DNA of 51,167 nt from Melioribacteraceae bacterium (lineage in GTDB: Bacteria > Bacteroidota > Ignavibacteria > Ignavibacteriales > Melioribacteraceae), in contig JALWGH010000076.1 of assembly GCA_027013735.1 (NCBI GenBank), positions 1 through 51,167 of the forward strand. The letters run 5' to 3'. This document shows, in pieces, positions 1 through 51,167 of the stretch. The notes under the pieces were generated by a model. The model was not told where the DNA came from. It did no database searches and was given only the letters and a program-made list of their open reading frames with translations. Both the position numbers and the translations under genes were made by a program. Within the stretch, counting starts at the first letter, position 1; each line of letters begins with the position of its first letter.

Positions 1-469
1 TTATTTCTATTTTTTGAACAGCCAAACCGCCGTAAATAAAGGCTAAGCCTGTCATCGAAGCAACCGTGAAGTTGTTTATTAAGGGTAACTTTTTAATGCA
101 ACAGGAATAAAAAAACAGAAGCGCTATGGAAAAAACCGCAACTCCAAAAGTTAAGTTGTTGATTATGTAAGAAAAATAAACGCCTGCAATTGTAAATAAA
201 AAATACAATACGATTGCAAACGGAACGGAAATTTTGCCCGAGGGTAAAGGGCGTTCGGGGTGACTTGTTTTGTCAATTTCAATATCGAAAATGTCGTTAA
301 TGATGTTTCCTCCCGCAGCAATGAACGCTGCGGAAAAAGAAGCAAGGAGAATAAAAGTGTTAATGGTAAGTTGATTTAACGCAAGCAAACCGGCAATGTA
401 AACTGCGGTAAAAGTGATTACAAAATTAACCGGTCTGATAATTTTTAATATTGAAGCAAGCGCTCTCAT
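1..469 (-). CDS. UbiA-family prenyltransferase, 5' part only (gene continues past the window edge)
   Basis: Not in the ORF track because it is open at the edge. The reverse strand from ATG (complement of 467-469) reads MRALASILKIIRPVNFVITFTAVYIAGLL...AAGGNIINDIFDIEIDKTSHPERPLPSGKIS..., which contains the NDxxDxxxD prenyl-diphosphate motif and hydrophobic helices. Confidence 0.75.
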   Translation of the reverse strand, partial: MRALASILKIIRPVNFVITFTAVYIAGLLALNQLTINTFILLASFSAAFIAAGGNIINDIFDIEIDKTSHPERPLPSGKISVPFAIVLYFLFTIAGVYFSYIINNLTFGVAVFSIALLFFYSCCIKKLPLINNFTVASMTGLAFIYGGLAVQKIEI

Positions 470-538
470 TTATTTATTTGTTTAATAAAAATTTAGCTTC
501 TTAAATTTAGAAAAAAATATTTAAAGTTGAAATTCGTT

Positions 539-566
539 GTAACATTTCCCCCGCCTTGTTCGTCTA
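539..566 (+). promoter_or_regulatory. Candidate ECF-type autoregulated promoter (GTAACA-N16/17-CGTCTA)
   Basis: tGTAACAtttcccccgccttgttCGTCTAtt lies immediately upstream of the sigma gene. The AAC...CGT spacing fits the general ECF promoter architecture. The -10 element ends about 7 nt before the GTG at 573. Confidence 0.4.
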
Positions 567-572
567 TTAAAT

Positions 573-1100
573 GTGATTATGGCGCGCAAAGAGACGAAAT
601 ACAATAAGCTTTTTAATTCCTATAAAAATCGTGTTTACGAGTATGCTCTTTACATGCTGAAAAACCAAATGGACGCCGAAGATGTAACGCAAGAGGTTTT
701 TATTAAACTTTGGCAAAGAATGAATGAGGTAAAAACATCGAAGCTCGGAAGTTGGATAATGAAAACCACAAGAAATCTTTGCATCGATTATTTACGGAAA
801 AGAAAGACGGTAATTAATGGCGAAAAAAAGATACTGCAAGAGAAAGACAAAGAAGAGAAAACTATCAATCTGGCTGCACAGTTCGAAACAAAAGTTGTGA
901 CAGAAAAAGTGAGAGCTGTAATTTCCGACTTACCCGAGCTTTGGAGGTCTGTTTTTGTACTTTACGAAATTCAAAATTTTAAATACAGGGAAATCTCGGA
1001 AATGCTCAGTGTTCCGGTAAACAGCGTTAAAGTTTACCTTTTTCGTGCAAGAAATAAAATACGTGAGGAAATTTTAAAGAATGACAAAGTTGAAGTTTGA
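573..1100 (+). CDS. RNA polymerase sigma-70 family ECF sigma factor
   Basis: Region 2-like DAEDVTQEVFIKLWQ and region 4 HTH-like YREISEMLSVPVNSVKVYLFRARNKIRE; 175 aa. The start may be GTG 573 or ATG 579. Confidence 0.9.
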   Translation: MIMARKETKYNKLFNSYKNRVYEYALYMLKNQMDAEDVTQEVFIKLWQRMNEVKTSKLGSWIMKTTRNLCIDYLRKRKTVINGEKKILQEKDKEEKTINLAAQFETKVVTEKVRAVISDLPELWRSVFVLYEIQNFKYREISEMLSVPVNSVKVYLFRARNKIREEILKNDKVEV

Positions 1101-1635
1101 AAGTTTAACCGACGAACAAAAAGCACTGCTTCTCGATTATGCTTACGGCACGGTAAACAGGATAAGTGCCTTAAAGGCAAGAAGGTTAGTGAGCACTAAC
1201 TACGTAGCGCGGGAGTTTTATCTCGAAAACAAAAAGATTGCGGAAGCGGTTCGTAGTATCAAAGAAAAACAACTCTCCGAAAAGGTTGAGGAAAGGATAC
1301 TGAAAAATATTTCCGTCCTTGCGGAAAAAGAAATTGATTTGAAAAAAGAATTAAAATTCCGTCAGTTGAATGTTGGTTTTGCCGGCGCTGTGGTTACGGT
1401 TGTCGTTGCCTTGATTGTAGCGTTGTTGGTGAATTTCAATTCGCCGAAAAGACAGTATTCTTATTCTGAAATCCGAGAAGCGAACAAAGAGGTTTTGGAA
1501 TCATTGGCGATAGTAGCAAGGACATTCAAAAAAACGGAAATTTTTGTTACAAACGACGTAGTGGCTAACCGTTTGTTACAGCCGTTTAAAAAAAGTAAAA
1601 GTTTGGTAAATAATTTGTTTGAGGTAAAAAAATGA
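1081..1635 (+). CDS. Putative membrane-anchored anti-sigma factor (single TM helix)
   Basis: Overlaps the sigma gene stop by 20 nt. Central hydrophobic helix VGFAGAVVTVVVALIVALLV. The function is assigned from position only. Confidence 0.5.
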   Translation: MTKLKFESLTDEQKALLLDYAYGTVNRISALKARRLVSTNYVAREFYLENKKIAEAVRSIKEKQLSEKVEERILKNISVLAEKEIDLKKELKFRQLNVGFAGAVVTVVVALIVALLVNFNSPKRQYSYSEIREANKEVLESLAIVARTFKKTEIFVTNDVVANRLLQPFKKSKSLVNNLFEVKK

Positions 1636-2204
1636 AAAGAATAATAACGATTGCCTTTTTAATTATTGCGTTTATTTCAAGCGCTAATGCACAGGACAAA
1701 TCATATTTAAATAATCCCGGCTACGTTGACTTCGGGAGTTTCTCCGGTTTGGAAGAAAGCGAAAACGTGGTAGAGATTCAGCTCGAAGCGCCAATATTAA
1801 GACTTGTGGCTAAAATGTCGGAGGAGGACGACGAGGAGTTGTCCGATTTGCTGGAGGGGTTAAAACTTATTAAGGTTTACGCTTTTGATGCAACAAAAAA
1901 GACACAGCCCGAATTCGTTCGGAAGATTAAAAGACTTAACGGAAAATTGTTAAGAAAAGGTTGGCAGAGAATAGTAAAAGCAAAGGACAAAAATGATTAC
2001 GTTAACATTTACATTCGTACGGATGGGGATTCGAATATCGTAGGGCTTGTAATTATGGCTGTGGACAACTCAGGCAGTGTTGCGTTCGTTAATATTGTCG
2101 GTAACATTAATCTTGAAACAATCGGCAGGCTCTCGGAAAAATTTGATATTCCTGAGTTAGACAAAATTGACGAAGCGGATTCTGCAAAAGCAAAAAACAA
2201 ATAA
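1632..2204 (+). CDS. Secreted DUF4252-like protein (ECF sigma operon partner)
   Basis: ATGA overlap with the upstream gene. Signal peptide MKRIITIAFLIIAFISSANAQ. An acidic EEDDEE patch followed by LEGLKLIKVY resembles DUF4252. Confidence 0.6.
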   Translation: MKRIITIAFLIIAFISSANAQDKSYLNNPGYVDFGSFSGLEESENVVEIQLEAPILRLVAKMSEEDDEELSDLLEGLKLIKVYAFDATKKTQPEFVRKIKRLNGKLLRKGWQRIVKAKDKNDYVNIYIRTDGDSNIVGLVIMAVDNSGSVAFVNIVGNINLETIGRLSEKFDIPELDKIDEADSAKAKNK

Positions 2205-2218
2205 ACGGGAGCAAAACA

Positions 2219-2749
2219 ATGAAAAAAGCATTTTTGATTTTTCTGTTAGTTTTTCTGGTTTCGGGTTGTGTGGATGTTGACGGTAATTTTGAAAATGTAA
2301 AAGAAACCGTGCTTGCCGGACTCAAAGAAAACGTTGAAAAACAAATGGAATTTTCCGTAGGGGGATTAACGTTGTCTCTTGCCGGGGCATTCTTGTCCGA
2401 CGAAGATGAGGACGAGGCTCAAGCTCAAGAAATGTTAAGCAATGTTAGTAACGTCCAAGTGGGAATTTACAATAGGCTTGAATGCAGGCGTACGGACTTT
2501 AATTTTATAAATAAAACGGCAAAGCGGATTTCTTCTTTTGGGTTAATTCCTATTGTAAAAGCTCGTAACGGAGAAGAGGCGATGTTGATGTTTGTAAATA
2601 ATGTTAGAGAAAGAGGGGAAATAGAAAAAATCTTAGTGGTGGCAATAAATCCCGATGAAATTGTAATTGCTCAGGTTGACGGCAACATCGGGAACTTAAT
2701 TGAAACGGCTGTAAAAGACAAAGGATTTAATATCGGCAACAACTATTAA
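2219..2749 (+). CDS. Lipoprotein, second DUF4252-like protein
   Basis: Lipobox LVSGC. The SDEDEDEAQAQEML...VQVGIY layout parallels the preceding ORF. Confidence 0.5.
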   Translation: MKKAFLIFLLVFLVSGCVDVDGNFENVKETVLAGLKENVEKQMEFSVGGLTLSLAGAFLSDEDEDEAQAQEMLSNVSNVQVGIYNRLECRRTDFNFINKTAKRISSFGLIPIVKARNGEEAMLMFVNNVRERGEIEKILVVAINPDEIVIAQVDGNIGNLIETAVKDKGFNIGNNY

Positions 2750-2830
2750 AATTGTCGGGGCGTAATGCTTCTGTTATTATTAGTCCGAACAACACACGCC
2801 TCTTGAATGTGCTGTAAAATCAGGGGGAGT

Positions 2831-3445
2831 TTAGTCTCCCCCGTAAATTTCGTCGTAATCTTTAATAGCCGCTTGAATAACCTTAAAAGCATGCTCTTTC
2901 CCGAAAACGGTTTCGATTGAAAATTTATTCTCTTCGCCGGGAATCAATTTGTAAGTTGTAAAATAATGTTGCAGGCGTTCAACCAAAACATCTGGAAGTT
3001 CGGAAATATCGGTAATGTTTCCGTAAATATTGTCGTTTTTAAGTACGGCAATTATTTTGTCGTCTGCCTCGCCGTGGTCAATACCTTGTAAACCGCCAAC
3101 AACACGTGCACGTAAAATAATCTCTCCGCGAGAAATCGGTCGCTCGCTAATTACGCAAATGTCCAATGGGTCGCCATCGCCCTTGCCTGCTTTGGGATTT
3201 AGCTCCCCTATTCTTTCACCGCAGTAAGTTCTGGGAATAAAACCGTACAGTGCAGGTGGGTGGGAAGAACTTCTCTGGGGACGGTCAACGTGAATGTAGC
3301 CGGTGCTTTTGTCCACTTCGTATTTCACGAAATCAAATGGTGTAATTTCGATGTAGGCATTAACAATTTCCGGTGGATTCTCTCCAACCTCCAAGCCATG
3401 CCAAGGATGCGGTCGCCAACGGTAGAATGATTTTGGAAAAGCCAT
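2831..3445 (-). CDS. ppa: Inorganic pyrophosphatase (family I)
   Basis: [18 protein letters not shown]...[10 protein letters not shown]...DDKIIAV are typical family I PPase motifs. Confidence 0.9.
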
Positions 3446-3464
3446 TTTTTTCTCCTTCTTTAGT

Positions 3465-4244
3465 TTAAAAATTTAATTCAATCCCGACCGGACAATGGTC
3501 GGAGCCCATTACTTCGGGTAGTGTGAAAGCATTAGTAATGTTTTCTCTTAAGTTTTCCGAAATGAAAAAGTAGTCTATTCTCCACCCAACATTCCTTTCA
3601 CGTGCGCGGGTGATAACGTCCCACCATGTGTAAATTCCGCCTTCGTCGGTGAATAGCCTCAGTGTGTCTAAAAAGCCGTGGGCAAGCAGCTTGTCAATCC
3701 ACGCCCGTTCTTCGGGTAAAAAGCCGGACGTCTTTTGATTTGCTTTCGGTCTCGCCAAATCAATTTCCTTGTGAGCGGTATTAACGTCGCCGCAAACGAT
3801 AATGCTTTTGCCTTCGTCTTTTAGCTTTAAAACGTAATCGAGGAACGCTTCGTAAAAGTCAAGCTTGTATTGTAGCCGCGTGTGGTCCCTTTTGCCGTTG
3901 GGAAAATAGACATTTAAAAGTGTAAACTCGGGATATTCGAGTATCAGCGTTCTTCCTTCGTTGTCAAACTCTTTGACTCCTAACCCTTTTAACACATTTA
4001 CGGGAACGGGTTTTGAATAGACTGCAACGCCGCTGTACCCTTTTCTCTCTGCTTGATTAAAATACGATTTGTAACCGTCGATGTTCGTGATGTCTTTATT
4101 TAATTGCTCAATCCAAGCCTTTGTTTCCTGAAGACAAATAATATCAGGGCTTTCCTTTAACAGCCATTTCACAAAACCTTTTTTCACTATCGAGCGAATT
4201 CCGTTTACATTCCACGAAAGCAGCTTCAATTTTTCTCCTACCAA
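3465..4244 (-). CDS. xth: Exodeoxyribonuclease III (AP endonuclease family 1)
   Basis: [13 protein letters not shown]...ICLQETK...GDVNTAH...SDHCPV motifs; 259 aa. Confidence 0.9.
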
Positions 4245-4493
4245 AAAATATTGTTAGCTTAAATTTAAGAAATAGTGTAATGGTAAAAAAGAAATTTTAG
4301 CTTTTATCTTATAACAGATGTTTGAAATATGATTCAAGGAAGATTTTTAGCATTTTGTCTTAGTTATGTTAAAAAATTCTTTCCATTATGCCAGAAAACA
4401 ATATGGGAAACTTTAAATTACCGATAAGTCCCGGTGTTTGTCGGATGGATTGACTTGAGGGTTGGTAATACAATTTAATACCTGTGTATTTGT

Positions 4494-5888
4494 TTATTCT
4501 TTTTCCTGTTCAACAACTTTCCAGTAACCTCCTTTGTCGGGCCCGATACGTTTAATTTTTCCTTCTTTTTTTAATTTAGCTAAATTCCACTCGATTCCTC
4601 TTCTTGTTAAGCCGGTAATCTCTATTAGATCATTTATTGTAACTGTAGAATTATTTTTCATAGCAGAAATAATTTTCTCCACAGTTTTCTCCACAGTTTT
4701 CTCCACAGTTTTCCCCGAAGTTATCCCAAGTTTTATAATTGTCTTAAATAGCTCCCCATCCACAAACTCGGCTGTAGCGCCCTTTGAATAGTACGGCAGA
4801 TATTTGAAAACGTTACGCATACCCGAACCAACTTCTTCTACCAACCCCATTTGTAGTAAAAATTTACTGATAGTTGGATTCTTAGCAATAGGTGTAAAGT
4901 GTTCAGGATCAATTTTGCCGAAAACAATAGGATTATTGGGATTGCTAAATTCAACGGTATCCGAAAAAATCTGAATCATCGCCGGTGCAGGATGCATATA
5001 TTCGCGGTGGGCAATACTATTAACCACCAATTCACGGAATATTTTACTGCGTAAGCTAATGCGAATATTACCCTCCAGATAAAACGGATCGTTCAAGTGT
5101 TTTTCGATAAAGCCCATCAGCAAATCATACGCATCAAGCAAATTTGTACGCACGGTAATCCGGTCATCGTACCGATCCACATTTTCGCGCCGCAGTAACG
5201 CTTCGAACTTGTAAGCAGGTAGAACCGACTGGATTAAATCATCCGTGCCAAAAAACAGAATCGCTGCTAAGGTATAGCCTTCGTTACCGTTCTTTGCTTT
5301 TCTGTAAAATCCGGCACGCGCCAGCAGTGCTTTTTCATCAAGTTCCTGCCAATGATGTGCCGTGTTGTTTAATTTAATTAATTGCTTTGCTCTTGCTATT
5401 AAATCTTGCCTGAAATCACCAAACTTAATTTCGGGAAAAACCGTTTGCTCGCTATAGTAATTTTGTTTACGATTAACGATTTTGGCAATCTCTGGGGGAT
5501 AAGTTACTCGATAGTCGCCATCCTGATTTCTGATGAAAATATCTCCATTAGATTTATGAACATACGAACTTTCCGGTACTTTAATGACTAATACGATTTT
5601 ATCCTCAATTTCAATTTCGTCAACGGATAAAACAATGGATGGTGACAGCTTTTGTTGGTTATTAGCAAGATTTGCAATGTCTTTTTTAAGCTTTGCCACC
5701 TCTTTTTTGTTGACACCAATAATTTTACCTTTATCACTGATGCCGAGTAAAATAAAGCCACCCTTGGTATTAAGAAAGGCACAGATTGTCTCAAACAGAT
5801 TAGCCGGTAGTTTATCGTGACTTTCCTTAAACTCAATACGCAGATTTTCTCCGCTTTTAACAAGCCGTAAAAGTTCGCTTTCCGTCAT
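4494..5888 (-). CDS. Schlafen/AlbA_2 DNA-binding domain protein with an ATPase-like middle region and a C-terminal winged-HTH (RecG-like 'transcriptional regulator' family)
   Basis: N-terminus ESELLRLVKSGENLRIEFKES...NTKGGFILLGISDKG is typical of AlbA_2. The C-terminus TINDLIEITGLTRRGIEWNLAKLKKEGKIKRIG looks like a wHTH. Confidence 0.65.
   Translation of the reverse strand: MTESELLRLVKSGENLRIEFKESHDKLPANLFETICAFLNTKGGFILLGISDKGKIIGVNKKEVAKLKKDIANLANNQQKLSPSIVLSVDEIEIEDKIVLVIKVPESSYVHKSNGDIFIRNQDGDYRVTYPPEIAKIVNRKQNYYSEQTVFPEIKFGDFRQDLIARAKQLIKLNNTAHHWQELDEKALLARAGFYRKAKNGNEGYTLAAILFFGTDDLIQSVLPAYKFEALLRRENVDRYDDRITVRTNLLDAYDLLMGFIEKHLNDPFYLEGNIRISLRSKIFRELVVNSIAHREYMHPAPAMIQIFSDTVEFSNPNNPIVFGKIDPEHFTPIAKNPTISKFLLQMGLVEEVGSGMRNVFKYLPYYSKGATAEFVDGELFKTIIKLGITSGKTVEKTVEKTVEKIISAMKNNSTVTINDLIEITGLTRRGIEWNLAKLKKEGKIKRIGPDKGGYWKVVEQEKE
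4673..4720. repeat. 12-bp in-frame tandem repeat (ttttctccacag x3 plus one degenerate copy)
   Basis: Direct reading gives ttttctccacag three times, then ttttccccgaag. It encodes (KTVE)3 in the minus-strand CDS. Confidence 0.9.
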
Positions 5889-6170
5889 TCGTTACTATTA
5901 AAAGTTTTTCGAATTAAGTTTTTAACAAATTAATTTAATGAAATTATGTGACATATAAAATTGAAATACGACCGTAAAAAGCCTTGGTTTTCCTTAGAGT
6001 TTGTTTATTGTTTCTGTATTCAAACTTTCATCACTAATTTTAAACTTGTACACCAAAAGCAAATTAGATTCTGAATCTACAAGAAAAATAGTCGTTTAAA
6101 CCATTTTCTTTTTGCCGTTGTCAAAGGACTAACAGATAAAAAACATTAATTAAAAAAAGGAGAAGAAAAT

Positions 6171-7364
6171 ATGTTTGGATTCAAGAAAGCAGCCTTGTTT
6201 TTAACTATAGTAGGAATTCTATTTGGTTTTAATGCGTGTGGAGTTAGTGAAAGCGCGCCGGCAAAAGCGGAAGTTTCGGATGCCGAAACTCTCTCAAAAT
6301 TAATTGAGACTATGCCAGTCGCTTCCGATACTATTAGTAAAGCAGTTGTTGAAGGATTACAATATATGAGGGAAGAAGAGAAACTTGCGCGTGACGTTTA
6401 TATTACCTTGAATGATATTTACGATTACAGAGTTTTTAAAAACATCTCAAAATCAGAACAAATTCATATGAATGCTATTCTGTACTTATTAAATCGTTAC
6501 GGAATAGAAGATCCGGTTAAAGATGATGCTGTCGGTGTTTTTACAAATCCTGATTTGAAAGAATTATACGAAACACTTATTGCACAAGGTAAGACTTCTG
6601 GAACCGATGCGTTGAAAGTAGGTGCAGCTATTGAGGAAATTGACATTTTGGATTTACTTGAGAAAACAAAAGAGGCCAAAGAATATTCGGATGTAACGAG
6701 GATTTACGGTTTCTTGGAAAGAGGTTCTGAAAATCACTTGAGAGCATTTGTAGGCAATTTGAGAGTTCAAGGAATAGCTTATGAACCACAATATTTGGAA
6801 CAAGAGTTTTTTGATGAGATTATTAACTCCCGTAATCATCCGCCGGTTGTGGCCGATTCAACTTTAACCGATGATGAGAAGGCAGCATTGCAATACGTTA
6901 TTGAGGAGGAAAAGGTTGCACATGATCTTTATCTCACGCTTTACAACGAAAACAATTTGAAAGTATTTAAAAATATTGCCCGTGCTGAACAAAGACACAT
7001 GAATTCGGTTGAGAGATTGTTGAATTTCTACAAAGTTGAAAATCCAATTAAAGATAATACGGTTGGTGTTTTTGCAAATTCGGATTTACAAGAACTTTAT
7101 GACACAATGGTTCAGAAAGGTTCCCAATCCGAGATTGAAGCATTAAAAGCCGGTGCTGCAATGGAAGAAATGGATATTCTTGATTTGCTAAATAAGATTG
7201 AAACCGTCAACGGACACAACCGAATTACAGCGGTCTTCAAGCGTTTGGAAAAAGGCTCGGAAATACATTTAAGAATATTTGTTAGAATTTTAAAATTAAG
7301 GGGTATTACGTACGAACCTCAATATTTGGACCAAGCAACTTTTCAAAAAATTATTAATCCATAA
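6171..7364 (+). CDS. Secreted lipoprotein with two ferritin-like DUF2202-type domains
   Basis: Lipobox FGFNAC. EEEKLARDVYITL...FKNISKSEQIHMNAILYLLNRY is repeated as EEEKVAHDLYLTL...FKNIARAEQRHMNSVERLLNFY. Confidence 0.6.
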   Translation: MFGFKKAALFLTIVGILFGFNACGVSESAPAKAEVSDAETLSKLIETMPVASDTISKAVVEGLQYMREEEKLARDVYITLNDIYDYRVFKNISKSEQIHMNAILYLLNRYGIEDPVKDDAVGVFTNPDLKELYETLIAQGKTSGTDALKVGAAIEEIDILDLLEKTKEAKEYSDVTRIYGFLERGSENHLRAFVGNLRVQGIAYEPQYLEQEFFDEIINSRNHPPVVADSTLTDDEKAALQYVIEEEKVAHDLYLTLYNENNLKVFKNIARAEQRHMNSVERLLNFYKVENPIKDNTVGVFANSDLQELYDTMVQKGSQSEIEALKAGAAMEEMDILDLLNKIETVNGHNRITAVFKRLEKGSEIHLRIFVRILKLRGITYEPQYLDQATFQKIINP

Positions 7365-7383
7365 ATTTTAACGTTGAATAAAA

Positions 7384-7408
7384 AGCCGCTTCGGCGGCTT
7401 TTTTATTT
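7384..7408 (+). terminator. Rho-independent terminator
   Basis: agccgcTTCGgcggct followed by a T run, 20 nt after the stop. Confidence 0.85.
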
Positions 7409-7480
7409 TTAAATTGTTTGTGCCTGTATTAAATTTAAACGTGCTTTAACTTGGTTGTTGAAAGAATTTAATAGTTGCAT

Positions 7481-8257
7481 ATGACATCAACCGCAAAAAC
7501 AAAATCCGATTACGAAAAACTTTACGATTCCTACGATGACAGGTATGAACAAAACCGAATGTCAGACACGCTTAAATTTTTAGACAAGGAAATCACACAA
7601 AATAAATTTAATCAAATTTTAGAAGTCGGATGTGGAACCGGTTATTGGGTAAAAAATCTTGTGAGCGGAGAACGTTTTGTTGCCGGGTTGGATTTGTCTT
7701 TGCCAATGCTGTTGCAAGCCCGTAGGAAAATTAAACACGGACACCTAATAAACGGTGAAGCTTCTACCCTTCCTTTTGATACACGAACTTTTGATTTTGT
7801 TTTTTGCGTTAATGCCGTGCATCACTTTGAAAATAAAGAGCGTTTTTTCGTTGAAGCCTTCAAAGTATTGAAAACAAAGGGCGAAATTGCAATTGTGCTT
7901 GCCGATATTTTTAATCCCGATTACAAATGGTACGTTTACGATTATTTTGACAGAGCTTTTAAAATAGATGCGGCTCGCATTCCGAGTATTGAGAGATTAA
8001 AAAAAATGATGAGCAAAGCGGGGTTTTCAAATTTAAGAACGGTAATAACGGAAGTCATTAAAGACAAACGCAAAGGGACAAATGTTTTGTCTGACCACTT
8101 TCTCCAAAAGAAAGGTAACTCAACGTTGTTTGCTTTAAGTGACGAAGAATATTCCGTTGGGCTGGAAAAAATTCGGGAGGAAGCAAGTAATCTGAATGCT
8201 GCGTTTTTAACTAATGTAATTTTCAAAGCCGTAATAGGCAATAAAGAAGGGTCTTGA
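7481..8257 (+). CDS. Class I SAM-dependent methyltransferase
   Basis: ILEVGCGTGYW motif I and FDFVFCVNAVHH. The ORF track starts at TTG 7475; ATG 7481 is more likely. Confidence 0.85.
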   Translation: MTSTAKTKSDYEKLYDSYDDRYEQNRMSDTLKFLDKEITQNKFNQILEVGCGTGYWVKNLVSGERFVAGLDLSLPMLLQARRKIKHGHLINGEASTLPFDTRTFDFVFCVNAVHHFENKERFFVEAFKVLKTKGEIAIVLADIFNPDYKWYVYDYFDRAFKIDAARIPSIERLKKMMSKAGFSNLRTVITEVIKDKRKGTNVLSDHFLQKKGNSTLFALSDEEYSVGLEKIREEASNLNAAFLTNVIFKAVIGNKEGS

Positions 8258-8323
8258 AGGCACTTGCTATTTAAAATTTTTTTTATGAAGTTAAAACAAT
8301 GAAAATTAAACATTGGATTTTTT

Positions 8324-9730
8324 ATGCCCGAAGAATTTATTCTAAATAAGAAGAGGATAGTTACCAACTTCAATCCCGCACGCTCGCTTCTGGATTTCCT
8401 CAGGAAAGAAGAAAAGCTCACAGGACCTAAAGAAGTATGTAAAGAAGGCGATTGCGGTGCTTGTGCTGTTTTGATTGGAGAAGAGAAAGGCAGCGTAGTT
8501 ACTTACAAAAGCGTTGCTTCCTGTATTTACCCGCTTGGCAATGTTCAAGGAAAGCATGTGGTAACTATTGAAGGATTAACGGGTGAAGATTTGAATTTCA
8601 TTCAATATCATTTTGCAAAAGAAGATGCCGCACAATGCGGATATTGCACGCCCGGTTACGTCTCTTCGTTGACGGCATATTTTTTAAAGTCTTCCCAGTA
8701 TTCAATTGAAAGTGCTATTGACTCTGTTTCGGGAAACATTTGTCGCTGTACCGGTTACGCCTCGATTAAAAGGGCAATTGTTAATATGATTAATGAAATT
8801 AACTCTGCTCCTTTGCGTCAAGACGAGAAATTGAATTTTTTAGTTAGACAAAAAATTATTCCCGAATATTTCAAAGACATTCCCGAGCGTTTGGCGGAGT
8901 TAAAAAAAGCCGGGGACACGAAACACGAAAAAGGAACTCCAATAGCCGGCGGTACAGATTTACTGGTTCAACAACCGGAAGAATTGACAAATAAACAAAT
9001 AAGTTTTTTGACTGTTAACAAAAATAGTTCAATTTTTGAACAAAACGGCGAAGTGGTCTTATCGGCGGACACGACATTCGAGGACTTTGGCGAGTCAACA
9101 ATAATAAGAAAATATTTCCCCGACATTGACGAAACCCTTAAATTAATTGCCTCCCCGTTAATTCGTAATGTGGCTACAATCGGCGGCAACATTGTAAACG
9201 CTTCCCCCATTGGGGACTTTACAATTATTTTACTTGCGCTCGATGCGAAGGTTGTTCTTGAGAATAAAACCGGTGAAAAAAGAACAGTTGCGTTAAAGGA
9301 TTTTTACAAAGGGTACAAAGCCTTGGATAAGTCATCTGACGAATTGTTAACTGAAATAAAGTTTTCTGTTTCTGAAAATTTGATTTTTAATTTTGAAAAA
9401 GTTTCCAAACGTACTCACCTCGACATTGCAAGCGTAAATACGGCACTAGCAATTTCCTTAAGTGGCGAAACAATCGAAAACATTGGGCTTTCTGCGGGTG
9501 GTGTAGCCCCCGTGCCGAAATACTTAACCGAAACGGCTTCTTACTTGAAAGGAAAAGAAATTAATAACGAGACAGTCCTTAAAGCGGCGGAAATTTCGCG
9601 CTCGGAGATTTTGCCCATTAGCGATGTGCGAGGAAGCGCCGATTACAAAAAGGCTTTGCTTGGGCGTTTAATTGAAGCGCATTTCTTTAAGCTGTTTCCG
9701 CAATTCTTAAATGCGGAGGTTTTACTATGA
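8324..9730 (+). CDS. xdhA: Xanthine dehydrogenase-family small subunit ([2Fe-2S] plus FAD-binding domains)
   Basis: CKEGDCGACAV, CGYCTPG and GNICRCTGY iron-sulfur motifs, then the FAD-domain GGTDL. ATGA overlap with the next gene. Confidence 0.8.
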   Translation: MPEEFILNKKRIVTNFNPARSLLDFLRKEEKLTGPKEVCKEGDCGACAVLIGEEKGSVVTYKSVASCIYPLGNVQGKHVVTIEGLTGEDLNFIQYHFAKEDAAQCGYCTPGYVSSLTAYFLKSSQYSIESAIDSVSGNICRCTGYASIKRAIVNMINEINSAPLRQDEKLNFLVRQKIIPEYFKDIPERLAELKKAGDTKHEKGTPIAGGTDLLVQQPEELTNKQISFLTVNKNSSIFEQNGEVVLSADTTFEDFGESTIIRKYFPDIDETLKLIASPLIRNVATIGGNIVNASPIGDFTIILLALDAKVVLENKTGEKRTVALKDFYKGYKALDKSSDELLTEIKFSVSENLIFNFEKVSKRTHLDIASVNTALAISLSGETIENIGLSAGGVAPVPKYLTETASYLKGKEINNETVLKAAEISRSEILPISDVRGSADYKKALLGRLIEAHFFKLFPQFLNAEVLL

Positions 9731-11988
9731 ATAAAGATGTGATTAAACACGTTCGAGGCGAAACCTTTTTTATTGACGACTTTCCCGTTCCAGAAGGAAC
9801 GCTGTATGCAGCCGTTTTCGACTCGCCCGTTGCGCACGGGATTATTAAAAAACTCGAAGTTAAAAAAGCTCTTGAATCCAAAGGGGTAAAAGCAATATTG
9901 ACGGCTGAGGATATTCCTGGCGAAAATCAGATTGGCAATATTATTAAAGATGAAACATTGTTGGCGGAAAGTAAAGTTGAGTACATCGGTGAGCCTGTTG
10001 CGGTAATAGTTGCCGACACTCCCGAAAATGCAAGAGCTGCGAGAAGTAAAATTGAAATCGAGTTCGAAGAGCTGCCTGTAATTACAGACCCGCGGGAAGC
10101 AATGGAGAAGGGGCAGTTAATTGCACCTCCTGTGGTTTTTTCTTCGGGCGACACAGAAAAATCTTTCGCGGAGTGCGACACGGTTGTTGAAGGCAGAGTT
10201 GACATCGGAGGGCAGGAACATTTGTACTTGGAATTACAGGGCTCGCTTGCAATCCCCGACGACAACGGCGGAGTTAAATTACTTTCTGGCACTCAAAGCC
10301 CGACGGCTGTTCAACGCGCAACGGCAAATGTGTTGGGCGTTCCGATGAATAAAATCGAGGTGGACGTCCCGAGACTCGGCGGAGCTTTCGGCGGCAAGGA
10401 AGACCAGGCAACTCCGTGGGCTGTAATGGCTGCGCTCGCTGCTTTCAAATTGAAAAAACCGGTTAAGTTAATTCTCAACCGTCAGGAAGATTTAAGAATG
10501 ACGGGTAAACGGCATCCCTATTCTGCCGATTACAAAATAGGATTAAACGAAGAAGGAAAAATTTTAGCTTACGAAGTTACTTATTTTCAAAACTCGGGTG
10601 CTGTTGCTGATCTTTCGTCCGCAATTTTGGAAAGAACGCTTTTCCATACTACCGGTAGCTATTTCATCCCGAATGTAAAGGCTACGGGCTATATGTGCCG
10701 TACAAACCTCCCGCCAAATACTGCTTTCAGGGGATTCGGTGGTCCGCAAGGAATGTTTGTAATTGAATCGGCAATTTTTAAAGCCGCAAAAGAACTGGGT
10801 AAAAGCCCGTGGGAAATTCAGAAGAAAAATTTATTAAACGAAGGAGATTATTTTTATTACGGGCAAAGAGCTGAAAGGGTAAATGCACGAAAGACGTGGG
10901 ACAAGGCGGAAAACATTTACGAATTTAACAACAAATTAAAAGATGTTGAAAAGTTTAATACCGAAAATAAGATTTTGAAAAAGGGCATTGCCGTGATGCC
11001 TCTTTGTTTCGGCATTTCTTTTACAAGCAGTTTCTTGAATCAGGCAAGCGCGTTGGTTCATATTTACACGGACGGCAGCGTTGGCATTAGTACGGCAGCC
11101 GTTGAAATGGGGCAAGGAGTAAACGAAAAAATCAAACAAGTTGCCGCAAAGGTTTTGTCTGTCTCGGCGGACAGAATTAAAATCGAAACAACGAACACCA
11201 CGAGGATTGCCAACACTTCGCCTACGGCGGCAAGCACAGGCGCGGATTTAAACGGCAATGCCACCTTGTTGGCTTGTAATTCTCTGAAAGAAAGATTAAA
11301 AAAACACGCTGCCTCGATGCTCGGTGAGGAAGATTCTGCAAAAGTCGAAATTAAAAACGAAACGGTTTTGCACAATGGAGCTTCTACTAAAATAAAGTGG
11401 GAGGAACTCGTTTCGTCCGCCTATTTAAACAGGGTTAATCTTTCTGCCCACGCCTATTACGCTACGCCCGATATTTACTTTGACAGGGAGAAAAACAAAG
11501 GACGTCCGTTTGCTTACCACGTTTACGGAACTGCAATTACGACGGCAACGGTTGACCTCTTGCGTGGCACATACGAAATTGACGAAGTGGACATTGTGCA
11601 CGATTACGGTAAGAGCCTGTTTCCCTCAATAGACAAAGGGCAAACGGAAGGTGCGGTTGTGCAAGGCATTGGCTGGCTTACTATTGAGGAGCTTGTTCAA
11701 AACGAGAAAGGAAAGTTATTGTCTAACACTTTTTCAACTTACAAAATACCCGATATTTATTCCGTACCGGATGAAATTAAAATTCACTTCCTTGAAGAAT
11801 CGGAGAATCCTTACGGACCGCTAAAATCGAAAGCAATTGGCGAGCCGCCGTTTATGTACGGCATCTCGGCTTACTTTGCAATTCTGAATGCGATGGATTC
11901 GTTTGTGAGTATTTCGCTTGAGAAGATAGAGGCGCCTCTCACTCACGAGAGAGTTCTGCTCAAAATAATGGGAGCAAAAAGAGGTTAG
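9727..11988 (+). CDS. xdhB: Xanthine dehydrogenase-family molybdopterin-binding large subunit
   Basis: GGAFGGKE, FRGFGGPQGMF, GQGVNEKIKQV and KAIGEPP motifs of molybdenum hydroxylases. Confidence 0.8.
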   Translation: MNKDVIKHVRGETFFIDDFPVPEGTLYAAVFDSPVAHGIIKKLEVKKALESKGVKAILTAEDIPGENQIGNIIKDETLLAESKVEYIGEPVAVIVADTPENARAARSKIEIEFEELPVITDPREAMEKGQLIAPPVVFSSGDTEKSFAECDTVVEGRVDIGGQEHLYLELQGSLAIPDDNGGVKLLSGTQSPTAVQRATANVLGVPMNKIEVDVPRLGGAFGGKEDQATPWAVMAALAAFKLKKPVKLILNRQEDLRMTGKRHPYSADYKIGLNEEGKILAYEVTYFQNSGAVADLSSAILERTLFHTTGSYFIPNVKATGYMCRTNLPPNTAFRGFGGPQGMFVIESAIFKAAKELGKSPWEIQKKNLLNEGDYFYYGQRAERVNARKTWDKAENIYEFNNKLKDVEKFNTENKILKKGIAVMPLCFGISFTSSFLNQASALVHIYTDGSVGISTAAVEMGQGVNEKIKQVAAKVLSVSADRIKIETTNTTRIANTSPTAASTGADLNGNATLLACNSLKERLKKHAASMLGEEDSAKVEIKNETVLHNGASTKIKWEELVSSAYLNRVNLSAHAYYATPDIYFDREKNKGRPFAYHVYGTAITTATVDLLRGTYEIDEVDIVHDYGKSLFPSIDKGQTEGAVVQGIGWLTIEELVQNEKGKLLSNTFSTYKIPDIYSVPDEIKIHFLEESENPYGPLKSKAIGEPPFMYGISAYFAILNAMDSFVSISLEKIEAPLTHERVLLKIMGAKRG

Positions 11989-12039
11989 GTTTTAAATAGT
12001 GTCAAGAGGGCTTTTAGCGAAGCCTTGATTTTTACAACA

Positions 12040-15000
12040 ATGAGTAAAAGCAATTTAAAATTGTTTTTTCTTGCGTTGTTAATTCACGCTAATGTTGCAG
12101 GACAAACGCGCGATTCGCTAATATTTACGGAGGTGATGTTTCGTCCTTCCGCCGCAAACTCCGAATTTATTGAGTTGTTTAATCTCTCTTATTCCGATTC
12201 CGTTGACCTAAAAGGCTGGAGTGTTAAATATCACTCTTCGAAAAAAGATTTTTTAGATTCTTTAACAATTGGGAAAAAATTATCTCCCCGTAGCTACGCT
12301 GTTGTTTTTGAAGGCGACTACGATTTTGAAAACGGCGTTTACAAAAATCTGATTCCCGTGGACGCATTGGTTTTAAAAATTTCGGACAACGCTTTTGGTT
12401 CTTCGGGAATGTCAAATTCGACAAACAGAACACTGCTGTTGTTTGCACCGAACGGCGAGGTTGTTGATTCTTGTGAATACACTGCGGACAACAACGCCGG
12501 ATATTCCGACGAAAAAATATTATTAGACAAAGGCGACTCATCGGACAATTGGGCAAACTCAAAAATGTTTAACGGCACGCCGGGAAATCGCAATTCGGTT
12601 AGCCCGTGGGATTACGATGTGGGGATTTCGTCTATTAAAATTTTTCCGGAAAAGATTTTTGTAAACGATACGGCAAGAACGGAAGTAAAAGTTTTTAATA
12701 AAGGGTTACACGCTGCAAATAATTTTAACGTTTCCATTTACACATCGAAAGATTCCGTTAATTACAATTTAATTTTTGAGCAGACGGTTAACGAGATTGA
12801 CCCAAACGATTCTGTCTCTCTGAGTGCGCGGTTTGTTGCCGGGCAGTCAGGTAAAGTCTTTTTGAAATCAGTAATTAGCTTTAACAAAGATCAGAATAAT
12901 ACAAACGACACTACTTCAGCATTTTTTGAGGTCAGACCTAAACCAAATAGCAGGGGCGATGTGGTAATTAACGAATTAATGTACAAACCGAAGCAAGACG
13001 AACCAGAGTGGATTGAACTTTACAACCCAACACAAAGTAAAATTAATCTAAAAGGCTGGGAAGTTAGAGATAAAACAAGTAAGACCGATTTGTCCGATAC
13101 TTCAGTCTTTATTGATGCAGGCGGATATGTCGTTTTTTCGAGGGACACGCTCTCATCCAATTATTTAGGCAATTTTAAAACCGTAATAATCAATTTACCT
13201 TCCTTAAACAACTCTGGCGACAGGATTGTTTTGCTTGATTCCCTCGGGCAAACAATCGACTCGCTCGAATATTACGCCGACTGGGGAGGCGGAACAGGAC
13301 TTTCTCTTGAAAGAGTTAGTGCTGCAGGGGAAACAAACAACCCCGAAAATTGGGGAACGTCGAAAGGCAATTACGGCGGTACTCCGGGCAGACTCAACTC
13401 AATTTCACCCAAGAAATTTGACCTTGCCATTCAAACGTTCGACTCGGATCAAAAATTCATCGAATACCAACACGAATTAAAAACATTCGTAATAATTAAG
13501 AACAAAGGTTCGGAAGACGCTAAGAATGTAATGTTAAAAATTTACCTCGATAAAAATAAAGACAACTTTCCTCAAAACAACGAGGCTCTTGATTCACTAA
13601 TAATAACGGGGCTTTCATCGGCTGATAGTGTGGAAAAGTCAATAATATTAAGTGATTTGCCTCTTGGTAAAAACACTTTGATTTCTTCTCTTGATTTTGC
13701 TAAGGATGAATTCCCTGACAATAATATTGCCGAATTGGAAGTGAACATCGTTAAATTTGCGGCGGAGAAAGGGGACATCGTGATTAACGAAATAATGTAC
13801 GCGCCTGTAAACGGCGAACCTGAATGGATTGAACTGTTTAATAAAAGTAACAAGGAAATAAATTTGCAAAAATGGTTTGTCGGGGACAATTTACACAAAG
13901 TTACGTTAAGTGAAGAGAGAGCAATTGTTTTACCCGGAAAATATTTTTTGCTTGCGAAGGATTCATCATTTTTAGATTACCACAATTTAACTTCCGGAAT
14001 TACATTTGTGGAGTTCCCGTCATTGAACAATGCCGGGGATGCTGTTGTGATTAAAGATTCGCTCGACCGCTTAATTGATTCGGTTTATTATTCTTCCGCC
14101 TGGGGAGGCACAAAAGGAAAATCATTGGAAAGAATTTCTGCATTTGCGGAAGGTAAAGATTCTACGAACTGGAGCTCTTCAGTTGCAAAAGCAGGCTCAA
14201 CTCCCGGAAAAATAAATTCTGTTTCACAAAAAGAGTTTGACCTTTGTCTTGAAGAACTCACAGCAAGCAAATCTTATTTTGCAGTTAGTTCAAAAATTGA
14301 ACTAAATGCAAAAATAAAAAATTTAGGAATCGAGCCGGCTGAGAGCGCGTCTCTGGATTTTTATTTTGACGGGAACAAGGACGACAAAATTACCGCTGAC
14401 GAATTTATTAAATCGGTTGCGCTGCCCGGCATAGGTTTTGGCGACAGCCTAAAACTGACGGTCGATTTAAATGAATTGCCCGTCGGACAAAATAAAATAT
14501 TCTCGGTTATTAATTTCCCCGAAGATCAGTTTAACGATAATGATACCGCAAGTGTTGTTGTAAACATCGTAAAAATAAATGTTGACAAACAAGACGTTGT
14601 TGTAAACGAAATAATGTTTGCGCCGACGGATGGCGAGCCAGAATGGGTTGAGTTGTTCAACAAAAGCGAAAAGGAAATAAATCTTAGTAATTATTATCTT
14701 GGAGACAATTTCTCTTTTGCAAATCTTGTAAAAAGTAATTTGTTGTTAGAACCACAAGGCTATTGTGTAATAGCAAAAGACTCTTCCATTTTTGATTTTT
14801 ATTCAATTAACAGCAAAGTTCTTGTTACTTCTTTTCCGAATTTGAACAATGGCGGAGACGAGGTTGTTTTGAAAGATTCTCTTTTCAGAACAATTGATTC
14901 GGTAAAATATTTCTCCACTTGGTTGAAGAAAAACGGTCAATCGCTCGAAAGAATTTCGCCGGCACAAAGTTCAACCGATTCGGCTAACTGGGGAACTTGT

Positions 15001-17496
15001 GTTTTGAAACAGAAAGGGACCCCGGGGACACTTAACAGTATTTCAAAGAAAGATTTTGATGTGGCAATTGATTCGGCGTGGGTCTTTCCGGATTTAGTGG
15101 AAGCAGGCAAATCCTTTGGCTTAAAAGCAGTGGTTAAAAATGTCGGAAAAAACAAAATTGCTTTTACTGTGAATGTTTACAAAGATGAAAACGGAGATTC
15201 AATTGCTGACAAACAAATGTACGCTTCAGCTTTATTTAGTTTGGCTTCCGATTCATCAATGTTGGTTTCACTCAATAATATCAGTGCTTTGAACGCCACA
15301 ACAGATTTAATCGTGAAGTTAAACTGTACGGAAGATATGAACCTTGCTAACAACAAGTATTATTTAACCGTAATTCCAACGTTTAAGAAAAACTCAATCA
15401 TAATAAGCGAAATAATGTTTGACCCTTCGGGCGATGAGCCCGAGTGGATTGAGTTGTTTAACAACAGTACGGATACTGTTAATCTAAAAGGCTGGAGCAT
15501 CTCGGACGTTTTGGCAACGCCTTCGAAAACAATAATTACAAAAGAAGATTGTCCCTTGGCTCCGAAAAGCTATTTGGTAATTGCAAAGGATTCTTTAATT
15601 TTTAATTATCACAAAACAATTCCCTCGAAGGTAATAGTAATTCCTTTTGCAAATTTAAATAACACGGAAGACGGAGTAGTATTAAAAGACGGGGCTTTAA
15701 CAACCGTAGATTCGGTTAAGTACTGTGATTATTGGCTTGAAAAGGAAGAGCACTCCATTGAAAAGAAAGATTTTAATTTAAATTCCACATCCGCTTCAAG
15801 TTGGGGAACTTCCGTTGACAAAGAGAACAGCACGCCGGGTAGAATAAACAGCATCCAAATAAATATTAAAGATTTAATAGTAACGGACATTTTCACCGAA
15901 CCGGCATTTCCTTTAAGAAACAGTGATATTAACATTAAAGTAAAAGTGTTAAATCGTTCTAAAGAAAAAATCAATAATGTTTTGTTAAAGACTTTTGTTG
16001 TTGATAACGGAGAAAGGTTGTTTGACTCACTACGTATTACAAATATTAAGGGAGGCGATTCTCTAATAATATCAACGCAAAACAAGTGCCACATTGTCGA
16101 TTCGCTTAAAATAAAGGCTGAAATAAACTGCGCCGCTGACGAGAACCCTTTTAACAACTCCCTGACAAAAACTGTTTTTGCAGGTGTGGATAAAAACACG
16201 ATTCTTATTAGCGAGTTTTTAGTTTTGCCCGATACAAACGAAACACAGTGGGTAGAGTTTTACAACAACTCGGGTGCGGAAATCGACTTAAAGAATTGGA
16301 CGATTACGGACGTGCGACCGGAGGAGAAAGAAAAAACACTCGTTTCTCAGTCCACAATAATTAAGGCAGGTGAATACTTTGTTGTTAGCAGGGACACGTT
16401 GCGTAATACATCCGAGAGTGTGAAAGAATTTGTTGTTAATTTTGGTAACTTAAGTTCAAAGGAAGACGGAATAGTGTTACGGGATTTTCGCGGGCAAACA
16501 ATTGACAGTCTTTACTACACCACCAACTTTCCAATTGTGCGTGGTCGTTCGGTGGAAAGGCGTAGTTTTAACGACTCAACGAACAATGTGAGCAACTGGC
16601 TATTTTGTTTGGACAGGGAAAGAAACACTTTGGGGAAGGTAAACTCTGTTTTCCAACTCACCCCGGCTGAGAAGAAGTCGGTCGTAATAAATGAAATAAT
16701 GTTTGAAACTTCACAAGACTTTCCCGAATATTTGGAACTAACCAATGTCTCTAAAAACCCCGTGGATATTGGCGGTTGGAGTTTAATAATCGGGAAAGGC
16801 AATAAATACTGGCTTTCCGGCGAACGCTTAAGTTTAAATCCCGGCGGCTATTTTGTTTTTGCTTCGGATTCAAACATCTTCGACCGTTTCGGAATTTCCC
16901 CAAAAAGCAAATTTGTTTCTGTTTCCAATAGCAACTCTTTTTCTTTGTCGAACTCCGCAGACGCCGTTGTGATTAGAGACGCATTTAATAATGTAATTGA
17001 TTCGGTTTACTACAGTGGTTCTTGGTGCAACAATAATATTTTGAACACGAAAAACAAATCCCTGGAAAAACTAAATCCTCTTTTTGAAAGCAACGACAAA
17101 ACAAGTTGGAGTACTTGCGTTGACGCAAGAGGTGGAACGCCCTTGAAGAAAAACTCCGTGTTTACGCCTTTGAAAAAAGTTTCTTCGGGATTAAGTATTT
17201 TCCCAAATCCGTTTTCCCCGGACGAAGACGGGCACGAAGATTTTACGGTACTTGCTTACAAATTTAGAACTCCTGTTGTGCAAATACGCGCGAGGGTGTT
17301 CGACGACCACGGCAGACTTGTGCGAACGTTAGCGGTTAACAAGGCATCTTCGGGCGAAGGTAAAATTGTCTTTGACGGCAGGGACGATTCCGGCGCTACG
17401 CTTAGAATGGGAATGTACATTGTGTTTATTGAGGCTGTGGGAGCGCAAAACAAAACGCTCGAAACATTGAAAGAAGTTGTGGTAATTGCCCACTAA
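12040..17496 (+). CDS. Giant secreted protein: 7 lamin-tail-domain (LTD) repeats interleaved with Ig-like (CARDB-like) domains, plus a FlgD-Ig/T9SS-like C-terminal domain
   Basis: Signal peptide MSKSNLKLFFLALLIHANVAGQ (ATG 12040; the track starts at TTG 12025). The motif (V/I)INEIM(Y/F)xPxxxEPEWIEL(F/Y)N...L(K)GW recurs starting near nt 12118, 12961, 13777, 14596, 15397, 16201 and 16681. Each repeat ends in GTPGxxNS. C-terminus FPNPFSPDEDG...GMYIVFIEA. Confidence 0.8.
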   Translation: MSKSNLKLFFLALLIHANVAGQTRDSLIFTEVMFRPSAANSEFIELFNLSYSDSVDLKGWSVKYHSSKKDFLDSLTIGKKLSPRSYAVVFEGDYDFENGVYKNLIPVDALVLKISDNAFGSSGMSNSTNRTLLLFAPNGEVVDSCEYTADNNAGYSDEKILLDKGDSSDNWANSKMFNGTPGNRNSVSPWDYDVGISSIKIFPEKIFVNDTARTEVKVFNKGLHAANNFNVSIYTSKDSVNYNLIFEQTVNEIDPNDSVSLSARFVAGQSGKVFLKSVISFNKDQNNTNDTTSAFFEVRPKPNSRGDVVINELMYKPKQDEPEWIELYNPTQSKINLKGWEVRDKTSKTDLSDTSVFIDAGGYVVFSRDTLSSNYLGNFKTVIINLPSLNNSGDRIVLLDSLGQTIDSLEYYADWGGGTGLSLERVSAAGETNNPENWGTSKGNYGGTPGRLNSISPKKFDLAIQTFDSDQKFIEYQHELKTFVIIKNKGSEDAKNVMLKIYLDKNKDNFPQNNEALDSLIITGLSSADSVEKSIILSDLPLGKNTLISSLDFAKDEFPDNNIAELEVNIVKFAAEKGDIVINEIMYAPVNGEPEWIELFNKSNKEINLQKWFVGDNLHKVTLSEERAIVLPGKYFLLAKDSSFLDYHNLTSGITFVEFPSLNNAGDAVVIKDSLDRLIDSVYYSSAWGGTKGKSLERISAFAEGKDSTNWSSSVAKAGSTPGKINSVSQKEFDLCLEELTASKSYFAVSSKIELNAKIKNLGIEPAESASLDFYFDGNKDDKITADEFIKSVALPGIGFGDSLKLTVDLNELPVGQNKIFSVINFPEDQFNDNDTASVVVNIVKINVDKQDVVVNEIMFAPTDGEPEWVELFNKSEKEINLSNYYLGDNFSFANLVKSNLLLEPQGYCVIAKDSSIFDFYSINSKVLVTSFPNLNNGGDEVVLKDSLFRTIDSVKYFSTWLKKNGQSLERISPAQSSTDSANWGTCVLKQKGTPGTLNSISKKDFDVAIDSAWVFPDLVEAGKSFGLKAVVKNVGKNKIAFTVNVYKDENGDSIADKQMYASALFSLASDSSMLVSLNNISALNATTDLIVKLNCTEDMNLANNKYYLTVIPTFKKNSIIISEIMFDPSGDEPEWIELFNNSTDTVNLKGWSISDVLATPSKTIITKEDCPLAPKSYLVIAKDSLIFNYHKTIPSKVIVIPFANLNNTEDGVVLKDGALTTVDSVKYCDYWLEKEEHSIEKKDFNLNSTSASSWGTSVDKENSTPGRINSIQINIKDLIVTDIFTEPAFPLRNSDINIKVKVLNRSKEKINNVLLKTFVVDNGERLFDSLRITNIKGGDSLIISTQNKCHIVDSLKIKAEINCAADENPFNNSLTKTVFAGVDKNTILISEFLVLPDTNETQWVEFYNNSGAEIDLKNWTITDVRPEEKEKTLVSQSTIIKAGEYFVVSRDTLRNTSESVKEFVVNFGNLSSKEDGIVLRDFRGQTIDSLYYTTNFPIVRGRSVERRSFNDSTNNVSNWLFCLDRERNTLGKVNSVFQLTPAEKKSVVINEIMFETSQDFPEYLELTNVSKNPVDIGGWSLIIGKGNKYWLSGERLSLNPGGYFVFASDSNIFDRFGISPKSKFVSVSNSNSFSLSNSADAVVIRDAFNNVIDSVYYSGSWCNNNILNTKNKSLEKLNPLFESNDKTSWSTCVDARGGTPLKKNSVFTPLKKVSSGLSIFPNPFSPDEDGHEDFTVLAYKFRTPVVQIRARVFDDHGRLVRTLAVNKASSGEGKIVFDGRDDSGATLRMGMYIVFIEAVGAQNKTLETLKEVVVIAH

Positions 17497-17519
17497 GTTG
17501 TGGTGTGTTAGTTCAATGT

Positions 17520-17963
17520 TTACTTTTGCAGTTTGAATCTGATTCTTAGAACTCCGTCGTTAAAGCTTGTGGAAATTATTTTGAACGCTCCTATTTCCGC
17601 TGTGGACTTCACGTGATCACCGATGCACGGACAGGCATCGTAATCACCAACGTGGATTATTCTTATTTTCTCCCCGGCGCTTTCAGGCAGCTTTGACAAA
17701 TCGAACTGTTTTTCCGCTTCAGATCTTGGCAAAAATTCTTCTGTGACGGGCAAGTCTTTTTGAATTACCTCGTTTACCCGTTTTTCAATTTCGGAGATTT
17801 CTTCTTCGGTTAAATTTCTGCCGAAGTGGTAATCGCATTTTGATTTTTTCTTTTCGATGTGTGCGCTGAAAGACCTGCCACGATTGAACATTCTAACCAT
17901 TGTTTGGTTTAGAATGTGTTCTGCGGTGTGCATCCGAGGATCGTAATTTTTTCTTTCCTGCAA
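17520..17963 (-). CDS. alaX: AlaX-S-type free-standing alanyl-tRNA editing domain protein (tRNA_SAD)
   Basis: HTAEHIL (HxxxH) and CPCIGDHV (CxxxH) zinc motifs; 147 aa. Confidence 0.7.
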   Translation of the reverse strand: MQERKNYDPRMHTAEHILNQTMVRMFNRGRSFSAHIEKKKSKCDYHFGRNLTEEEISEIEKRVNEVIQKDLPVTEEFLPRSEAEKQFDLSKLPESAGEKIRIIHVGDYDACPCIGDHVKSTAEIGAFKIISTSFNDGVLRIRFKLQK

Positions 17964-17972
17964 GTTGCCTCC

Positions 17973-17999
17973 AAAAAAAATGCGGCGCCGAAGCGCCGC
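17973..17999 (-). terminator. Rho-independent terminator downstream of clpB
   Basis: gcggcgcCGAAgcgccgc preceded on the plus strand by A8, which is a U8 tail on the minus strand. Confidence 0.85.
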
Positions 18000-18008
18000 T
18001 GTGTCGAA

Positions 18009-20624
18009 TTATTTTTTACTAAATCCGAGTTTGTCGCCTTCTCTGGTTACAAGAATAACGTCTCCGCTTTGGTACTTGCCCATCAAAATTTCTGTGGCAA
18101 GCGGGTTAATCAGGAATCTTTGAATAACTCTCTTGAGCGGACGTGCGCCGTAAGAGATGTCGTAGCCGAGTTCAATTAAGAATTCTTTTGCCTTGTCGTC
18201 AACTTCAATTTTCAGATTCTTGTCGCTCAGCATTTTGTTAACACGCTCAAGTTGAATGTCAACAATTTGAGTCAATTCGGATTTCAACAAAGGTTTGAAC
18301 AAAACAATCTCGTCGATTCTGTTTAAGAATTCGGGACGAATTGTTTGCCTTAATAATTCGTTTAGTTTTTCTCTCAGCTCGTCGAGAATTTGCTGGTAAT
18401 TATTCTCGTTGAACTCGGAAAGTTTTTCCTGAATCAAATGCGAACCGATGTTGGACGTCATTATTATTATTGTGTTTTTGAAATTAACGGTTCTGCCTTG
18501 GTTGTCCGTAAGGCGTCCGTCGTCCAACACTTGCAGTAACACGTTGAACACGTCGGGATGTGCTTTCTCGATTTCGTCAAGAAGAACAACGGAATAAGGC
18601 TTCCTGCGAACCGCTTCGGTTAATTGACCTCCTTCCTCGTAGCCCACGTATCCGGGAGGAGCGCCGATTAATCTCGAGACGGAGAACTTCTCCATGTATT
18701 CTGACATATCGATTCGAATCATTGCGTGCTCGTCGTTGAAGAGAAATTCCGCCAAAGCCCTTGCAAGCTCGGTTTTACCGACGCCCGTAGTCCCGATGAA
18801 TATGAATGAACCGATCGGACGGTTGGCGTCCTGCAAGCCTGCGCGCGAACGGCGGATTGCATTTGCCACGGCAGAGACAGCTTCGTCTTGTCCCACTACT
18901 CTCTTGTGAAGCTCCTCTTCCATTCTCAGTAATTTGCTTCTTTCGCTTTCAAGCATTCTGCTGACGGGAATGCCTGTCCACTTGGCAACAATTTCCGCAA
19001 CGTCCTCGGCGTCAACTTCTTCCTTCAATAGCTTACTGTCTTTTTGAATTTTTGAAAGCTCTTCGCTTTCTTTCTTCAGTTCGTTTTCAAGTTCAATCAA
19101 TCTGCCGTAACGAATTTCCGCAACCTTTGCAAGGTCTCCCTCGCGTTCGTACTTGTCCGCTTCGTTTTTCAAGCGCTCGATCTCGCTTTTCATATTACGG
19201 ATTTTTTGAATCCGTTCTTTCTCCAATTGCCATTTGGCTTTTAGCGCATTCCGTTTTTCTTCGAGCTCGCTTAATTCTTTTTGGAGCTCTTTTAACCTGT
19301 CTGCGGATTGGGAATCTTTCTCGCGCTTTAGCGCCTCGCGTTCAATCTCAAGCTGTTTGATTTTTCTCTCGAGTGCGTCAAGTTCTTCCGGCATCGAGTT
19401 TATTTCAATTCTTAATTTCGACGCAGCCTCGTCAATAAGGTCAATAGCTTTGTCGGGCAAGAACCTGTCCGAAATGTAACGGCTTGAAAGTTGAACGGCG
19501 GCTACAATTGCTCCGTCCGTGATGCGAACGCCGTGGTGAACTTCGTAACGTTCTTTCAATCCGCGCAAAATTGAAATTGCGTCTTCCTCACTCGGCTCTT
19601 GAATAATTACGGGTTGGAATCTTCTTTCCAGAGCCGCATCTTTTTCGATGTACTTTTTGTATTCGTTCAGCGTGGTTGCTCCTATTGCGTGCAGCTCGCC
19701 GCGGGCAAGCGCGGGTTTCAAGATGTTAGCCGCATCCATTGCGCCTTCGGTTTTTCCTGCCCCAACAAGCAGGTGGAGCTCGTCGATGAAGAGAATAATT
19801 TCGCCGTTGGATTCGGTAATCTCCTTGATCACAGCTTTCAGGCGTTCTTCGAACTGTCCGCGGAACTGTGCTCCTGCAACAAGCGAACCCATATCGAGAG
19901 CGACAATTCTCTTTGTTTTTAAGTTTTCGGGAACGTCGCCCGAAACAATTCTGTGAGCAATCCCCTCTGCAATAGCCGTTTTACCAACGCCCGGTTCGCC
20001 GATTAGTACGGGGTTGTTCTTCGTGCGCCTTGAAAGCACTTGCAACACGCGGCGTATTTCTTCGTCGCGGCCGATTACCGGATCGAGTTTGCCTGCGCGT
20101 GCAAGCTCATTTAAATCCCGACCGTATTTTTTAAGAGATTGGTAAGTGTCCTCGGGATTTTGCGAAGTAACTCTTTGGTTGCCGCGAATATCCTGCAAGG
20201 CTTTTAAAATCTCGTTCTTTGAAATTCCTGTTCGTTTGAGAATATCGCCTGCGGTTCCTTTGTCGTCGAAAGCGGCTAACAACAAATGCTCGGACGAAAT
20301 GTACTCGTCCTTAAAAGTCTTTGCTTCTTCCGCCGCGCGGTCGAACAGTTCCGCCGTTGCGCGTGAAAGCTGTTGATTGCCAACGCCGGCTCCGGTAACT
20401 TTCGGTAGTTTTTCAAGCGCTTCGCCGACTTTGATTTTTAGCGTGTTTGTATTGACACCAGCCTTTTGTAAAACGGAAACAGCGGCGCTTTCGGTGTCCT
20501 GCAGCAAAGCGGCAAGAATGTGTTCCGGCTCAACAATCTGGTTGTTGTATTTTTGCGCAATCTCAACGGCGTTTTGAACCGTTTCCTGCGCCTTAACCGT
20601 CATTTTGTTAAAATTAAATGCCAT
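18009..20624 (-). CDS. clpB: ATP-dependent chaperone ClpB
   Basis: 871 aa. Clp_N, two AAA+ modules ([21 protein letters not shown]) and the long coiled-coil middle domain. Confidence 0.95.
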
Positions 20625-20875
20625 ATTTATTTTTTCTCCTTTCTCAATTTCAGTCTAATTGCAAATTAACAATAATTTTGATGTAATTAAAGGATAATTA
20701 TTGTCGAGCCATTTTACAGTTTGACGAAAAATTTGTTTCTAAAATAGTTCAAAAAATGAACTAAATTTTTCTTACGTTGTTTGGAAAATCCATTGCTTTG
20801 ATTTAGCTTTTTTAATCAAAAATATTAAAACTTCTTGTTTGTTTTAAAGATATTTGAAAAACAGCGAATTGAAAG

Positions 20876-21361
20876 ATGAAAAAGAGTGAGAAATCTGAGT
20901 TACTGCCCGAACACGGCTATTGCTTTGTTTGCGGTTCGCAAAATCCGAAAGGAATCGGCTTAAGATGGTACGGTTACAAAAACGGCGAAATACGCTCGAC
21001 GTTTACATTAGGTAAAGAACAGCAAGGTCCGCCTAATTTTGCACACGGCGGGGCGTCGGCTGCAATCCTCGACGAAATAATGGGAATGGCGGCGTGGTAC
21101 GCCGGTTACAAAATAGTTTCGGTAAATTTGAATATTAATTATTTACTGCCGGTTCCGCTCGGTGTGGAACTAAAAGCGAGAGGGTACATTTTTAAGAAGG
21201 AAGGCAAGAAACTTTTTGCCCGCGGGGAGATAATTTTACCCGACGGCAAAATTGCGGTGAAAGGTGCATCCGTGCTCGTTGAACCGGAAGGATTTTTTGA
21301 CGGAGTAAGCGACGAGTACAAAAGTCTTGTGGAAAAAGTGGAAGCGCGGAGAAAGGAATAA
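20876..21361 (+). CDS. PaaI-family hotdog-fold thioesterase
   Basis: GYCFVCGSQNPKGIGLRW...FAHGGASAAILDEIMG pattern. Confidence 0.7.
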   Translation: MKKSEKSELLPEHGYCFVCGSQNPKGIGLRWYGYKNGEIRSTFTLGKEQQGPPNFAHGGASAAILDEIMGMAAWYAGYKIVSVNLNINYLLPVPLGVELKARGYIFKKEGKKLFARGEIILPDGKIAVKGASVLVEPEGFFDGVSDEYKSLVEKVEARRKE

Positions 21362-21364
21362 AAT

Positions 21365-22243
21365 TTATTTTCCGGAAAGTTTTTTGCAGAGGAATTCCAG
21401 CGCTTTTACAAATCTTGGTCCGGGACGGAAAAACAAATCGGGATTAATTTCGTAAACACTGCCTGTTTTAATGGCGTTCAGGTTTTTCCACTCGGGGAAA
21501 AGTTTCAGTAAACCCGAAGTGTCTTTGATTTTTCCTTCGGGTAAAATAATAACGTCGGGATTGTCTTTTAGAATTTCTTCCCTTCCGAAAACCGGGTAAT
21601 TCAATGGCGAAGAGTCCGCAACGTTTTTTAAATTACAAAATTTGAGATATTCGTTAACGAAAGTGTTTTTTCCCGCAAGCATTAACGGACTCAAAGAAAC
21701 AACGAACATTGCCTTTAATTTGTTTTTGCTTTTTCGCTCTTTGCGGATTTTTTCAACCTGTCTGTCCCATTGGCTAATAATTGAATCGGCGTGTGCGCTG
21801 TCGTTAAAGATTAAAGCGAAATCGCGGAAGGTTTTTTTTATTCCTTCATAATTTCTCGGGTTAGAAACAAATATTTTGAAGCCTAATTTTAGAAGTCTTT
21901 CGTACGTGCCTTTTGTGTTTCCTTCAACGGTCATAAATATTAAATCGGGTGAAAGACCGATTAGTTTTTCGTAATTGACCGAGAACAAGTCCCCGACCTT
22001 TGTTTTATTTTTTGCTTCCGGCGGGTAATTGCAATAAGTTGTGTTTGCAATTATTTTGTCCCCTTCCCCCAATGCAAACAGCATTTCGGTTAAGTTAGGC
22101 GCCAATGTAACAACACGTTTTGGAATTTCGGAAATACGGATTTCATTTCCCAAATCGTCTTTAATTACCTTTGCGTCAAGAGAAAAATTTGCAAGACTTA
22201 GAAGCGCGACGGAGAAAAGAAATAAAAGCGTTTTGATTTTCAC
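21365..22243 (-). CDS. ABC transporter periplasmic substrate-binding protein (BtuF/siderophore class)
   Basis: Signal peptide, then PKRVVTLAPNLTEMLFALG...PDLIF...NPDVIILP, typical of cluster A-II binding proteins. Confidence 0.7.
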   Translation of the reverse strand: MKIKTLLFLFSVALLSLANFSLDAKVIKDDLGNEIRISEIPKRVVTLAPNLTEMLFALGEGDKIIANTTYCNYPPEAKNKTKVGDLFSVNYEKLIGLSPDLIFMTVEGNTKGTYERLLKLGFKIFVSNPRNYEGIKKTFRDFALIFNDSAHADSIISQWDRQVEKIRKERKSKNKLKAMFVVSLSPLMLAGKNTFVNEYLKFCNLKNVADSSPLNYPVFGREEILKDNPDVIILPEGKIKDTSGLLKLFPEWKNLNAIKTGSVYEINPDLFFRPGPRFVKALEFLCKKLSGK

Positions 22244-22328
22244 GAAGACAACCGGAATTTTTAAAGAAAAATAAACCTTAAATCTAATAATATTTTGAAA
22301 TTTTTATTCATTGATTTATTTTTGCGGT

Positions 22329-22401
22329 GCATCCTTAGCTCAGTTGGTAGAGCATCTGACTCTTAATCAGCAGGCCGGGGGTTCGAGTCCCCCAGGATGC
22401 A
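22329..22401 (+). tRNA. tRNA-Lys (anticodon CTT)
   Basis: Acceptor GCATCCT/AGGATGC; D arm GCTCAGTTGGTAGAGC; anticodon loop CTCTTAA; T arm GGGGGTTCGAGTCCCCC; discriminator A. CCA is not encoded. Confidence 0.9.
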
Positions 22402-22407
22402 CACCGG

Positions 22408-22432
22408 AGCCTTGTAAATCAAGGCTTTTTTT
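22408..22432 (+). terminator. Rho-independent terminator after tRNA-Lys
   Basis: agccttgTAAATcaaggct followed by T7. Confidence 0.8.
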
Positions 22433-22539
22433 ATTTCCAAACTTTTTGCCCGGAATTCCGCAGTGGAATTTCGGGTTTTGTTTTATTGGGATTATTTTTC
22501 ATTTTAAAGACTGCTGTTCAAATGATTGTTCAACATATA

Positions 22540-22730
22540 GTAGGGGACGCAAAGTTTGCGTCCCCTACAACAGATAGATTAATTGTTCGTAGCTCGTAGG
22601 GACAGCTCGTGAGCTGTCCCCATGATGAGAAACAAATTAAAATTTTAACCGTGGAGACAACTTGCAAGTTGTCCCTACCAATCACGTTATCGTTCAACAG
22701 CCGTAGGGACAAGTCGCGACTTGTCCCTAC
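22540..22730 (+). repeat. REP array, 4 units upstream of the RAYT-like gene
   Basis: Palindromes at 22540-22568 (gtaggggacgcaaagtttgcgtcccctac), 22596-22621, 22651-22678 and 22703-22730 (gtagggacaagtcgcgacttgtccctac). The first and fourth units are preceded by a ...gttcaaca... linker; the second has only a weak version and the third none. Confidence 0.85.
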
Positions 22731-22764
22731 GATTTATTGACAAAGAAAAACAGGGTAAAACAAA

Positions 22765-23406
22765 ATGAAAAACAGAAAACCAAACAGGTTGCCGTTTTTC
22801 GATTATTCAAATCCCGCATGGTATTTTGTTACCATTTGCACGAAAAATCACATTCAACATTTCGGCAAGGTTCAAAACGGAAAAATGATTTTAAACCAAT
22901 TTGGGAAAATTGTTGAGAATGCGTGGAATTGGCTTAGTGAACAATATGATTATTGTAAATTGGACGAATACGTAGTTATGCCAAATCATTTTCATGGGAT
23001 AATTATTATTGACCCAGAATTTAATCAAAATAAGCGTAGGGACAGCTCGCGAGCTGTCCTTACAATCCACAATAACATTCAACAGAATAGTAGGGACAAC
23101 TCACGAGTTGTCCCTACAAATTACGTTAACATTCAACAGGAACGTAGGGACAAGTTGCGACTTATCCCTACGAAAGAGGCAACAAAACACATTAAAATTA
23201 AATCTTTATCTGAGTTGGTTGGGGCATTTAAAACAAAATCCTCTAAAGAAATTCACCTTGCGGGTAATCCCCATTTCAAATGACAGCGGTCTTTTTTCGA
23301 CAGGATAATCCGCAACGAGAGGGAATTGTACAACATCAGAAATTACATTCAACAAAATCCGTTGAAATGGGAGATTGAAAAAGGAGTAGAAAATTTAGAT
23401 TTTTAA
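22765..23406 (+). pseudogene. REP-associated tyrosine transposase (RAYT, IS200/IS605-like Y1 HUH family), interrupted by an in-frame TGA at 23281-23283
   Basis: N-terminal part YFVTICTKNH...VVMPNHFHGIIII (HUH motif). After the TGA, the same frame continues QRSFFDRIIRNERELYNIRNYIQQNPLKWE to TAA 23404-23406. This carries the family C-terminal (W)QxxFxDxIIR...YIxxNP segment with the presumed catalytic Tyr. Confidence 0.7.
23035..23170 (+). repeat. Three REP units inside the RAYT-like reading frame
   Basis: Units begin at 23035, 23089 and 23143, an exact 54-nt period. Each is a GTAGGGACA...TGTCCCTAC-type palindrome. The second and third are preceded by aacattcaacag. Confidence 0.85.
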
Positions 23407-23455
23407 TTAACAAATATTCCACGTGTTTAAATGGAAAAAATGTTGATGTTCAAAT

Positions 23456-23532
23456 GTAGGGGACGCAAATTTTGCGACCCCTACAGATTAAGTTAACGTT
23501 CAGTAATGGGACAGCTCGCGAGCTGTCCCTAC
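23456..23532 (+). repeat. REP array, 2 units downstream of the RAYT-like gene
   Basis: gtaggggacgcaaattttgcgacccctac (23456-23484) and gtaatgggacagctcgcgagctgtccctac (23503-23532). Confidence 0.8.
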
Positions 23533-23638
23533 AAATACCATCTCAAACACAACCAAAATCCACGCATCCCTAATTTTTCAATTAGATTTTCCTTATTTTC
23601 GAGTTGTGAAATTTGAATATTAAACCGGAAAAGGACAG

Positions 23639-24592
23639 ATGAAAGTAACCGAACATCTTGATAAAGCAAAAGAACCCTTAATCAGCTTTGAAATTATTCC
23701 GCCCAAACGCGGCGGGGATATTCACCAATTGCTCAGTGTTCTTGAGGACATTGTAAAATACAATCCCCCGTTCATCGATATTACCAGTCACGCTGCCGAG
23801 ATTGTTTACGAGGAAACAAAGAACGGCGAATTCCAAATGAAAGTAAAGCGCAAAAGACCAGGCACTTTGGGCATTTGCGCATTGATTCAAAATAAATACA
23901 ACATCGACGCCGTTCCGCATGTTATTTGCCACGGCTTTACAAAAGAAGAAACAGAAGACTTTTTAATTGAGCTGCGCTACCTCGGAATAGACAACGTTCT
24001 TGCCGTCCGCGGGGACGAAAGTTCTTTTGACAAACCGGTTAAGTACGGGCGCAGTGTGAACAAATACGCCGTTGACCTTGTGCGTCAAATAAACGATTTG
24101 AACCACGGAAAATATTTGGAAGATTCTTTGTTAAATGCCGATCCGATGAACTTTTGCATTGGCGTTGGCGGTTACCCGGAAAAACATTTCGAAGCGCCGA
24201 ATCTAAAAACCGACATTAAATTCACAAAGGAAAAAGTTGACGCCGGGGCGGATTACATTGTTACGCAAATGTTTTTCGACAACCAAAAGTTTTACAATTA
24301 CGTGGAGCTTTGCCGCGAGGAAGGAATTACCGTGCCGATTATTCCAGGCTTAAAAATAATTACATCCAAACAACAAGTAACGTCTCTACCCAAGAATTTT
24401 TACATTGATTTGCCGGACGAACTTGCCGAGGAAATTCTTGAAGCCAAGCCCGAACACGTAATTGACATCGGCGTTGAGTGGGCTCTTAAACAGACCGAGG
24501 ATTTGCTCAATCACAATGTGCCCGGAATACACTTTTACATAATGCAGAACTCCGGTCCCATTAGCCGCTTAATGAAAAAACTTAATTATTGA
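23639..24592 (+). CDS. metF: Methylenetetrahydrofolate reductase
   Basis: ISFEIIPPKRG...DITSHA...LAVRGD...YPEKH...GADYIVTQMFFD pattern; 317 aa. Confidence 0.88.
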   Translation: MKVTEHLDKAKEPLISFEIIPPKRGGDIHQLLSVLEDIVKYNPPFIDITSHAAEIVYEETKNGEFQMKVKRKRPGTLGICALIQNKYNIDAVPHVICHGFTKEETEDFLIELRYLGIDNVLAVRGDESSFDKPVKYGRSVNKYAVDLVRQINDLNHGKYLEDSLLNADPMNFCIGVGGYPEKHFEAPNLKTDIKFTKEKVDAGADYIVTQMFFDNQKFYNYVELCREEGITVPIIPGLKIITSKQQVTSLPKNFYIDLPDELAEEILEAKPEHVIDIGVEWALKQTEDLLNHNVPGIHFYIMQNSGPISRLMKKLNY

Positions 24593-24644
24593 AACGCAAA
24601 GTTTTGGTAAATAAATATTAAAAACGGAGTTTGAAATTTAGAAG

Positions 24645-25655
24645 ATGAAAATTCAAGAAGTTCCGCAAAAAATCAAAATACCTCATTTCCCCAAAAAACT
24701 TTTGTGGGGAGTGGCTGGCTTGGGGGGATTTGCCGAGAGTTCCGTTATCCCGACGCTTCAACAATTAAAAAGGAGTAAGATCGTTTCGGTTTATTCTGGC
24801 AATAAGGGTCGCGCCGAAGTGATAGGAAAAAAGTTTGCCACCGATAATTTCTTTGACAATTACGATGAATTCCTCAACAGCGGCATCGAAGTGGTTTACG
24901 TTGCAAGCGCAAATCCCGATCATTTTAACCAAACGATTCGGGCTTTGGAAGCCGGCAAGCATGTTTTGTGCGAAAAACCTATGGCAATGACTTCCGCCGA
25001 AGCGGAGCAAATGGTTAAAGTTGCAAAAGAACACAATGTGTTTCTGAGCGTTAACTACGTGCATCGCTTCCACCCATTGTTGAGAAAGGCAAAGGAGTTA
25101 GTGGACAAAATGTTTGTGGGCAAAGTTATTTCAATCTCCGCTGATTTTAATATTGATTATCCGCCCGGGGATAATTACCGTTTTGTCCGCTCCAAAGGCG
25201 GGGGACCTTTGAGGGATTTGGGAACGCACATGTTCGACGTTCTCCGTTACTTAAACGGGGAAATCTCGGAAATAAAAGGCTTTGAAGACAATGTGGTTTA
25301 CAGCAGCGACGTTGAAGATTTTGCAATCGGGACGGTTAAATTTGAAAACGGCGGATACGGCTCGTTTAATGTTTCCTTCAATGCCGCAAAAGCTCCGAAC
25401 GAAATAGTAATTCAAGGGAACAAGGGCTACATTACGATTCAAAACGTTGTGGGCAAAAAGTTTGCCTCGGCAAAGTTAATAATCGACGTTCACGGGGAAA
25501 CGAAAAAGACCTTCAGGAGAAGGGCAAATACTCTGCTGATTCGTTTCCGTGAATTTCAGAAAGCAGTGTTGCACAACACCCAGCCCGAAGTAACGGGCGA
25601 AGACGGTTGGAGAAATTTGATTTTAATCGAGAAGTTCGAAGCTCAATGCAAATAA
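24645..25655 (+). CDS. Gfo/Idh/MocA-family NAD(P)-dependent oxidoreductase
   Basis: N-terminal Rossmann WGVAGLGGFA, and HVLCEKPMAMTSAEAEQM (EKP motif). Confidence 0.85.
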   Translation: MKIQEVPQKIKIPHFPKKLLWGVAGLGGFAESSVIPTLQQLKRSKIVSVYSGNKGRAEVIGKKFATDNFFDNYDEFLNSGIEVVYVASANPDHFNQTIRALEAGKHVLCEKPMAMTSAEAEQMVKVAKEHNVFLSVNYVHRFHPLLRKAKELVDKMFVGKVISISADFNIDYPPGDNYRFVRSKGGGPLRDLGTHMFDVLRYLNGEISEIKGFEDNVVYSSDVEDFAIGTVKFENGGYGSFNVSFNAAKAPNEIVIQGNKGYITIQNVVGKKFASAKLIIDVHGETKKTFRRRANTLLIRFREFQKAVLHNTQPEVTGEDGWRNLILIEKFEAQCK

Positions 25656-26308
25656 AAGAAAAGTTAGTTGAAATATGCCACAAGGTTTACGAAAAGGAAT
25701 TTGTCTCGGCTTTTGACGGCAACCTTTCCGCCCGCCGTGAAGACGGGAATATTTACATTACCCGTTCTGGCGTAAACAAAGGGGATGTAACGCCCGACGA
25801 TATTTTACTGATTGACCCCGAAGGGAGAAAATTGGAAGGCGAGGGAAAAATAACAACCGAGGTCAAGATTCATTTGATTGCTTACAAACACCGTAAAGAA
25901 GTAAATGCCGTAATTCACACTCATCCGGTTTTTGCAACTGCTTTTGCAACAATGGGAGAAGGCTTTACAACGCCTGTTTTTCCCGAAGTTGTTTTAGGTC
26001 TTGGTAAAGTTCCTTTGTGCCGTTACGGAACGCCCTCCACGGACGAACTGCCGGACTCAATGTTGCCCCACATTTCTTACGCGTGGGCATTGCTTTTGGA
26101 AAATCACGGCGCCGTAACATTCGGCAAGAACATTGAGGATGCTTATTTCAAAACGGAAAAGTTGGAGCACACGGCTAAAACCATTTGGGCAATCAGAACA
26201 ATGGGACGCGAGAAAACGATTCCTTTAACAAAATTGAAAAAGCTTTATTCGATTTCCGAAGAGGTTTACGGAATTAAAACAGACGAAAGAAATAGAATGG
26301 ATTACTGA
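25646..26308 (+). CDS. Class II aldolase/adducin-family protein (fuculose-phosphate aldolase / MTRu-1-P dehydratase-like)
   Basis: GNLSAR...ITRSG...E..IHL.....AVIHTHP metal-ligand pattern. Start chosen at ATG 25646 (overlapping the upstream stop) rather than the track start of 25607. Confidence 0.78.
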   Translation: MQIKEKLVEICHKVYEKEFVSAFDGNLSARREDGNIYITRSGVNKGDVTPDDILLIDPEGRKLEGEGKITTEVKIHLIAYKHRKEVNAVIHTHPVFATAFATMGEGFTTPVFPEVVLGLGKVPLCRYGTPSTDELPDSMLPHISYAWALLLENHGAVTFGKNIEDAYFKTEKLEHTAKTIWAIRTMGREKTIPLTKLKKLYSISEEVYGIKTDERNRMDY

Positions 26309-26317
26309 GAGGTTTGA

Positions 26318-27316
26318 ATGAAAGTTGCTTTGGTGTTGGGCGGAATTTCCGCCGAAAGAGAAGTTTCCTTGATGAGCGGTAAAGCAATGTTAGCCGCCGT
26401 TAAGGAATTAGGCTACGATTACGTTTTGGTTGACCCCGCTTACGGAAACGAGCAACCTGAAAATGAAGAAGATTTTTTTAAGGATGGAATAAACTTTCCG
26501 AACAATTCCGCTAATTACATTAAGGCGGTTGAATCGGGAAGATTTGAAAATGTTGACATTGCTTTGCTTGCGTTGCACGGGCAGTTCGGCGAGGACGGTT
26601 TGGTGCAATCCCTGTTTGATTTGAAAGGAATTCCTTACACGGGTTCGGGAGTTTTGCCCAGCTCGATTGCAATGGACAAGTCCGTTTCGAAAATATTGTT
26701 TACGCATTTCGACGTGCAAACCCCGCGTTGGATTTTGCTGAAGGACAAAAGCTACGACCTTGATTTAACGAAAAGGAAAGTAGAAAAGTTTTTCGGTTAC
26801 CCGTGCGTTGTTAAGCCCAACGACCAAGGTTCAACAATCGGGCTGACAATTTGTAATTCGCACGAAGAAATTGAAACCGCTATTGAAAAGGCTTTTGATT
26901 ACGGAAGCAAAGTTTTAATTGAAGAGTTTATTGACGGGCGTGAAATTGCCGTGGGAATTCTTGGCGGAAAAGCCTTGCCTGTTTTGGAGATTGTGCCCCG
27001 GCACGGAATTTACGATTACGAATGTAAGTACGAAGACGGGATGAGCATTTACGAAGTTCCGGCTAAAATTCCCGACGAAACGGCAAAGCGCCTGAAACAA
27101 CAAGCTCTGCTTGCTTACCAAGCGGTTGGATGCACGGCTTACGGTCGTGTGGACTTCCGGCTTTCGAAAAATTTGGAAACTTACTGCCTTGAGGTAAACA
27201 CTTTGCCCGGAATGACAAGCCACTCGCTACTTCCGAAAATGGCGGAAGCTACGGGAATCAGCTTTGCCGAATTGATTGAGAAAATTATTCGGGTTTCGTT
27301 GGATACAAGACGTTAA
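26318..27316 (+). CDS. ddl: D-alanine--D-alanine ligase
   Basis: LGGISAEREVSLMSG...LHGQFGEDG.VQ..F....IPYTGSG...VKPNDQGSTIG...EVNTLPGMT. Confidence 0.9.
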   Translation: MKVALVLGGISAEREVSLMSGKAMLAAVKELGYDYVLVDPAYGNEQPENEEDFFKDGINFPNNSANYIKAVESGRFENVDIALLALHGQFGEDGLVQSLFDLKGIPYTGSGVLPSSIAMDKSVSKILFTHFDVQTPRWILLKDKSYDLDLTKRKVEKFFGYPCVVKPNDQGSTIGLTICNSHEEIETAIEKAFDYGSKVLIEEFIDGREIAVGILGGKALPVLEIVPRHGIYDYECKYEDGMSIYEVPAKIPDETAKRLKQQALLAYQAVGCTAYGRVDFRLSKNLETYCLEVNTLPGMTSHSLLPKMAEATGISFAELIEKIIRVSLDTRR

Positions 27317-27326
27317 TCCTATTTTT

Positions 27327-27384
27327 AATTGAAAGTTGAAAATTTCTAAGCGCTGGATGATTGGATGAATGGATTTTTGGATGG
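27327..27384 (-). repeat. Mosaic intergenic repeat, locus A (W-module plus G-module, inverted relative to loci B and E)
   Basis: aattgaaagttgaaaattt (27327-27345) and tggatgattggatgaatggatttttggatgg (27354-27384). These are the reverse complement of the CATCC-rich and TTCCA-rich modules at 29211-29280 and 41141-41216. Confidence 0.75.
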
Positions 27385-27576
27385 TTTTGATTTACATTAC
27401 TACTTTTTTCCAAGGGATAACATCTTGATTAACCACAGGTTTCAACCTGTGGGATTAGCAAGCGAAAACAACAGAAAAGTTTTGGCGCGATTTTTGGGTT
27501 GGGGTGTTTGAGATAACTACCGCTGTTGGCGGGGCAAGCAAAAATCGTGACAAAACGTTAATGGGAAACCAAACGA

Positions 27577-27867
27577 ATGAAAAGAAAAAAAAATAAAAAT
27601 TATTTTCTCTGGTTCTTTGTTGTGCTGGTTTTGTTGTCTTTGGCGTTCCTTGTTTTTAATTCTTACGGATTGCTTGAATATTGGAAAGCTACCAAAAGAA
27701 ACGCAACCATTACGGAGCAGATAAAGAAAACGGAGAAGGAAATTAACAAAACCGGACTTGAAATAGATTCGTTAAAGACCAGCGAGAAAAAAATCGAACA
27801 GATTGCACGAGAAAAATACAATATGCTGAAGCCGAACGAAGAAGTTTTGAAAGTGGAAAAGAAATAA
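27577..27867 (+). CDS. Septum formation initiator FtsB/DivIC-family protein
   Basis: 96 aa: N-terminal TM helix then a coiled coil, ending IEQIAREKYNMLKPNEEV as is typical of the family. Confidence 0.7.
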   Translation: MKRKKNKNYFLWFFVVLVLLSLAFLVFNSYGLLEYWKATKRNATITEQIKKTEKEINKTGLEIDSLKTSEKKIEQIAREKYNMLKPNEEVLKVEKK

Positions 27868-27868
27868 A

Positions 27869-29161
27869 ATGAGCAAAATAAAAATCCCCGAAATTCCCCT
27901 TGCGGAAAGAATCCGCCCGAAAACATTGGACGAATTCCGCGGGCAAGACCACCTTGTTGGCAGGGGCAAACCGATTCGCACAATGATTGAAAACGATGCT
28001 CTTACATCTTTCATTCTTTGGGGACCGCCGGGAACGGGCAAAACAACTCTTGCAAAAATCATTTCACGTCAAACGGACTCGGAATTTTTTCAGATAAATG
28101 CCGTCTCCTCGGGCGTGCGGGACATTCGTAAAATAATAGAGTTTGCCAAGGAAAACAGAAATTACGGTAAAAAGACAATTTTGTTCATCGATGAAATTCA
28201 CCGCTTTAACAAAGCACAGCAGGATGCTTTGCTCTCGTCGGTTGAATCCGGCGAGATTATTTTAATTGGCGCTACAACCGAAAATCCCTCGTTCGAAGTA
28301 ATTCCCGCTCTGCGTTCCCGGGCAAGGGTTTACGTGCTTAACGAACTTTCCAAAAAAGACCTAAATGACATCATTGATTTTGCTTTGAGCAAGGATGAAT
28401 TTCTGAAATCCCTTAATATTAAAGAGCTTGACAAAGATTATTTGATTTACGCCGGGGGAGGGGATGCGAGAATAATGCTTGGAATCCTTGAAAATGCGGT
28501 TCTGCAGAATATTGACAAGGATGAAATTAAAATCACGAAAGAAGTAATTGAAAATGTAATTCAGAAGAAAAATATTATTTACGACAAAGCTGGCGAGGAG
28601 CATTACAATATTATTTCCGCTTTCATTAAAAGCATTCGCGGCAGCGACCCGGATGCTGCTCTTTACTGGATGGCAAGAATGCTTGAAGGCGGTGAAGACC
28701 CATTGTTTATTGCGCGGCGAATGGTAATACTTGCGTCGGAGGATATTGGCAACGCTTCGCCCAATGCGCTTGTTCTTGCAGAGGCAACATTTTCGGCGGT
28801 TCACAAAATAGGGATGCCCGAAGCCCGCATTATTCTTGCACAATGCGCTACCTACCTTGCTTCTTCGCCTAAGAGTAATGCGTCTTACGTTGCAATTGAA
28901 AAAGCTTTTAGCGACGTTAAAAACAAACCGCTCTTGAAAGTCCCGCTTAAACTGCGAAACGCCCCCACGAAACTGATGAAGGAATTAGGCTATCACAAAG
29001 AGTACAAGTACGCACACGAAGGCAAAAATAATTTCGTGCTTGAAAATTACTTTCCCGACGAAATGAAAGGAACGCAGTATTATTTCCCCACAGAAAACGG
29101 ACTTGAGAAAACCTTAAAAGAAAGATTAAAAAAACTCTGGCATGGGTGGAAAAAATATTAG
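27869..29161 (+). CDS. rarA: Replication-associated recombination protein A (MgsA/RarA AAA+ ATPase)
   Basis: [21 protein letters not shown]...[13 protein letters not shown]...[15 protein letters not shown]...[13 protein letters not shown]. Confidence 0.92.
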
Positions 29162-29210
29162 TCTGATTTTCTCGCCGGGTATTTTGTCCCCTAATTATCG
29201 TCTTACAGTC

Positions 29211-29280
29211 GATTCATTCATCCATGCATCCGATCATCCGTAATGTGAAATTTTCCACTTTCCATTTTCCACTTTCAATT
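29211..29280 (+). repeat. Mosaic intergenic repeat, locus B (G-module plus W-module)
   Basis: gattcattcatccatgcatccgatcatccg, then aaattttccactttccattttccactttcaatt. Confidence 0.75.
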
Positions 29281-29404
29281 AATTATCTTTAACACCTCAC
29301 CAATTACAGCCTTCATCGGCAGCTCAATTTGTTTCCTCCCTTGCTTAACCCTTGGCATTTTAATAATTTGCATGTTCATTTTAAAATAAAAATTACGGAC
29401 GGCA

Positions 29405-31873
29405 ATGAAGTATCCTTTCAAAGAAATCGAAGAAAAATGGCGTAAAATCTGGGAAGAGAAAAAAGTTTATTCAACCGATTTAACCGACCTTGAGAAAAAG
29501 CTTTACACATTGGTAATGTTCATTTATCCCTCGGGGGCAAAACTGCATATCGGTCATTGGTACAACTACGGACCCACAGACTCGTGGGCGCGTTACAAAA
29601 AGCTACGCGGCTACAATGTTTTTGAGCCAATGGGTTACGATGCCTTTGGTTTGCCTGCGGAAAATTACGCAATCAAAACCGGCATCCATCCTTACGACAG
29701 CACAATGCAAAATATTAAGGATATTCGTGACCAGCTCAAAAAAATGGGTACGATGTACGACTGGAACGCCGAGCTGATGACTTGCGTACCCGAGTACTAC
29801 AAATGGAATCAATGGTTGTTCTTGCAGATGTACAAGAAAGGATTGGCTTACCGTAAAAATGCGCCCGTAAATTGGTGCCCTTCCTGCCAAACGGTTTTGG
29901 CAAACGAGCAGGTTCAGCCGGACGGCACTTGCGAACGCTGCGGCACGCCGGTGATTAAGAAAAATCTGACCCAGTGGTTCTTAAAAATAACCGATTACGC
30001 CGAAGAACTTTTGAACGACCTCGACAAAATAGATTGGCCCGAAAAGACCAAGCTGATGCAGAAAAACTGGATTGGTAAAAGCACGGGCACGGAAATTAAG
30101 TTTCAAATTGACGGCTCGGAAAAAACGTTTACGGTTTTTACCACCCGTCCCGACACGCTCTTTGGGGTTACCTACGTGGTGCTTGCTCCCGAACACGAGC
30201 TTGTGCAGGAAATTACTGCGGAAGAACAAAGATCCGACGTGGAAAAATACATTAACGAAGTCAAAAACCTTTCCGAAATTGAGAGGACTTCAACGGCAAA
30301 AAAGAAAACGGGAGTCTTCACCGGCGCTTACGCAATCAATCCCGTAAACGGCGAGAAAGTGCCCATCTGGATTGCGGATTACGTTCTTGCAAGCTACGGA
30401 ACAGGCGCCGTAATGGCTGTGCCCGGGCACGACGAAAGGGACTTCGAGTTTGCGAAGAAATTTAATCTGCCAATTCGTAAAGTAATTTTACAGGACGGCA
30501 CAAAAGAAGAAGACGAACTTACCGAAGCCTACACGGAAGTAGGCACAATGATTAATTCCGGGCAGTTTAACGGCTTGCGCTCGGACGAGGGAATTGAAAA
30601 AATTACCGACTTCCTCGTGGAAAAAGGCGTTGGTCAAAGGAAGGTAAATTACAGACTCCGCGATTGGTTGATTTCACGTCAGCGTTACTGGGGCACGCCG
30701 ATTCCTGTTGTTTATTGCGACAAGTGCGGCGAGGTTCCCGTGCCTGAAGACCAACTCCCTGTTGAACTTCCTTACGATGTGGATTTCAAGCCGAGCGGCG
30801 AGTCCCCGCTTGCAAGGAACGAGAAATTCATTAATACTACTTGCCCCGTCTGCGGCGGACCTGCAAAGCGCGACCCCGACACAATGGACACGTTTGTTGA
30901 TTCCTCTTGGTACTACTTGCGTTATTTGAATCCGCATTACGAAGAAGGGATGTTCGACACAGACCTTGCGGACAAATGGACGCCTGTTGATATGTACGTT
31001 GGCGGCGCTGAGCACGCAACAATGCACTTGCTCTACGCAAGATTTGTTCACAAATTTTTAAGGGACATCGGACTTGTTCACAGCGACGAGCCGTTTGCCA
31101 AACTTGTTCACCAAGGGACAATTACAAACAAAGGCGCAAAGATGTCCAAGTCCCGGGGCAACGTGGTTAACCCGGACGACTTCACCAACGAATACGGCGC
31201 GGACGTTTTCAGAATGTACCTAATGTTTATGGGTCCTTACGAATTCGGTGGAGACTGGAACGACAAGGGAATTGTAGGGGTGGACAGATTTGTGCAAAGA
31301 GTTTACACACTCTTTTCGAACAACAAGGACTTGCTTAAGAAAGTTACGCCCAAGGAAAAATATTCTCTCAACGACTTAACCGGAGCTGAAAAATCCGTTT
31401 ACTCCAAAACAAACGCAACGTTACAAAAGGTAGAAAACGAAATTGAAAACTTCGGCTTTAACACCGCCGTTGCTGCGTTAATGGAATTACTCAACGAGCT
31501 TACTAAAAATGCGGATGCAATCAGTGACGAAATGAAAGCTTATGCCCTTGAACACTTTGCAGTAATGCTCGCACCGCTTGCCCCGCATCTCGGGGAAGAG
31601 GTCTGGAGCTTGTTGGGACACGAAAAATCCCTCTTCGAAAATCCTGTTTGGTTTAAATATGACGAAGCCGCACTGGTTAAAGAAGAAGTAACAATTGCAG
31701 TTCAGGTTAACGGCAAGGTTAGGGGTAAAATTCAAATCCCGCTGGATGCCGAACAGGAAGAGGTTAAGGAAATAGCTCTTAACAACAACAATGTAAAAAG
31801 ACACACGGAAGGCAAGACAATCGTAAAAGAAATATTTGTGAAAAATAAAATTTACAACATCGTGGTTAAATAA
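29405..31873 (+). CDS. leuS: Leucine--tRNA ligase
   Basis: 822 aa; the HIGH-like motif here is LHIGH; KMSKS present; CP1 editing domain. Confidence 0.97.
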   Translation: MKYPFKEIEEKWRKIWEEKKVYSTDLTDLEKKLYTLVMFIYPSGAKLHIGHWYNYGPTDSWARYKKLRGYNVFEPMGYDAFGLPAENYAIKTGIHPYDSTMQNIKDIRDQLKKMGTMYDWNAELMTCVPEYYKWNQWLFLQMYKKGLAYRKNAPVNWCPSCQTVLANEQVQPDGTCERCGTPVIKKNLTQWFLKITDYAEELLNDLDKIDWPEKTKLMQKNWIGKSTGTEIKFQIDGSEKTFTVFTTRPDTLFGVTYVVLAPEHELVQEITAEEQRSDVEKYINEVKNLSEIERTSTAKKKTGVFTGAYAINPVNGEKVPIWIADYVLASYGTGAVMAVPGHDERDFEFAKKFNLPIRKVILQDGTKEEDELTEAYTEVGTMINSGQFNGLRSDEGIEKITDFLVEKGVGQRKVNYRLRDWLISRQRYWGTPIPVVYCDKCGEVPVPEDQLPVELPYDVDFKPSGESPLARNEKFINTTCPVCGGPAKRDPDTMDTFVDSSWYYLRYLNPHYEEGMFDTDLADKWTPVDMYVGGAEHATMHLLYARFVHKFLRDIGLVHSDEPFAKLVHQGTITNKGAKMSKSRGNVVNPDDFTNEYGADVFRMYLMFMGPYEFGGDWNDKGIVGVDRFVQRVYTLFSNNKDLLKKVTPKEKYSLNDLTGAEKSVYSKTNATLQKVENEIENFGFNTAVAALMELLNELTKNADAISDEMKAYALEHFAVMLAPLAPHLGEEVWSLLGHEKSLFENPVWFKYDEAALVKEEVTIAVQVNGKVRGKIQIPLDAEQEEVKEIALNNNNVKRHTEGKTIVKEIFVKNKIYNIVVK

Positions 31874-31894
31874 CGACAGGTAAAAGGAGATTTA

Positions 31895-33175
31895 ATGTTA
31901 GACTTAAAGTTCATCAGGGAAAATCCCGAAAAGGTAAAAGAAGCCGTTAAAAACAAAAACGAAAAAGCGGACATTGACGAGATTCTACGTCTGGACAAAG
32001 AGCGCCGCTCTCTGCTTCAACAAACGGAAGAGTTAAAAGCCGAACGGAATAAGGTCTCTCAGGAAATCGGGAGGCTGAAAAAAGCCGGTGAAAATGCGGA
32101 TGAAATCATTGCAAGAATGAAAGAAGTATCCGACAAAGTTAAAGAACTTGACGAGCAAGTTAGAAACGTTACGGAAGAGTTAAACAATCTCCTTGCGTGG
32201 GTTCCGAATATCCCCCACGAGAGTGTACCTGTCGGTAAAGACGAAAACGACAACATCGAGGTTCGCAGGTGGCTGCCCGAAGGATTTGAGTTCGAGAAAA
32301 AAGATTTTGTTAAAGACCACCTTGAGCTCGGCAAAAAATTAAAAATACTTGACTTCGAACGCGGTGCAAAAATCAGCGGCTCAGGCTTTGCCGTTTACGT
32401 GGGCAAAGGCGCAACGCTGGAAAGGGCTCTGATTAATTTTATGCTGAATTACCACATTGAGAAGCACGGCTACACGGAAATTTTCCCGCCATTCTTGGTT
32501 AATCGCGAATCGATGTACGCAACGGGGCAAATCCCCAAGCTGGAAGAAGATATGTACCACGCAAACAAGGACGACTTGTTCCCAATTCCAACCGCCGAAG
32601 TTCCGGTTACAAATCTTCACAGAAACGAAGTTCTTTCCGAAGATGACTTGCCCAAGAAATACGTGGCTTATTCGGCGTGCTTCCGCCGCGAGGCAGGCTC
32701 TTACGGCAAGGAGTCCAAGGGCTTCCTGCGAGTTCACCAATTCAACAAAGTGGAAATGGTTAAGCTTGTCAAACCGGAAAGCTCTTACGATGAGCTCGAA
32801 AAAATAACAAGCGATGCCGAGGATATCTTAAAAGCGTTGAACATTCCTTACCGCGTTATTCTGCTTTGCACGGGAGATTTAAGTTTTTCCGCCGCAAAAT
32901 GTTACGACATCGAAACGTGGTCTCCCGCAGAGGAAAAATGGCTGGAAGCTTCCTCGTGCAGTAATTTTGAGGATTTTCAAGCGCGCAGGGGAAACATTAA
33001 ATTCAGGAACAAGGAAACAAAGAAACTTCAGTTCGTACACACTCTTAACGGTTCCGGTTTGGCTACAAGCCGTTTGATGGTTTCGTTGCTGGAAAACAAT
33101 CAGACGCCCGACGGGAAAATAATTGTTCCCGAGCCTCTCCGTAAATACACGGGCTTTGATGTTATTGAACCGTAA
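31895..33175 (+). CDS. serS: Serine--tRNA ligase
   Basis: N-terminal coiled-coil arm and class II motifs (FRREAGS..., TLNGSGLA). Confidence 0.97.
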
Positions 33176-33199
33176 GCCCTTTTGAACTCACCCTTGTTT

Positions 33200-33619
33200 T
33201 TACATTCCAACGCTTACGGTGTCGGAAATTTCTGCGCTTTGCGAGCTGAGGTCGTCTCTAACAAAATAATGAACTACGTATTTCCCTTTTGCAAAGGTAG
33301 AATCGAGCTCAATTTGAACTTCAATCGGCACGTCGGAAATTTCTTCCTTTTTGTTCACATCCTTAATTCCGTCGTAAGCGTTTTTCAAAGTATCTCCGGC
33401 GGGAGTTATTAAATCGATGGAGTAAGATAATTTGGCGATGTATTGATCTTTGTTCTTCTCCTGCCGTAATCCTTTAACTCTTACCGAGCCGTTAAGTTCC
33501 CAACCGCTGTCAAGCTCGTAGGCAAAAGATTCCGGCGAAAAGAGCGCAAGCTTTTCTTCCTTTTTGGAACAAGCTGTTACAATTAAGATTACCGATGCTA
33601 TTAGTGCGAGTTTTTTCAT
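33200..33619 (-). CDS. Lipoprotein of unknown function
   Basis: Signal/lipobox MKKLALIASVILIVTAC; 139 aa; no family recognised. Confidence 0.55.
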   Translation of the reverse strand: MKKLALIASVILIVTACSKKEEKLALFSPESFAYELDSGWELNGSVRVKGLRQEKNKDQYIAKLSYSIDLITPAGDTLKNAYDGIKDVNKKEEISDVPIEVQIELDSTFAKGKYVVHYFVRDDLSSQSAEISDTVSVGM

Positions 33620-33638
33620 TTTTATTTAAGTCCTAAGG

Positions 33639-33750
33639 AATAAGTCTTAAGTAACGAGTAATTCGTCTTACGTCTAAATTACTTGTCGCGCCGAAGCCAA
33701 GCATAGCGCAGGCGTAGGCGGATTTCTCGTTTCTTCTTTCTTATTTTATT
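33639..33750 (+). repeat. Mosaic intergenic repeat, locus C (S, C and T modules)
   Basis: aataagtcttaagtaacgag..., then cttgtcgcgccgaagccaagcatagcgcaggcgtaggcgga, then tttcttctttcttatttt. These match the modules at 38188-38387 and 41217-41392. Confidence 0.8.
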
Positions 33751-33781
33751 AAAAATCTCCGCCCCCGCCTCAGCAGGGGCG
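33751..33781 (-). terminator. Probable terminator downstream of serC
   Basis: cgcccc...ggggcg hairpin. On the minus strand it is followed by gagattttt. Confidence 0.55.
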
Positions 33782-33787
33782 TTTGTT

Positions 33788-34876
33788 TTAATTGTTTTTC
33801 TTAAAGTCTTTCATGAACTCGACCAAATCTTCAACGCCTTTTTTCGGGAAAGCGTTGTAGATTGAAGCTCGCAGTCCGCCTACGGAACGGTGTCCTTTCA
33901 ATCCCACGAAGCCTTTTTCCGTTGCCTCGGCAACAAATTTTTTCTCAAGCTCTTCGTTCTGCATTCTGAAGGTTACGTTCATCAGCGAGCGGTCTTCTTT
34001 TACGGTAACGGTTCCTTTGTAGTAACCGTCGCTTTCGTCAATGAAATCGTAAAGCATGTTGGCTTTTTCGAGGTTAAGTTTGTACATTGCATCCAAACCG
34101 CCGTTTTTCAAGAGCCACCTGTAAACCAAACCTATTACGTAAACCGTGAATGCAGGCGGAGTGTTGTAGAGGGAGTTTTTCTCCGCGTGGGTTTTGTAAT
34201 TCAGGTAAGTGTGTAATGTGTCCTGCGACCTTTCGAGCATGTCGTTACGAATAATTACAAGAGCTGCACCTGCAGGACCCATGTTCTTTTGTGCGCCTGC
34301 GTAAATTAAAGCGTATTTGTTCACGTCGATTTTCCTGCTGAGGATGTCCGAGGATGCATCGCACACAAGGGGCACATTTCCAACCTCTGGCTCGGTCTTA
34401 AATTCCGTTCCGAAAATAGTGTTGTTGGAAGTAAAGTGAACGTAAGAAGCTTCGGGGTCAAGTTTCAATTCGTCCTGACGGGGCAGGCGCGTGAAGTTTT
34501 CATCTTCCGTGGAAGAGGCGATGTTTACCTCGCCAACCCTTTTGGCTTCCTTAATTGCTTTCTTAGACCAAGCGCCGGTGTTAATGTAATCGGCTTTGAA
34601 ATTGGGTGGCATTAAGTTCATTGCAACCATTGAAAATTGCAACGTTGCTCCGCCCTGAAGGAACAAAACGCTGTAATTGTCGTTAATGTCGAGCAATGTC
34701 CGCAAGTCCTTTTCTGCATTCTTGATTATTTCGTCGAAAGTAGCGGAGCGGTGGCTCATTTCCATCACCGACATTCCCGTGCCTTTGTAGGAAAGCAAAT
34801 CTTCTTTAACTTCAAGCAAAACTTCCTCCGGCAGAACAGCCGGGCCTGCGTAAAAATTATAAACTCTCTTTTCCAT
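33788..34876 (-). CDS. serC: Phosphoserine aminotransferase
   Basis: YNFYAGPAVLPEEVL...MSHRS...GAQKNMGPAG (PLP-Lys region); 362 aa. Confidence 0.92.
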   Translation of the reverse strand: MEKRVYNFYAGPAVLPEEVLLEVKEDLLSYKGTGMSVMEMSHRSATFDEIIKNAEKDLRTLLDINDNYSVLFLQGGATLQFSMVAMNLMPPNFKADYINTGAWSKKAIKEAKRVGEVNIASSTEDENFTRLPRQDELKLDPEASYVHFTSNNTIFGTEFKTEPEVGNVPLVCDASSDILSRKIDVNKYALIYAGAQKNMGPAGAALVIIRNDMLERSQDTLHTYLNYKTHAEKNSLYNTPPAFTVYVIGLVYRWLLKNGGLDAMYKLNLEKANMLYDFIDESDGYYKGTVTVKEDRSLMNVTFRMQNEELEKKFVAEATEKGFVGLKGHRSVGGLRASIYNAFPKKGVEDLVEFMKDFKKNN

Positions 34877-34896
34877 TTTTCTTCTTCCTTATTTTT

Positions 34897-36135
34897 TTAG
34901 ATTAAATGCACAAGTAAACCGTCGCGTAGTTTCGGCTCGAACCATGTGGATTTGGGAGGCATGATTTCCCCCGCATCCGCAATGTTCATCAGGTCGTCCA
35001 CCGAAACAGGGTAAAGCGAGAAGGCGACCTTTGCCTTGCCTTCGTTAACGAGTTTTTCCAATTCTCCCGTTCCGCGTATCCCGCCGATGAAATCGATGTT
35101 AGTGTCCGTGCGCGGGTCTTTAATTCCAAGAACGGGACCGAGTAAATAATTCTGAAGAATGCTGACGTCCAAATTTTCGCCTACATTGTCTTCAACTTCC
35201 TTAACGTTTTCGTTCGGCTTCAGTAAGTACCATTGGTTCTCAAGATACATGCAAAAAGTTCTTTTCTCCGGCGGTTCGGGATTTTCGGTTTTTTCAACAC
35301 TGAAGTTGTCCCCGACTTTTTTCAGAAATTCGTCAACCGTCAAATTATTCAATGAAAAGACTACCCTGTTGTACGGCATTATTTTCAATTGCTCGGCGGG
35401 GAAAAGCACGGCAAAAAAGTAATTGTATTCTTCTTCCCCCGTGTGGGAAGTGTTTTGTTCTTTCATTACTTTTTGAGCTCTGCTTGCGCTTGCCGCGCGG
35501 TGATGCCCGTCGGCAATGTAAAGATTTTTAACTTTTTGAATTTCAAAAATGACGATGTCGTTGTAATCTTCCGGCATTTTCCAGACGACATGTTCAATGC
35601 CGTCTTCAGCCGTAAAAGCGTAAAGCGGTTCTGTTTCTTTCATTGTTTTTTCCACCGCCATGTCAATTTCGTGCACGCCGCGGTAAGTCAAAAATACCGC
35701 GCCTGTCTGGGCTTTGGTTGTTACAATGTGATTTGTCCTGTCGTCTTCTTTTACTTTTCTTGTTTTCTCGTGTTTTAAAATTACGTTGTTGTCGTAATCT
35801 TCAACGGAGAATGTTGCCGCAATTCCTACCTGCGTTTGCTCTCCCATTGTAAGTTTGTAAACGTAGAAAGCGTCTTCTTCGTCTTGAATAAGGGGAGCTT
35901 CCTTTTTTAATCTTTCGAGGTTTTCTTTTGCTTTTTCGTAAACAATCTTGTCGTACGGGTCGGTTTCTGCCGGTAACTCAATTTCGGAACGGGTAACCCG
36001 CAAAAAGCTTAACGGATTGTCCTTTGCCAATTCAGCCGCTTCTTCCCTGTTGACAACATCATAAGGAACACTTGCCACCAAATGCGCAACTTCTTTAGCC
36101 GGTCTTAATGCTTTAAAAGGTCTGATTACTGCCAT
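34897..36135 (-). CDS. DUF1015 domain protein
   Basis: AVIRPFKALRP...YIADGHHRAASA motif typical of DUF1015. Its stop lies 20 nt from the serC start, on the same strand. Confidence 0.7.
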   Translation of the reverse strand: MAVIRPFKALRPAKEVAHLVASVPYDVVNREEAAELAKDNPLSFLRVTRSEIELPAETDPYDKIVYEKAKENLERLKKEAPLIQDEEDAFYVYKLTMGEQTQVGIAATFSVEDYDNNVILKHEKTRKVKEDDRTNHIVTTKAQTGAVFLTYRGVHEIDMAVEKTMKETEPLYAFTAEDGIEHVVWKMPEDYNDIVIFEIQKVKNLYIADGHHRAASASRAQKVMKEQNTSHTGEEEYNYFFAVLFPAEQLKIMPYNRVVFSLNNLTVDEFLKKVGDNFSVEKTENPEPPEKRTFCMYLENQWYLLKPNENVKEVEDNVGENLDVSILQNYLLGPVLGIKDPRTDTNIDFIGGIRGTGELEKLVNEGKAKVAFSLYPVSVDDLMNIADAGEIMPPKSTWFEPKLRDGLLVHLI

Positions 36136-36283
36136 TGTCCTACTCCGAATTTAATCCGTAATAATATTTTCTGTTCCCTTCGTAAAAATATTTTATTTGG
36201 CGTTAAATGTCTATTACATTCTGTTGACAGCCTAAAATAACCCTGTAAACATTGGTTATTCGCTGTCTTTCCGAATTTCTAAC

Positions 36284-36928
36284 TTAATATTGCACGCCGA
36301 TATTCAATGTAATAAAAACGCTTCCGAAATCTTTTCGTTTTCTGCCTGCCATTGATTCCACTCCGTCGTTGAACATATGCACAAAATAATAACGGAGATT
36401 CATTCCAAACAAATTGGTTCTGTCGTTTCCGAAATTTGCGCCAAAGCCCACGTAGCCGCCCGCGGCAAGGTAGCTTTGTGCTTCCTTGAAAGAATTAAAA
36501 AATTCAAGCTCATAAGGAGTGGTAACGATGTAAGTTGGTCCCGCGCCGGCGTTGACGTACGGACGGAAGTTTTCGGTAAGGGCTTTCGAAAAAAGCCTGT
36601 ATTGCAATCCGAAGTTTAAGGGTAGTAAAAACACGCGGTTCTTTTTCCCGATAGTGAACGTTCTGCCCCAGTAGTCAATGTATTGTACTTCGTGTTCGTC
36701 TTTCGATTCCGAGATGGAAAAATCCGCAAAGCCTGTTAGCTCTTTTGTAAAATTTCTCCGCAGGAAAGTCCCGAAGCCGAATCCCCCCTCGCCGAACATT
36801 AAATCAATGCCCCAAGCATGGTCGGGGAATTTTACCGGTTTCGGTTCTTCCGCCATTTTCCCAAGTTTTTGTGGAAATACCGTAGTTCCGAAAATTAATA
36901 GAAACGCGATTATCGACTTTTTCAACAT
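36284..36928 (-). CDS. Small outer-membrane beta-barrel protein
   Basis: Signal peptide, alternating aromatic/Gly beta-strand pattern, and a C-terminal ...LNIGVQY aromatic residue. Confidence 0.55.
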   Translation of the reverse strand: MLKKSIIAFLLIFGTTVFPQKLGKMAEEPKPVKFPDHAWGIDLMFGEGGFGFGTFLRRNFTKELTGFADFSISESKDEHEVQYIDYWGRTFTIGKKNRVFLLPLNFGLQYRLFSKALTENFRPYVNAGAGPTYIVTTPYELEFFNSFKEAQSYLAAGGYVGFGANFGNDRTNLFGMNLRYYFVHMFNDGVESMAGRKRKDFGSVFITLNIGVQY

Positions 36929-37148
36929 AACTTTACCCGAATATTTTGCGAAGTAAAATACAAATAAAATCAGAAAAACAATAGTAAAATTTAACGGAAT
37001 AATTTTCTTTTATTTTGCTTGCCAGAAATTATTTCCCTAACTTGTGAACCTAATAATATTATTTAAGCCTTCCTTTTGGAATCTTAACATTCGAACTCGA
37101 GAAACTTGAAGAAGGGCAAATTCATTTAATCTAAATAAGGAGTAGAAA

Positions 37149-37412
37149 GTGAATATCTACGTGGGCAATATGCCAAGAAGTACAACCGAAGCGGAACTAA
37201 AAGTAAAATTTGAAGCCTTCGGCGAAGTTGAAGATGTAAAGTTAATTAAAGATCATTTTACAGGCGAATTGCGCGGTTTCGGTTTTGTGCGTATGCCTTC
37301 CGACCAGCAAGGACGGGAAGCAATTAAATCTCTTAACGGTACGGCAATGGGCGGAAGAACCCTTACTGTAAACGAAGCTCGTAAAAAAGGGAATCAGAGA
37401 AGATTTTTTTAA
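37149..37412 (+). CDS. RRM-type RNA-binding protein
   Basis: MNIYVGNM (RNP2) and RGFGFVRM (RNP1); 87 aa; GTG start behind an AAGGAG SD. Confidence 0.9.
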   Translation: MNIYVGNMPRSTTEAELKVKFEAFGEVEDVKLIKDHFTGELRGFGFVRMPSDQQGREAIKSLNGTAMGGRTLTVNEARKKGNQRRFF

Positions 37413-37419
37413 TTTAATA

Positions 37420-37445
37420 CCGCCCGGTGAATTACTGCCGGGCGG
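37420..37445. terminator. Hairpin shared by convergent genes (possible bidirectional terminator)
   Basis: ccgcccgg-N10-ccgggcgg. It overlaps the stop codon of the minus-strand HAD gene and is followed by aaactttt. Confidence 0.45.
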
Positions 37446-38103
37446 AAACTTTTCCCCCGAAAATATTTTCGCACATCTCTGTGAGGGAGTCGAACACTGG
37501 CACGCCGGCTTTAAGCAAAGCTTTTTTACTCTGATGTCCTCTCGAAATCAGAACGGCATCGGCGCCCATTTCAAAGGCGACTTCGGCGTCGTGCACGGTA
37601 TCCCCTATTAACAAAGCCTTTCCGCCGTTCAGGTTTAATTTTGAAATGAGCTCCTTCCCAAGCTCGAGTTTGCTTGCCGCGTAAATGTTGTCCAATCCTT
37701 TTACTTCTTCAAAATATTCAAGCAAACCGAAATGCTCGAGCATCTGCAAAAGTGTGTGCAGTGAATACGCCGAAAGCACGGATTGTTTGATGTTTAATAC
37801 TTTTAAGTTTTGTATTGCTTTTAATGCGTCGGGGAAAATGTCGGCTTCGAATTTTCTGCGTTCGTATTCGTCCATCCATTCCCGCCCGATTACCTCAAAG
37901 CTTTCTTTCGAGTAGTCGAAACCGAGCTTGTCGTAGTAGGACTTTACCGGAAAAGTAAAGATGTCCTTGTATTTTTCAACCGTTAAAAGTTCCAGTCCCC
38001 GTTTTTCGAGCAGACCGTTAATGACGTCAACGCAAAGGTTAACATCGTTGAATATCGTTCCGTTCCAATCCCAAATAACGTGCGAGTATTTAGATTGTGT
38101 CAT
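37432..38103 (-). CDS. HAD-superfamily hydrolase (phosphoglycolate phosphatase-like)
   Basis: VIWDWNGTI (DxDGT-like motif I, here DWNGT) and LLIGDTVHD (motif IV). Confidence 0.78.
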   Translation of the reverse strand: MTQSKYSHVIWDWNGTIFNDVNLCVDVINGLLEKRGLELLTVEKYKDIFTFPVKSYYDKLGFDYSKESFEVIGREWMDEYERRKFEADIFPDALKAIQNLKVLNIKQSVLSAYSLHTLLQMLEHFGLLEYFEEVKGLDNIYAASKLELGKELISKLNLNGGKALLIGDTVHDAEVAFEMGADAVLISRGHQSKKALLKAGVPVFDSLTEMCENIFGGKVSARQ

Positions 38104-38187
38104 TTTTCCCGGTTAATTAGTGCACACTTACTTTAATAAACATTTTTGTTCCTTTGGGTTTCAAATATAAAGACAATTCAATTATTA

Positions 38188-38387
38188 AATAAGTCTTAAG
38201 TGACGCGTGACGAGTCTCAAGTCTCTGTTCACTGTTATCCGTTCTCTGAATAGGGCGTCTTGCTTGTCGCGCCGAAGCCACGCAAGATGCGGGGCGGAGG
38301 CGGACGTCTCGCCTCTTGCTTGTCGCGGCGTATCCCGAGCATAGCGAGGGCGAAGACGGGACTCTAGCGAAAATAATTTCTTATTCA
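38188..38387 (+). repeat. Mosaic intergenic repeat, locus D (S module, C module duplicated in tandem, T module)
   Basis: aataagtcttaagtgacgcgtgacgagtctcaagtctctgttcactg, then two 57-nt C units starting at 38256 and 38313 (tcttgcttgtcgcg...), then aataatttcttattc. Confidence 0.8.
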
Positions 38388-38511
38388 ATTCTATTTTTAT
38401 CACCAATATTTCTTGTACTACTATTTACTAAACTATTGAATGTCTGTTTATTCTTTGTCACATCTTAACTAAATTTCAATCTCGGAATTAGAATAATAAT
38501 CGGAGAAACAA

Positions 38512-39618
38512 ATGAAACTGCGCCGTTACATTTTTGTTGTATTTCTCATTACTGCAACATTCCTAAATGCACAGGACAGCCTCAAGGAAAGTTACAATTT
38601 CGAAATGCTGTACAAAGTAAAAATTACTCCGGTAAAAAGCCAATACAGAACAGGCACTTGTTGGGATTTTGCAACAACCTCATTCGTTGAAACGGAAATT
38701 TTAAATAAAAGTGGAAAGGAACTTGACCTTTCCGAGATGTACATTGTGAGAAGAACTTACCCGCGCAAAGCCGAGCGCTACGTGCGTTTCCACGGCAAGG
38801 AAAATTTTTCCGAAGGAGGACAGGCTCACGACGTAATTGAAACAATTCGGCAATTCGGAGTTGTTCCACAGTCGGTTTACAATGGTAATGTGGAAGACCC
38901 GAAAACGTACAGTCATCGCGAACTTTACTCGGTGCTGAAAAATATGCTCGACGCCGTACTAAAGCAAAAGCATCCTTCGAAATATTGGAAGAAAGCTTTC
39001 TCCTCCGTGCTTAACGTTTACCTCGGAACTCTGCCAAAAAGTTTTGATTACGAAGGTAAAACTTTCACACCGGAAACATTTTTAAAAAGTCTCGATTTCA
39101 ATTGCGACGACTACGTGGAACTTACCTCGTTTACTCATCACCCGTTTTATTCCAAGTTTGTTTTGGAAGTGCCCGACAACTGGAGCCATGCGGAATATTA
39201 CAACATCCCGATTGACGAGCTGATTAACGTAATGAAATACGCATTGAAAAACGGTTATTCGATTGCGTGGGACGGCGACGTTGGTAAGGAATATTTCAAA
39301 CGGGACGGAATTGCAATTGTGCCTGTGGATTTCAAATACAAAACTTACCCGCCCGAAGAAAAAGAAATAACACAGGAATTACGGCAAAAAGAATTTGACA
39401 ACTTCCAAACAACCGACGACCACCTGATGCACATCACCGGTTTGGCAAAAGACCAAAAGGGAGAGTTCTTCTTTTACACAAAAAACTCGTGGGGAACAAA
39501 ACGCGGCTTTGACGGCTACTGGTACATGTCCGAGCCCTACGTACGACTTAAAACAATTGCGATTATGGTAAACAAAAATGCCGTTCCGCAAGAGATAAAA
39601 GAAAAATTAGGATTTTGA
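38512..39618 (+). CDS. Secreted C1-family cysteine peptidase (aminopeptidase C / bleomycin hydrolase-like)
   Basis: Signal peptide; QYRTGTCWDFA (catalytic Cys), DHLMHITG (His), KNSWG (Asn region). Confidence 0.78.
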   Translation: MKLRRYIFVVFLITATFLNAQDSLKESYNFEMLYKVKITPVKSQYRTGTCWDFATTSFVETEILNKSGKELDLSEMYIVRRTYPRKAERYVRFHGKENFSEGGQAHDVIETIRQFGVVPQSVYNGNVEDPKTYSHRELYSVLKNMLDAVLKQKHPSKYWKKAFSSVLNVYLGTLPKSFDYEGKTFTPETFLKSLDFNCDDYVELTSFTHHPFYSKFVLEVPDNWSHAEYYNIPIDELINVMKYALKNGYSIAWDGDVGKEYFKRDGIAIVPVDFKYKTYPPEEKEITQELRQKEFDNFQTTDDHLMHITGLAKDQKGEFFFYTKNSWGTKRGFDGYWYMSEPYVRLKTIAIMVNKNAVPQEIKEKLGF

Positions 39619-39680
39619 ATTCAAAAAAATTTTTCAGAGTAAATTCTTTTTCTTAAAAACAAAGAAGAAAGAGGTGAATA

Positions 39681-40925
39681 ATGAAAAAATTTGTCTTAGT
39701 CATGATGATTTTGTTCTCATCGAACTTTCTTTTCGGACAAGTGGGGCAAGCAGCGCTTCCCTGGCTTTATTTTCAACGCTCTCCGCTCTATCGCGGAACG
39801 GGTGACATAGGTGTTTCAAACTGTTCCGATAAAGTTTCCGGTTTTTATTTTAACCCCGCCATGCTCGGTTACGCCGGTAAAGAAAATCATCTTTCAATGT
39901 TTATGTTACCTAAGCAAAAGTATTTTCCTGATTTTGATTATCCGACCGTTAATTTTTCCGGGATAAACATTGGGTACAACTTAAAAAACAGCTTCTTCAA
40001 ATTTCCCGTCTCTTTCGGCATAGGCGTTATTTACGACAAAATGGATTACGGATATTTCAATATTACAAAGCAAAATAATTCCGATGTCATTGGGAAAATT
40101 AACACTTATGATATATTCAAGGGATTGAGTATCGGTTTTGGTTTTGATTATTTCTTAAAATTTAACATTGGAATGTCAATAAAATTTATTGAGTCAAATC
40201 TTGGTAAAAGGTGGTACAACAACAAGCTTATTGAAATTAAGGATAACGTAACAGCGCTTGATTACGGCTTTTTAATTGTTGCTCCTTTAACGGAATTGTT
40301 TTTTGACAAATTAAAATATCGCATTGATGCGCGTTCTTATGTTTTCCCCGTATCAACTTTGTCAATCGGAGCTTCTTTGTTGAACTACGGGGATAAAGTC
40401 GTGTACTTTGACGGGGCTCAATCCGATCCACTCCCAAGGCAATCTTTGCTTGGTTACACATTTAATATTGGCGGAGCTTTGAAAATAAAAAACACTGTTT
40501 TTAATTTTATCGATTATTCATTTTCCGCTCAGGTAAATGATGTTCTCGTTTCAAATACGGACAACAGCAGTTGGAATTATAAAAATGCTTTTGCCGACTT
40601 TAAGTTTTTTAACAACTTAATTGAACTTAATTACGACAATCCAGTCTATGTTCACAAGGGGCATATTTTGTCTTTGTTGGAAACAATTAAAATTACTTCG
40701 GGACGAGTTAATGGCGAAGGCATAAATCAAGATATTCGTAGCGGTTATGCTGTTTCAACGAAAGGCGTGTTTAAGCTGTTGTCATTATTAATAAATAATT
40801 CAACAATAGATTATCTTTTTAATCATTTCGAATTTAGTTACTTTAATTACCAAATTAACACAAACAATTTTATTAAAAACGACTATTCTGCTTTTGCTAT
40901 TGTTTTTAAGAATTTTGCTTTTTGA
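39681..40925 (+). CDS. Predicted outer-membrane beta-barrel protein (possibly PorV/PorQ-like)
   Basis: Signal peptide MKKFVLVMMILFSSNFLFGQ, N-terminal ...GTGDIGVS...NPAMLGY, many Y/F/G-rich strands, C-terminal aromatic F. The family call is tentative. Confidence 0.45.
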   Translation: MKKFVLVMMILFSSNFLFGQVGQAALPWLYFQRSPLYRGTGDIGVSNCSDKVSGFYFNPAMLGYAGKENHLSMFMLPKQKYFPDFDYPTVNFSGINIGYNLKNSFFKFPVSFGIGVIYDKMDYGYFNITKQNNSDVIGKINTYDIFKGLSIGFGFDYFLKFNIGMSIKFIESNLGKRWYNNKLIEIKDNVTALDYGFLIVAPLTELFFDKLKYRIDARSYVFPVSTLSIGASLLNYGDKVVYFDGAQSDPLPRQSLLGYTFNIGGALKIKNTVFNFIDYSFSAQVNDVLVSNTDNSSWNYKNAFADFKFFNNLIELNYDNPVYVHKGHILSLLETIKITSGRVNGEGINQDIRSGYAVSTKGVFKLLSLLINNSTIDYLFNHFEFSYFNYQINTNNFIKNDYSAFAIVFKNFAF

Positions 40926-40988
40926 TGCGTGAAAAAATTGTAGTCTGAAAATTATTTCGTTTCTGTTTAGAGCAACTGTGCTACCCAC

Positions 40989-41084
40989 AGATTGCCACGC
41001 GCCTCCGACACGTCGGAGCCGTTTGCAATGACAGTGGTGTATTATAGATTGCTTCGCTTCGTTTCACTCTGCTCGCAATGACAG
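40989..41084 (+). repeat. Two AGATTGC...GCAATGACAG hairpin elements
   Basis: 40989-41034 (with an inner perfect palindrome ctccgacACgtcggag) and 41046-41084. Both are bounded by complementary attgc/gcaat ends. Confidence 0.7.
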
Positions 41085-41140
41085 TTCATGTGCTTTTTGT
41101 CCAGCCCAAGTAAAACCTGCAAGGGGAAGGGATGTTGAGC

Positions 41141-41392
41141 AATCCAATAATCCAATTATCCAACCATCCAAAATTTTCAATTTAACTTTCCATTTTCCCT
41201 TTTCCACTTTCAATTGAATAAGTTTTAAGTCTCACGTAACGAGTCTCAAGTCTCTGTTCACTGTCCTCTGTTATCTGTTCACTGCGCAGTTATTTCTTGC
41301 GTCTTGCTTGTCGCGCCGTAGTCAAGCGTAGCGCAGACGAAGGCGGACGTCTCGCGTTTAACCATTTCTTCTTTCTGGTTTCTTATTTCTTC
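41141..41392 (+). repeat. Mosaic intergenic repeat, locus E (full module series G-W-S-C-T)
   Basis: aatccaataatccaattatccaaccatcca / ttttcaatttaactttccattttcccttttccactttcaatt / aataagttttaagtctcacgtaacgagtctcaagtctctgttcactg... / cttgcttgtcgcgccgtagtcaagcgtagcgcagacgaaggcggacgtctcg / tttcttctttctggtttcttatttcttc. Confidence 0.85.
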
Positions 41393-41544
41393 TGTTTTTT
41401 GCCAACAAATTTAAATTTGCACCCAGCTTTTAGAGTGTAAAACCGCCGGCAATTGCCATTTCCCGGTTCCTGAATTTGATTTTGAGCCGAACTCTTGTTA
41501 TCTATGAAACTCTTTTTTAATAATTTACCCGAAGGGAAAACCCA

Positions 41545-43635
41545 TTGTTAAAAATAAAACGCACAAAGACATTAAAGAAAGAACTAAAATTTATTGACGT
41601 TTTTGCTATTGCGGCGGGCACTACCCTGAGTGCCGGATTCTTTTTGTTGCCCGGAATAGCAGCACAGCAGGCGGGTACGGCAATGATTCTTGCTTACGTT
41701 TTGGCTACCCTGCCTTTGATTCCTGCAATGTTCAGTATTGTTGAGCTTGCAACCGCAATGCCGAGGGCAGGCGGGGTTTACTTCTTTCTCGACCGCTCGC
41801 TCGGTCCACTCTTCGGGACAATCGGCGGAATAGGAACTTGGGCGGCGCTCGTGCTTAAGGTTACTTTTGCGCTTGTGGGAATGGGCGCTTACATCAGTCT
41901 TTTTTTTGAAGACGTGCAGATTCTCCCAATCGCAATCGGGTTTGCCATTTTACTCGGAGCTCTCAATTTGTACGGTTCAAAAAAGAGCGGGAATTTGCAA
42001 GTTGGTCTTGTTGCTTTGCTTTTAATTTTACTTTCGATTTTTATTGCCGGCGGATTCACGGAACTTCATTACGAACACTTTAACAATTTCTTCGGCGCGG
42101 GTTTCTCAAACATTCTTGCTACGGCAGGACTCGTTTACATCAGCTACGTGGGAGTAACAAAAATTGCAAGTCTTTCGGAGGAAATTGAGAACCCGGAAAA
42201 GAATTTACCCCGCGGTGTTTTTGCTGCGCTTGGAACGGCAATTCTGATTTACATTCTCGGAACTACGGTGATGGTCGGGGTTTTGCCGATGAACGAGCTT
42301 GCGGGAAACTTAACCCCCGTAGCTTCTGCCGGCAAAAAGATTTTCGGACCGGTGGGGGAAATACTCCTTGTGCTTGCGGCGCTGCTTGCGTTCCTTTCGG
42401 TAGCAAACGCCGGAACGCTTAGTGCTTCCCGCTACCCGTTGGCAATGAGTAGAGACCACATTACTCCCGATGTTTTCAAAAAGCTTAACAAAAAAGGCAC
42501 GCCGGCAGTCGCAATAATTTTTACCGTTGCAACGATTGTCTTGATTCTCATTTTGTTTGACCCCGTAAAAATTGCAAAGCTTGCCTCGGCGTTTCAATTG
42601 CTGATGTTCTCTTTCGTCTGCCTTGCGGTAATTGTAATGCGGGAAAGCAAAATAGAATCTTACGACCCGGGGTACAAATCCCCCCTTTACCCGTGGATGC
42701 AGATTTTCGGAATTGCGGCAGCCTTCTTTTTGATTGGAGAAATGGGAAGCATGCCTCTTATTTTCTCTACCGGCTTGATCCTGTTTAGCTTGCTTTGGTA
42801 TTTCTTTTACGCTAAGGAACGCGTCGTGCGAGCCGGTGCAATTTACCACATCTTTGAACGCCTCGGGCGCAACCGTTACGAAGCGCTGGATTCGGAACTG
42901 CGCGGTATTCTTAAAGAAAAAGGGCTTCGTAAAAACGACCCGTTCGATCAAGTGGTAATGCGCGCGAAAGTGTTTGACTTTGACAAGACAATGGAATTTG
43001 AGGAAGTTGTAAATTACGTTTCCGAATGGCTCTCGAAAGTCATTCCTTTGCCGGCGGAAAAAATCAAAGAACAGTTTTTGGAAGGAACGCGTGTTGGCGC
43101 CACGCCTGTTGCACGTCAGGTGGCACTGCCACATTTCCGGCTTGATGTCGTTCCTCAAACGGAGCTGACAATTGTCCGCTGCAAGCCGGGAGTAAAAATC
43201 ACTTTAATAGATCCGCTTACGCACGAGCCCGAGGAAGAACAAATCGTGCACGCACTTTTCTTTTTGGTTAGTCCTGAAAACAACCCGACACAGCATTTAA
43301 GAATGCTTGCCCAAATTGCAGGGCGGGTGGAAGACGATACGTTCGTTCCCGAGTTTAAAAATGCGGCGAACGAAATCGAGTTGAAGAAAGCTCTTTTGCA
43401 CGACGACAGATTTCTTTCCCTCGTAGTTACCAAAGGAGCTCCGACTGAAATTTTTGCGGGAAAAACCGTTGCTACCAGCGGGCTTTCTTCCGGTTGCTTG
43501 ATTGCACTAATTGCACGGGCAAACAAGACAATTGTTCCGAATGGAAAAACAAAAATTCTTGAAGGTGACAAGTTAACCATCATCGGAGAGCCGGGATTGC
43601 TTAAAAAATTAAAAGAAAAATACGAGCTAAAGTAA
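41545..43635 (+). CDS. APC-family amino acid permease fused to C-terminal PTS-EIIA(Ntr)-like and TrkA_C (RCK_C) domains
   Basis: About 12 TM helices (aa 1-430). Then VALPHFRL...ALFFLVSPENNPTQHLRMLAQIA (EIIA_2-like with the His retained). Then ...LIALIARANKTIVPNGKTKILEGDKLTIIGEP (RCK_C-like). TTG start. Confidence 0.75.
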   Translation: MLKIKRTKTLKKELKFIDVFAIAAGTTLSAGFFLLPGIAAQQAGTAMILAYVLATLPLIPAMFSIVELATAMPRAGGVYFFLDRSLGPLFGTIGGIGTWAALVLKVTFALVGMGAYISLFFEDVQILPIAIGFAILLGALNLYGSKKSGNLQVGLVALLLILLSIFIAGGFTELHYEHFNNFFGAGFSNILATAGLVYISYVGVTKIASLSEEIENPEKNLPRGVFAALGTAILIYILGTTVMVGVLPMNELAGNLTPVASAGKKIFGPVGEILLVLAALLAFLSVANAGTLSASRYPLAMSRDHITPDVFKKLNKKGTPAVAIIFTVATIVLILILFDPVKIAKLASAFQLLMFSFVCLAVIVMRESKIESYDPGYKSPLYPWMQIFGIAAAFFLIGEMGSMPLIFSTGLILFSLLWYFFYAKERVVRAGAIYHIFERLGRNRYEALDSELRGILKEKGLRKNDPFDQVVMRAKVFDFDKTMEFEEVVNYVSEWLSKVIPLPAEKIKEQFLEGTRVGATPVARQVALPHFRLDVVPQTELTIVRCKPGVKITLIDPLTHEPEEEQIVHALFFLVSPENNPTQHLRMLAQIAGRVEDDTFVPEFKNAANEIELKKALLHDDRFLSLVVTKGAPTEIFAGKTVATSGLSSGCLIALIARANKTIVPNGKTKILEGDKLTIIGEPGLLKKLKEKYELK

Positions 43636-44282
43636 TGAAACTGGAGTTTACCAAACTACCCGCAAAGGAAATGCTCAAGCGTTCGGAGGAATTCAAAAAC
43701 TTAATGCTAAGGCGGAGAACCGTCAGAAGTTTTTCCAAAGAGTCGGTTGATTTTAGAATAATTGAGAATGCCATTCTTACGGCAGGCAGCGCGCCCAACG
43801 GCGCAAACAAACAGCCGTGGAAATTCGTTGTGGTTTCGAACCTGGAAATTAAAAGAAAAATCAGGGAAGAGGCTGAAAAATTAGAAAAGGAGTTCTACGA
43901 AAAAACCGCACCGGAAGAATGGCTGGAGGATTTGAAACCTTTGGGCACGGGCGCAAGCAAACCTTTCCTTGAAGATGCGCCGTATTTGATTGTTGTCTTT
44001 GCAGAGAAATACAGAATTGTTAACGGCAAAAAAGAAAAGAATTATTTTGTCAAAGAATCCGTGGGCATTGCAACCGGGTTTTTGGTCGCTGCGTTGCACA
44101 ATGCCGGATTGGCGGTTTTAACTTACACACCGAGCCCGATGGACTTTTTGAGTAAAATATTAAGCCGTCCCGAAAACGAAAAACCTTTTATTCTGCTTGC
44201 CACCGGTTACCCGAAAGAAGACACGGAAGTGCCTGATATTACAAAGAAAAGTTTGGAAGAAATTTTAATTACCGTTTACTAA
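43635..44282 (+). CDS. Nitroreductase-family flavoprotein
   Basis: RRTVRSFSKE...AGSAPNGANKQPWKFVVV pattern. 1-nt overlap with the upstream stop. Confidence 0.8.
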   Translation: MKLEFTKLPAKEMLKRSEEFKNLMLRRRTVRSFSKESVDFRIIENAILTAGSAPNGANKQPWKFVVVSNLEIKRKIREEAEKLEKEFYEKTAPEEWLEDLKPLGTGASKPFLEDAPYLIVVFAEKYRIVNGKKEKNYFVKESVGIATGFLVAALHNAGLAVLTYTPSPMDFLSKILSRPENEKPFILLATGYPKEDTEVPDITKKSLEEILITVY

Positions 44283-44441
44283 TTAAGAATTAAGAATAAA
44301 AATTAAAAAAATATTGTTGATGTTGTTGTTGGAAAGTTAAATTATTTTCACGCACCAACAAATTTTTAACAAATTAGGGCGCTTTATTATTAAAATGATG
44401 ATTAAATTTAGCAACTAAATTATTAAAAAAAAGCAGGAAAA

Positions 44442-46805
44442 ATGGCTAACAAGAAAACCACTAACTACGAAATCTCAAAAGTTGAGAAATATTATTTGGA
44501 GCTTTCGGGCAAAAAGCTCATCTATTCGCCAACGGAAAAAATTCCGGTAATTCAGGTCTCAAACTTTCCCGAGTTGGGAAGACTAACCGCACTGCGTTTT
44601 CTCGAGTGGGTACAGGCAAATCCCAAAGGCGTTATTTCATTGCCCACAGGTAAAACTCCCGAGCATTTTATTAAATGGTCGGCTTACTACCTTAAAAACT
44701 GGGACACTGCGGAGGTTAAAAACTTTGTAAAAAAGGTTGGAATAGACCCGGCAAAAAGACCGAGCTTGGAAAACATTCGCTTTGTGCAAATAGACGAATT
44801 TTACCCGATTAACGCTTACCAGCACAACAGCTTTTTCTACTACATTCAGAAATACTACGTTAAAAATTTGGGAATTGATCCCGACAAGGCTTTGTTCATT
44901 AACGTTAATGAAATCGGCACTGCCGAGAACTTACCGTTAAACAGGGTGTTTCCCGAGGGCATTGTTGATTTGTCCTTACGAACAAGATACGCAAGCAACC
45001 GCGCCGAAAGATTGCAAAAAGAGACAATTGAAATCGTTGATGAATTTTGCACGAATTACGAAAAGAAAATTCGCGCAATGGGCGGAATCGGATTTTTCCT
45101 CGGGGGCATTGGTCCCGACGGACACATCGGCTTTAACGTGCGTGGCAGCGACCACTACTCCACAACCCGTTTAACAAAAACAAATTACGAAACTCAAGCA
45201 GCCGCCGCAACAGACCTTGGCGGAATTGAAGTAGCCCGCAACAGACTCGTCATTACAATAGGGTTAAACACAATAACCTACAACAAAGACGCAACGGCAA
45301 TAATAATTGCCGCAGGCGAAGCAAAAGCAAACATCGTGAGGGACTCGATTCAAAACGAAATGACAAACAAATATCCCGCAACGGTTTTGCAAAAATTAAA
45401 AAACGCCAAGTTCTATTTGACCGACGGAGCCGCGCTCAGATTGCCGGAACGCCGTTACGACGACCTTTCAAAAATGAAAACGTTACCGAAGGTCTCTGTT
45501 GAACGCGCATTGATTAACCTTTCCATGGAAAAGAAAAAACCGGTAACCGCTTTGACCGAGGAGGATTACAAATCCGATAAATTTGCTACTCTCGTAAAAA
45601 GCAAAACGCAAAAACCCATTGAACAGCTTAACGAATCTCTCCGTAAAAATATTATTAAGAGATTCGAGCAAGGAATGAAGTTCATTGAAAATGAAAGGTT
45701 TTTACACACGGCTCCGCATCACGACGACATTATGCTTGGTTACCTGCCTTACATTAACCACCTTGTCCGTACGCCCCACAACAAACACCACTTTGTTTAC
45801 TTGACCAGCGGATTTACGGCGGTAACAAATCAATACATGCTGGAGCTGATGACTAATTTGAAATACCACATTGATGCGGGGTATTTCGAAAAGCGTTTTA
45901 GAAACAACTACTTTGACCCGAACTTTAAGGAAGGAAGGAACAGGGACGTTAACCTTTACCTCGACGGCGTTGCACAGCACAGTCATTCAATTAAGTCCGA
46001 AGCAATCTCCCGCAGGATGCTGAGAAATTTAATTGAGATTTACGAGGAAGACAACGTTACTTATTTGAAAGACAGGGTTGACGAATTAATTAATTACTTC
46101 AAAACACAGTACCCGGGCAAAAAGGACATTACCCATGTTCAGAAATTGAAAGGAATGTTGCGCGAGTGGGAGGTTGAAGTGCTTTGGGGCTTCTTCGGTT
46201 TTAGCGTGGATGATGTTTCCCACTTGAGATTGGGATTCTATCAAGGTAATATTTTTACCGAGAATCCCGAGCTTAACAGGGACGTTCTTCCGATTTACCA
46301 TTTGATTAAAAAATTCAAGCCCAGCGTAATTACCGTTGCGTTAGACCCCGAAGGCAGCGGACCTGACACGCACTACAAAGTGATGCAGGCAATTACGGAA
46401 GCTTTGCGACTTTACGAAAAAGACGCCGACGTTTCGAAAATAAAAATTTGGGGTTACAGAAACGTCTGGTACCGTTTCCACCCGGCAGAAGCGAACATCT
46501 ACGTTCCCGTAAGCTTGAACTCATTTTCCATTTTGGACAGTTCGTTCAAGTACAGCTTCGGTTCGCAGAAAAACGCAAGTTTCCCAAGCTGGGAATACGA
46601 CGGACCTTTCTCGCGGTTAGCTCAAAAAATACAGGCAGAGCAGTACAATATTATTAGGACATGCCTCGGTAAAGATTATTTCCTTTGCCACAAAAACCCG
46701 CGCGTTCGCGCCGCAAAAGGAATGGTCTTTATTAAAGAACTAACAGTGAAAGAATTCTACCAGCATTCGATGAGACTTAAGAAACTTACCGAAGATATTG
46801 ATTAA
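44442..46805 (+). CDS. nagB: Long-form glucosamine-6-phosphate deaminase (NagB domain fused to an LmbE/PIG-L-like domain)
   Basis: N-terminal ISLPTGKTP...GGIGPDGHIGFN (NagB) and a central HTAPHHDDIMLGY (PIG-L AHPDD-like motif); 787 aa. Confidence 0.75.
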   Translation: MANKKTTNYEISKVEKYYLELSGKKLIYSPTEKIPVIQVSNFPELGRLTALRFLEWVQANPKGVISLPTGKTPEHFIKWSAYYLKNWDTAEVKNFVKKVGIDPAKRPSLENIRFVQIDEFYPINAYQHNSFFYYIQKYYVKNLGIDPDKALFINVNEIGTAENLPLNRVFPEGIVDLSLRTRYASNRAERLQKETIEIVDEFCTNYEKKIRAMGGIGFFLGGIGPDGHIGFNVRGSDHYSTTRLTKTNYETQAAAATDLGGIEVARNRLVITIGLNTITYNKDATAIIIAAGEAKANIVRDSIQNEMTNKYPATVLQKLKNAKFYLTDGAALRLPERRYDDLSKMKTLPKVSVERALINLSMEKKKPVTALTEEDYKSDKFATLVKSKTQKPIEQLNESLRKNIIKRFEQGMKFIENERFLHTAPHHDDIMLGYLPYINHLVRTPHNKHHFVYLTSGFTAVTNQYMLELMTNLKYHIDAGYFEKRFRNNYFDPNFKEGRNRDVNLYLDGVAQHSHSIKSEAISRRMLRNLIEIYEEDNVTYLKDRVDELINYFKTQYPGKKDITHVQKLKGMLREWEVEVLWGFFGFSVDDVSHLRLGFYQGNIFTENPELNRDVLPIYHLIKKFKPSVITVALDPEGSGPDTHYKVMQAITEALRLYEKDADVSKIKIWGYRNVWYRFHPAEANIYVPVSLNSFSILDSSFKYSFGSQKNASFPSWEYDGPFSRLAQKIQAEQYNIIRTCLGKDYFLCHKNPRVRAAKGMVFIKELTVKEFYQHSMRLKKLTEDID

Positions 46806-46827
46806 AAGATGAGAATAAAACGGAAGA

Positions 46828-46852
46828 AGGGGAGAGATTTCTCCCCTTTTTA
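46828..46852 (+). terminator. Rho-independent terminator after nagB
   Basis: aggggagaGATTtctcccct followed by TTTTT. Confidence 0.8.
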
Positions 46853-46855
46853 TTT

Positions 46856-47206
46856 TTAAAGTAGTTCGTCTATTTTTTCGACAGGTCTTGCTAAGATTGC
46901 CTTGTCTCCCTTTTCGATTATCGGGCGTTCAATTAAGTCCGGGTTTTCAACCATTTTTGCAATCAGTTCCGCTTGAGTGTATTTTTTGTGTTTTAAGTCG
47001 AGCTCTTTGTAAGCCTTGTCCCTTCTTCTTAAAATGTCCTCGGCTTTTAATCCCATTTTTTTCAACAAAGTTTTTAATTTGTTCTTAGTGAATTTTTTCT
47101 CGTAATAATTGACTTTTTCGAACTCGACACCTTTTTCGGTCAAGTATTTCAATGCTTTGCGGCTTGTTGTGCAAGTCGGTTTTTGGTAAACTATTATTTT
47201 TTCCAT
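46856..47206 (-). CDS. ArsC/Spx/YffB-family thioredoxin-fold protein
   Basis: IVYQKPTCTTSRKALKYLTEKGVEFEKVNY...ERPII pattern; 116 aa. Confidence 0.78.
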   Translation of the reverse strand: MEKIIVYQKPTCTTSRKALKYLTEKGVEFEKVNYYEKKFTKNKLKTLLKKMGLKAEDILRRRDKAYKELDLKHKKYTQAELIAKMVENPDLIERPIIEKGDKAILARPVEKIDELL

Positions 47207-47226
47207 TTTTCTCCTCCTATTTAAGT

Positions 47227-47949
47227 TTATTTCAAAAGCAAAGATATTGAAATGAATCCCAATAACACAAGAATGATTTTGTTGTAAGTTTCCGTCGGTA
47301 TTTTACCGAATAATTTTTGCCCGATAAACGCCCCGATGATTACAACCGGAAAAAATTCCAAATAGAGTAAGTAAGTTTTGGCAGGCGTAACATTTGCAAC
47401 AAAGTGTGAAATAATTATTAAAGACAATGTAAAGAGGAAATAACCTGCTATTGAGGCTTTTAGATCTTCTTTGTTAATTCCTTTAAGGTAAAAATAGATG
47501 ACGACCGGAGGACCGTTTGTGTTAAAAGCTCCGCCGAGCAAACCGGAAATGAATCCGAACAAATAGCCCCAAGCATCGTTAATGTTAATTGGCTTAATTA
47601 TTTTAATCAATGAAAAAAAGACAAACAGGAAAATGATTAATCCAAGTAAGTGCTCTAATAATATAGTATTGGCTTTTGCCAAGAAATACGCACCGAGCGG
47701 AACGCCAAAGAGAGCACCCCAAATTAATTTCTTCAAACGGAAAAATTTTAAATGTTTTTTCAGCACAATGATTAAATAAATGTTTACTGTAAATCCGAAA
47801 AGTGCTGCAAGAACAATTGCCTCCTTAATTCCAATTACCATTGCGAGCAACGGAACGGAAATCAATTGAAACGCAAACCCCGACAACCCTTGCGTGGCAG
47901 AAGCAATCAGTAATATTAAAACAACTAACAATATTTGAATTAAGTCCAT
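47227..47949 (-). CDS. TauE/SafE-family sulfite/anion exporter
   Basis: Polytopic membrane protein. ATQGLSGFAFQL and GGAFNTNGPP motifs. Start moved to the Met at 47949 (MDLIQILL...) to avoid overlap with cobO. Confidence 0.75.
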   Translation of the reverse strand: MDLIQILLVVLILLIASATQGLSGFAFQLISVPLLAMVIGIKEAIVLAALFGFTVNIYLIIVLKKHLKFFRLKKLIWGALFGVPLGAYFLAKANTILLEHLLGLIIFLFVFFSLIKIIKPININDAWGYLFGFISGLLGGAFNTNGPPVVIYFYLKGINKEDLKASIAGYFLFTLSLIIISHFVANVTPAKTYLLYLEFFPVVIIGAFIGQKLFGKIPTETYNKIILVLLGFISISLLLK

Positions 47950-48026
47950 ACGATTAAATTGTAAATTTCCTTTCGGCAAAACTATTCTTATTTTTGCTAA
48001 AAAGAAAACAACCGGATAAAACAAAA

Positions 48027-48557
48027 ATGAAATTAAAGAAAGGTTACACACACGTTTACACGGGTAACGGAAAGGGGAAAACCACTGCTGCTATTGGGCT
48101 TGCCGTACGTGCAGCCGGCGCAGGCTTGCGGGTTTATTTTCTTCAAATAATGAAAAACTTTCCTTACTCCGAGTTAAAATCATTAGAAGCGTTTCGTCCC
48201 GATATTATTGTTGAACAAGCAGGCGACGACGCTTTTGTGCTTGAAAAAAGGGAGCCAAACGAAAAGGAGAAATCGGAAATCAATAGAGCATTAAAAAACG
48301 TCGGCGATCTACTGAAACAAAAACGCTACGATGTTTTTGTGTTGGATGAAATTTGTGTTGCGACTTATTTTAAACTTTTGACTGCAAAGGAAATCCTTGA
48401 TATTATTGAGCAAAAGCCGGATAATGTTGAGCTTGTGCTTACGGGACGGTATTGTCCCGAGGAAGTAATTTCCCGCGCAGATTTGGTTACGGAAATGAAG
48501 GAAATTAAACATTATTACCAACAAGGTGTTTTGTCGAGGAAGGGAATTGATTCGTAA
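48027..48557 (+). CDS. cobO: Cob(I)yrinic acid a,c-diamide adenosyltransferase (CobO/BtuR type)
   Basis: GYTHVYTGNGKGKTTAAIGLAVRAAGAGLRVYFLQIMK...VLDEI...TGR. Start chosen at ATG 48027. Confidence 0.85.
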   Translation: MKLKKGYTHVYTGNGKGKTTAAIGLAVRAAGAGLRVYFLQIMKNFPYSELKSLEAFRPDIIVEQAGDDAFVLEKREPNEKEKSEINRALKNVGDLLKQKRYDVFVLDEICVATYFKLLTAKEILDIIEQKPDNVELVLTGRYCPEEVISRADLVTEMKEIKHYYQQGVLSRKGIDS

Positions 48558-48593
48558 AATTTTTTGAATGGGAAATTAGTTTCGGAACTTAAT

Positions 48594-48617
48594 AAAAAAG
48601 GGCAGCCGAAGCTGCCC
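48594..48617 (-). terminator. Rho-independent terminator downstream of the S46 peptidase gene
   Basis: gggcagcCGAAgctgccc, with a U tract on the minus strand (A6 at 48594-48599 on plus). Confidence 0.8.
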
Positions 48618-48641
48618 TGTTAAAACTGCTATTTAATGAAA

Positions 48642-50834
48642 TTATTTTTTGTCTTCGTCTTTTTTCTTTTCTTCTTTTTCCGCTTGTTTATATTCTTCGG
48701 GAATGTGCCCGAGTTTTAATTCTTCAACGAGCCGCTTTGCAGCGTAGATGTCACCAACGGTTTCAAGTATTCCTTGGGAAGCCACTGCAACCGTGCGGTT
48801 TGCTTCGTCGGTGTAAATGTAAAATCCAGGGAGGCTTTCAATGTTTCCGTCGAACGCCACGCCAACTATTTCAGCGTTTTTGTTAATTACGGGGCTACCG
48901 GAGTTGCCCCCGATAATATCGCAAGTTGAGATAAAGTTAAGCGGGGTTTTCAAGTCCAAATGTCCCGGCGGATTTAACCATTCTTTCGGCAAGTCCCAAG
49001 GGAATTTTTTCAAGTGGGAGTAATAGCGGTCGTAAACGCCGTAGAAGGTTGTAAACACGGGCGCAACCGTTCCGTTGTATTTGTAAGGCTTCATTACGCC
49101 GTCGCTGATGCGCAATGTAAAAGTAGCGTCCGGCGGAATTGACGTGCCGTAAACGGCGTAGATTGCTTTGCCGAGCTCGTCGCTTAAAGCTTGTTCCTTC
49201 TCTTCCAACTTCGCCATTTTCTTCATATACTCGGCAAGTTTTGGTGCGGTTGCAAGAGTAAATTTAACAAACGGATCGTCGGAAGTTAATATTCCCTTCT
49301 TGAACAAAGCTTTCGCATCTTCCTTTGTTTTAATCTTACTGTTGTTTAATGCGTAATCAACGGCTTCCTTGCCTTCGTAACCGCCGAAAAGAATTTTGTA
49401 ATATTCATTGTCCTTGCCGAGGTTAAGCTTTAAGTAATCGGCGTACAACCGAAGCGCTTCTTTCTCGTAAGGCAAGAATATTTCGCGCTTGTAAATATTG
49501 TCCAATTTTTTGTTCAAGGTGGAATCGGGAATTTCCTTCGCTTTTGCCGTTTGCGCAAGGAGAACCAGCTTCTTGGCAATCGTCAAATAAGTAGGGGATA
49601 AGCCTCTTCTTGAGGTAACCGATTGAGTAAAGTAAGCGTATTTCCTTTTTTCCCGCTGAACCTTTTCTATTGCGTCCCAAAGATATCCGTACTTTGCGTT
49701 TAACTTCGGATTGTTTTGAACGGCAGCTTTAAACTTTCTTTCAAAATCTTTTTTCCGCGCCCACAAATATTGGTTGCGCAAACCTTTTAACTCTCCGGTA
49801 ATTGCCTTTTCGGAATTAGCCAGCATAAAGAACATATCGGAATATTTTTTCTTTTCAGGGAAACGCTTCATCATATCGGCGTAAATCTTTTTAATTCCCT
49901 GCAAGGCAAACGCTTGGTTACGCAGTGTAACGTCCCGCATAAACGCCAATTGGGAAATTGTCTTTAACCTGCTTGTCCTTGCCGGATTACCGACAACGAA
50001 AATCGGCTCTCCCGGTTGCGGACCGTTTTTGCTCCATTTAAAATAATGGTCTGTGTGGAGTGGTTTGCCGTCTTCGTCGTAAACGCGGACGAACGAAAAA
50101 TCGGGATTGTAACGCGGGTAGGTGAAATTGTCCGGATCGCCGCCGTAAAGCCCCATTCTGCTTTCTCCCACAAAAACCATACGCACGTCGCCGTATCTTT
50201 TGTAGCCGTAAAGGGAATAACGCCCGCCGCTGTAAAGCGGAACAATCTTACAAACCAGTCCGGTGTCCTCGGCGTAACTCGATTGCAGTTCTTCGATTTT
50301 CTTTTCGCGAAGTTTTCTTTTTTCTTCCAAAGTTTTACCGTCTTTTTCGGCGGCAAGGACTTCGTCCGTTACGTCTTTGATTAAAACGAGCTGGTCAACA
50401 AAGACGCCAGGAATTTTTCTTTCGTCCTTTAACGTTTTGGCGTAGAATCCGTTCTTCTTAATGTCCTCGCCTTTTTTCTGAATGCTTTTTGTAATGAAAT
50501 CAACGCAATGGTGATTTGTCATTACGAGTCCATCAGCAGAAACGAAGGAAGCCGAGCACCAACTTGCAAATTTCAATGCGGACATCCGCACATCGTCAAG
50601 CCATTCTTGGGAAGGGCGGAAATGGTAAGTGGAATCAAAGTAATCCACAGGCGGGTAATCGAAAGTCCACATTTTTCCGGTGTCGAATTTGCGGGCTTTA
50701 ACCGTATCGTAATTTATCCAACTTTGATCGGATGCGGTTTTAACCGTGTTATTCGATACCGAGCAAGCTCCCGCAACGAGCAGCAAAGAGAGCAGAAGCG
50801 TTGCCTTCTTCAAATTGTAAAACACATTTCGCAT
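48642..50834 (-). CDS. S46-family dipeptidyl-peptidase (DPP7/DPP11-like)
   Basis: Signal peptide; GLVMTNHHC (His region) and IGGNSGSPVINKNAEIVGVAFDGN (Ser region); about 730 aa, typical for S46. Confidence 0.85.
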   Translation of the reverse strand: MRNVFYNLKKATLLLSLLLVAGACSVSNNTVKTASDQSWINYDTVKARKFDTGKMWTFDYPPVDYFDSTYHFRPSQEWLDDVRMSALKFASWCSASFVSADGLVMTNHHCVDFITKSIQKKGEDIKKNGFYAKTLKDERKIPGVFVDQLVLIKDVTDEVLAAEKDGKTLEEKRKLREKKIEELQSSYAEDTGLVCKIVPLYSGGRYSLYGYKRYGDVRMVFVGESRMGLYGGDPDNFTYPRYNPDFSFVRVYDEDGKPLHTDHYFKWSKNGPQPGEPIFVVGNPARTSRLKTISQLAFMRDVTLRNQAFALQGIKKIYADMMKRFPEKKKYSDMFFMLANSEKAITGELKGLRNQYLWARKKDFERKFKAAVQNNPKLNAKYGYLWDAIEKVQREKRKYAYFTQSVTSRRGLSPTYLTIAKKLVLLAQTAKAKEIPDSTLNKKLDNIYKREIFLPYEKEALRLYADYLKLNLGKDNEYYKILFGGYEGKEAVDYALNNSKIKTKEDAKALFKKGILTSDDPFVKFTLATAPKLAEYMKKMAKLEEKEQALSDELGKAIYAVYGTSIPPDATFTLRISDGVMKPYKYNGTVAPVFTTFYGVYDRYYSHLKKFPWDLPKEWLNPPGHLDLKTPLNFISTCDIIGGNSGSPVINKNAEIVGVAFDGNIESLPGFYIYTDEANRTVAVASQGILETVGDIYAAKRLVEELKLGHIPEEYKQAEKEEKKKDEDKK

Positions 50835-51037
50835 TGTTTAACCTCGTAAATAATTTTCTGAAAAATTTCTCAAAAATTACTGCTTTCGTGATTCAAATAA
50901 AAAATCAAAGCAAATTTTGTTTTTAGACGGACTTAGGTTTAATTAGTTTCCTTAACAAAAAGAATCATTTTGTTGGATGTCGGATGTAAATTCGATATTT
51001 TAAAAATCGTTGATTCTTACAATAACAATTGGAAACA

Positions 51038-51167
51038 ATGGCAAAGAAAGTTATTCTGAAAAAAGGAAAAGAAAAATCTTTAATGCGGAAGCATCTGTGG
51101 GTATTTAGCGGTGCCGTTAAATTTGCCGACGTGCAAATACAACCCGGCGAAACCGTTGATATTATTG
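51038..51167 (+). CDS. Probable RlmI-like SAM-dependent rRNA methyltransferase, N-terminal fragment (runs off the window)
   Basis: MAKKVILKKGKEKSLMRKHLWVFSGAV... matches the N-terminal PUA-like lead-in of RlmI-type enzymes. Only 43 codons are visible. Confidence 0.5.
   Translation, partial: MAKKVILKKGKEKSLMRKHLWVFSGAVKFADVQIQPGETVDII

Follow-up and report, generated by a model that had tools for sequence, protein, structure and literature searches.

A tyrosine transposase gene with in-frame REP-type hairpins next to tRNA-Lys, probably a recently inactivated REPtron of subclass 2.4

Why should nine short palindromes crowd around, and even within, a small transposase-like gene located between tRNA-Lys and metF? 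In the window (the whole stretch of DNA that was analysed, 51,167 bases), the arrangement is best explained as a REPtron, that is, a single-copy, domesticated-type Y1 HUH gene of subclass 2.4 together with its cognate double-foot REPs, recently inactivated and with its hairpin arrays copied as blocks. We assign this reading a probability of about 0.8. TnpA_REP subclass 2.4 (Quentin et al. 2018, BMC Genomics 19:475) is the same as RAYT group 4 (Bertels et al. 2017), and the placement of the locus in this subclass is based on the motifs of the gene and the traits of its REPs. The features that sustain the argument are collected in Table 1.

Table 1. Features of the locus, in order of position in the window.
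Feature	Coordinates	Strand	Remarks
tRNA-Lys(CTT)	22329..22402	+	Neighbour, outside the element
Terminator-like hairpin of tRNA-Lys	22406-22428		
TGCTGTTCAAATG	22512-22524		Precedes unit 1
REP unit 1, subtype A, GTAGGGGACGCAAAGTTTGCGTCCCCTAC	22540..22568	+	Arms perfect, 14 nt; -15.9 kcal/mol, z -9.3
REP unit 2, subtype B, core AGCTCGTGAGCT	22596..22623	+	Pattern search and folding; 3′ foot decayed, CCCCAT in place of CCCTAC
REP unit 3, subtype B, core AACTTGCAAGTT	22651..22678	+	Pattern search and folding; 5′ foot decayed (GTGGAG); followed by linker CAATCACGTTATCGTTCAACAGCC
REP unit 4, subtype B, GTAGGGACAAGTCGCGACTTGTCCCTAC	22703..22730	+	Perfect double-foot palindrome; -14.3 kcal/mol; 34 nt before the ATG of the gene
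tnpA_REP / RAYT-like gene, 213 codons, disrupted	22765..23406	+	HMM matches, motifs and family alignment
ORF as it stands, 172 aa	22765-23283		Homologous frame continues to 23406
His codons of HUH motif NHFH	22987-22989, 22993-22995		Context PNHFHGIIII
REP unit 5, subtype B, in gene	23036..23063	+	Translated RRDSSRAVLT; 1 stem mismatch (CCTTAC)
REP unit 6, subtype B, in gene	23090..23117	+	Translated SRDNSRVVPT; followed by linker AAATTACGTTAACATTCAACAGGAAC
REP unit 7, subtype B, in gene	23144..23171	+	Translated RRDKLRLIPT; 2 imperfect positions
In-frame TGA	23281..23283	+	Replaces Trp of FKWQRSF, invariant in 24/24 aligned homologues
Catalytic Tyr codon	23344-23346		Within YIQQNP
REP unit 8, subtype A	23456..23484	+	1 stem mismatch (GCGACCCC); preceded by TGATGTTCAAATG; 50 nt after the natural gene stop
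REP unit 9, subtype B, core AGCTCGCGAGCT	23505..23532	+	5′ foot truncated

The hairpin units belong to two subtypes, as stated in the original prediction. A pattern search of the window for subtype B, GTAGGGACA-N10-TGTCCCTAC, with up to 3 mismatches allowed, returned seven units, the number expected from shuffles being 0.02, and the search for subtype A, GTAGGGGACGCAAA.TTTGCG.CCCCTAC, returned two units with 0 expected. Neither subtype occurs elsewhere in the 51,167-base window, with up to 3 mismatches in the case of subtype B. The nine palindromes initially described are thus genuine, far above chance, and all of them lie within 22540-23532. The same search reproduced the proposed layout of four units upstream of the ORF, three inside it and two downstream. 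All six flanking units are located no more than 230 nt away from the gene, and the internal array consists of three units in tandem with a period of 54 nt, equivalent to 18 codons. When folded as single-stranded DNA, the check that had been suggested for these units, all nine form hairpins (-6.1 to -15.9 kcal/mol, with z values from -3.1 to -9.3).

Several details of that description nevertheless require correction. While all units were said to start with GTAGG, units 3 and 9 start with GTGGAG and AATGGG, respectively. Similarly, two units had been considered imperfect, whereas imperfect or decaying units amount to five of the nine, and the coordinates given for those two, 23089 and 23143, lie one base 5′ of the true unit starts. 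As for the idea that the repeats are direct and do not form an inverted REPIN doublet, the conserved linker is asymmetric and establishes a head-to-tail order of repeats of 51-57 nt, in agreement with the first part of the statement. The contrast itself is largely moot, since a double-foot palindrome reads identically both ways and the polarity therefore comes from the linker only.

The differences between stems had been interpreted as covariation reflecting selection on the hairpin itself, and this interpretation is now better founded. Among the nine local units, double-sided changes are present at 4 pairs, and the resulting covariation score was reached in 0 of 500 shuffles. Moreover, in 85 distinct free cores coming from many phyla, 86% of the positions form Watson-Crick pairs, versus 37% in shuffled sequences; the support for stem selection is hence much stronger from other genomes than from the nine copies of the window. 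Selection on the encoded peptide was rejected, because homologues translate the hairpin DNA in two different frames and copies are also found outside ORFs.

The gene was predicted to be of Y1 HUH, RAYT-like type and to be accompanied by REP-type hairpins with a GTAG head, and both the pattern searches and the profile scores agree with this. Its read-through product reaches 28.6 bits with Pfam Y1_Tnp (PF01797), or 30.6 without the insert, above the gathering cut-off of 23 bits; the 172-aa ORF as originally called does not (17.2 bits), so that the anticipated match to PF01797 holds for the read-through product alone. The best NCBIfam model is REP_Tyr_transpos (NF047646), which is aligned end to end (model positions 9-138 of 146) with 62.5 bits, 65.9 without the insert. 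The product of the gene misses the equivalog cut-off of this model, 80 bits, even at its best score, and the intact relatives range from 61.6 to 75.3 bits; the gene family is related to NF047646 but falls outside that equivalog. Searching the PDB with the single sequence gave no match, and a family profile was required, whose top solved structure is E. coli TnpA_REP (4ER8), with the HUH and WQ...YI..NP motifs aligned. In terms of individual motifs, NHFH fits the subclass 2.4 signature NH[IFV]H (PMC6006769 Table 1), and the W-motif position reads TGA-CAG, where Trp followed by Gln is found in 24/24 aligned homologues. The Y motif YIQQNP matches the published YIxNNP at 5/6 positions, with Q where the consensus has N; this fourth position varies in the closest relatives, and YIxNNP itself is present in more distant homologues.

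Since the TGA replaces an invariant Trp 21 codons ahead of the catalytic Tyr, the gene is most readily viewed as a recent pseudogene. The 41 codons that follow the TGA are undamaged and the other conserved residues are intact. A sequencing error is unlikely, as a second assembly (L204) carries the identical TGA, and an alternative genetic code was discarded because 6 of the window's 30 long open frames end with TGA. The TGG-to-TGA change, in conjunction with five of nine hairpins starting to decay, points to a recently dead copy of the element.

UGA followed by C is generally regarded as the weakest termination context in E. coli. The TGA of the window falls exactly at the Trp codon with C as the next base, and one might accordingly envisage a programmed leaky stop, in which UGA-C is decoded by tRNA-Trp and expression of the transposase is kept very low. 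The integrity of the downstream codons and the presence of the same TGA in two assemblies go along with this view, as does another member of the family, L047, with a stop at this very Trp. The codon in L047, however, is TAG and not TGA, two further members (L192 and L201) contain TAA at other positions, and such scattered stops resemble ordinary decay. In addition, a single transition suffices to convert TGG into TGA or TAG, and 84 of 88 homologues lack any internal stop. A programmed leaky stop is consequently regarded as extremely improbable; low-level UGA-C read-through by tRNA-Trp may still give some active enzyme. For annotation purposes, the 172-aa ORF is best recorded as a pseudogene of a REP-associated tyrosine transposase, and the hairpins should be labelled neither as CRISPR nor as terminators. 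A CRISPR array was ruled out, since it is the linkers that are conserved and the cores that vary, and since the units are placed inside and on both sides of a coding gene. Although some units were flagged as intrinsic terminators by a simple scan, none of them has a convincing T-run.

The internal units had been described as invading the gene, a term that has to be withdrawn, as a hairpin placed in frame at this loop characterizes the family as a whole (PMC6006769). At least one strong hairpin is located in the equivalent surface loop, downstream of the HUH motif and ahead of the helix with the catalytic Tyr, in 74 of 90 full-length homologous genes (around 80%), at a median distance of 266 nt from the gene start; with its three internal units, the gene of the window is among the top 3 of these 90. 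The hairpins of the homologous genes are distributed over the three reading frames as 38 : 18 : 0, and the unused third frame would yield TAG. Across the family, the density of double-foot hairpins is 1.07 per kb inside the gene, 0.46 within 300 nt and 0.01-0.04 further out, and internal and flanking hairpins of the same locus share a median identity of 93%, compared with 64% between loci. In two of the homologous loci, L001 and L002, hairpins are likewise placed upstream of the gene, within it and downstream, and a 28-mer identical to unit 4 is found within the L001 homologue. The linker of the window is absent from both L001 and L002, whose own linkers are AT-rich and unrelated.

These properties coincide with those established for subclass 2.4, where double-foot GT[AG]G...C[TC]AC REPs flank the gene and are also found in frame inside it (Quentin et al. 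2018, PMC6006769). The REPs of the locus are of this double-foot type, with GTAG as 5′ foot and CTAC as 3′ foot. Like the REPtrons of this subclass, the locus displays the NH[IFV]H and YIxxNP motifs and the conserved position of WQ (its Trp codon being now TGA), long double-foot REPs at 1 kb or less from the gene, and in-frame REPs between the HUH and Tyr motifs in an insert of variable length; the distribution across Chlorobi/Ignavibacteria-type genomes and many other phyla is shared as well, and so, probably, is the low copy number of the flanking repeats. Unlike the published description, the window has three internal units, an asymmetric linker and two ordered subtypes, besides the nonsense codon at Trp and the Q at the fourth position of the Y motif. 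Short palindromes tolerated as extra peptide are also known from the Rickettsia RPEs and from REPs in ORFs (Di Nocera et al. 2013). In other genomes, the GTAGGGAC...GTCCCTAC class is found in frame in genes for a kinase, QueA, a PP-loop ATPase (TilS-like) and a member of the tRNA U5-methyltransferase family, but in the window the only gene carrying hairpins is the transposase gene itself.

A different possibility is that the window represents the master locus of a REP/RAYT system that is still active and maintains REPs or REPINs in high copy number across the genome. The hairpin class is dispersed in other genomes: of 126 exact matches listed from representative genomes, 115 have no RAYT gene nearby, and among these listed matches one and the same core recurs on separate contigs in several genomes. 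Two contigs of the sister sample break at or near the array, as is common with repeats. Literature matches to the bare string GTAGGGAC consisted of primer lists only. Active amplification is nonetheless difficult to reconcile with a stop codon that precedes the catalytic Tyr and with the decay of five of nine units. Furthermore, no additional unit turns up in the remaining 50 kb with 3 mismatches allowed, the family-wide hairpin density away from the gene is very low (0.01-0.04 per kb, as above), and the 16-mers flanking group 4 genes average approximately 14 per replicon, versus 57-140 in the true REP-associated groups (PMC5581495). Taken together, a high-copy system seems distinctly unlikely.

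The locus can also be compared with other REP systems. E. coli TnpA_REP (4ER8; Ton-Hoang et al. 2012; Messing et al. 2012), a member of subclass 2.2, is likewise a single-copy Y1 HUH gene flanked by GTAG-tagged hairpins, and is the presumed model for hairpin binding and cleavage on single-stranded DNA. Unlike those of the window, the REPs of E. coli are single-footed with bulged stems, are not known from inside the gene, and exist in hundreds of copies that alternate in orientation within BIMEs; the protein also differs in its DHLH, WE and YIHYNP motifs and in its C-terminal extension. The Pseudomonas REPIN-RAYT systems (Bertels and Rainey 2011; RAYT groups 2 and 3) similarly have a vertically inherited, single-copy RAYT with adjoining cognate palindromes, but REPINs are inverted doublets in hundreds of copies, whereas the palindromic double-foot units of the window are arrayed head to tail and give no indication of a high copy number.

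Alternatively, the A hairpins at 22540 and 23456 could be the boundaries of an IS200/IS605-like insertion sequence, autonomous and about 1 kb long, that was inserted between tRNA-Lys and metF. The two A units are 93% identical, have the same orientation and share flanks, TGNTGTTCAAATG on the left and AGATTAA on the right. The neighbouring genes differ between the window, L001 and L002, and in genomes whose MetF is 88-91% identical, metF is preceded by other genes, both the tRNA and the REPtron being missing there; the spread of subclass 2.4 across taxa is, in addition, patchy and IS-like (PMC6006769). IS200/IS605 elements such as that of IS608 TnpA share with the locus the Y1 HUH fold and flanking hairpins in the same orientation, and their recognition of subterminal hairpins on one strand may have a counterpart here. 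However, such elements are autonomous and exist in multiple copies, each end having one hairpin and cleavage taking place at defined tetranucleotides, whereas this gene is flanked by hairpin arrays, and its motifs are of class 2 (NHFH, YIQQNP) and not of class 1 (DH[VI]H, Y[IV]ENQ). The IS200/IS605 model NF033573 gives only 20.4 bits versus a cut-off of 55, and no second copy of the whole unit was seen. No empty site was recovered, and the relatives did not reveal where an insertion would begin or end. An autonomous insertion sequence is on balance considered very improbable. An Rfam scan reported the tRNA only, everything else being far below the gathering scores.

If the locus is taken as a subclass 2.4 REPtron, the order of the units suggests how its arrays may have arisen. 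Units 2-3-4 are colinear with units 5-6-7 (75% identity), and units 8-9 correspond to units 1-2. The counterparts by position are units 2 and 5, units 3 and 6 (78% over the whole unit) and units 4 and 7 (93%). The series A / AGCTCG / AACTYG / AAGTYG is complete upstream, represented by its last three members in the gene, and by its first two downstream. The three arrays would then be segments of one ordered four-hairpin series that spread by block copying and not through nine separate insertions. By analogy with E. coli TnpA_REP and IS608 TnpA, the enzyme would bind the hairpin on single-stranded DNA by reading the GTAG foot and cut nearby via a 5′-phosphotyrosine link, and the rejoining of strands would copy or rearrange hairpin units; in the present copy, the TGG-to-TGA change at the invariant Trp has probably inactivated the gene. 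The string ACATTCAACA has only four copies in the window, which the linker shares with two conserved positions in the coding sequence of the gene; the catalytic-Tyr motif is overlapped by one of these two.

It could further be speculated that subclass 2.4 arrays in general are not passive insertions, and that runs of several units are copied, with their order kept, from the flanks of the transposase gene to its interior or the reverse. We see this generalization as unlikely to hold; were it true, a RAYT gene would still be exchanging sequence with the REP array that belongs to it, and the variable loop of the gene would serve as a reservoir or master copy through which enzyme and substrate remain matched.

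The discovery value of the locus, an ordinary though well-preserved member of its class, is small, inasmuch as a transposase gene with its own target hairpins in frame was already described for the subclass in 2018. What is contributed is the extension of the subclass 2.4 description to Ignavibacteria/Melioribacteraceae-type genomes, along with firmer numbers from the survey for the frequency of the insert, the use of two frames, the match between internal and flanking hairpins and the compensatory variation in 85 cores. As a compact and freshly inactivated case with a sister strain at hand, the locus is also suited to the study of array growth and decay. In this 97.5% sister strain, L205, intact forms are retained of two units that have decayed in the window: unit 8 is perfect (GCGTCCCC), and the loss of GTA from unit 9 is assigned to the window because L205 keeps the complete GTAGGGACAGCTCGCGAGCTGTCCCTAC.

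The region 22540-23532 holds nine GC-rich palindromes amid AT-rich intergenic and genic DNA, which confirms the hairpin cluster noticed in the original prediction, whose interpretation of the locus is partly supported. Pattern searches of the whole window with GTAGGGACA-N10-TGTCCCTAC, allowing up to 3 mismatches, returned the seven subtype B units (0.02 expected from shuffles) and GTAGGGGACGCAAA.TTTGCG.CCCCTAC the two subtype A units (0 expected), and the rest of the 51,167 bases contained no further match to either pattern. All nine predicted palindromes are thus recovered in the layout described, four upstream, three inside and two downstream of the ORF, next to tRNA-Lys as had been claimed. 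Their common orientation also holds, since the linkers between units are asymmetric and mutually related (consensus ...AAATTACGTTAACATTCAACAG...), placing the units head to tail with a period of 51-57 nt; internal units 5-7 form a tandem array with a 54-nt period, equal to 18 codons. Folding as ssDNA, proposed at the outset, yields hairpins for 9/9 units (-6.1 to -15.9 kcal/mol, z -3.1 to -9.3). On the other hand, the GTAGG(G) start attributed to all nine does not extend to unit 3 (GTGGAG) or unit 9 (AATGGG), and five of the nine units are imperfect, not just the two at 23089 and 23143.

Features of the REP/RAYT locus and unrelated repeats in the window
Feature	Coordinates	Remarks
Tandem repeat, 12 nt (TTTTCTCCACAG)	4673-4734	about 4-5 copies; unrelated
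AT-rich hairpin	14277-14313	16 pairs; unrelated
tRNA-Lys(CTT)	22329-22402	neighbour of locus
Separate hairpin	22448-22476	13 pairs, GCCCGGAATTCCGCAGTGGAATTTCGGGT then T-run; between tRNA-Lys terminator and first REP; outside GTAG class
Subtype A hairpins (units 1, 8)	22540, 23456	
Subtype B hairpins (units 2-7, 9)	22596, 22651, 22703, 23036, 23090, 23144, 23505	
Listed ORF	22765-23283	172 aa, terminates at TGA
Uninterrupted frame past TGA	to 23406	codes for QRSFFDRIIRNERELYNIRNYIQQNPLKW
10-mer ACATTCAACA	22850, 23075, 23129, 23345	all within transposase gene
Clustered tandem repeats of 7-8 nt and 14 nt	29249-29280 (~29.2 kb), 41141-41391 (41.1-41.4 kb)	unrelated

An alignment with 24 homologues places the TGA that ends the listed ORF exactly on the invariant Trp of FKWQRSF, with the catalytic-type Tyr (YIxxNP) 21 codons 3' of it. 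Against Pfam Y1_Tnp (cut-off 23 bits) the read-through product scores 28.6 bits, or 30.6 with the insert removed, and the truncated ORF 17.2, so that the anticipated match to Y1 (PF01797) stands for the read-through product and fails for the 172-aa ORF alone. The top NCBIfam model, REP_Tyr_transpos, aligns end to end at a score below its equivalog cut-off of 80 bits (62.5 for the read-through product, 65.9 with the insert removed), and transpos_IS200 gives 20.4 bits with the insert removed (cut-off 55). The best solved structure for the family profile is E. coli TnpA_REP (4ER8), in an alignment that spans the HUH and WQ...YI..NP motifs. These data show that the gene belongs to the Y1 HUH family and that its product now stops short of the catalytic Tyr.

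TGA is an ordinary stop in the window, where it terminates 6 of 30 long open frames, and L204, an independent assembly from another sample, is identical across the whole element, TGA included. For these reasons the gene is a pseudogene, produced by a single TGG-to-TGA transition, and its inactivation is recent, as the rest of the frame is undamaged. A slightly leaky TGA, permitting read-through, can also be envisaged. Programmed recoding at the TGA is unlikely: internal stops occur in three other genes among 88 non-redundant homologues, namely L047 (TAG at this very Trp codon, about 1303, + strand), L192 and L201 (TAA, at other positions), and these look like ordinary decay, nonsense pseudogenes amounting to about 4 of the 88.

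It had been proposed that the hairpins invaded this particular gene; an internal hairpin is instead a family trait. In a survey of 80 further metagenomic loci and those already in the set, at least one strong internal hairpin was present in 74 of 90 full-length genes (0, 1, 2, 3 and 4 copies in 16, 56, 15, 2 and 1 genes), at a median of 266 nt from the match start. In 38 cases the hairpin falls in frame 0 and in 18 in frame 1; frame 2, in which it would introduce a TAG, is never used. A protein search recovered 6,348 relatives, from Melioribacteraceae, Ignavibacteria, Patescibacteria, Omnitrophota, Cloacimonadota and others, and nearly all aligned members carry, between PNHFHGIIII and KIKSLSELIGAFK, one to four copies of one of two peptides: a VGTSRDLSLQ-like peptide, encoded by one frame of GTAGGGACAAGTCGCGACTTGTCCCTACAA, or an RRDRSRPVPT-like peptide, which results when reading of that palindrome starts one base earlier. 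At the DNA level the closest relatives repeat the upstream/inside/downstream layout: locus L001 has one hairpin 5' of the ATG and an internal one identical to unit 4 of the window, and in L002, a 3.7-Mb Melioribacteraceae contig, hairpins number five upstream, two within the gene and four downstream, subtype-A-like units among them. In a few relatives, including the proteins P0103 and P0114, the loop is short and hairpin-free, which marks the hairpin as inserted into a permissive loop. Double-foot hairpins reach 1.07/kb inside the genes, 0.46/kb within 300 nt and 0.01-0.04/kb farther off, internal and flanking hairpins of the same locus share a median identity of 93% versus 64% between loci, and the hairpins are shown to be the gene's family-specific companions. 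In another locus, L150 (5001-5915), the match spans 915 nt and comprises what appears to be a degenerate, partial RAYT copy and, after it, a full one; its internal REP is of subtype A, as subtype-A hairpins (GTAGGGGACGCAAACTTTGCGTCCCCTAC, read VGDANFASPT) lie within the coding frame.

The nine local units show double-sided changes in four stem pairs, with a score reached by 0/500 shuffles. A scan of representative genomes with GTAGGGAC-N12-GTCCCTAC, which fixes the outer eight pairs alone, gave, among the matches listed, 123 sites; they come from over a dozen phyla and comprise 85 different free cores. Of the positions of these cores, 86% are Watson-Crick paired, versus 37% with halves shuffled, and their central positions use all four pair types. 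The pairing of cores across genomes shows the stems to be under selection, so that the inference originally drawn from stem covariation is correct. Among the matches listed, 115 of 126 sites lie outside RAYT genes, and in other phyla (L024, L049, L086, L121, L122) the hairpins stand in frame inside genuine genes, for example those for a Ser/Thr kinase domain, a TrwB/HerA-like ATPase, QueA, a PP-loop ATPase and a tRNA U5-methyltransferase-family gene. This distribution shows the hairpin class to be mobile elsewhere.

Within the window, units 2-3-4 are colinear with internal units 5-6-7 (75% identity over 165 nt, 22596-22760 versus 23036-23200), each unit matching its positional counterpart best, and units 8-9 match units 1-2 (22540-22623 versus 23456-23532). 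The ordered series A, AGCTCG, AACTYG, AAGTYG thus appears complete upstream, as its last three members inside the gene and as its first two downstream, an order implying that the three arrays were probably built by block copying and not by independent insertions. The sister strain L205 (97.5% identical; 1-70 versus window 23468-23535) keeps a perfect unit 8, GCGTCCCC versus GCGACCCC in the window, and the full GTAGGG head of unit 9 (GTAGGGAC), where the window unit lacks GTA; hence units 8 and 9 of the window are in decay, which fits the loss of the enzyme. The L205 contig begins inside unit 8 and the further sister contigs L206 and L207 begin 35 nt before metF, contig starts that reflect breaks in assembly in the array or close to it. 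The window as a whole contains just four copies of the 10-mer ACATTCAACA (0.13 expected), two of them in internal linkers and two at conserved coding sites, one in KNHIQHF and the other in NYIQQNP, at the catalytic Tyr. The sequence at either coding site is AAT[CT]AC-ATTCAACA, which corresponds to the linker without the GTTA[AT]C hexamer at its centre, a sharing between linker and coding sites not seen in L001 or L002.

GTAG-tagged REPs, REPtrons and REPs inside ORFs have been described previously (Di Nocera et al. 2013, PMC3733652). Subclass 2.4 of TnpA_REP, defined by Quentin, Siguier, Chandler and Fichant (2018) and equivalent to RAYT group 4 of Bertels et al. [quoted passage not shown] Group 4 flanking 16-mers occur about 14 times genome-wide, versus 57-140 in truly REP-associated groups (Bertels et al. 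2017, PMC5581495). The window locus agrees with subclass 2.4 on all testable features apart from the Trp codon, which has mutated, and a single Y-motif position, and is an inactivated member of this already published kind.

E. coli TnpA_REP and IS608 provide a model of hairpin binding, cleavage and rejoining. By this analogy, the enzyme would bind the hairpin on single-stranded DNA, with the GTAG foot as its putative recognition element, cut nearby through a phosphotyrosine link and rejoin the ends, and such cleavage and rejoining would generate and rearrange hairpin units.

The window, L001 and L002 have different neighbours around the REPtron; relatives whose MetF is 88-91% identical carry other genes 5' of metF, and no empty site for the 1-kb unit was found among the relatives compared. 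Of 49 other RAYT loci, four (L142, L180, L184 and L190) resemble the window in having a tRNA gene (Leu, Gly, Ser, Arg) no more than about 250 nt from the RAYT gene. Since the RAYT-adjacent tRNAs are four of the eight in those loci, in a zone of about 6% of the sequence, a mild preference of RAYT loci for tRNA-adjacent sites may be suggested.

Follow-up and report, generated by a model that had tools for sequence, protein, structure and literature searches.

In-frame REP hairpins with a 54-nt period in the linker of a probably inactivated RAYT-like gene of subclass 2.4 type

Three REP hairpins lie in frame, exactly 54 nt apart, inside a RAYT / TnpA_REP-like gene of the window (here, the whole stretch of 51,167 nt of DNA that was analysed), within the linker that joins strand beta3 to helix alphaC of the encoded protein. 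The hairpin observation is real and statistically robust. With a probability of about 0.78, we read the locus as a REPtron of TnpA_Y1 subclass 2.4 in which in-frame REPs are tolerated in a loop, the period has been filtered by coding and the gene copy was recently inactivated. In-gene REPs were already published in 2018 as a hallmark of this subclass, to which the window adds a new member that has three hairpins and is probably inactivated. Our analysis demonstrated the anatomy of the locus, the pattern across the family, the codon-phase rule, the disorder of the loop in the structural models and the stop codon.

The Y1 HUH superfamily was classified by Quentin, Siguier, Chandler and Fichant in 2018 (BMC Genomics 19:475, PMC6006769), and TnpA_Y1 subclass 2.4 of that classification is RAYT Group 4 of Bertels et al. 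2017 (PMC6006769). Its members carry the motifs NH[IFV]H, WQ and YIxNNP without a C-terminal extension, together with a highly variable beta3-alphaC insertion and double-foot REPs of the form GT[AG]G...C[TC]AC (PMC6006769). Compared with other subclasses, alphaB is also extended at its end by an insertion of 8 aa (PMC6006769). In-frame REP insertions inside the tnpA_REP genes of this subclass were described in the same study, in which the inserts are viewed as peripheral and probably neutral (PMC6006769); a text search of the literature found no later paper about in-gene REPs. The TnpA_REP of E. coli cleaves and recombines REP/BIME single-stranded DNA (ssDNA) in vitro (PMC3333891), and REPs that are perfect palindromes co-evolve with their enzymes, the GTAG guiding the choice of cleavage site (PMC8266576). 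GTAG-tagged REPs were also treated by Di Nocera et al. 2013, who reported sporadic intragenic REPs in other genes (PMC3733652). By analogy with the enzymes of E. coli, Stenotrophomonas and Marinomonas, all of other subclasses, the enzyme of the present locus type may act on the hairpins described below as type A. The biochemical demonstrations of binding, cleavage and rejoining of cognate REP ssDNA come, to our knowledge, from enzymes of other subclasses.

The database homologues of the window gene numbered 6348, several of them named "REP element-mobilizing transposase RayT" by their sources, and the closest named RAYT homologues came from Melioribacteraceae and Ignavibacteria MAGs. Once the insert was removed, the protein matched Pfam Y1_Tnp at 30.6 bits (cutoff 23), and it matched the NCBIfam family REP_Tyr_transpos (REP-associated tyrosine transposase) at E = 3.7e-17. 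A profile search also matched 4ER8, the TnpA_REP of E. coli, with an alignment spanning profile positions 66-164. An E. coli-type TnpA_REP was nevertheless rejected as the identity of the gene, as the NCBIfam equivalog NF047646 reached 62.5 bits against a cutoff of 80 and both the motifs and the REP type differ. Structures were modelled with AlphaFold2 for the truncated window ORF (pLDDT 79 overall, core >95) and for an intact homologue, P0004 (pLDDT 85.7). The best PDB matches of the P0004 model in Foldseek were the ISDra2 and IS608 TnpA proteins and E. coli TnpA_REP (2xm3, 2vjv and 4er8, at E = 1e-5 to 5e-5). Homology and fold thus support the designation of the window gene as a RAYT-like Y1 HUH gene, the units being its putative REP hairpins. 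The parts of the gene are as follows.

22765..23407, forward strand: RAYT / TnpA_REP-like Y1 HUH gene of subclass 2.4 type, interrupted by TGA
22981..22998, forward strand: codons of the HUH motif PNHFHG (residues 73-78) with H75 and H77
23011..23205, forward strand: beta3-alphaC linker, residues about 83-147, holding three REP units and modelled as disordered
23281..23283, forward strand: TGA in place of the codon for W173, the WQ-motif Trp that is invariant in 36/36 aligned homologues
23344..23346, forward strand: codon of the predicted catalytic Tyr Y194 (RNYIQQNP), 3' of the premature stop

The called ORF (22765-23283) encodes 172 aa, carries PNHFHGIIII and ends at TGA 23281-23283; past this codon the frame reads QRSFFDRIIRNERELYNIRNYIQQNPLKWEIEKGVENLDF and is otherwise open to the natural stop at 23405-23407. 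M72, P73, H75 and H77 are invariant in alignment A1, as are Y194, I195 and N198. The WQ position is present in the window gene, with Q174 conserved and TGA as the Trp codon. In the original prediction the hairpin units were placed after the HUH motif and before the C-terminal WQ...Y segment, and this placement is supported.

Hairpins were searched for with a type-A pattern, GTAGGGACA-N10-TGTCCCTAC, which describes a GTAG...CTAC palindrome of 28 nt. A second hairpin type (type B), GTAGGGGACGCAAAnTTTGCGnCCCCTAC, occurs at 22540 and 23456. The hairpins of the locus are listed below.

22540..22568, forward strand: type-B double-foot REP hairpin (GTAGGGGACGCAAAGTTTGCGTCCCCTAC) with a perfect 13-bp stem, the outermost unit upstream
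22596..22623, forward strand: type-A REP hairpin U1, core AGCTCGTGAGCT, with a degraded foot
22651..22678, forward strand: type-A REP hairpin U2, core AACTTGCAAGTT, with GTGG as its 5' foot
22703..22730, forward strand: type-A REP hairpin U3 (GTAGGGACAAGTCGCGACTTGTCCCTAC), perfect, with the ATG 35 nt downstream
23036..23063, forward strand: in-gene REP hairpin G1, codon phase 2, peptide RRDSSRAVLT, one G.T mismatch in the foot
23090..23117, forward strand: in-gene REP hairpin G2, codon phase 2, peptide SRDNSRVVPT, perfect 13-bp stem
23144..23171, forward strand: in-gene REP hairpin G3, codon phase 2, peptide RRDKLRLIPT, one C.A and one T.G mismatch
23456..23484, forward strand: type-B REP hairpin 3' of the gene, with one A.A mismatch
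23505..23532, forward strand: type-A REP hairpin D1, 3' of the gene, its 5' foot degraded to AATG

Seven matches to the type-A pattern were observed, against 0.02 expected from shuffles of the window, and G1, G2 and G3 depart from the pattern by 1, 0 and 1 mismatches, respectively. The exact 54-nt spacing claimed for three in-frame units inside a transposase-like gene was confirmed, both by the pattern matches at 23036, 23090 and 23144 and by Tandem Repeats Finder, which reported a repeat at 23036-23171 with period 54, 2.5 copies, 79% matches and 0 indels. The starts first assigned to the units (23035, 23089 and 23143) are the first bases of codons, and the hairpins themselves begin at 23036, 23090 and 23144, so that in all three units the G of GTAG is the second base of its codon (codons CGT AGG GAC, the first being CGT, AGT and CGT in the three units). 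When 23026-23185 was folded as single-stranded DNA, exactly three hairpins formed, at -34.3 kcal/mol (z = -9.4). The six flanking hairpins lie at most 230 nt from the gene ends and are of the GTAG...CTAC type with 13-bp stems. Their spacing is irregular, as had been claimed, at 56, 55 and 52 nt upstream; the downstream value, previously given as 47 nt, was measured as 49 nt. No copy of type A or type B was found beyond the RAYT locus in the rest of the window.

The insert is translated without a stop codon, and the translation originally quoted for it is correct. In the AlphaFold2 model of the window ORF, residues about 91-147 have a pLDDT of 46-57 and no secondary structure, and this stretch is flanked by the HUH strand (residues 75-82) and a helix (residues 148-165). 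The P0004 model agrees, with residues 88-126 of low confidence and the remainder at about 95. The insert is accordingly modelled as a disordered loop, the outcome that structure prediction had been proposed to check. A second proposed check, the alignment of homologues, returned a linker that varies in length and encodes hairpins. Variable length is seen in the HUH-to-WQ segment of the best 120 homologues, and the linker comprises 70 codons in the window and 14-106 codons in the family (median 38; 153 genes).

The DNA examined for the family comprised 80 loci of GTDB genomes, from Bacteroidota, Ignavibacteriota, Patescibacteria, Chloroflexota, Cyanobacteria, Planctomycetota, Poribacteria and others, and 80 loci of metagenomes. 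With a hairpin defined as a perfect stem of at least 8 bp within the linker, 61/75 GTDB genes and 69/75 metagenome genes carry one; pooled, across more than 15 phyla, a hairpin is present at the same protein position in 130/153 genes (85%). One hairpin is found in 107 of these 153 genes, two in 19 and three in 4, the window gene included. The possibility that most intact relatives have no in-gene hairpins is contradicted by this sample. The commonest in-gene form is a double-foot hairpin of 28-29 nt, with a 13-bp stem that includes the GTAG and CTAC feet and a loop of 2-3 nt; the stem sequence varies by lineage and its changes are fully compensatory. In the closest intact homologue (L081) the hairpin is the same as that at 22703 in the window (U3), in phase 1 and as a single copy. 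L082, also among the closest intact homologues, carries the U3 hairpin inside its gene as well.

The linker peptides of the best 120 homologues (VGTSRDLSLQ, RRDRSRPVPT, VGNGRDRSLQ, VGDAKFASPT and VEDIRPLQ, among others) are the two readable translations of GTAG...CTAC palindromes. For example, GTA GGG ACA AGT CGC GAC TTG TCC CTA C is translated as VGTSRDLSL and, after a one-base shift, as xRDKSRLVPT. Among perfect 13-bp double-foot hairpins, the GTAG was in codon phases 1, 2 and 3 in the ratio 45 : 21 : 0; phase 3 is never used because GTAG there reads TAG. The same 28-nt hairpin can be found in either phase, and the genes that share it are 54-78% identical (mostly about 63%) in their flanking coding sequence. 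Because identical hairpins sit in both phases of diverged genes, the conserved entity is the DNA palindrome and not the peptide.

A coding constraint on the period, one of the two explanations first offered, is borne out by these data in that only the two phases avoiding TAG are used, and that the upstream spacings of 55 and 52 nt would put TAG in frame if they occurred inside the coding sequence: from a hairpin in phase 2, a step of 55 nt brings the next GTAG into phase 3, with an in-frame TAG. Other in-gene arrays likewise have periods that are multiples of three, at 81 nt (L029), 66 nt (L019) and 42 nt (L080). The extragenic array of L029, by contrast, has 14 units spaced 27-28 nt apart. 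The most plausible source of the 18-codon period is a coding filter acting on REP arrays that would otherwise drift. Array growth was probably by tandem duplication, and the 54-nt period is best explained by tandem duplication of 3n lengths combined with this filter.

The age of the array bears on a competing reading, in which the 54-nt array is a by-product of decay, i.e. a recent tandem duplication in a dead gene whose in-frame period is coincidental. Such an origin would accommodate the nonsense codon of the window gene and the mismatches in G1 and G3. Over the whole unit, however, G1 and G2 are 78% identical and G2 and G3 65%, so that the window array is not a recent triplication, and the view that the units are too different for a very recent duplication (they differ by 22-37%) is upheld. 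The frame is moreover open across the three units to the natural stop, the single TGA excepted; one to three hairpins are present in frame at this very site in intact homologues; and in the upstream sister array, where coding imposes no constraint, the spacings are not multiples of three. The decay reading is largely refuted by the homologue data and we consider it extremely improbable. Of the scenario that the original prediction had set against itself, a decayed copy was found, with TGA at the invariant Trp; a short fixed linker and near-identical recent units were not.

The two arrays of the locus share some of their order. G2-G3 is collinear with U2-U3, with identities of 78% (U2) and 70% (U3), which equal or exceed those among the in-gene units, and a U2-U3 step of 52 nt, and the spacer AAnnACGTTAnCnTTCAACAG is conserved between them; for unit 1 the two arrays show weak collinearity. 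This pattern is no more than a hint that part of the array was copied as a block from one place to the other, upstream array or gene, or that both derive from one array. A CRISPR array was considered and rejected: the stems differ with compensatory changes, the spacers are related (69% identity between those of G1 and G2) and a conserved ORF contains the whole array.

The end of the called ORF at TGA 23281-23283 had gone unmentioned in the original prediction. As 8 of the window's 33 other long ORFs end in TGA, this codon is a normal stop in the genome, and a recoding of TGA as Trp was rejected. Recoding is also countered by a TAG at the Trp codon of one of two other stopped loci. Since the nonsense codon at the invariant Trp precedes the catalytic Tyr, and TGA is a normal stop, the window copy is probably inactive; it is most likely a recently inactivated gene with a single nonsense lesion before its predicted catalytic residue. 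The TGA could instead be an assembly or sequencing error, or a leaky stop (the next base is C). A stop at the Trp codon recurs in the genome sample, in L018 (TGA) and L002 (TAG) besides the window. Among the 80 metagenome loci, none has a stop at the Trp codon and one is stopped at another codon; in view of the lack of recurrence in this second sample, a programmed stop at the Trp codon was set aside.

The favoured reading, of REPs tolerated in frame in the loop of a subclass 2.4 enzyme, would operate as follows. REPs would proliferate around the gene of their enzyme, and the beta3-alphaC surface loop would be the one permissive site within it, where in-gene REPs would be translated as a disordered linker. 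Two filters would then apply, namely that GTAG...CTAC can be read without TAG in only two codon phases and that arrays must add multiples of 3 nt. In a working gene only in-frame variants, typically 3n tandem duplications, would persist, whereas extragenic arrays would drift freely. The hairpin DNA would be held constant and the encoded peptide left free to change, with the palindrome under the same sequence constraint as the other cognate REPs, either as a still recognisable substrate or because it is kept uniform with its family. The window gene would later have gained the nonsense at its invariant Trp codon, two of its three in-gene hairpins being mismatched. We infer that the insert is tolerated rather than functional.

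Several features of the family could look like more than passive tolerance, namely the 85% prevalence, the mostly perfect palindromes and the identical hairpins in diverged genes. The in-gene REP might be a conserved cis-acting part of the gene, as a master copy co-inherited or transferred with the enzyme and/or as a self-targeting site that limits it, which we think unlikely. As an outright rival to tolerance, i.e. a selected cis-element serving either as a heritable master copy or as a site of self-ssDNA binding or cutting that limits expression or copy number, we rate it as more doubtful still. Selection of this kind would fit the retention of the hairpin at one protein position in 85% of 153 genes from many phyla, and the 32/61 GTDB loci in which the in-gene hairpin has no matching copy within +/-4 kb. 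It would also fit hairpins that are 100% identical, in both codon phases, where the flanking coding sequence is about 63% identical, and the excess of perfect over imperfect in-gene hairpins (91 vs 22 of 113). Against it, 23/153 genes have no hairpin, with linkers down to 14 codons, and 14 of these were scored as intact ORFs, so that the hairpin is not essential. The variation in copy number (0 to 4) and in placement within the loop resembles turnover; in-gene copies that were simply renewed from the genomic REP pool, or were subject to its constraints, would be expected to show the same conservation; and Quentin et al. 2018 read the inserts as peripheral and probably neutral (PMC6006769).

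The hairpins might alternatively act in the mRNA, as regulators of translation or stability of the enzyme, i.e. as an autoregulatory linker. Each unit would also form a stable RNA hairpin, and transcribed REPs of other bacteria affect mRNA decay or termination (PMC3733652). The mismatches of imperfect in-gene hairpins point the other way, being G.T in 4 cases, A.C in 11 and other in 12; without G.U-type enrichment on the sense strand, a structure in the sense RNA is not indicated. No T-run follows the hairpins. A Rfam scan of 21800-24000 found only the tRNA, with weak matches of miRNA families on the hairpins far under their gathering scores, and no Rfam family corresponds to the units. Perfect DNA palindromes, alike on both strands, fit recognition as ssDNA better, and we judge a role in the mRNA to be very unlikely.

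Judged by its sequence, the locus is a TnpA_Y1 subclass 2.4 REPtron whose Trp codon has mutated. It shares with the subclass the Y1 HUH endonuclease fold, an HuH motif (NHFH) that fits NH[IFV]H, a Y motif (YIQQNP, residues 194-199, read past the stop) and the variable beta3-alphaC insertion, here modelled as a peripheral extension. It also lacks a C-terminal extension, as only 14 residues follow the NP of the Y motif in the window protein when read past the stop. Double-foot REPs flank the gene within +/-1000 nt and REPs are inserted in the gene without breaking its frame, and the distribution is patchy over many phyla. The layout of the flanking hairpins is the classical REPtron arrangement, found in 29/61 GTDB loci, where the same hairpin lies about 40-100 nt before the start codon and/or directly after the stop. 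The window copy differs from the subclass in having a stop at the Trp of WQ, three in-gene hairpins (4/153 genes sampled) with an exact 54-nt period and a second, bracketing hairpin type (B). Its YIQQNP also departs from YIxNNP in having Q at the fourth position, as in the closest homologues P0002-P0004.

The E. coli REPtron and its TnpA_REP (subclass 2.2; 4ER8; Ton-Hoang et al. 2012, Messing et al. 2012) have in common with the window locus the Y1 HUH fold and GTAG-footed REP hairpins flanking the gene; the E. coli enzyme binds, cleaves and rejoins REP ssDNA in vitro, and the profile and fold searches of the window gene match its structure. The E. coli REPs, however, are bulged, single-footed and imperfectly palindromic, whereas those of the window type are perfect double-foot palindromes. 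The E. coli protein has DHLH, WE and YIHYNP and a C-terminal tail where the window has NHFH, (W)Q and YIQQNP, and its gene has no internal REP where the window gene has three. TnpA of IS200/IS605 (subclass 1.1) is similar in its catalytic fold and in the subterminal hairpins that border its gene and are recognised as ssDNA. Its motifs are DH[VI]H and Y[IV]ENQ, its elements are multicopy with defined left and right ends, and it is without internal hairpin copies and without the beta3-alphaC insertion (PMC6006769, Table 1). An IS200/IS605 transposase was rejected for the window, in which the motifs differ and only one copy of the gene is present. Intragenic REPs and RPEs (Rickettsia palindromic elements; PMC3733652) are GTAG-tagged palindromes in ORFs that are translated in frame. 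They are single or clustered, encode 20-82 aa, presumably in permissive loops, and are sporadic in unrelated genes such as uvrA, recB and dnaE (PMC3733652). In the window, by contrast, the REPs sit in the gene of their own enzyme, at an insertion site that is conserved throughout the subfamily.

The locus is an ordinary, probably inactivated member of a described subclass, and the count of 85% of 153 genes extends the 2018 description in numbers and adds nothing new in kind. Its value is that non-coding selection can be seen cleanly within a coding sequence: the need for an open frame allows only two codon phases and 3n lengths, and the palindrome is constant while the peptide is free. Should the in-gene hairpin be functional, this would bear on the persistence and co-evolution of RAYT-REP pairs.

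The type-B hairpins bracket the RAYT locus. A tblastn search found no second RAYT gene in the window to match them; in another RAYT subfamily, with P0086 and P0107 as examples, the type-B sequence is itself the hairpin within the gene, translated as VGDAKFASPT.

In the genome sample, in-frame stops were found only at one shared codon of the RAYT family, that of the invariant Trp of the WQ (Trp-Gln) motif located upstream of the catalytic Tyr, and the genes of the window, L018 and L002 are intact apart from this stop.

Stops at the WQ Trp codon
Window 23281-23283, TGA, in the RAYT-like gene of the window
L018 4487-4489, TGA, in a Candidatus Uhrbacteria MAG
L002 4415-4417, TAG, in a Chitinophagaceae MAG

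The base that follows the stop is C in all three, and C as the next base is the weakest termination context. None of the 80 metagenome loci has a stop at the WQ Trp codon; one of them carries a stop, but at a different codon. TGG has a high nonsense mutability, and the shared stops may be the product of chance together with this mutability, or may represent a recurrent off-switch for the enzyme.

Two metagenome loci, L114 and L161, have Phe at the position of this near-invariant Trp (LFQRNYWE and VFQRSYYD, respectively) in otherwise intact genes, so some lineages can evidently do without a strict requirement for Trp here.

A stronger example of free extragenic spacing versus 3n spacing within the gene is the Poribacteria locus L029, where 14 tandem REPs immediately upstream of the gene are spaced by 27-28 nt, whereas three near-identical units inside the gene follow an exact period of 81 nt (27 codons); the regions of the two arrays are about 3560-3945 and 4300-4480.

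The window REPtron, i.e. the RAYT gene with its flanking cognate REP hairpins, lies directly 3' of a tRNA-Lys(CTT) gene, and a metF-like gene follows at 23639. This tRNA-adjacent site may reflect an insertion hotspot. Two hairpins of a second REP type (type B) enclose the locus, outside the type-A (GTAG...CTAC) units.

Features around the window locus
22329-22402, tRNA-Lys(CTT) gene
22404-22432, terminator-like hairpin with a T-run, after the tRNA gene
22449-22475, 10-bp hairpin CCCGGAATTCCGCAGTGGAATTTCGGG, after the tRNA gene and the terminator-like hairpin
22540-22568, type-B hairpin
23456-23484, type-B hairpin

In another RAYT subfamily (proteins P0086, P0098 and P0107), the type-B sequence forms the hairpin inside the gene, where it encodes the peptide VGDAKFASPT, and a tblastn search found no type-B RAYT gene in the window. 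B-like hairpins also adjoin the genes of the closest intact homologues, L081 (2958-2987) and L082 (about 3130-3158); in both, the internal hairpin of the gene is of type A.

L082 also contains a second small palindrome, CGCGTTTACCCGACGCG, within the loop of a type-A hairpin. This nesting is found at two places (2376-2426 and 2813-2850), once in the upstream flank and once in a unit inside the gene, and one hairpin element appears to have been inserted into another.

Elsewhere in the window, an AT-rich hairpin unrelated to the REPs (TTTTGCAGTTAGTTCAAAAATTGAACTAAATGCAAAA, 14277-14313), whose 17-position stem has 16 pairs and one mismatch, sits within an ORF of 1823 aa (12025-17496).

Follow-up and report, generated by a model that had tools for sequence, protein, structure and literature searches.

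Intergenic repeat mosaics in an Ignavibacteria-like genome combine short word arrays with a tagged hairpin found in several phyla

Modules and layout of five intergenic loci

The window analysed here (the whole 51,167-nt stretch of DNA, from an uncultured Ignavibacteria-like genome) holds five gaps between housekeeping genes, loci A to E, which share ordered homologous blocks of 50–145 nt. The neighbours of all five loci are ORFs with Pfam-supported functions, and the loci themselves are intergenic. The blocks are combined from modules called G, W, S, C and T, of which C is a hairpin. An assembly artefact is ruled out as their origin by identical sequences in the ENA and Logan assemblies of at least four samples. 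In the list below, C hairpins are given with their matches to a CM, R1, which was built solely from copies in other phyla and included no window sequence.

27327..27392, − strand: locus A, end of a W module and G words, in the reverse orientation to B and E (TRF, local alignment); G words, read on the + strand, are TGGATGAT ×3.8 at 27354-27383
29211..29300, + strand: locus B, 8-nt G words (29218-29240), 7-nt W words (29252-29276) and a degenerate start of S; the W array ends in TTTCAATT at 29280 (TRF, repeat search, local alignment)
33639..33682, + strand: short S module of locus C, with words TAAGTCT, TAAGTAA, CGAGTAA, TTCGTCT and TACGTCT
33683..33723, + strand: C hairpin of locus C (CM match 33681-33724, E = 1.4e-11; RNA and DNA folds both give the model structure)
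33725..33750, + strand: T module of locus C (TTTCTTC words), abutting a bidirectional terminator-like hairpin at 33760-33781
38184..38256, + strand: S module of locus D, following the last W word, TTCAATT (repeat search, local alignment)
38264..38312, + strand: C hairpin D1 (38264-38305, 42 nt) and heptamer GTCTCGC (38306-38312) (CM match 38262-38306, E = 3.7e-12)
38320..38361, + strand: C hairpin D2 (42 nt), a diverged copy that follows D1 head-to-tail, between heptamers CTCTTGC (38313-38319) and CTCTAGC (38362-38368) (CM match 38318-38362, E = 6.5e-5; repeat search)
38369..38425, + strand: degenerate T and extension of locus D (AATTTCTTATTCAATTCTATTTTTATCACCAATATTTCTTG), a weak resemblance to 41360-41420 compared by eye
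41022..41085, − strand: second tagged hairpin type in the locus E spacer, TGTC-ATTGC-GAG...GAA-GCAAT at 41048-41085, with a half copy at 41022-41036
41130..41171, + strand: G module of locus E, 8-nt words AATCCAAT ×3.9 and a short complementary left arm GGATGTTG (TRF)
41172..41215, + strand: W module of locus E, 7-nt words TTTCCAT/TTTCCAC ×4.1, ending in TTTCAATT (TRF)
41216..41300, + strand: S module of locus E, words TAAGTTT/TAAGTCT/CACGTAA/CGAGTCT/CAAGTCT, then CTGTTCA ×4.4 at 41254-41284 (TRF, period 7)
41308..41348, + strand: C hairpin of locus E, 41 nt (CM match 41306-41349, E = 6.4e-12), made of a TTGTC tag, outer stem (G)CGCC/GGCG, GTA/GAA internal loop, inner stem GTC/GAC and apical GCG-TAG-CGC, between heptamers GTCTTGC (41301-41307) and GTCTCGC (41349-41355)
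41356..41425, + strand: T module of locus E (ATTTCTT ×4, 41364-41391) and a conserved 3′ extension, TTTTTTGCCAACAAATTTAAATTTGCACCC, that includes TAAATTTG at 41412-41419 (TRF)

Pairwise local alignment gives about 145 nt of homology between D and E (S+C, with an indel of one 7-nt unit), 93 nt between C and E, 87 nt between B and E (G+W and the first bases of S) and about 50 nt between the reverse complement of A and B or E. This homology is contiguous and goes beyond mere common low complexity. The S module of E is 85% identical to 38184-38248 over 65 nt, and the homologous block of E extends beyond T to about 41425, where the stretch 41356..41425 aligns with positions 375-440 of L445, a different locus in a related genome. 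Words taken from the modules also recur within the window: a C 16-mer with up to three mismatches has four matches (33683, 38264, 38320 and 41308, all on the + strand) against 0.57 in shuffles, the 3′ half of C has four (0.51 expected), a W 15-mer seven (0.79 expected) and an S 23-mer two exact matches (0 expected).

An earlier note on this DNA had described these modules as a second repeat family, intergenic and recombining, with the modules arranged in ordered subsets. All of them were found at the five loci, above chance and in ordered subsets between Pfam-supported ORFs, and the family is distinct from the GTAG REPs at 22.5–23.5 kb. The proposed inversion of locus A agrees with its alignment to B and E as a reverse complement, and the spurious minus-strand ORF to which the note pointed (38185-38406) exists, reading '...LAWLRRDKQ...' across the hairpin. 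The series S+C+T, given for both C and D, needs correction for locus D, which has two tandem C units, a T that is only degenerate, and a remnant of W.

GGATG..CATCC pairing appears in the fold of the G module of E, and the S module of locus C begins 20 nt from the start codon of a − strand gene (33200-33619). On direct reading of the sequence, many S words of E carry a GTC core like that of the hairpin tag. The second hairpin type in the locus E spacer is built like C, with a tag, a short stem and a purine internal loop; it gives rise to a spurious peptide, CHCEQSETKRSNL, and its TGTCATTGCGAG motif is also present in two Verrucomicrobia loci (L041 and L047).

Units of 7–8 nt, repeated in micro-arrays, make up G, W, T and most of S. 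Counting arrays of period 7–8 that reach 2.9 copies gives nine for the window (block shuffles: 0.23 ± 0.47); eight of them fall in intergenic DNA, which accounts for 11.5% of the window. By TRF, the period is 7 at 29252, 41187, 41254 and 41364 and 8 at 27354, 29218 and 41141; like heptamer SSRs, the period-7 arrays are tandem 7-nt direct repeats in intergenic DNA. G, W and T are ordinary short-period tandem arrays and not specific parts of one transposon; an exact W 22-mer lies within longer (TTTCCAC)n arrays of unrelated phage contigs (L248-L250). The composite mobile or recombining element envisaged earlier is retained as far as its recombining modules go, and dropped as regards G, W and T as parts of one transposon. 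Beside hairpins in other phyla, word arrays are weakly enriched (9–10% of flanks exceed the control 95th percentile, p = 0.04 and 0.15); as a general feature, the association is only weakly backed outside this lineage. An S 21-mer had 0 matches in JGI metagenome contigs. In a viral scan, a degenerate G pattern gave more matches than a rough chance estimate, and a degenerate S pattern was too permissive to read.

The C hairpin as a cross-phylum family

C is a GC-rich imperfect hairpin of 41–42 nt in the window, where all four copies are extragenic and lie on the + strand within 51 kb. Read 5′ to 3′, a TGTC tag leads into a stem of 4 bp (CGCC/GGCG, one base bulged), followed by a symmetric internal loop of the form G-W-A/G-N-A, a second stem of 3 bp and a tip that varies but is self-complementary. 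R1 finds exactly these four copies in the window, the next best match having E = 0.22, and a DNA fold of the locus E copy gives the model hairpin. The earlier remark that the modules lack clean palindromes should not be read as an absence of palindromes in C, whose sequence is imperfectly palindromic and carries the TGTC tag at its 5′ end. Nor can the elements be called unrelated to REP-type repeats, C being a tagged imperfect hairpin of the REP kind that belongs to a hairpin family of many phyla.

A 17-mer scan of one genome per species returned at least 118 stretches, and in about half of the 17-mer matches listed the 3′ half GGCGAAGGCGGA, itself not queried, lies within 45 nt downstream. 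The hosts comprise Verrucomicrobiota, Acidobacteriota, Kiritimatiellia, Planctomycetota, Alphaproteobacteria, Ignavibacteriota and phages, the phage contigs encoding terminase/portal and capsid proteins. Across 65 non-window copies, 90.9% of cells are paired, a value reached by 0 of 500 shuffles, with slid controls at 29–45%. The pair Y15-R2′ covaries (C-G 42, T-A 10, T.G 4, C.A 1; Fisher p = 2e-7), and the inner pair is T-A in the locus E copy and C-G in other copies, a compensatory change. The structural support comes from covariation only, because neither single hairpins (z between −1.6 and +1.2) nor the whole element (z = −0.31 and +0.69 on the two strands) fold better than shuffles.

The hairpin also occurs inside other structured sequences. 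In L056 it is nested in the loop of another hairpin; in Bradyrhizobium it aligns, antisense, to the P12 tip of RNase P RNA; in Bosea its coordinates fall within the RNase P gene, on the opposite strand. Hairpin flanks resemble each other above controls (4.36 vs 3.94 ± 0.10), and hairpin orientation has no bias relative to local GC skew (31 vs 33). A stop-to-stop ORF analysis of hairpin context was uninformative in high-GC genomes. In Rfam 15, tRNA-Lys was the sole match of the whole window, nothing credible appeared for 41000-41560 at E ≤ 10, and canonical hairpin copies at 12 other loci had no match save the RNase P RNA gene in Bradyrhizobium (L007) and Bosea (L102). A literature search with sequence strings of the elements returned 16S rRNA primers only. 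TGGCGAAGGCGG is also a universal 16S segment, which was treated as a coincidence.

Strain variation and dispersal of the modules

In further assemblies of this organism, contigs break off within the modules (at 41328, 41322, 41347, 38275, 38213, 33710, 33654 and 33675). The 49-nt hairpin+heptamer unit of D1 is present in the window and absent from two strain-variant assemblies (L206 and L201), which at this site read GTCTTGC directly followed by CTCTTGC. Strains that are otherwise 99.6% identical thus differ by exactly one such unit, so that the presence/absence polymorphism which the earlier note had proposed to look for is found; in the D2 patch the identity between strains is 93.6%, against 99.6% elsewhere. 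Collapse of the tandem pair was rejected as the cause because the strain junction retains both flanking heptamers, whereas collapse via the shared 14 nt would lose 56 nt and not keep both. The 49-nt indel could be a deletion, not an insertion. The heptamer GTCTCGC, found 3′ of the hairpin in D1 and E, recurs with one mismatch as GCCTCGC in the non-orthologous L445 copy, and GTTTAAC follows it in both E and L445. The heptamer is therefore more likely part of the unit than a target-site duplication, a strict form of which is weakened by this recurrence.

Related genomes (LeuRS 87–88% identical) differ from the window at an orthologous site. A 75-nt leuS leader is kept in all four genomes, and the modules upstream of it differ or are absent in the relatives. 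In L445 (LeuRS 88% identical), C+T and the extension are 89% identical to locus E, yet they lie upstream of leuS, a non-orthologous site relative to locus E. L090 has about 130 nt in common with L445, at another locus, and L444 and L446 (LeuRS 87–88% identical) contain no modules. These different module sets of related genomes bear out the recombination of modules suggested earlier. Among 80 metagenome LeuRS neighbourhoods of at most 76% identity, neither blastn-short nor the CM found a module match; these loci keep only leuS-serS synteny and therefore offer no orthologous spacers to compare. The nearest homologue of the neighbouring 414-aa gene is 45% identical, and its locus (L200) is free of such repeats.

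Interpretation and comparison with known repeats

The elements are best read as repeat DNA that is gained and lost by module, not as a new gene or a regulatory RNA. The loci are probably copies, partial for the most part, of a REP/BIME-like mosaic in which a TGTC-tagged hairpin is combined with word arrays prone to slippage. The C hairpin is expected to fold in ssDNA, or in RNA if transcribed, and its behaviour would be REP-like, with a small non-autonomous unit being copied, placed beside or inside other repeats and lost again. Mobilisation may be ssDNA/REP-like, by a putative HUH-type or other enzyme; the word arrays would grow and shrink by replication slippage; and the direct-repeat heptamers that flank the hairpin may serve as substrate for precise gain or loss of the hairpin+heptamer unit. 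Juxtaposition, nesting and recombination between dispersed copies would produce the ordered composites G-W-S-C-T, presumably with little or no sequence-specific benefit to the host apart from possible hairpin effects on transcripts. Against this reading counts that no mobilising gene was identified for C: the only RAYT in the window (22765-23400), which has an in-frame TGA at a conserved Trp, has REPs of another family, the GTAG 'double-foot' type (GTAGGGACA...TGTCCCTAC), and not C on its flanks. In a single case, Kiritimatiellae locus L029, a C hairpin lies about 55 nt from the start of a RAYT homologue. The kept order G..W..X..C..T also speaks against a REP/BIME-like mosaic, as it may reflect function (a promoter/5′-UTR cassette or a small RNA), and the same may be said of the C-T end, which points toward the downstream gene start in D, E and L445.

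It is conceivable, if on the doubtful side, that the 33–45-nt C hairpin constitutes a kind of its own, either a mobile element of ultra-small size or a module recognised by proteins, near-unchanged in at least six phyla and phages and handled by a conserved putative enzyme (perhaps a HUH/RAYT relative), with GTC-core heptamer arrays as landing pads or scars. Its parts would be the TGTC tag, a clamp stem, an invariant internal loop flanked by G.A/A.G, and a free tip. Such a hairpin could settle in the loops of other hairpins and even in RNase P RNA, at its P12 tip, and the RAYT adjacency in L029 is a hint toward a HUH/RAYT-related enzyme. We consider it quite improbable that C is instead a miniature inverted-repeat transposon of ~42 bp, its arms being the TIRs of a putative DDE IS (ends CTTGTCGCGCC...) with a 7-bp target duplication, and the heptamer words insertion or excision footprints. 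Three of the four window copies do lie between heptamers identical at 6 of 7 positions (GTCTTGC/GTCTCGC twice, CTCTTGC/CTCTAGC once), the strain indel amounts to the hairpin plus 7 nt with one heptamer retained at the empty site, and comparable sequences occur in L041 (TCCGCG-TAAC/TCCGCGGTAAC), L068 (CCCCGCGGG) and L094 (TCCATCC). However, the recurring 3′ heptamer and the GTTTAAC of E and L445 point to element sequence, locus C has no flanking duplication, and no IS with such ends was seen in a non-systematic look at 4.1 Mb of loci. In addition, a fixed GAA/GAA mismatch and a bulge set the two arms apart, and wobble is biased to G.T (44 G.T vs 8 A.C, or 13 vs 8 without a doubtful outer pair), a pattern more in keeping with a folded single strand than with TIRs in duplex DNA.

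Two further explanations assign a function to the order of the modules. It is unlikely that S-C-T and the extension form a portable cis-element (an outward promoter, a 5′-UTR cassette or a transcript-stabilising or insulating hairpin) that is kept for driving or protecting the downstream gene, even though the T/extension end faces a gene start 95–150 nt downstream in D, E and L445. The extension does hold TAAATTTG, which fits TAnnTTTG, the consensus of the Bacteroidetes-type −7 box; the spacing to the −33 TTTG is nevertheless wrong on reading the sequence, and promoter and terminator scans place the extension at background level. The phage copy in L237 lies directly 3′ of a terminase stop, on the sense strand, and effects of REPs on mRNA stability and on termination are documented (PMC6006769), but the unit of locus C faces away from the adjacent gene start and is antisense to both neighbours, and orthologous leuS genes retain the 75-nt leader, not the modules. 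Very unlikely is a small non-coding RNA gene or protein sponge encoded by the full element of locus E, whether as an sRNA with the C/U-rich word region as seed, followed by the GC hairpin and a U-rich tail, or as a sponge whose antisense GGA words, spaced by 8 nt, titrate a CsrA-like protein. The antisense strand of G has four to five GGAT words, the T-rich tract after C is reminiscent of the 3′ end of an sRNA, the module order is common to E and L445/L090, and intergenic heptamer repeats of Beggiatoaceae, Cyanobacteria and Bacteroidetes have been proposed as sites for post-transcriptional regulators (PMC4679880). The structured or sponge RNA put forward in the earlier note nevertheless finds no support: Rfam gives no match even at E ≤ 10, folding energies are at shuffle level and orthologous leuS genes do not conserve the words upstream. 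Of the five loci, E alone is complete, the G/W orientation is inconsistent (A is inverted relative to its downstream gene when set beside B and E), word arrays differ in sequence and in their number of copies, and in E the U-tract is not directly 3′ of the stem. The promoter scan gave no candidate, and neither it nor the fold and terminator scans supported a CsrB/RsmZ-like transcript from the GGA-bearing − strand of G.

The mosaics break metagenome assemblies and seed spurious ORFs (peptides '...LRRDK...' and 'CHCE...'), and a hairpin model would clean up annotation in many MAGs. A near-constant tagged hairpin that extends from Ignavibacteriota to Verrucomicrobiota, Acidobacteriota, Alphaproteobacteria and phages is unexplained by current models of REP/RAYT co-evolution. 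We know of no mobilising enzyme for the CGTC/TGTC repeat class, and the 49-nt presence/absence allele in co-occurring strains offers an entry point on how such units move. If the units are inert, they represent an ordinary, well-documented kind of intergenic repeat turnover.

REPs, BIMEs, (C/T)GTC-tagged REPs without known transposase and REPs nested in other palindromes have all been described (PMC3733652, PMC6006769). Like the REP/BIME/REPIN elements of E. coli and Pseudomonas, which are linked to RAYT/TnpA_REP, C is a short GC-rich imperfect palindrome with an unpaired 5′-foot tetranucleotide and a bulge or mismatch in the stem. Its four window copies are also extragenic, form mosaics with other short motifs, generate spurious ORFs and share the window with a RAYT gene that has its own REPs. 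Unlike REPs, it has TGTC (CGTC in some copies) and not GT[AG]G as its tag: no GT[AG]G lies 0–2 nt 5′ of the hairpin foot, and GTAG occurs only within the internal loop of copies with T at the W position. The REPs that flank the window RAYT are of a different family, and C keeps its sequence from phylum to phylum, while a REP is as a rule confined to one species. The tandem copies are arranged head-to-tail (all four hairpins on the + strand, D1 and D2 spaced by 56 nt), not as inverted doublets, and their linkers are slippage-type 7–8-nt arrays rather than fixed motifs; in place of the alternating orientation and conserved linkers of BIMEs, only the general mosaic character is common.

The CGTC/TGTC-tagged palindromic repeats (Di Nocera et al. 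2013), which include Neisseria dRS3 and Rickettsia RPE-4/6, are reported in Chlorobi and Bacteroidetes among others, have no associated transposase and form mosaic intergenic clusters with other repeats (PMC3733652). Their described families have 8–9-bp stems starting with A/T, loops of 4–5 nt and a CCA tail (PMC3733652), and the C sequence is absent from the supplementary tables of that study. C resembles them in its terminal (C/T)GTC tag at one end of the stem-loop; of the unpaired CGTC, TGTC or CCTC tags, it carries TTGTC in all window copies and CGTC variants in L014, L034 and L094. It differs in its GC stem, 3×3 purine internal loop, variable tip (12–13 nt in the window) and tail, which reads A and then T, A or C instead of CCA. 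The second hairpin at 41048-41085 (TGTC-ATTGC...GCAAT) fits this description better than C.

The word arrays invite comparison with the cyanobacterial STRR heptamer repeats, reportedly described by Mazel et al. in 1990, and with the TAACTGA heptamer direct repeats of Beggiatoaceae, Cyanobacteria and Bacteroidetes. As in those repeats (PMC4679880 for TAACTGA), the units are tandem, 7 nt long and intergenic, with 2 to about 6 copies per set, often near gene starts, patchily distributed across phyla and of no known function. Unlike them, several words adjoin here (ATCCAAT, TTTCCAC, TAAGTCT, CTGTTCA, TTTCTTC) and are joined with hairpins into dispersed homologous composites. Such nesting of tiny hairpin units recalls two other systems. 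The small dispersed repeats of Nostoc (Elhai et al. in 2008) are said to be hairpin-forming units of <50 nt inside other repeats and conserved RNA genes, and pneumococcal BOX elements are modular composites with a variable number of internal units. The likeness to both is one of description, as sequences and hosts differ; it lies in tiny hairpin units nested elsewhere and in the assembly of modular composites.

Modular loci and their heptameric words

The five intergenic loci, A (27327–27384), B (29211–29280), C (33639–33750), D (38188–38387) and E (41141–41392), are composed of ordered modules named G, W, S, C and T, all of which were recovered by exact or near-exact search where the earlier note had placed them, far above shuffled expectation. 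In the window, module C occurs four times (0.57 expected from shuffles), its 3′ half four times (0.51), W seven times (0.79) and the S 23-mer twice (0); a repeat search yields the same families (repeat families D5, D7, D8, D11, D12). By local alignment, the loci are homologous over contiguous segments, not merely scattered words: about 145 nt between D and E, 93 nt between C and E, 87 nt between B and E, and about 50 nt between reverse-complemented A and B/E. All five lie between ORFs, as had been claimed, and the ORF at 38185–38406 (−) is indeed spurious, its 73 aa running straight across two hairpins (‘LAWLRRDKQ’).

Tandem Repeats Finder (TRF) shows that G, W and T, as well as the 3′ portion of S, consist of micro-arrays.

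Word arrays identified by TRF
41141–41171, locus E, unit AATCCAAT, 3.9 copies
41187–41215, locus E, unit TTTCCAT, 4.1 copies
41254–41284, locus E, unit CTGTTCA, 4.4 copies
41364–41391, locus E, unit ATTTCTT, 4.0 copies
27354–27383, locus A, 8-nt unit, 3.8 copies
29218–29240, locus B, 8-nt unit, 2.9 copies
29252–29276, locus B, 7-nt unit, 3.6 copies

On visual inspection, S is heptameric in its 5′ part too (TAAGTCT, TAAGTGA, CGCGTGA, CGAGTCT, CAAGTCT). At a period of 7–8 and at least 2.9 copies, the window holds nine arrays, against 0.23 ± 0.47 in block shuffles, and eight of the nine are intergenic, in a window with 11.5% intergenic DNA. In alignment, a single 7-nt unit distinguishes locus D from locus E, the outcome expected of slippage. 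Outside the five loci, a heptamer array of about four copies (AATTAAG/AATTAAA, 44281–44309) lies between a nitroreductase gene and a 787-aa ORF. The word arrays are not specific to the mosaic element, since the same W word is found in phage-like contigs and heptamer repeats have already been described. The W 22-mer has an exact match in three IMG/VR contigs; intergenic heptamer repeats, patchily distributed and present in Bacteroidetes among others, are known (PMC4679880), and another study describes heptameric SSRs as over-represented in bacteria (PMC4692102). Phage-like IMG/VR contigs L248, L249 and L250 carry intergenic (TTTCCAC)n/(TTTCAAC)n arrays that reach about 16 units beside gene starts, at about 6200–6390 (− strand) in L248; in one contig, the exact W 22-mer sits in an array of ~16 TTTCCAC/TTTCAAC units between phage-like genes.

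The 51,167-nt window (a complete contig, GC about 41%) carries the housekeeping genes ddl, ftsB, an mgsA-like ATPase gene, leuS, serS, clpB and MTHFR; its LeuRS shares 73–75% identity with the Melioribacter roseus and Ignavibacterium album enzymes and 87–88% with a few MAG proteins. The source is accordingly an uncultured bacterium of the Ignavibacteriota. The sole Rfam/tRNA match is tRNA-Lys at 22329. ORF 4494–5888 (−) contains a perfect 12-nt tandem repeat, TTTTCTCCACAG (4673–4734, 3.4–4.6 copies), which would give a repeated tetrapeptide in that frame, and the 1823-aa ORF at 12025–17496 (+), with four to five internal repeats of about 800–820 nt period (repeat families D2, D3 and D6), probably encodes a large repetitive surface protein. 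The ‘172-aa ORF’ at 22765–23400 (+) is a REP-associated transposase (RAYT) of subclass-2.4 type that escaped Pfam, with a weak JetA match only, and is accompanied by REPs at 22540–22732, 23036–23173 and 23455–23534. An in-frame TGA (23281–23283) replaces the conserved Trp codon of its ‘WQ’ motif, so this gene is either inactivated or dependent on read-through.

Structure and distribution of the C hairpin

Module C is a 41–42-nt TGTC-tagged imperfect hairpin. A cross-phylum scan for CTTGTCGCGCCGWAGYC, one genome per species, returned at least 118 stretches, many single matches in high-GC genomes being chance. Verrucomicrobiota predominate among the matches listed, which also include Acidobacteriota, Kiritimatiellia, Planctomycetota, Bradyrhizobium/Bosea, Hyphomonadaceae and one Melioribacteraceae MAG; in about half of those listed, GGCGAAGGCGGA, absent from the query, follows after 1–21 variable bases. 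The outer stem pairs GTC(S)CGCC with GGCGGAC, a symmetric internal loop (G-W-A/G-N-A) leads to an inner stem (GYC/GRC), and the tip is free sequence that is often self-complementary (CCGAC...GTCGG in L098, CCCGCAG/CTGCGGG in L020, CGCA-AGA-TGCG in window copy D1).

In an alignment of 65 copies from outside the window, pairing holds in 90.9% of cells, a value reached by none of 500 shuffles and set against 29–45% in slid controls; because the scan pattern fixed the 5′ half and part of the 3′ half was under the constraint of a regular expression, what is informative is that the 3′ half recurs, together with the Y-R covariation and the tips. Covariation is seen at the variable inner pair (C-G 42, T-A 10, T.G 4, C.A 1; Fisher p = 2e-7). 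A covariance model built from these 65 copies and run on the window gave exactly four matches, all on the + strand, the next best having E = 0.22; the covarying pair is T-A in the locus E copy and C-G in the other three.

Covariance-model matches to the C hairpin in the window
38262–38306 (+), D1, first of two tandem hairpins of locus D, E = 3.7e-12
41306–41349 (+), hairpin of locus E, E = 6.4e-12
33681–33724 (+), hairpin of locus C, E = 1.4e-11
38318–38362 (+), D2, second hairpin of locus D, E = 6.5e-5

Wobbles favor G.T over A.C (44 vs 8; 13 vs 8 without the doubtful outermost pair), and the internal loop can form G.A pairs on the TTGTC...GGCGGA strand only; together, these features hint that this strand may be the folding one. 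In canonical copies (such as L030 and L040; compare window 38297–38304), the 3′ arm with its preceding base reads TGGCGAAGGCGG, the same sequence as a 16S rRNA segment that is universally conserved; a literature search by sequence string gave 16S primers only, and the likeness is presumed to be coincidence.

The unusual feature of the hairpin is a sequence nearly constant across phyla and phages. It is rare in relatives, where 1.13 Mb around leuS (Ignavibacteria, Bacteroidota) gave only L090, another Melioribacteraceae MAG, and one partial match, compared with four copies in the 51 kb of the window. IMG/VR contigs contain at least eight strong matches, among them L237, which carries terminase/portal genes, and L213, which carries a capsid gene. 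In L056, the C type sits in the loop of a widespread CTCCCTCTCCTCG...CGAGGAGAGGG hairpin, within a 136-nt inverted repeat (3067–3202 and 6829–6964, 94% complementary, three nested or adjacent hairpin modules) bracketing two genes (321 and 864 aa) with no Pfam match.

RNase P RNA genes were found in Bradyrhizobium tunisiense (L007 901–1379, −, 479 nt) and Bosea sp. (L102 4690–5153, +, 464 nt), both about 100–110 nt longer than the 367-position model. The extra Bradyrhizobium sequence lies in an enlarged P12 tip and includes an antisense C-type hairpin beside a second palindromic stretch; in Bosea, where position only was compared, the hairpin lies by its coordinates within the gene, on the other strand. 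In the Kiritimatiellae MAG GH20, C belongs to a different, lineage-specific composite with at least four occurrences (L005 twice, L029, L109). L029 carries a RAYT homologue (2159–2731, −; 26% identity with the window RAYT, E = 7e-12), the sole one that 4.1 Mb of fetched loci yielded, with an internal palindromic insertion (GGGCGCC ATTCTT GGCGCCC) and a C-type hairpin (2785–2822, +) about 55 nt from the gene start. This adjacency is a lead to a link between the two, not a demonstration.

A second tagged hairpin, TGTC-ATTGCGAGC...GCGAAGCAAT, lies in the locus E spacer at 41022–41085 (−), with the spurious peptide CHCEQSETKRSNL. Its 41048–41085 (−) portion, TGTC-ATTGC-GAG...GAA-GCAAT, shares the architecture of C, and its motif TGTCATTGCGAG occurs in two Verrucomicrobia loci (Chthoniobacterales and Opitutus; L041, L047), making it a second cross-phylum hairpin in the same spacer.

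Turnover between strains and dispersal between genomes

The same organism was found in several other assemblies (ENA JOHN19-1 samples, Logan runs). Contigs end within C of locus E (41328, 41322, 41347), within locus D (about 38275, 38213) and within locus C (33710, 33675, 33654), the expected effect of a multi-copy repeat on de Bruijn assembly. Contigs spanning the loci are 98.4–99.9% identical to the window and retain loci C and E. The presence/absence polymorphism between strains raised in the earlier note was found at D1: L206 and L201 lack exactly 38264–38312, that is, the 42-nt hairpin plus GTCTCGC, leaving the junction GTCTTGC|CTCTTGC. Collapse of tandem units through the shared 14 nt would remove 56 nt and not keep both heptamers; being incompatible with this junction, it leaves D1 presence/absence as a real allele. 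D1 is bracketed by 6/7-identical heptamers (GTCTTGC...GTCTCGC), as is D2 (CTCTTGC...CTCTAGC); for D1, both insertion with duplication and precise deletion by slippage would agree with this. The 188 nt made up of D2 and the spacer on the peptidase-gene side (window 38302–38489, L206 1–188) are 93.6% identical between strains, against 99.6% elsewhere, a localized divergence that suggests conversion from another copy, a form of replacement through recombination.

Four genomes with 87–100% LeuRS identity have in common a 75-nt leader directly upstream of leuS (CTTGCTTAACCCTT...ATTTTAATAATTT...TTCATTTTAAAATAA...TTACGG), beyond which everything differs, including the upstream neighbors in 4/4 genomes. 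The stretch may be the leuS promoter or leader, and has no Rfam match in the window.

The leuS leader and what lies beyond it
29330–29404, window, G+W
475–550, L445, mosaic of at least 470 nt
6530–6604, L446, AAAAGGTA array, 4.9 copies
9925–10000, L444, nothing

The L445 mosaic comprises an ATTCATA array, G-like words, one small hairpin and W-like words, about 60 unique nt, a further set of G-like words, a C hairpin whose 5′ arm has decayed, T words and the locus E 3′ extension. Over 65 nt it matches locus E at 89% identity (E = 7.5e-16), and it lies upstream of leuS, while the gene downstream of locus E encodes a permease; L090 has about 130 nt in common with L445, 42 of them exact bases, in a different gene context. 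Composites have thus dispersed to non-orthologous sites, keeping the rough order G..W..X..C..T with modules swapped or lost.

A REP/BIME-like reading and known systems

A REP/BIME-like mosaic is the best and, on balance, a probable reading, as the simplest account covering all observations. The tagged imperfect hairpin would act as a small non-autonomous unit, joined with slippage-prone word arrays, and the whole mosaic may be reshuffled via recombination among copies. The modular, recombining, non-coding element of the earlier note is thereby retained, while its separation from REP-type elements and its suggestion of structured or sponge RNAs are not.

A portable promoter/UTR cassette is an unlikely alternative account of the same loci. 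That C is a 42-bp MITE with 7-bp duplications is quite doubtful: the 3′ heptamer recurs with one mismatch at a non-orthologous copy (GTCTCGC in E, GCCTCGC in L445), followed by GTTTAAC in both, so it belongs to the unit, which weakens a strict target-duplication reading. An sRNA or sponge is very improbable, as Rfam has no family for the hairpin and its RNA and DNA folding energies are not distinguishable from those of shuffles.

For the REP/BIME-like mosaic, a tag joined to an imperfect hairpin is the layout recognized by HUH Y1 enzymes in REPs and IS200/IS605 ends (PMC6006769). Di Nocera et al. described a second REP super-family with a (C/T)GTC tag in Chlorobi and Bacteroidetes, with no known transposase (PMC3733652). 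The tag of C matches this super-family, but its stem, loop and tail fall outside the definitions of the four families, and its sequence is absent from the supplementary tables of that work; the second hairpin (41048–41085) is closer than C to those definitions.
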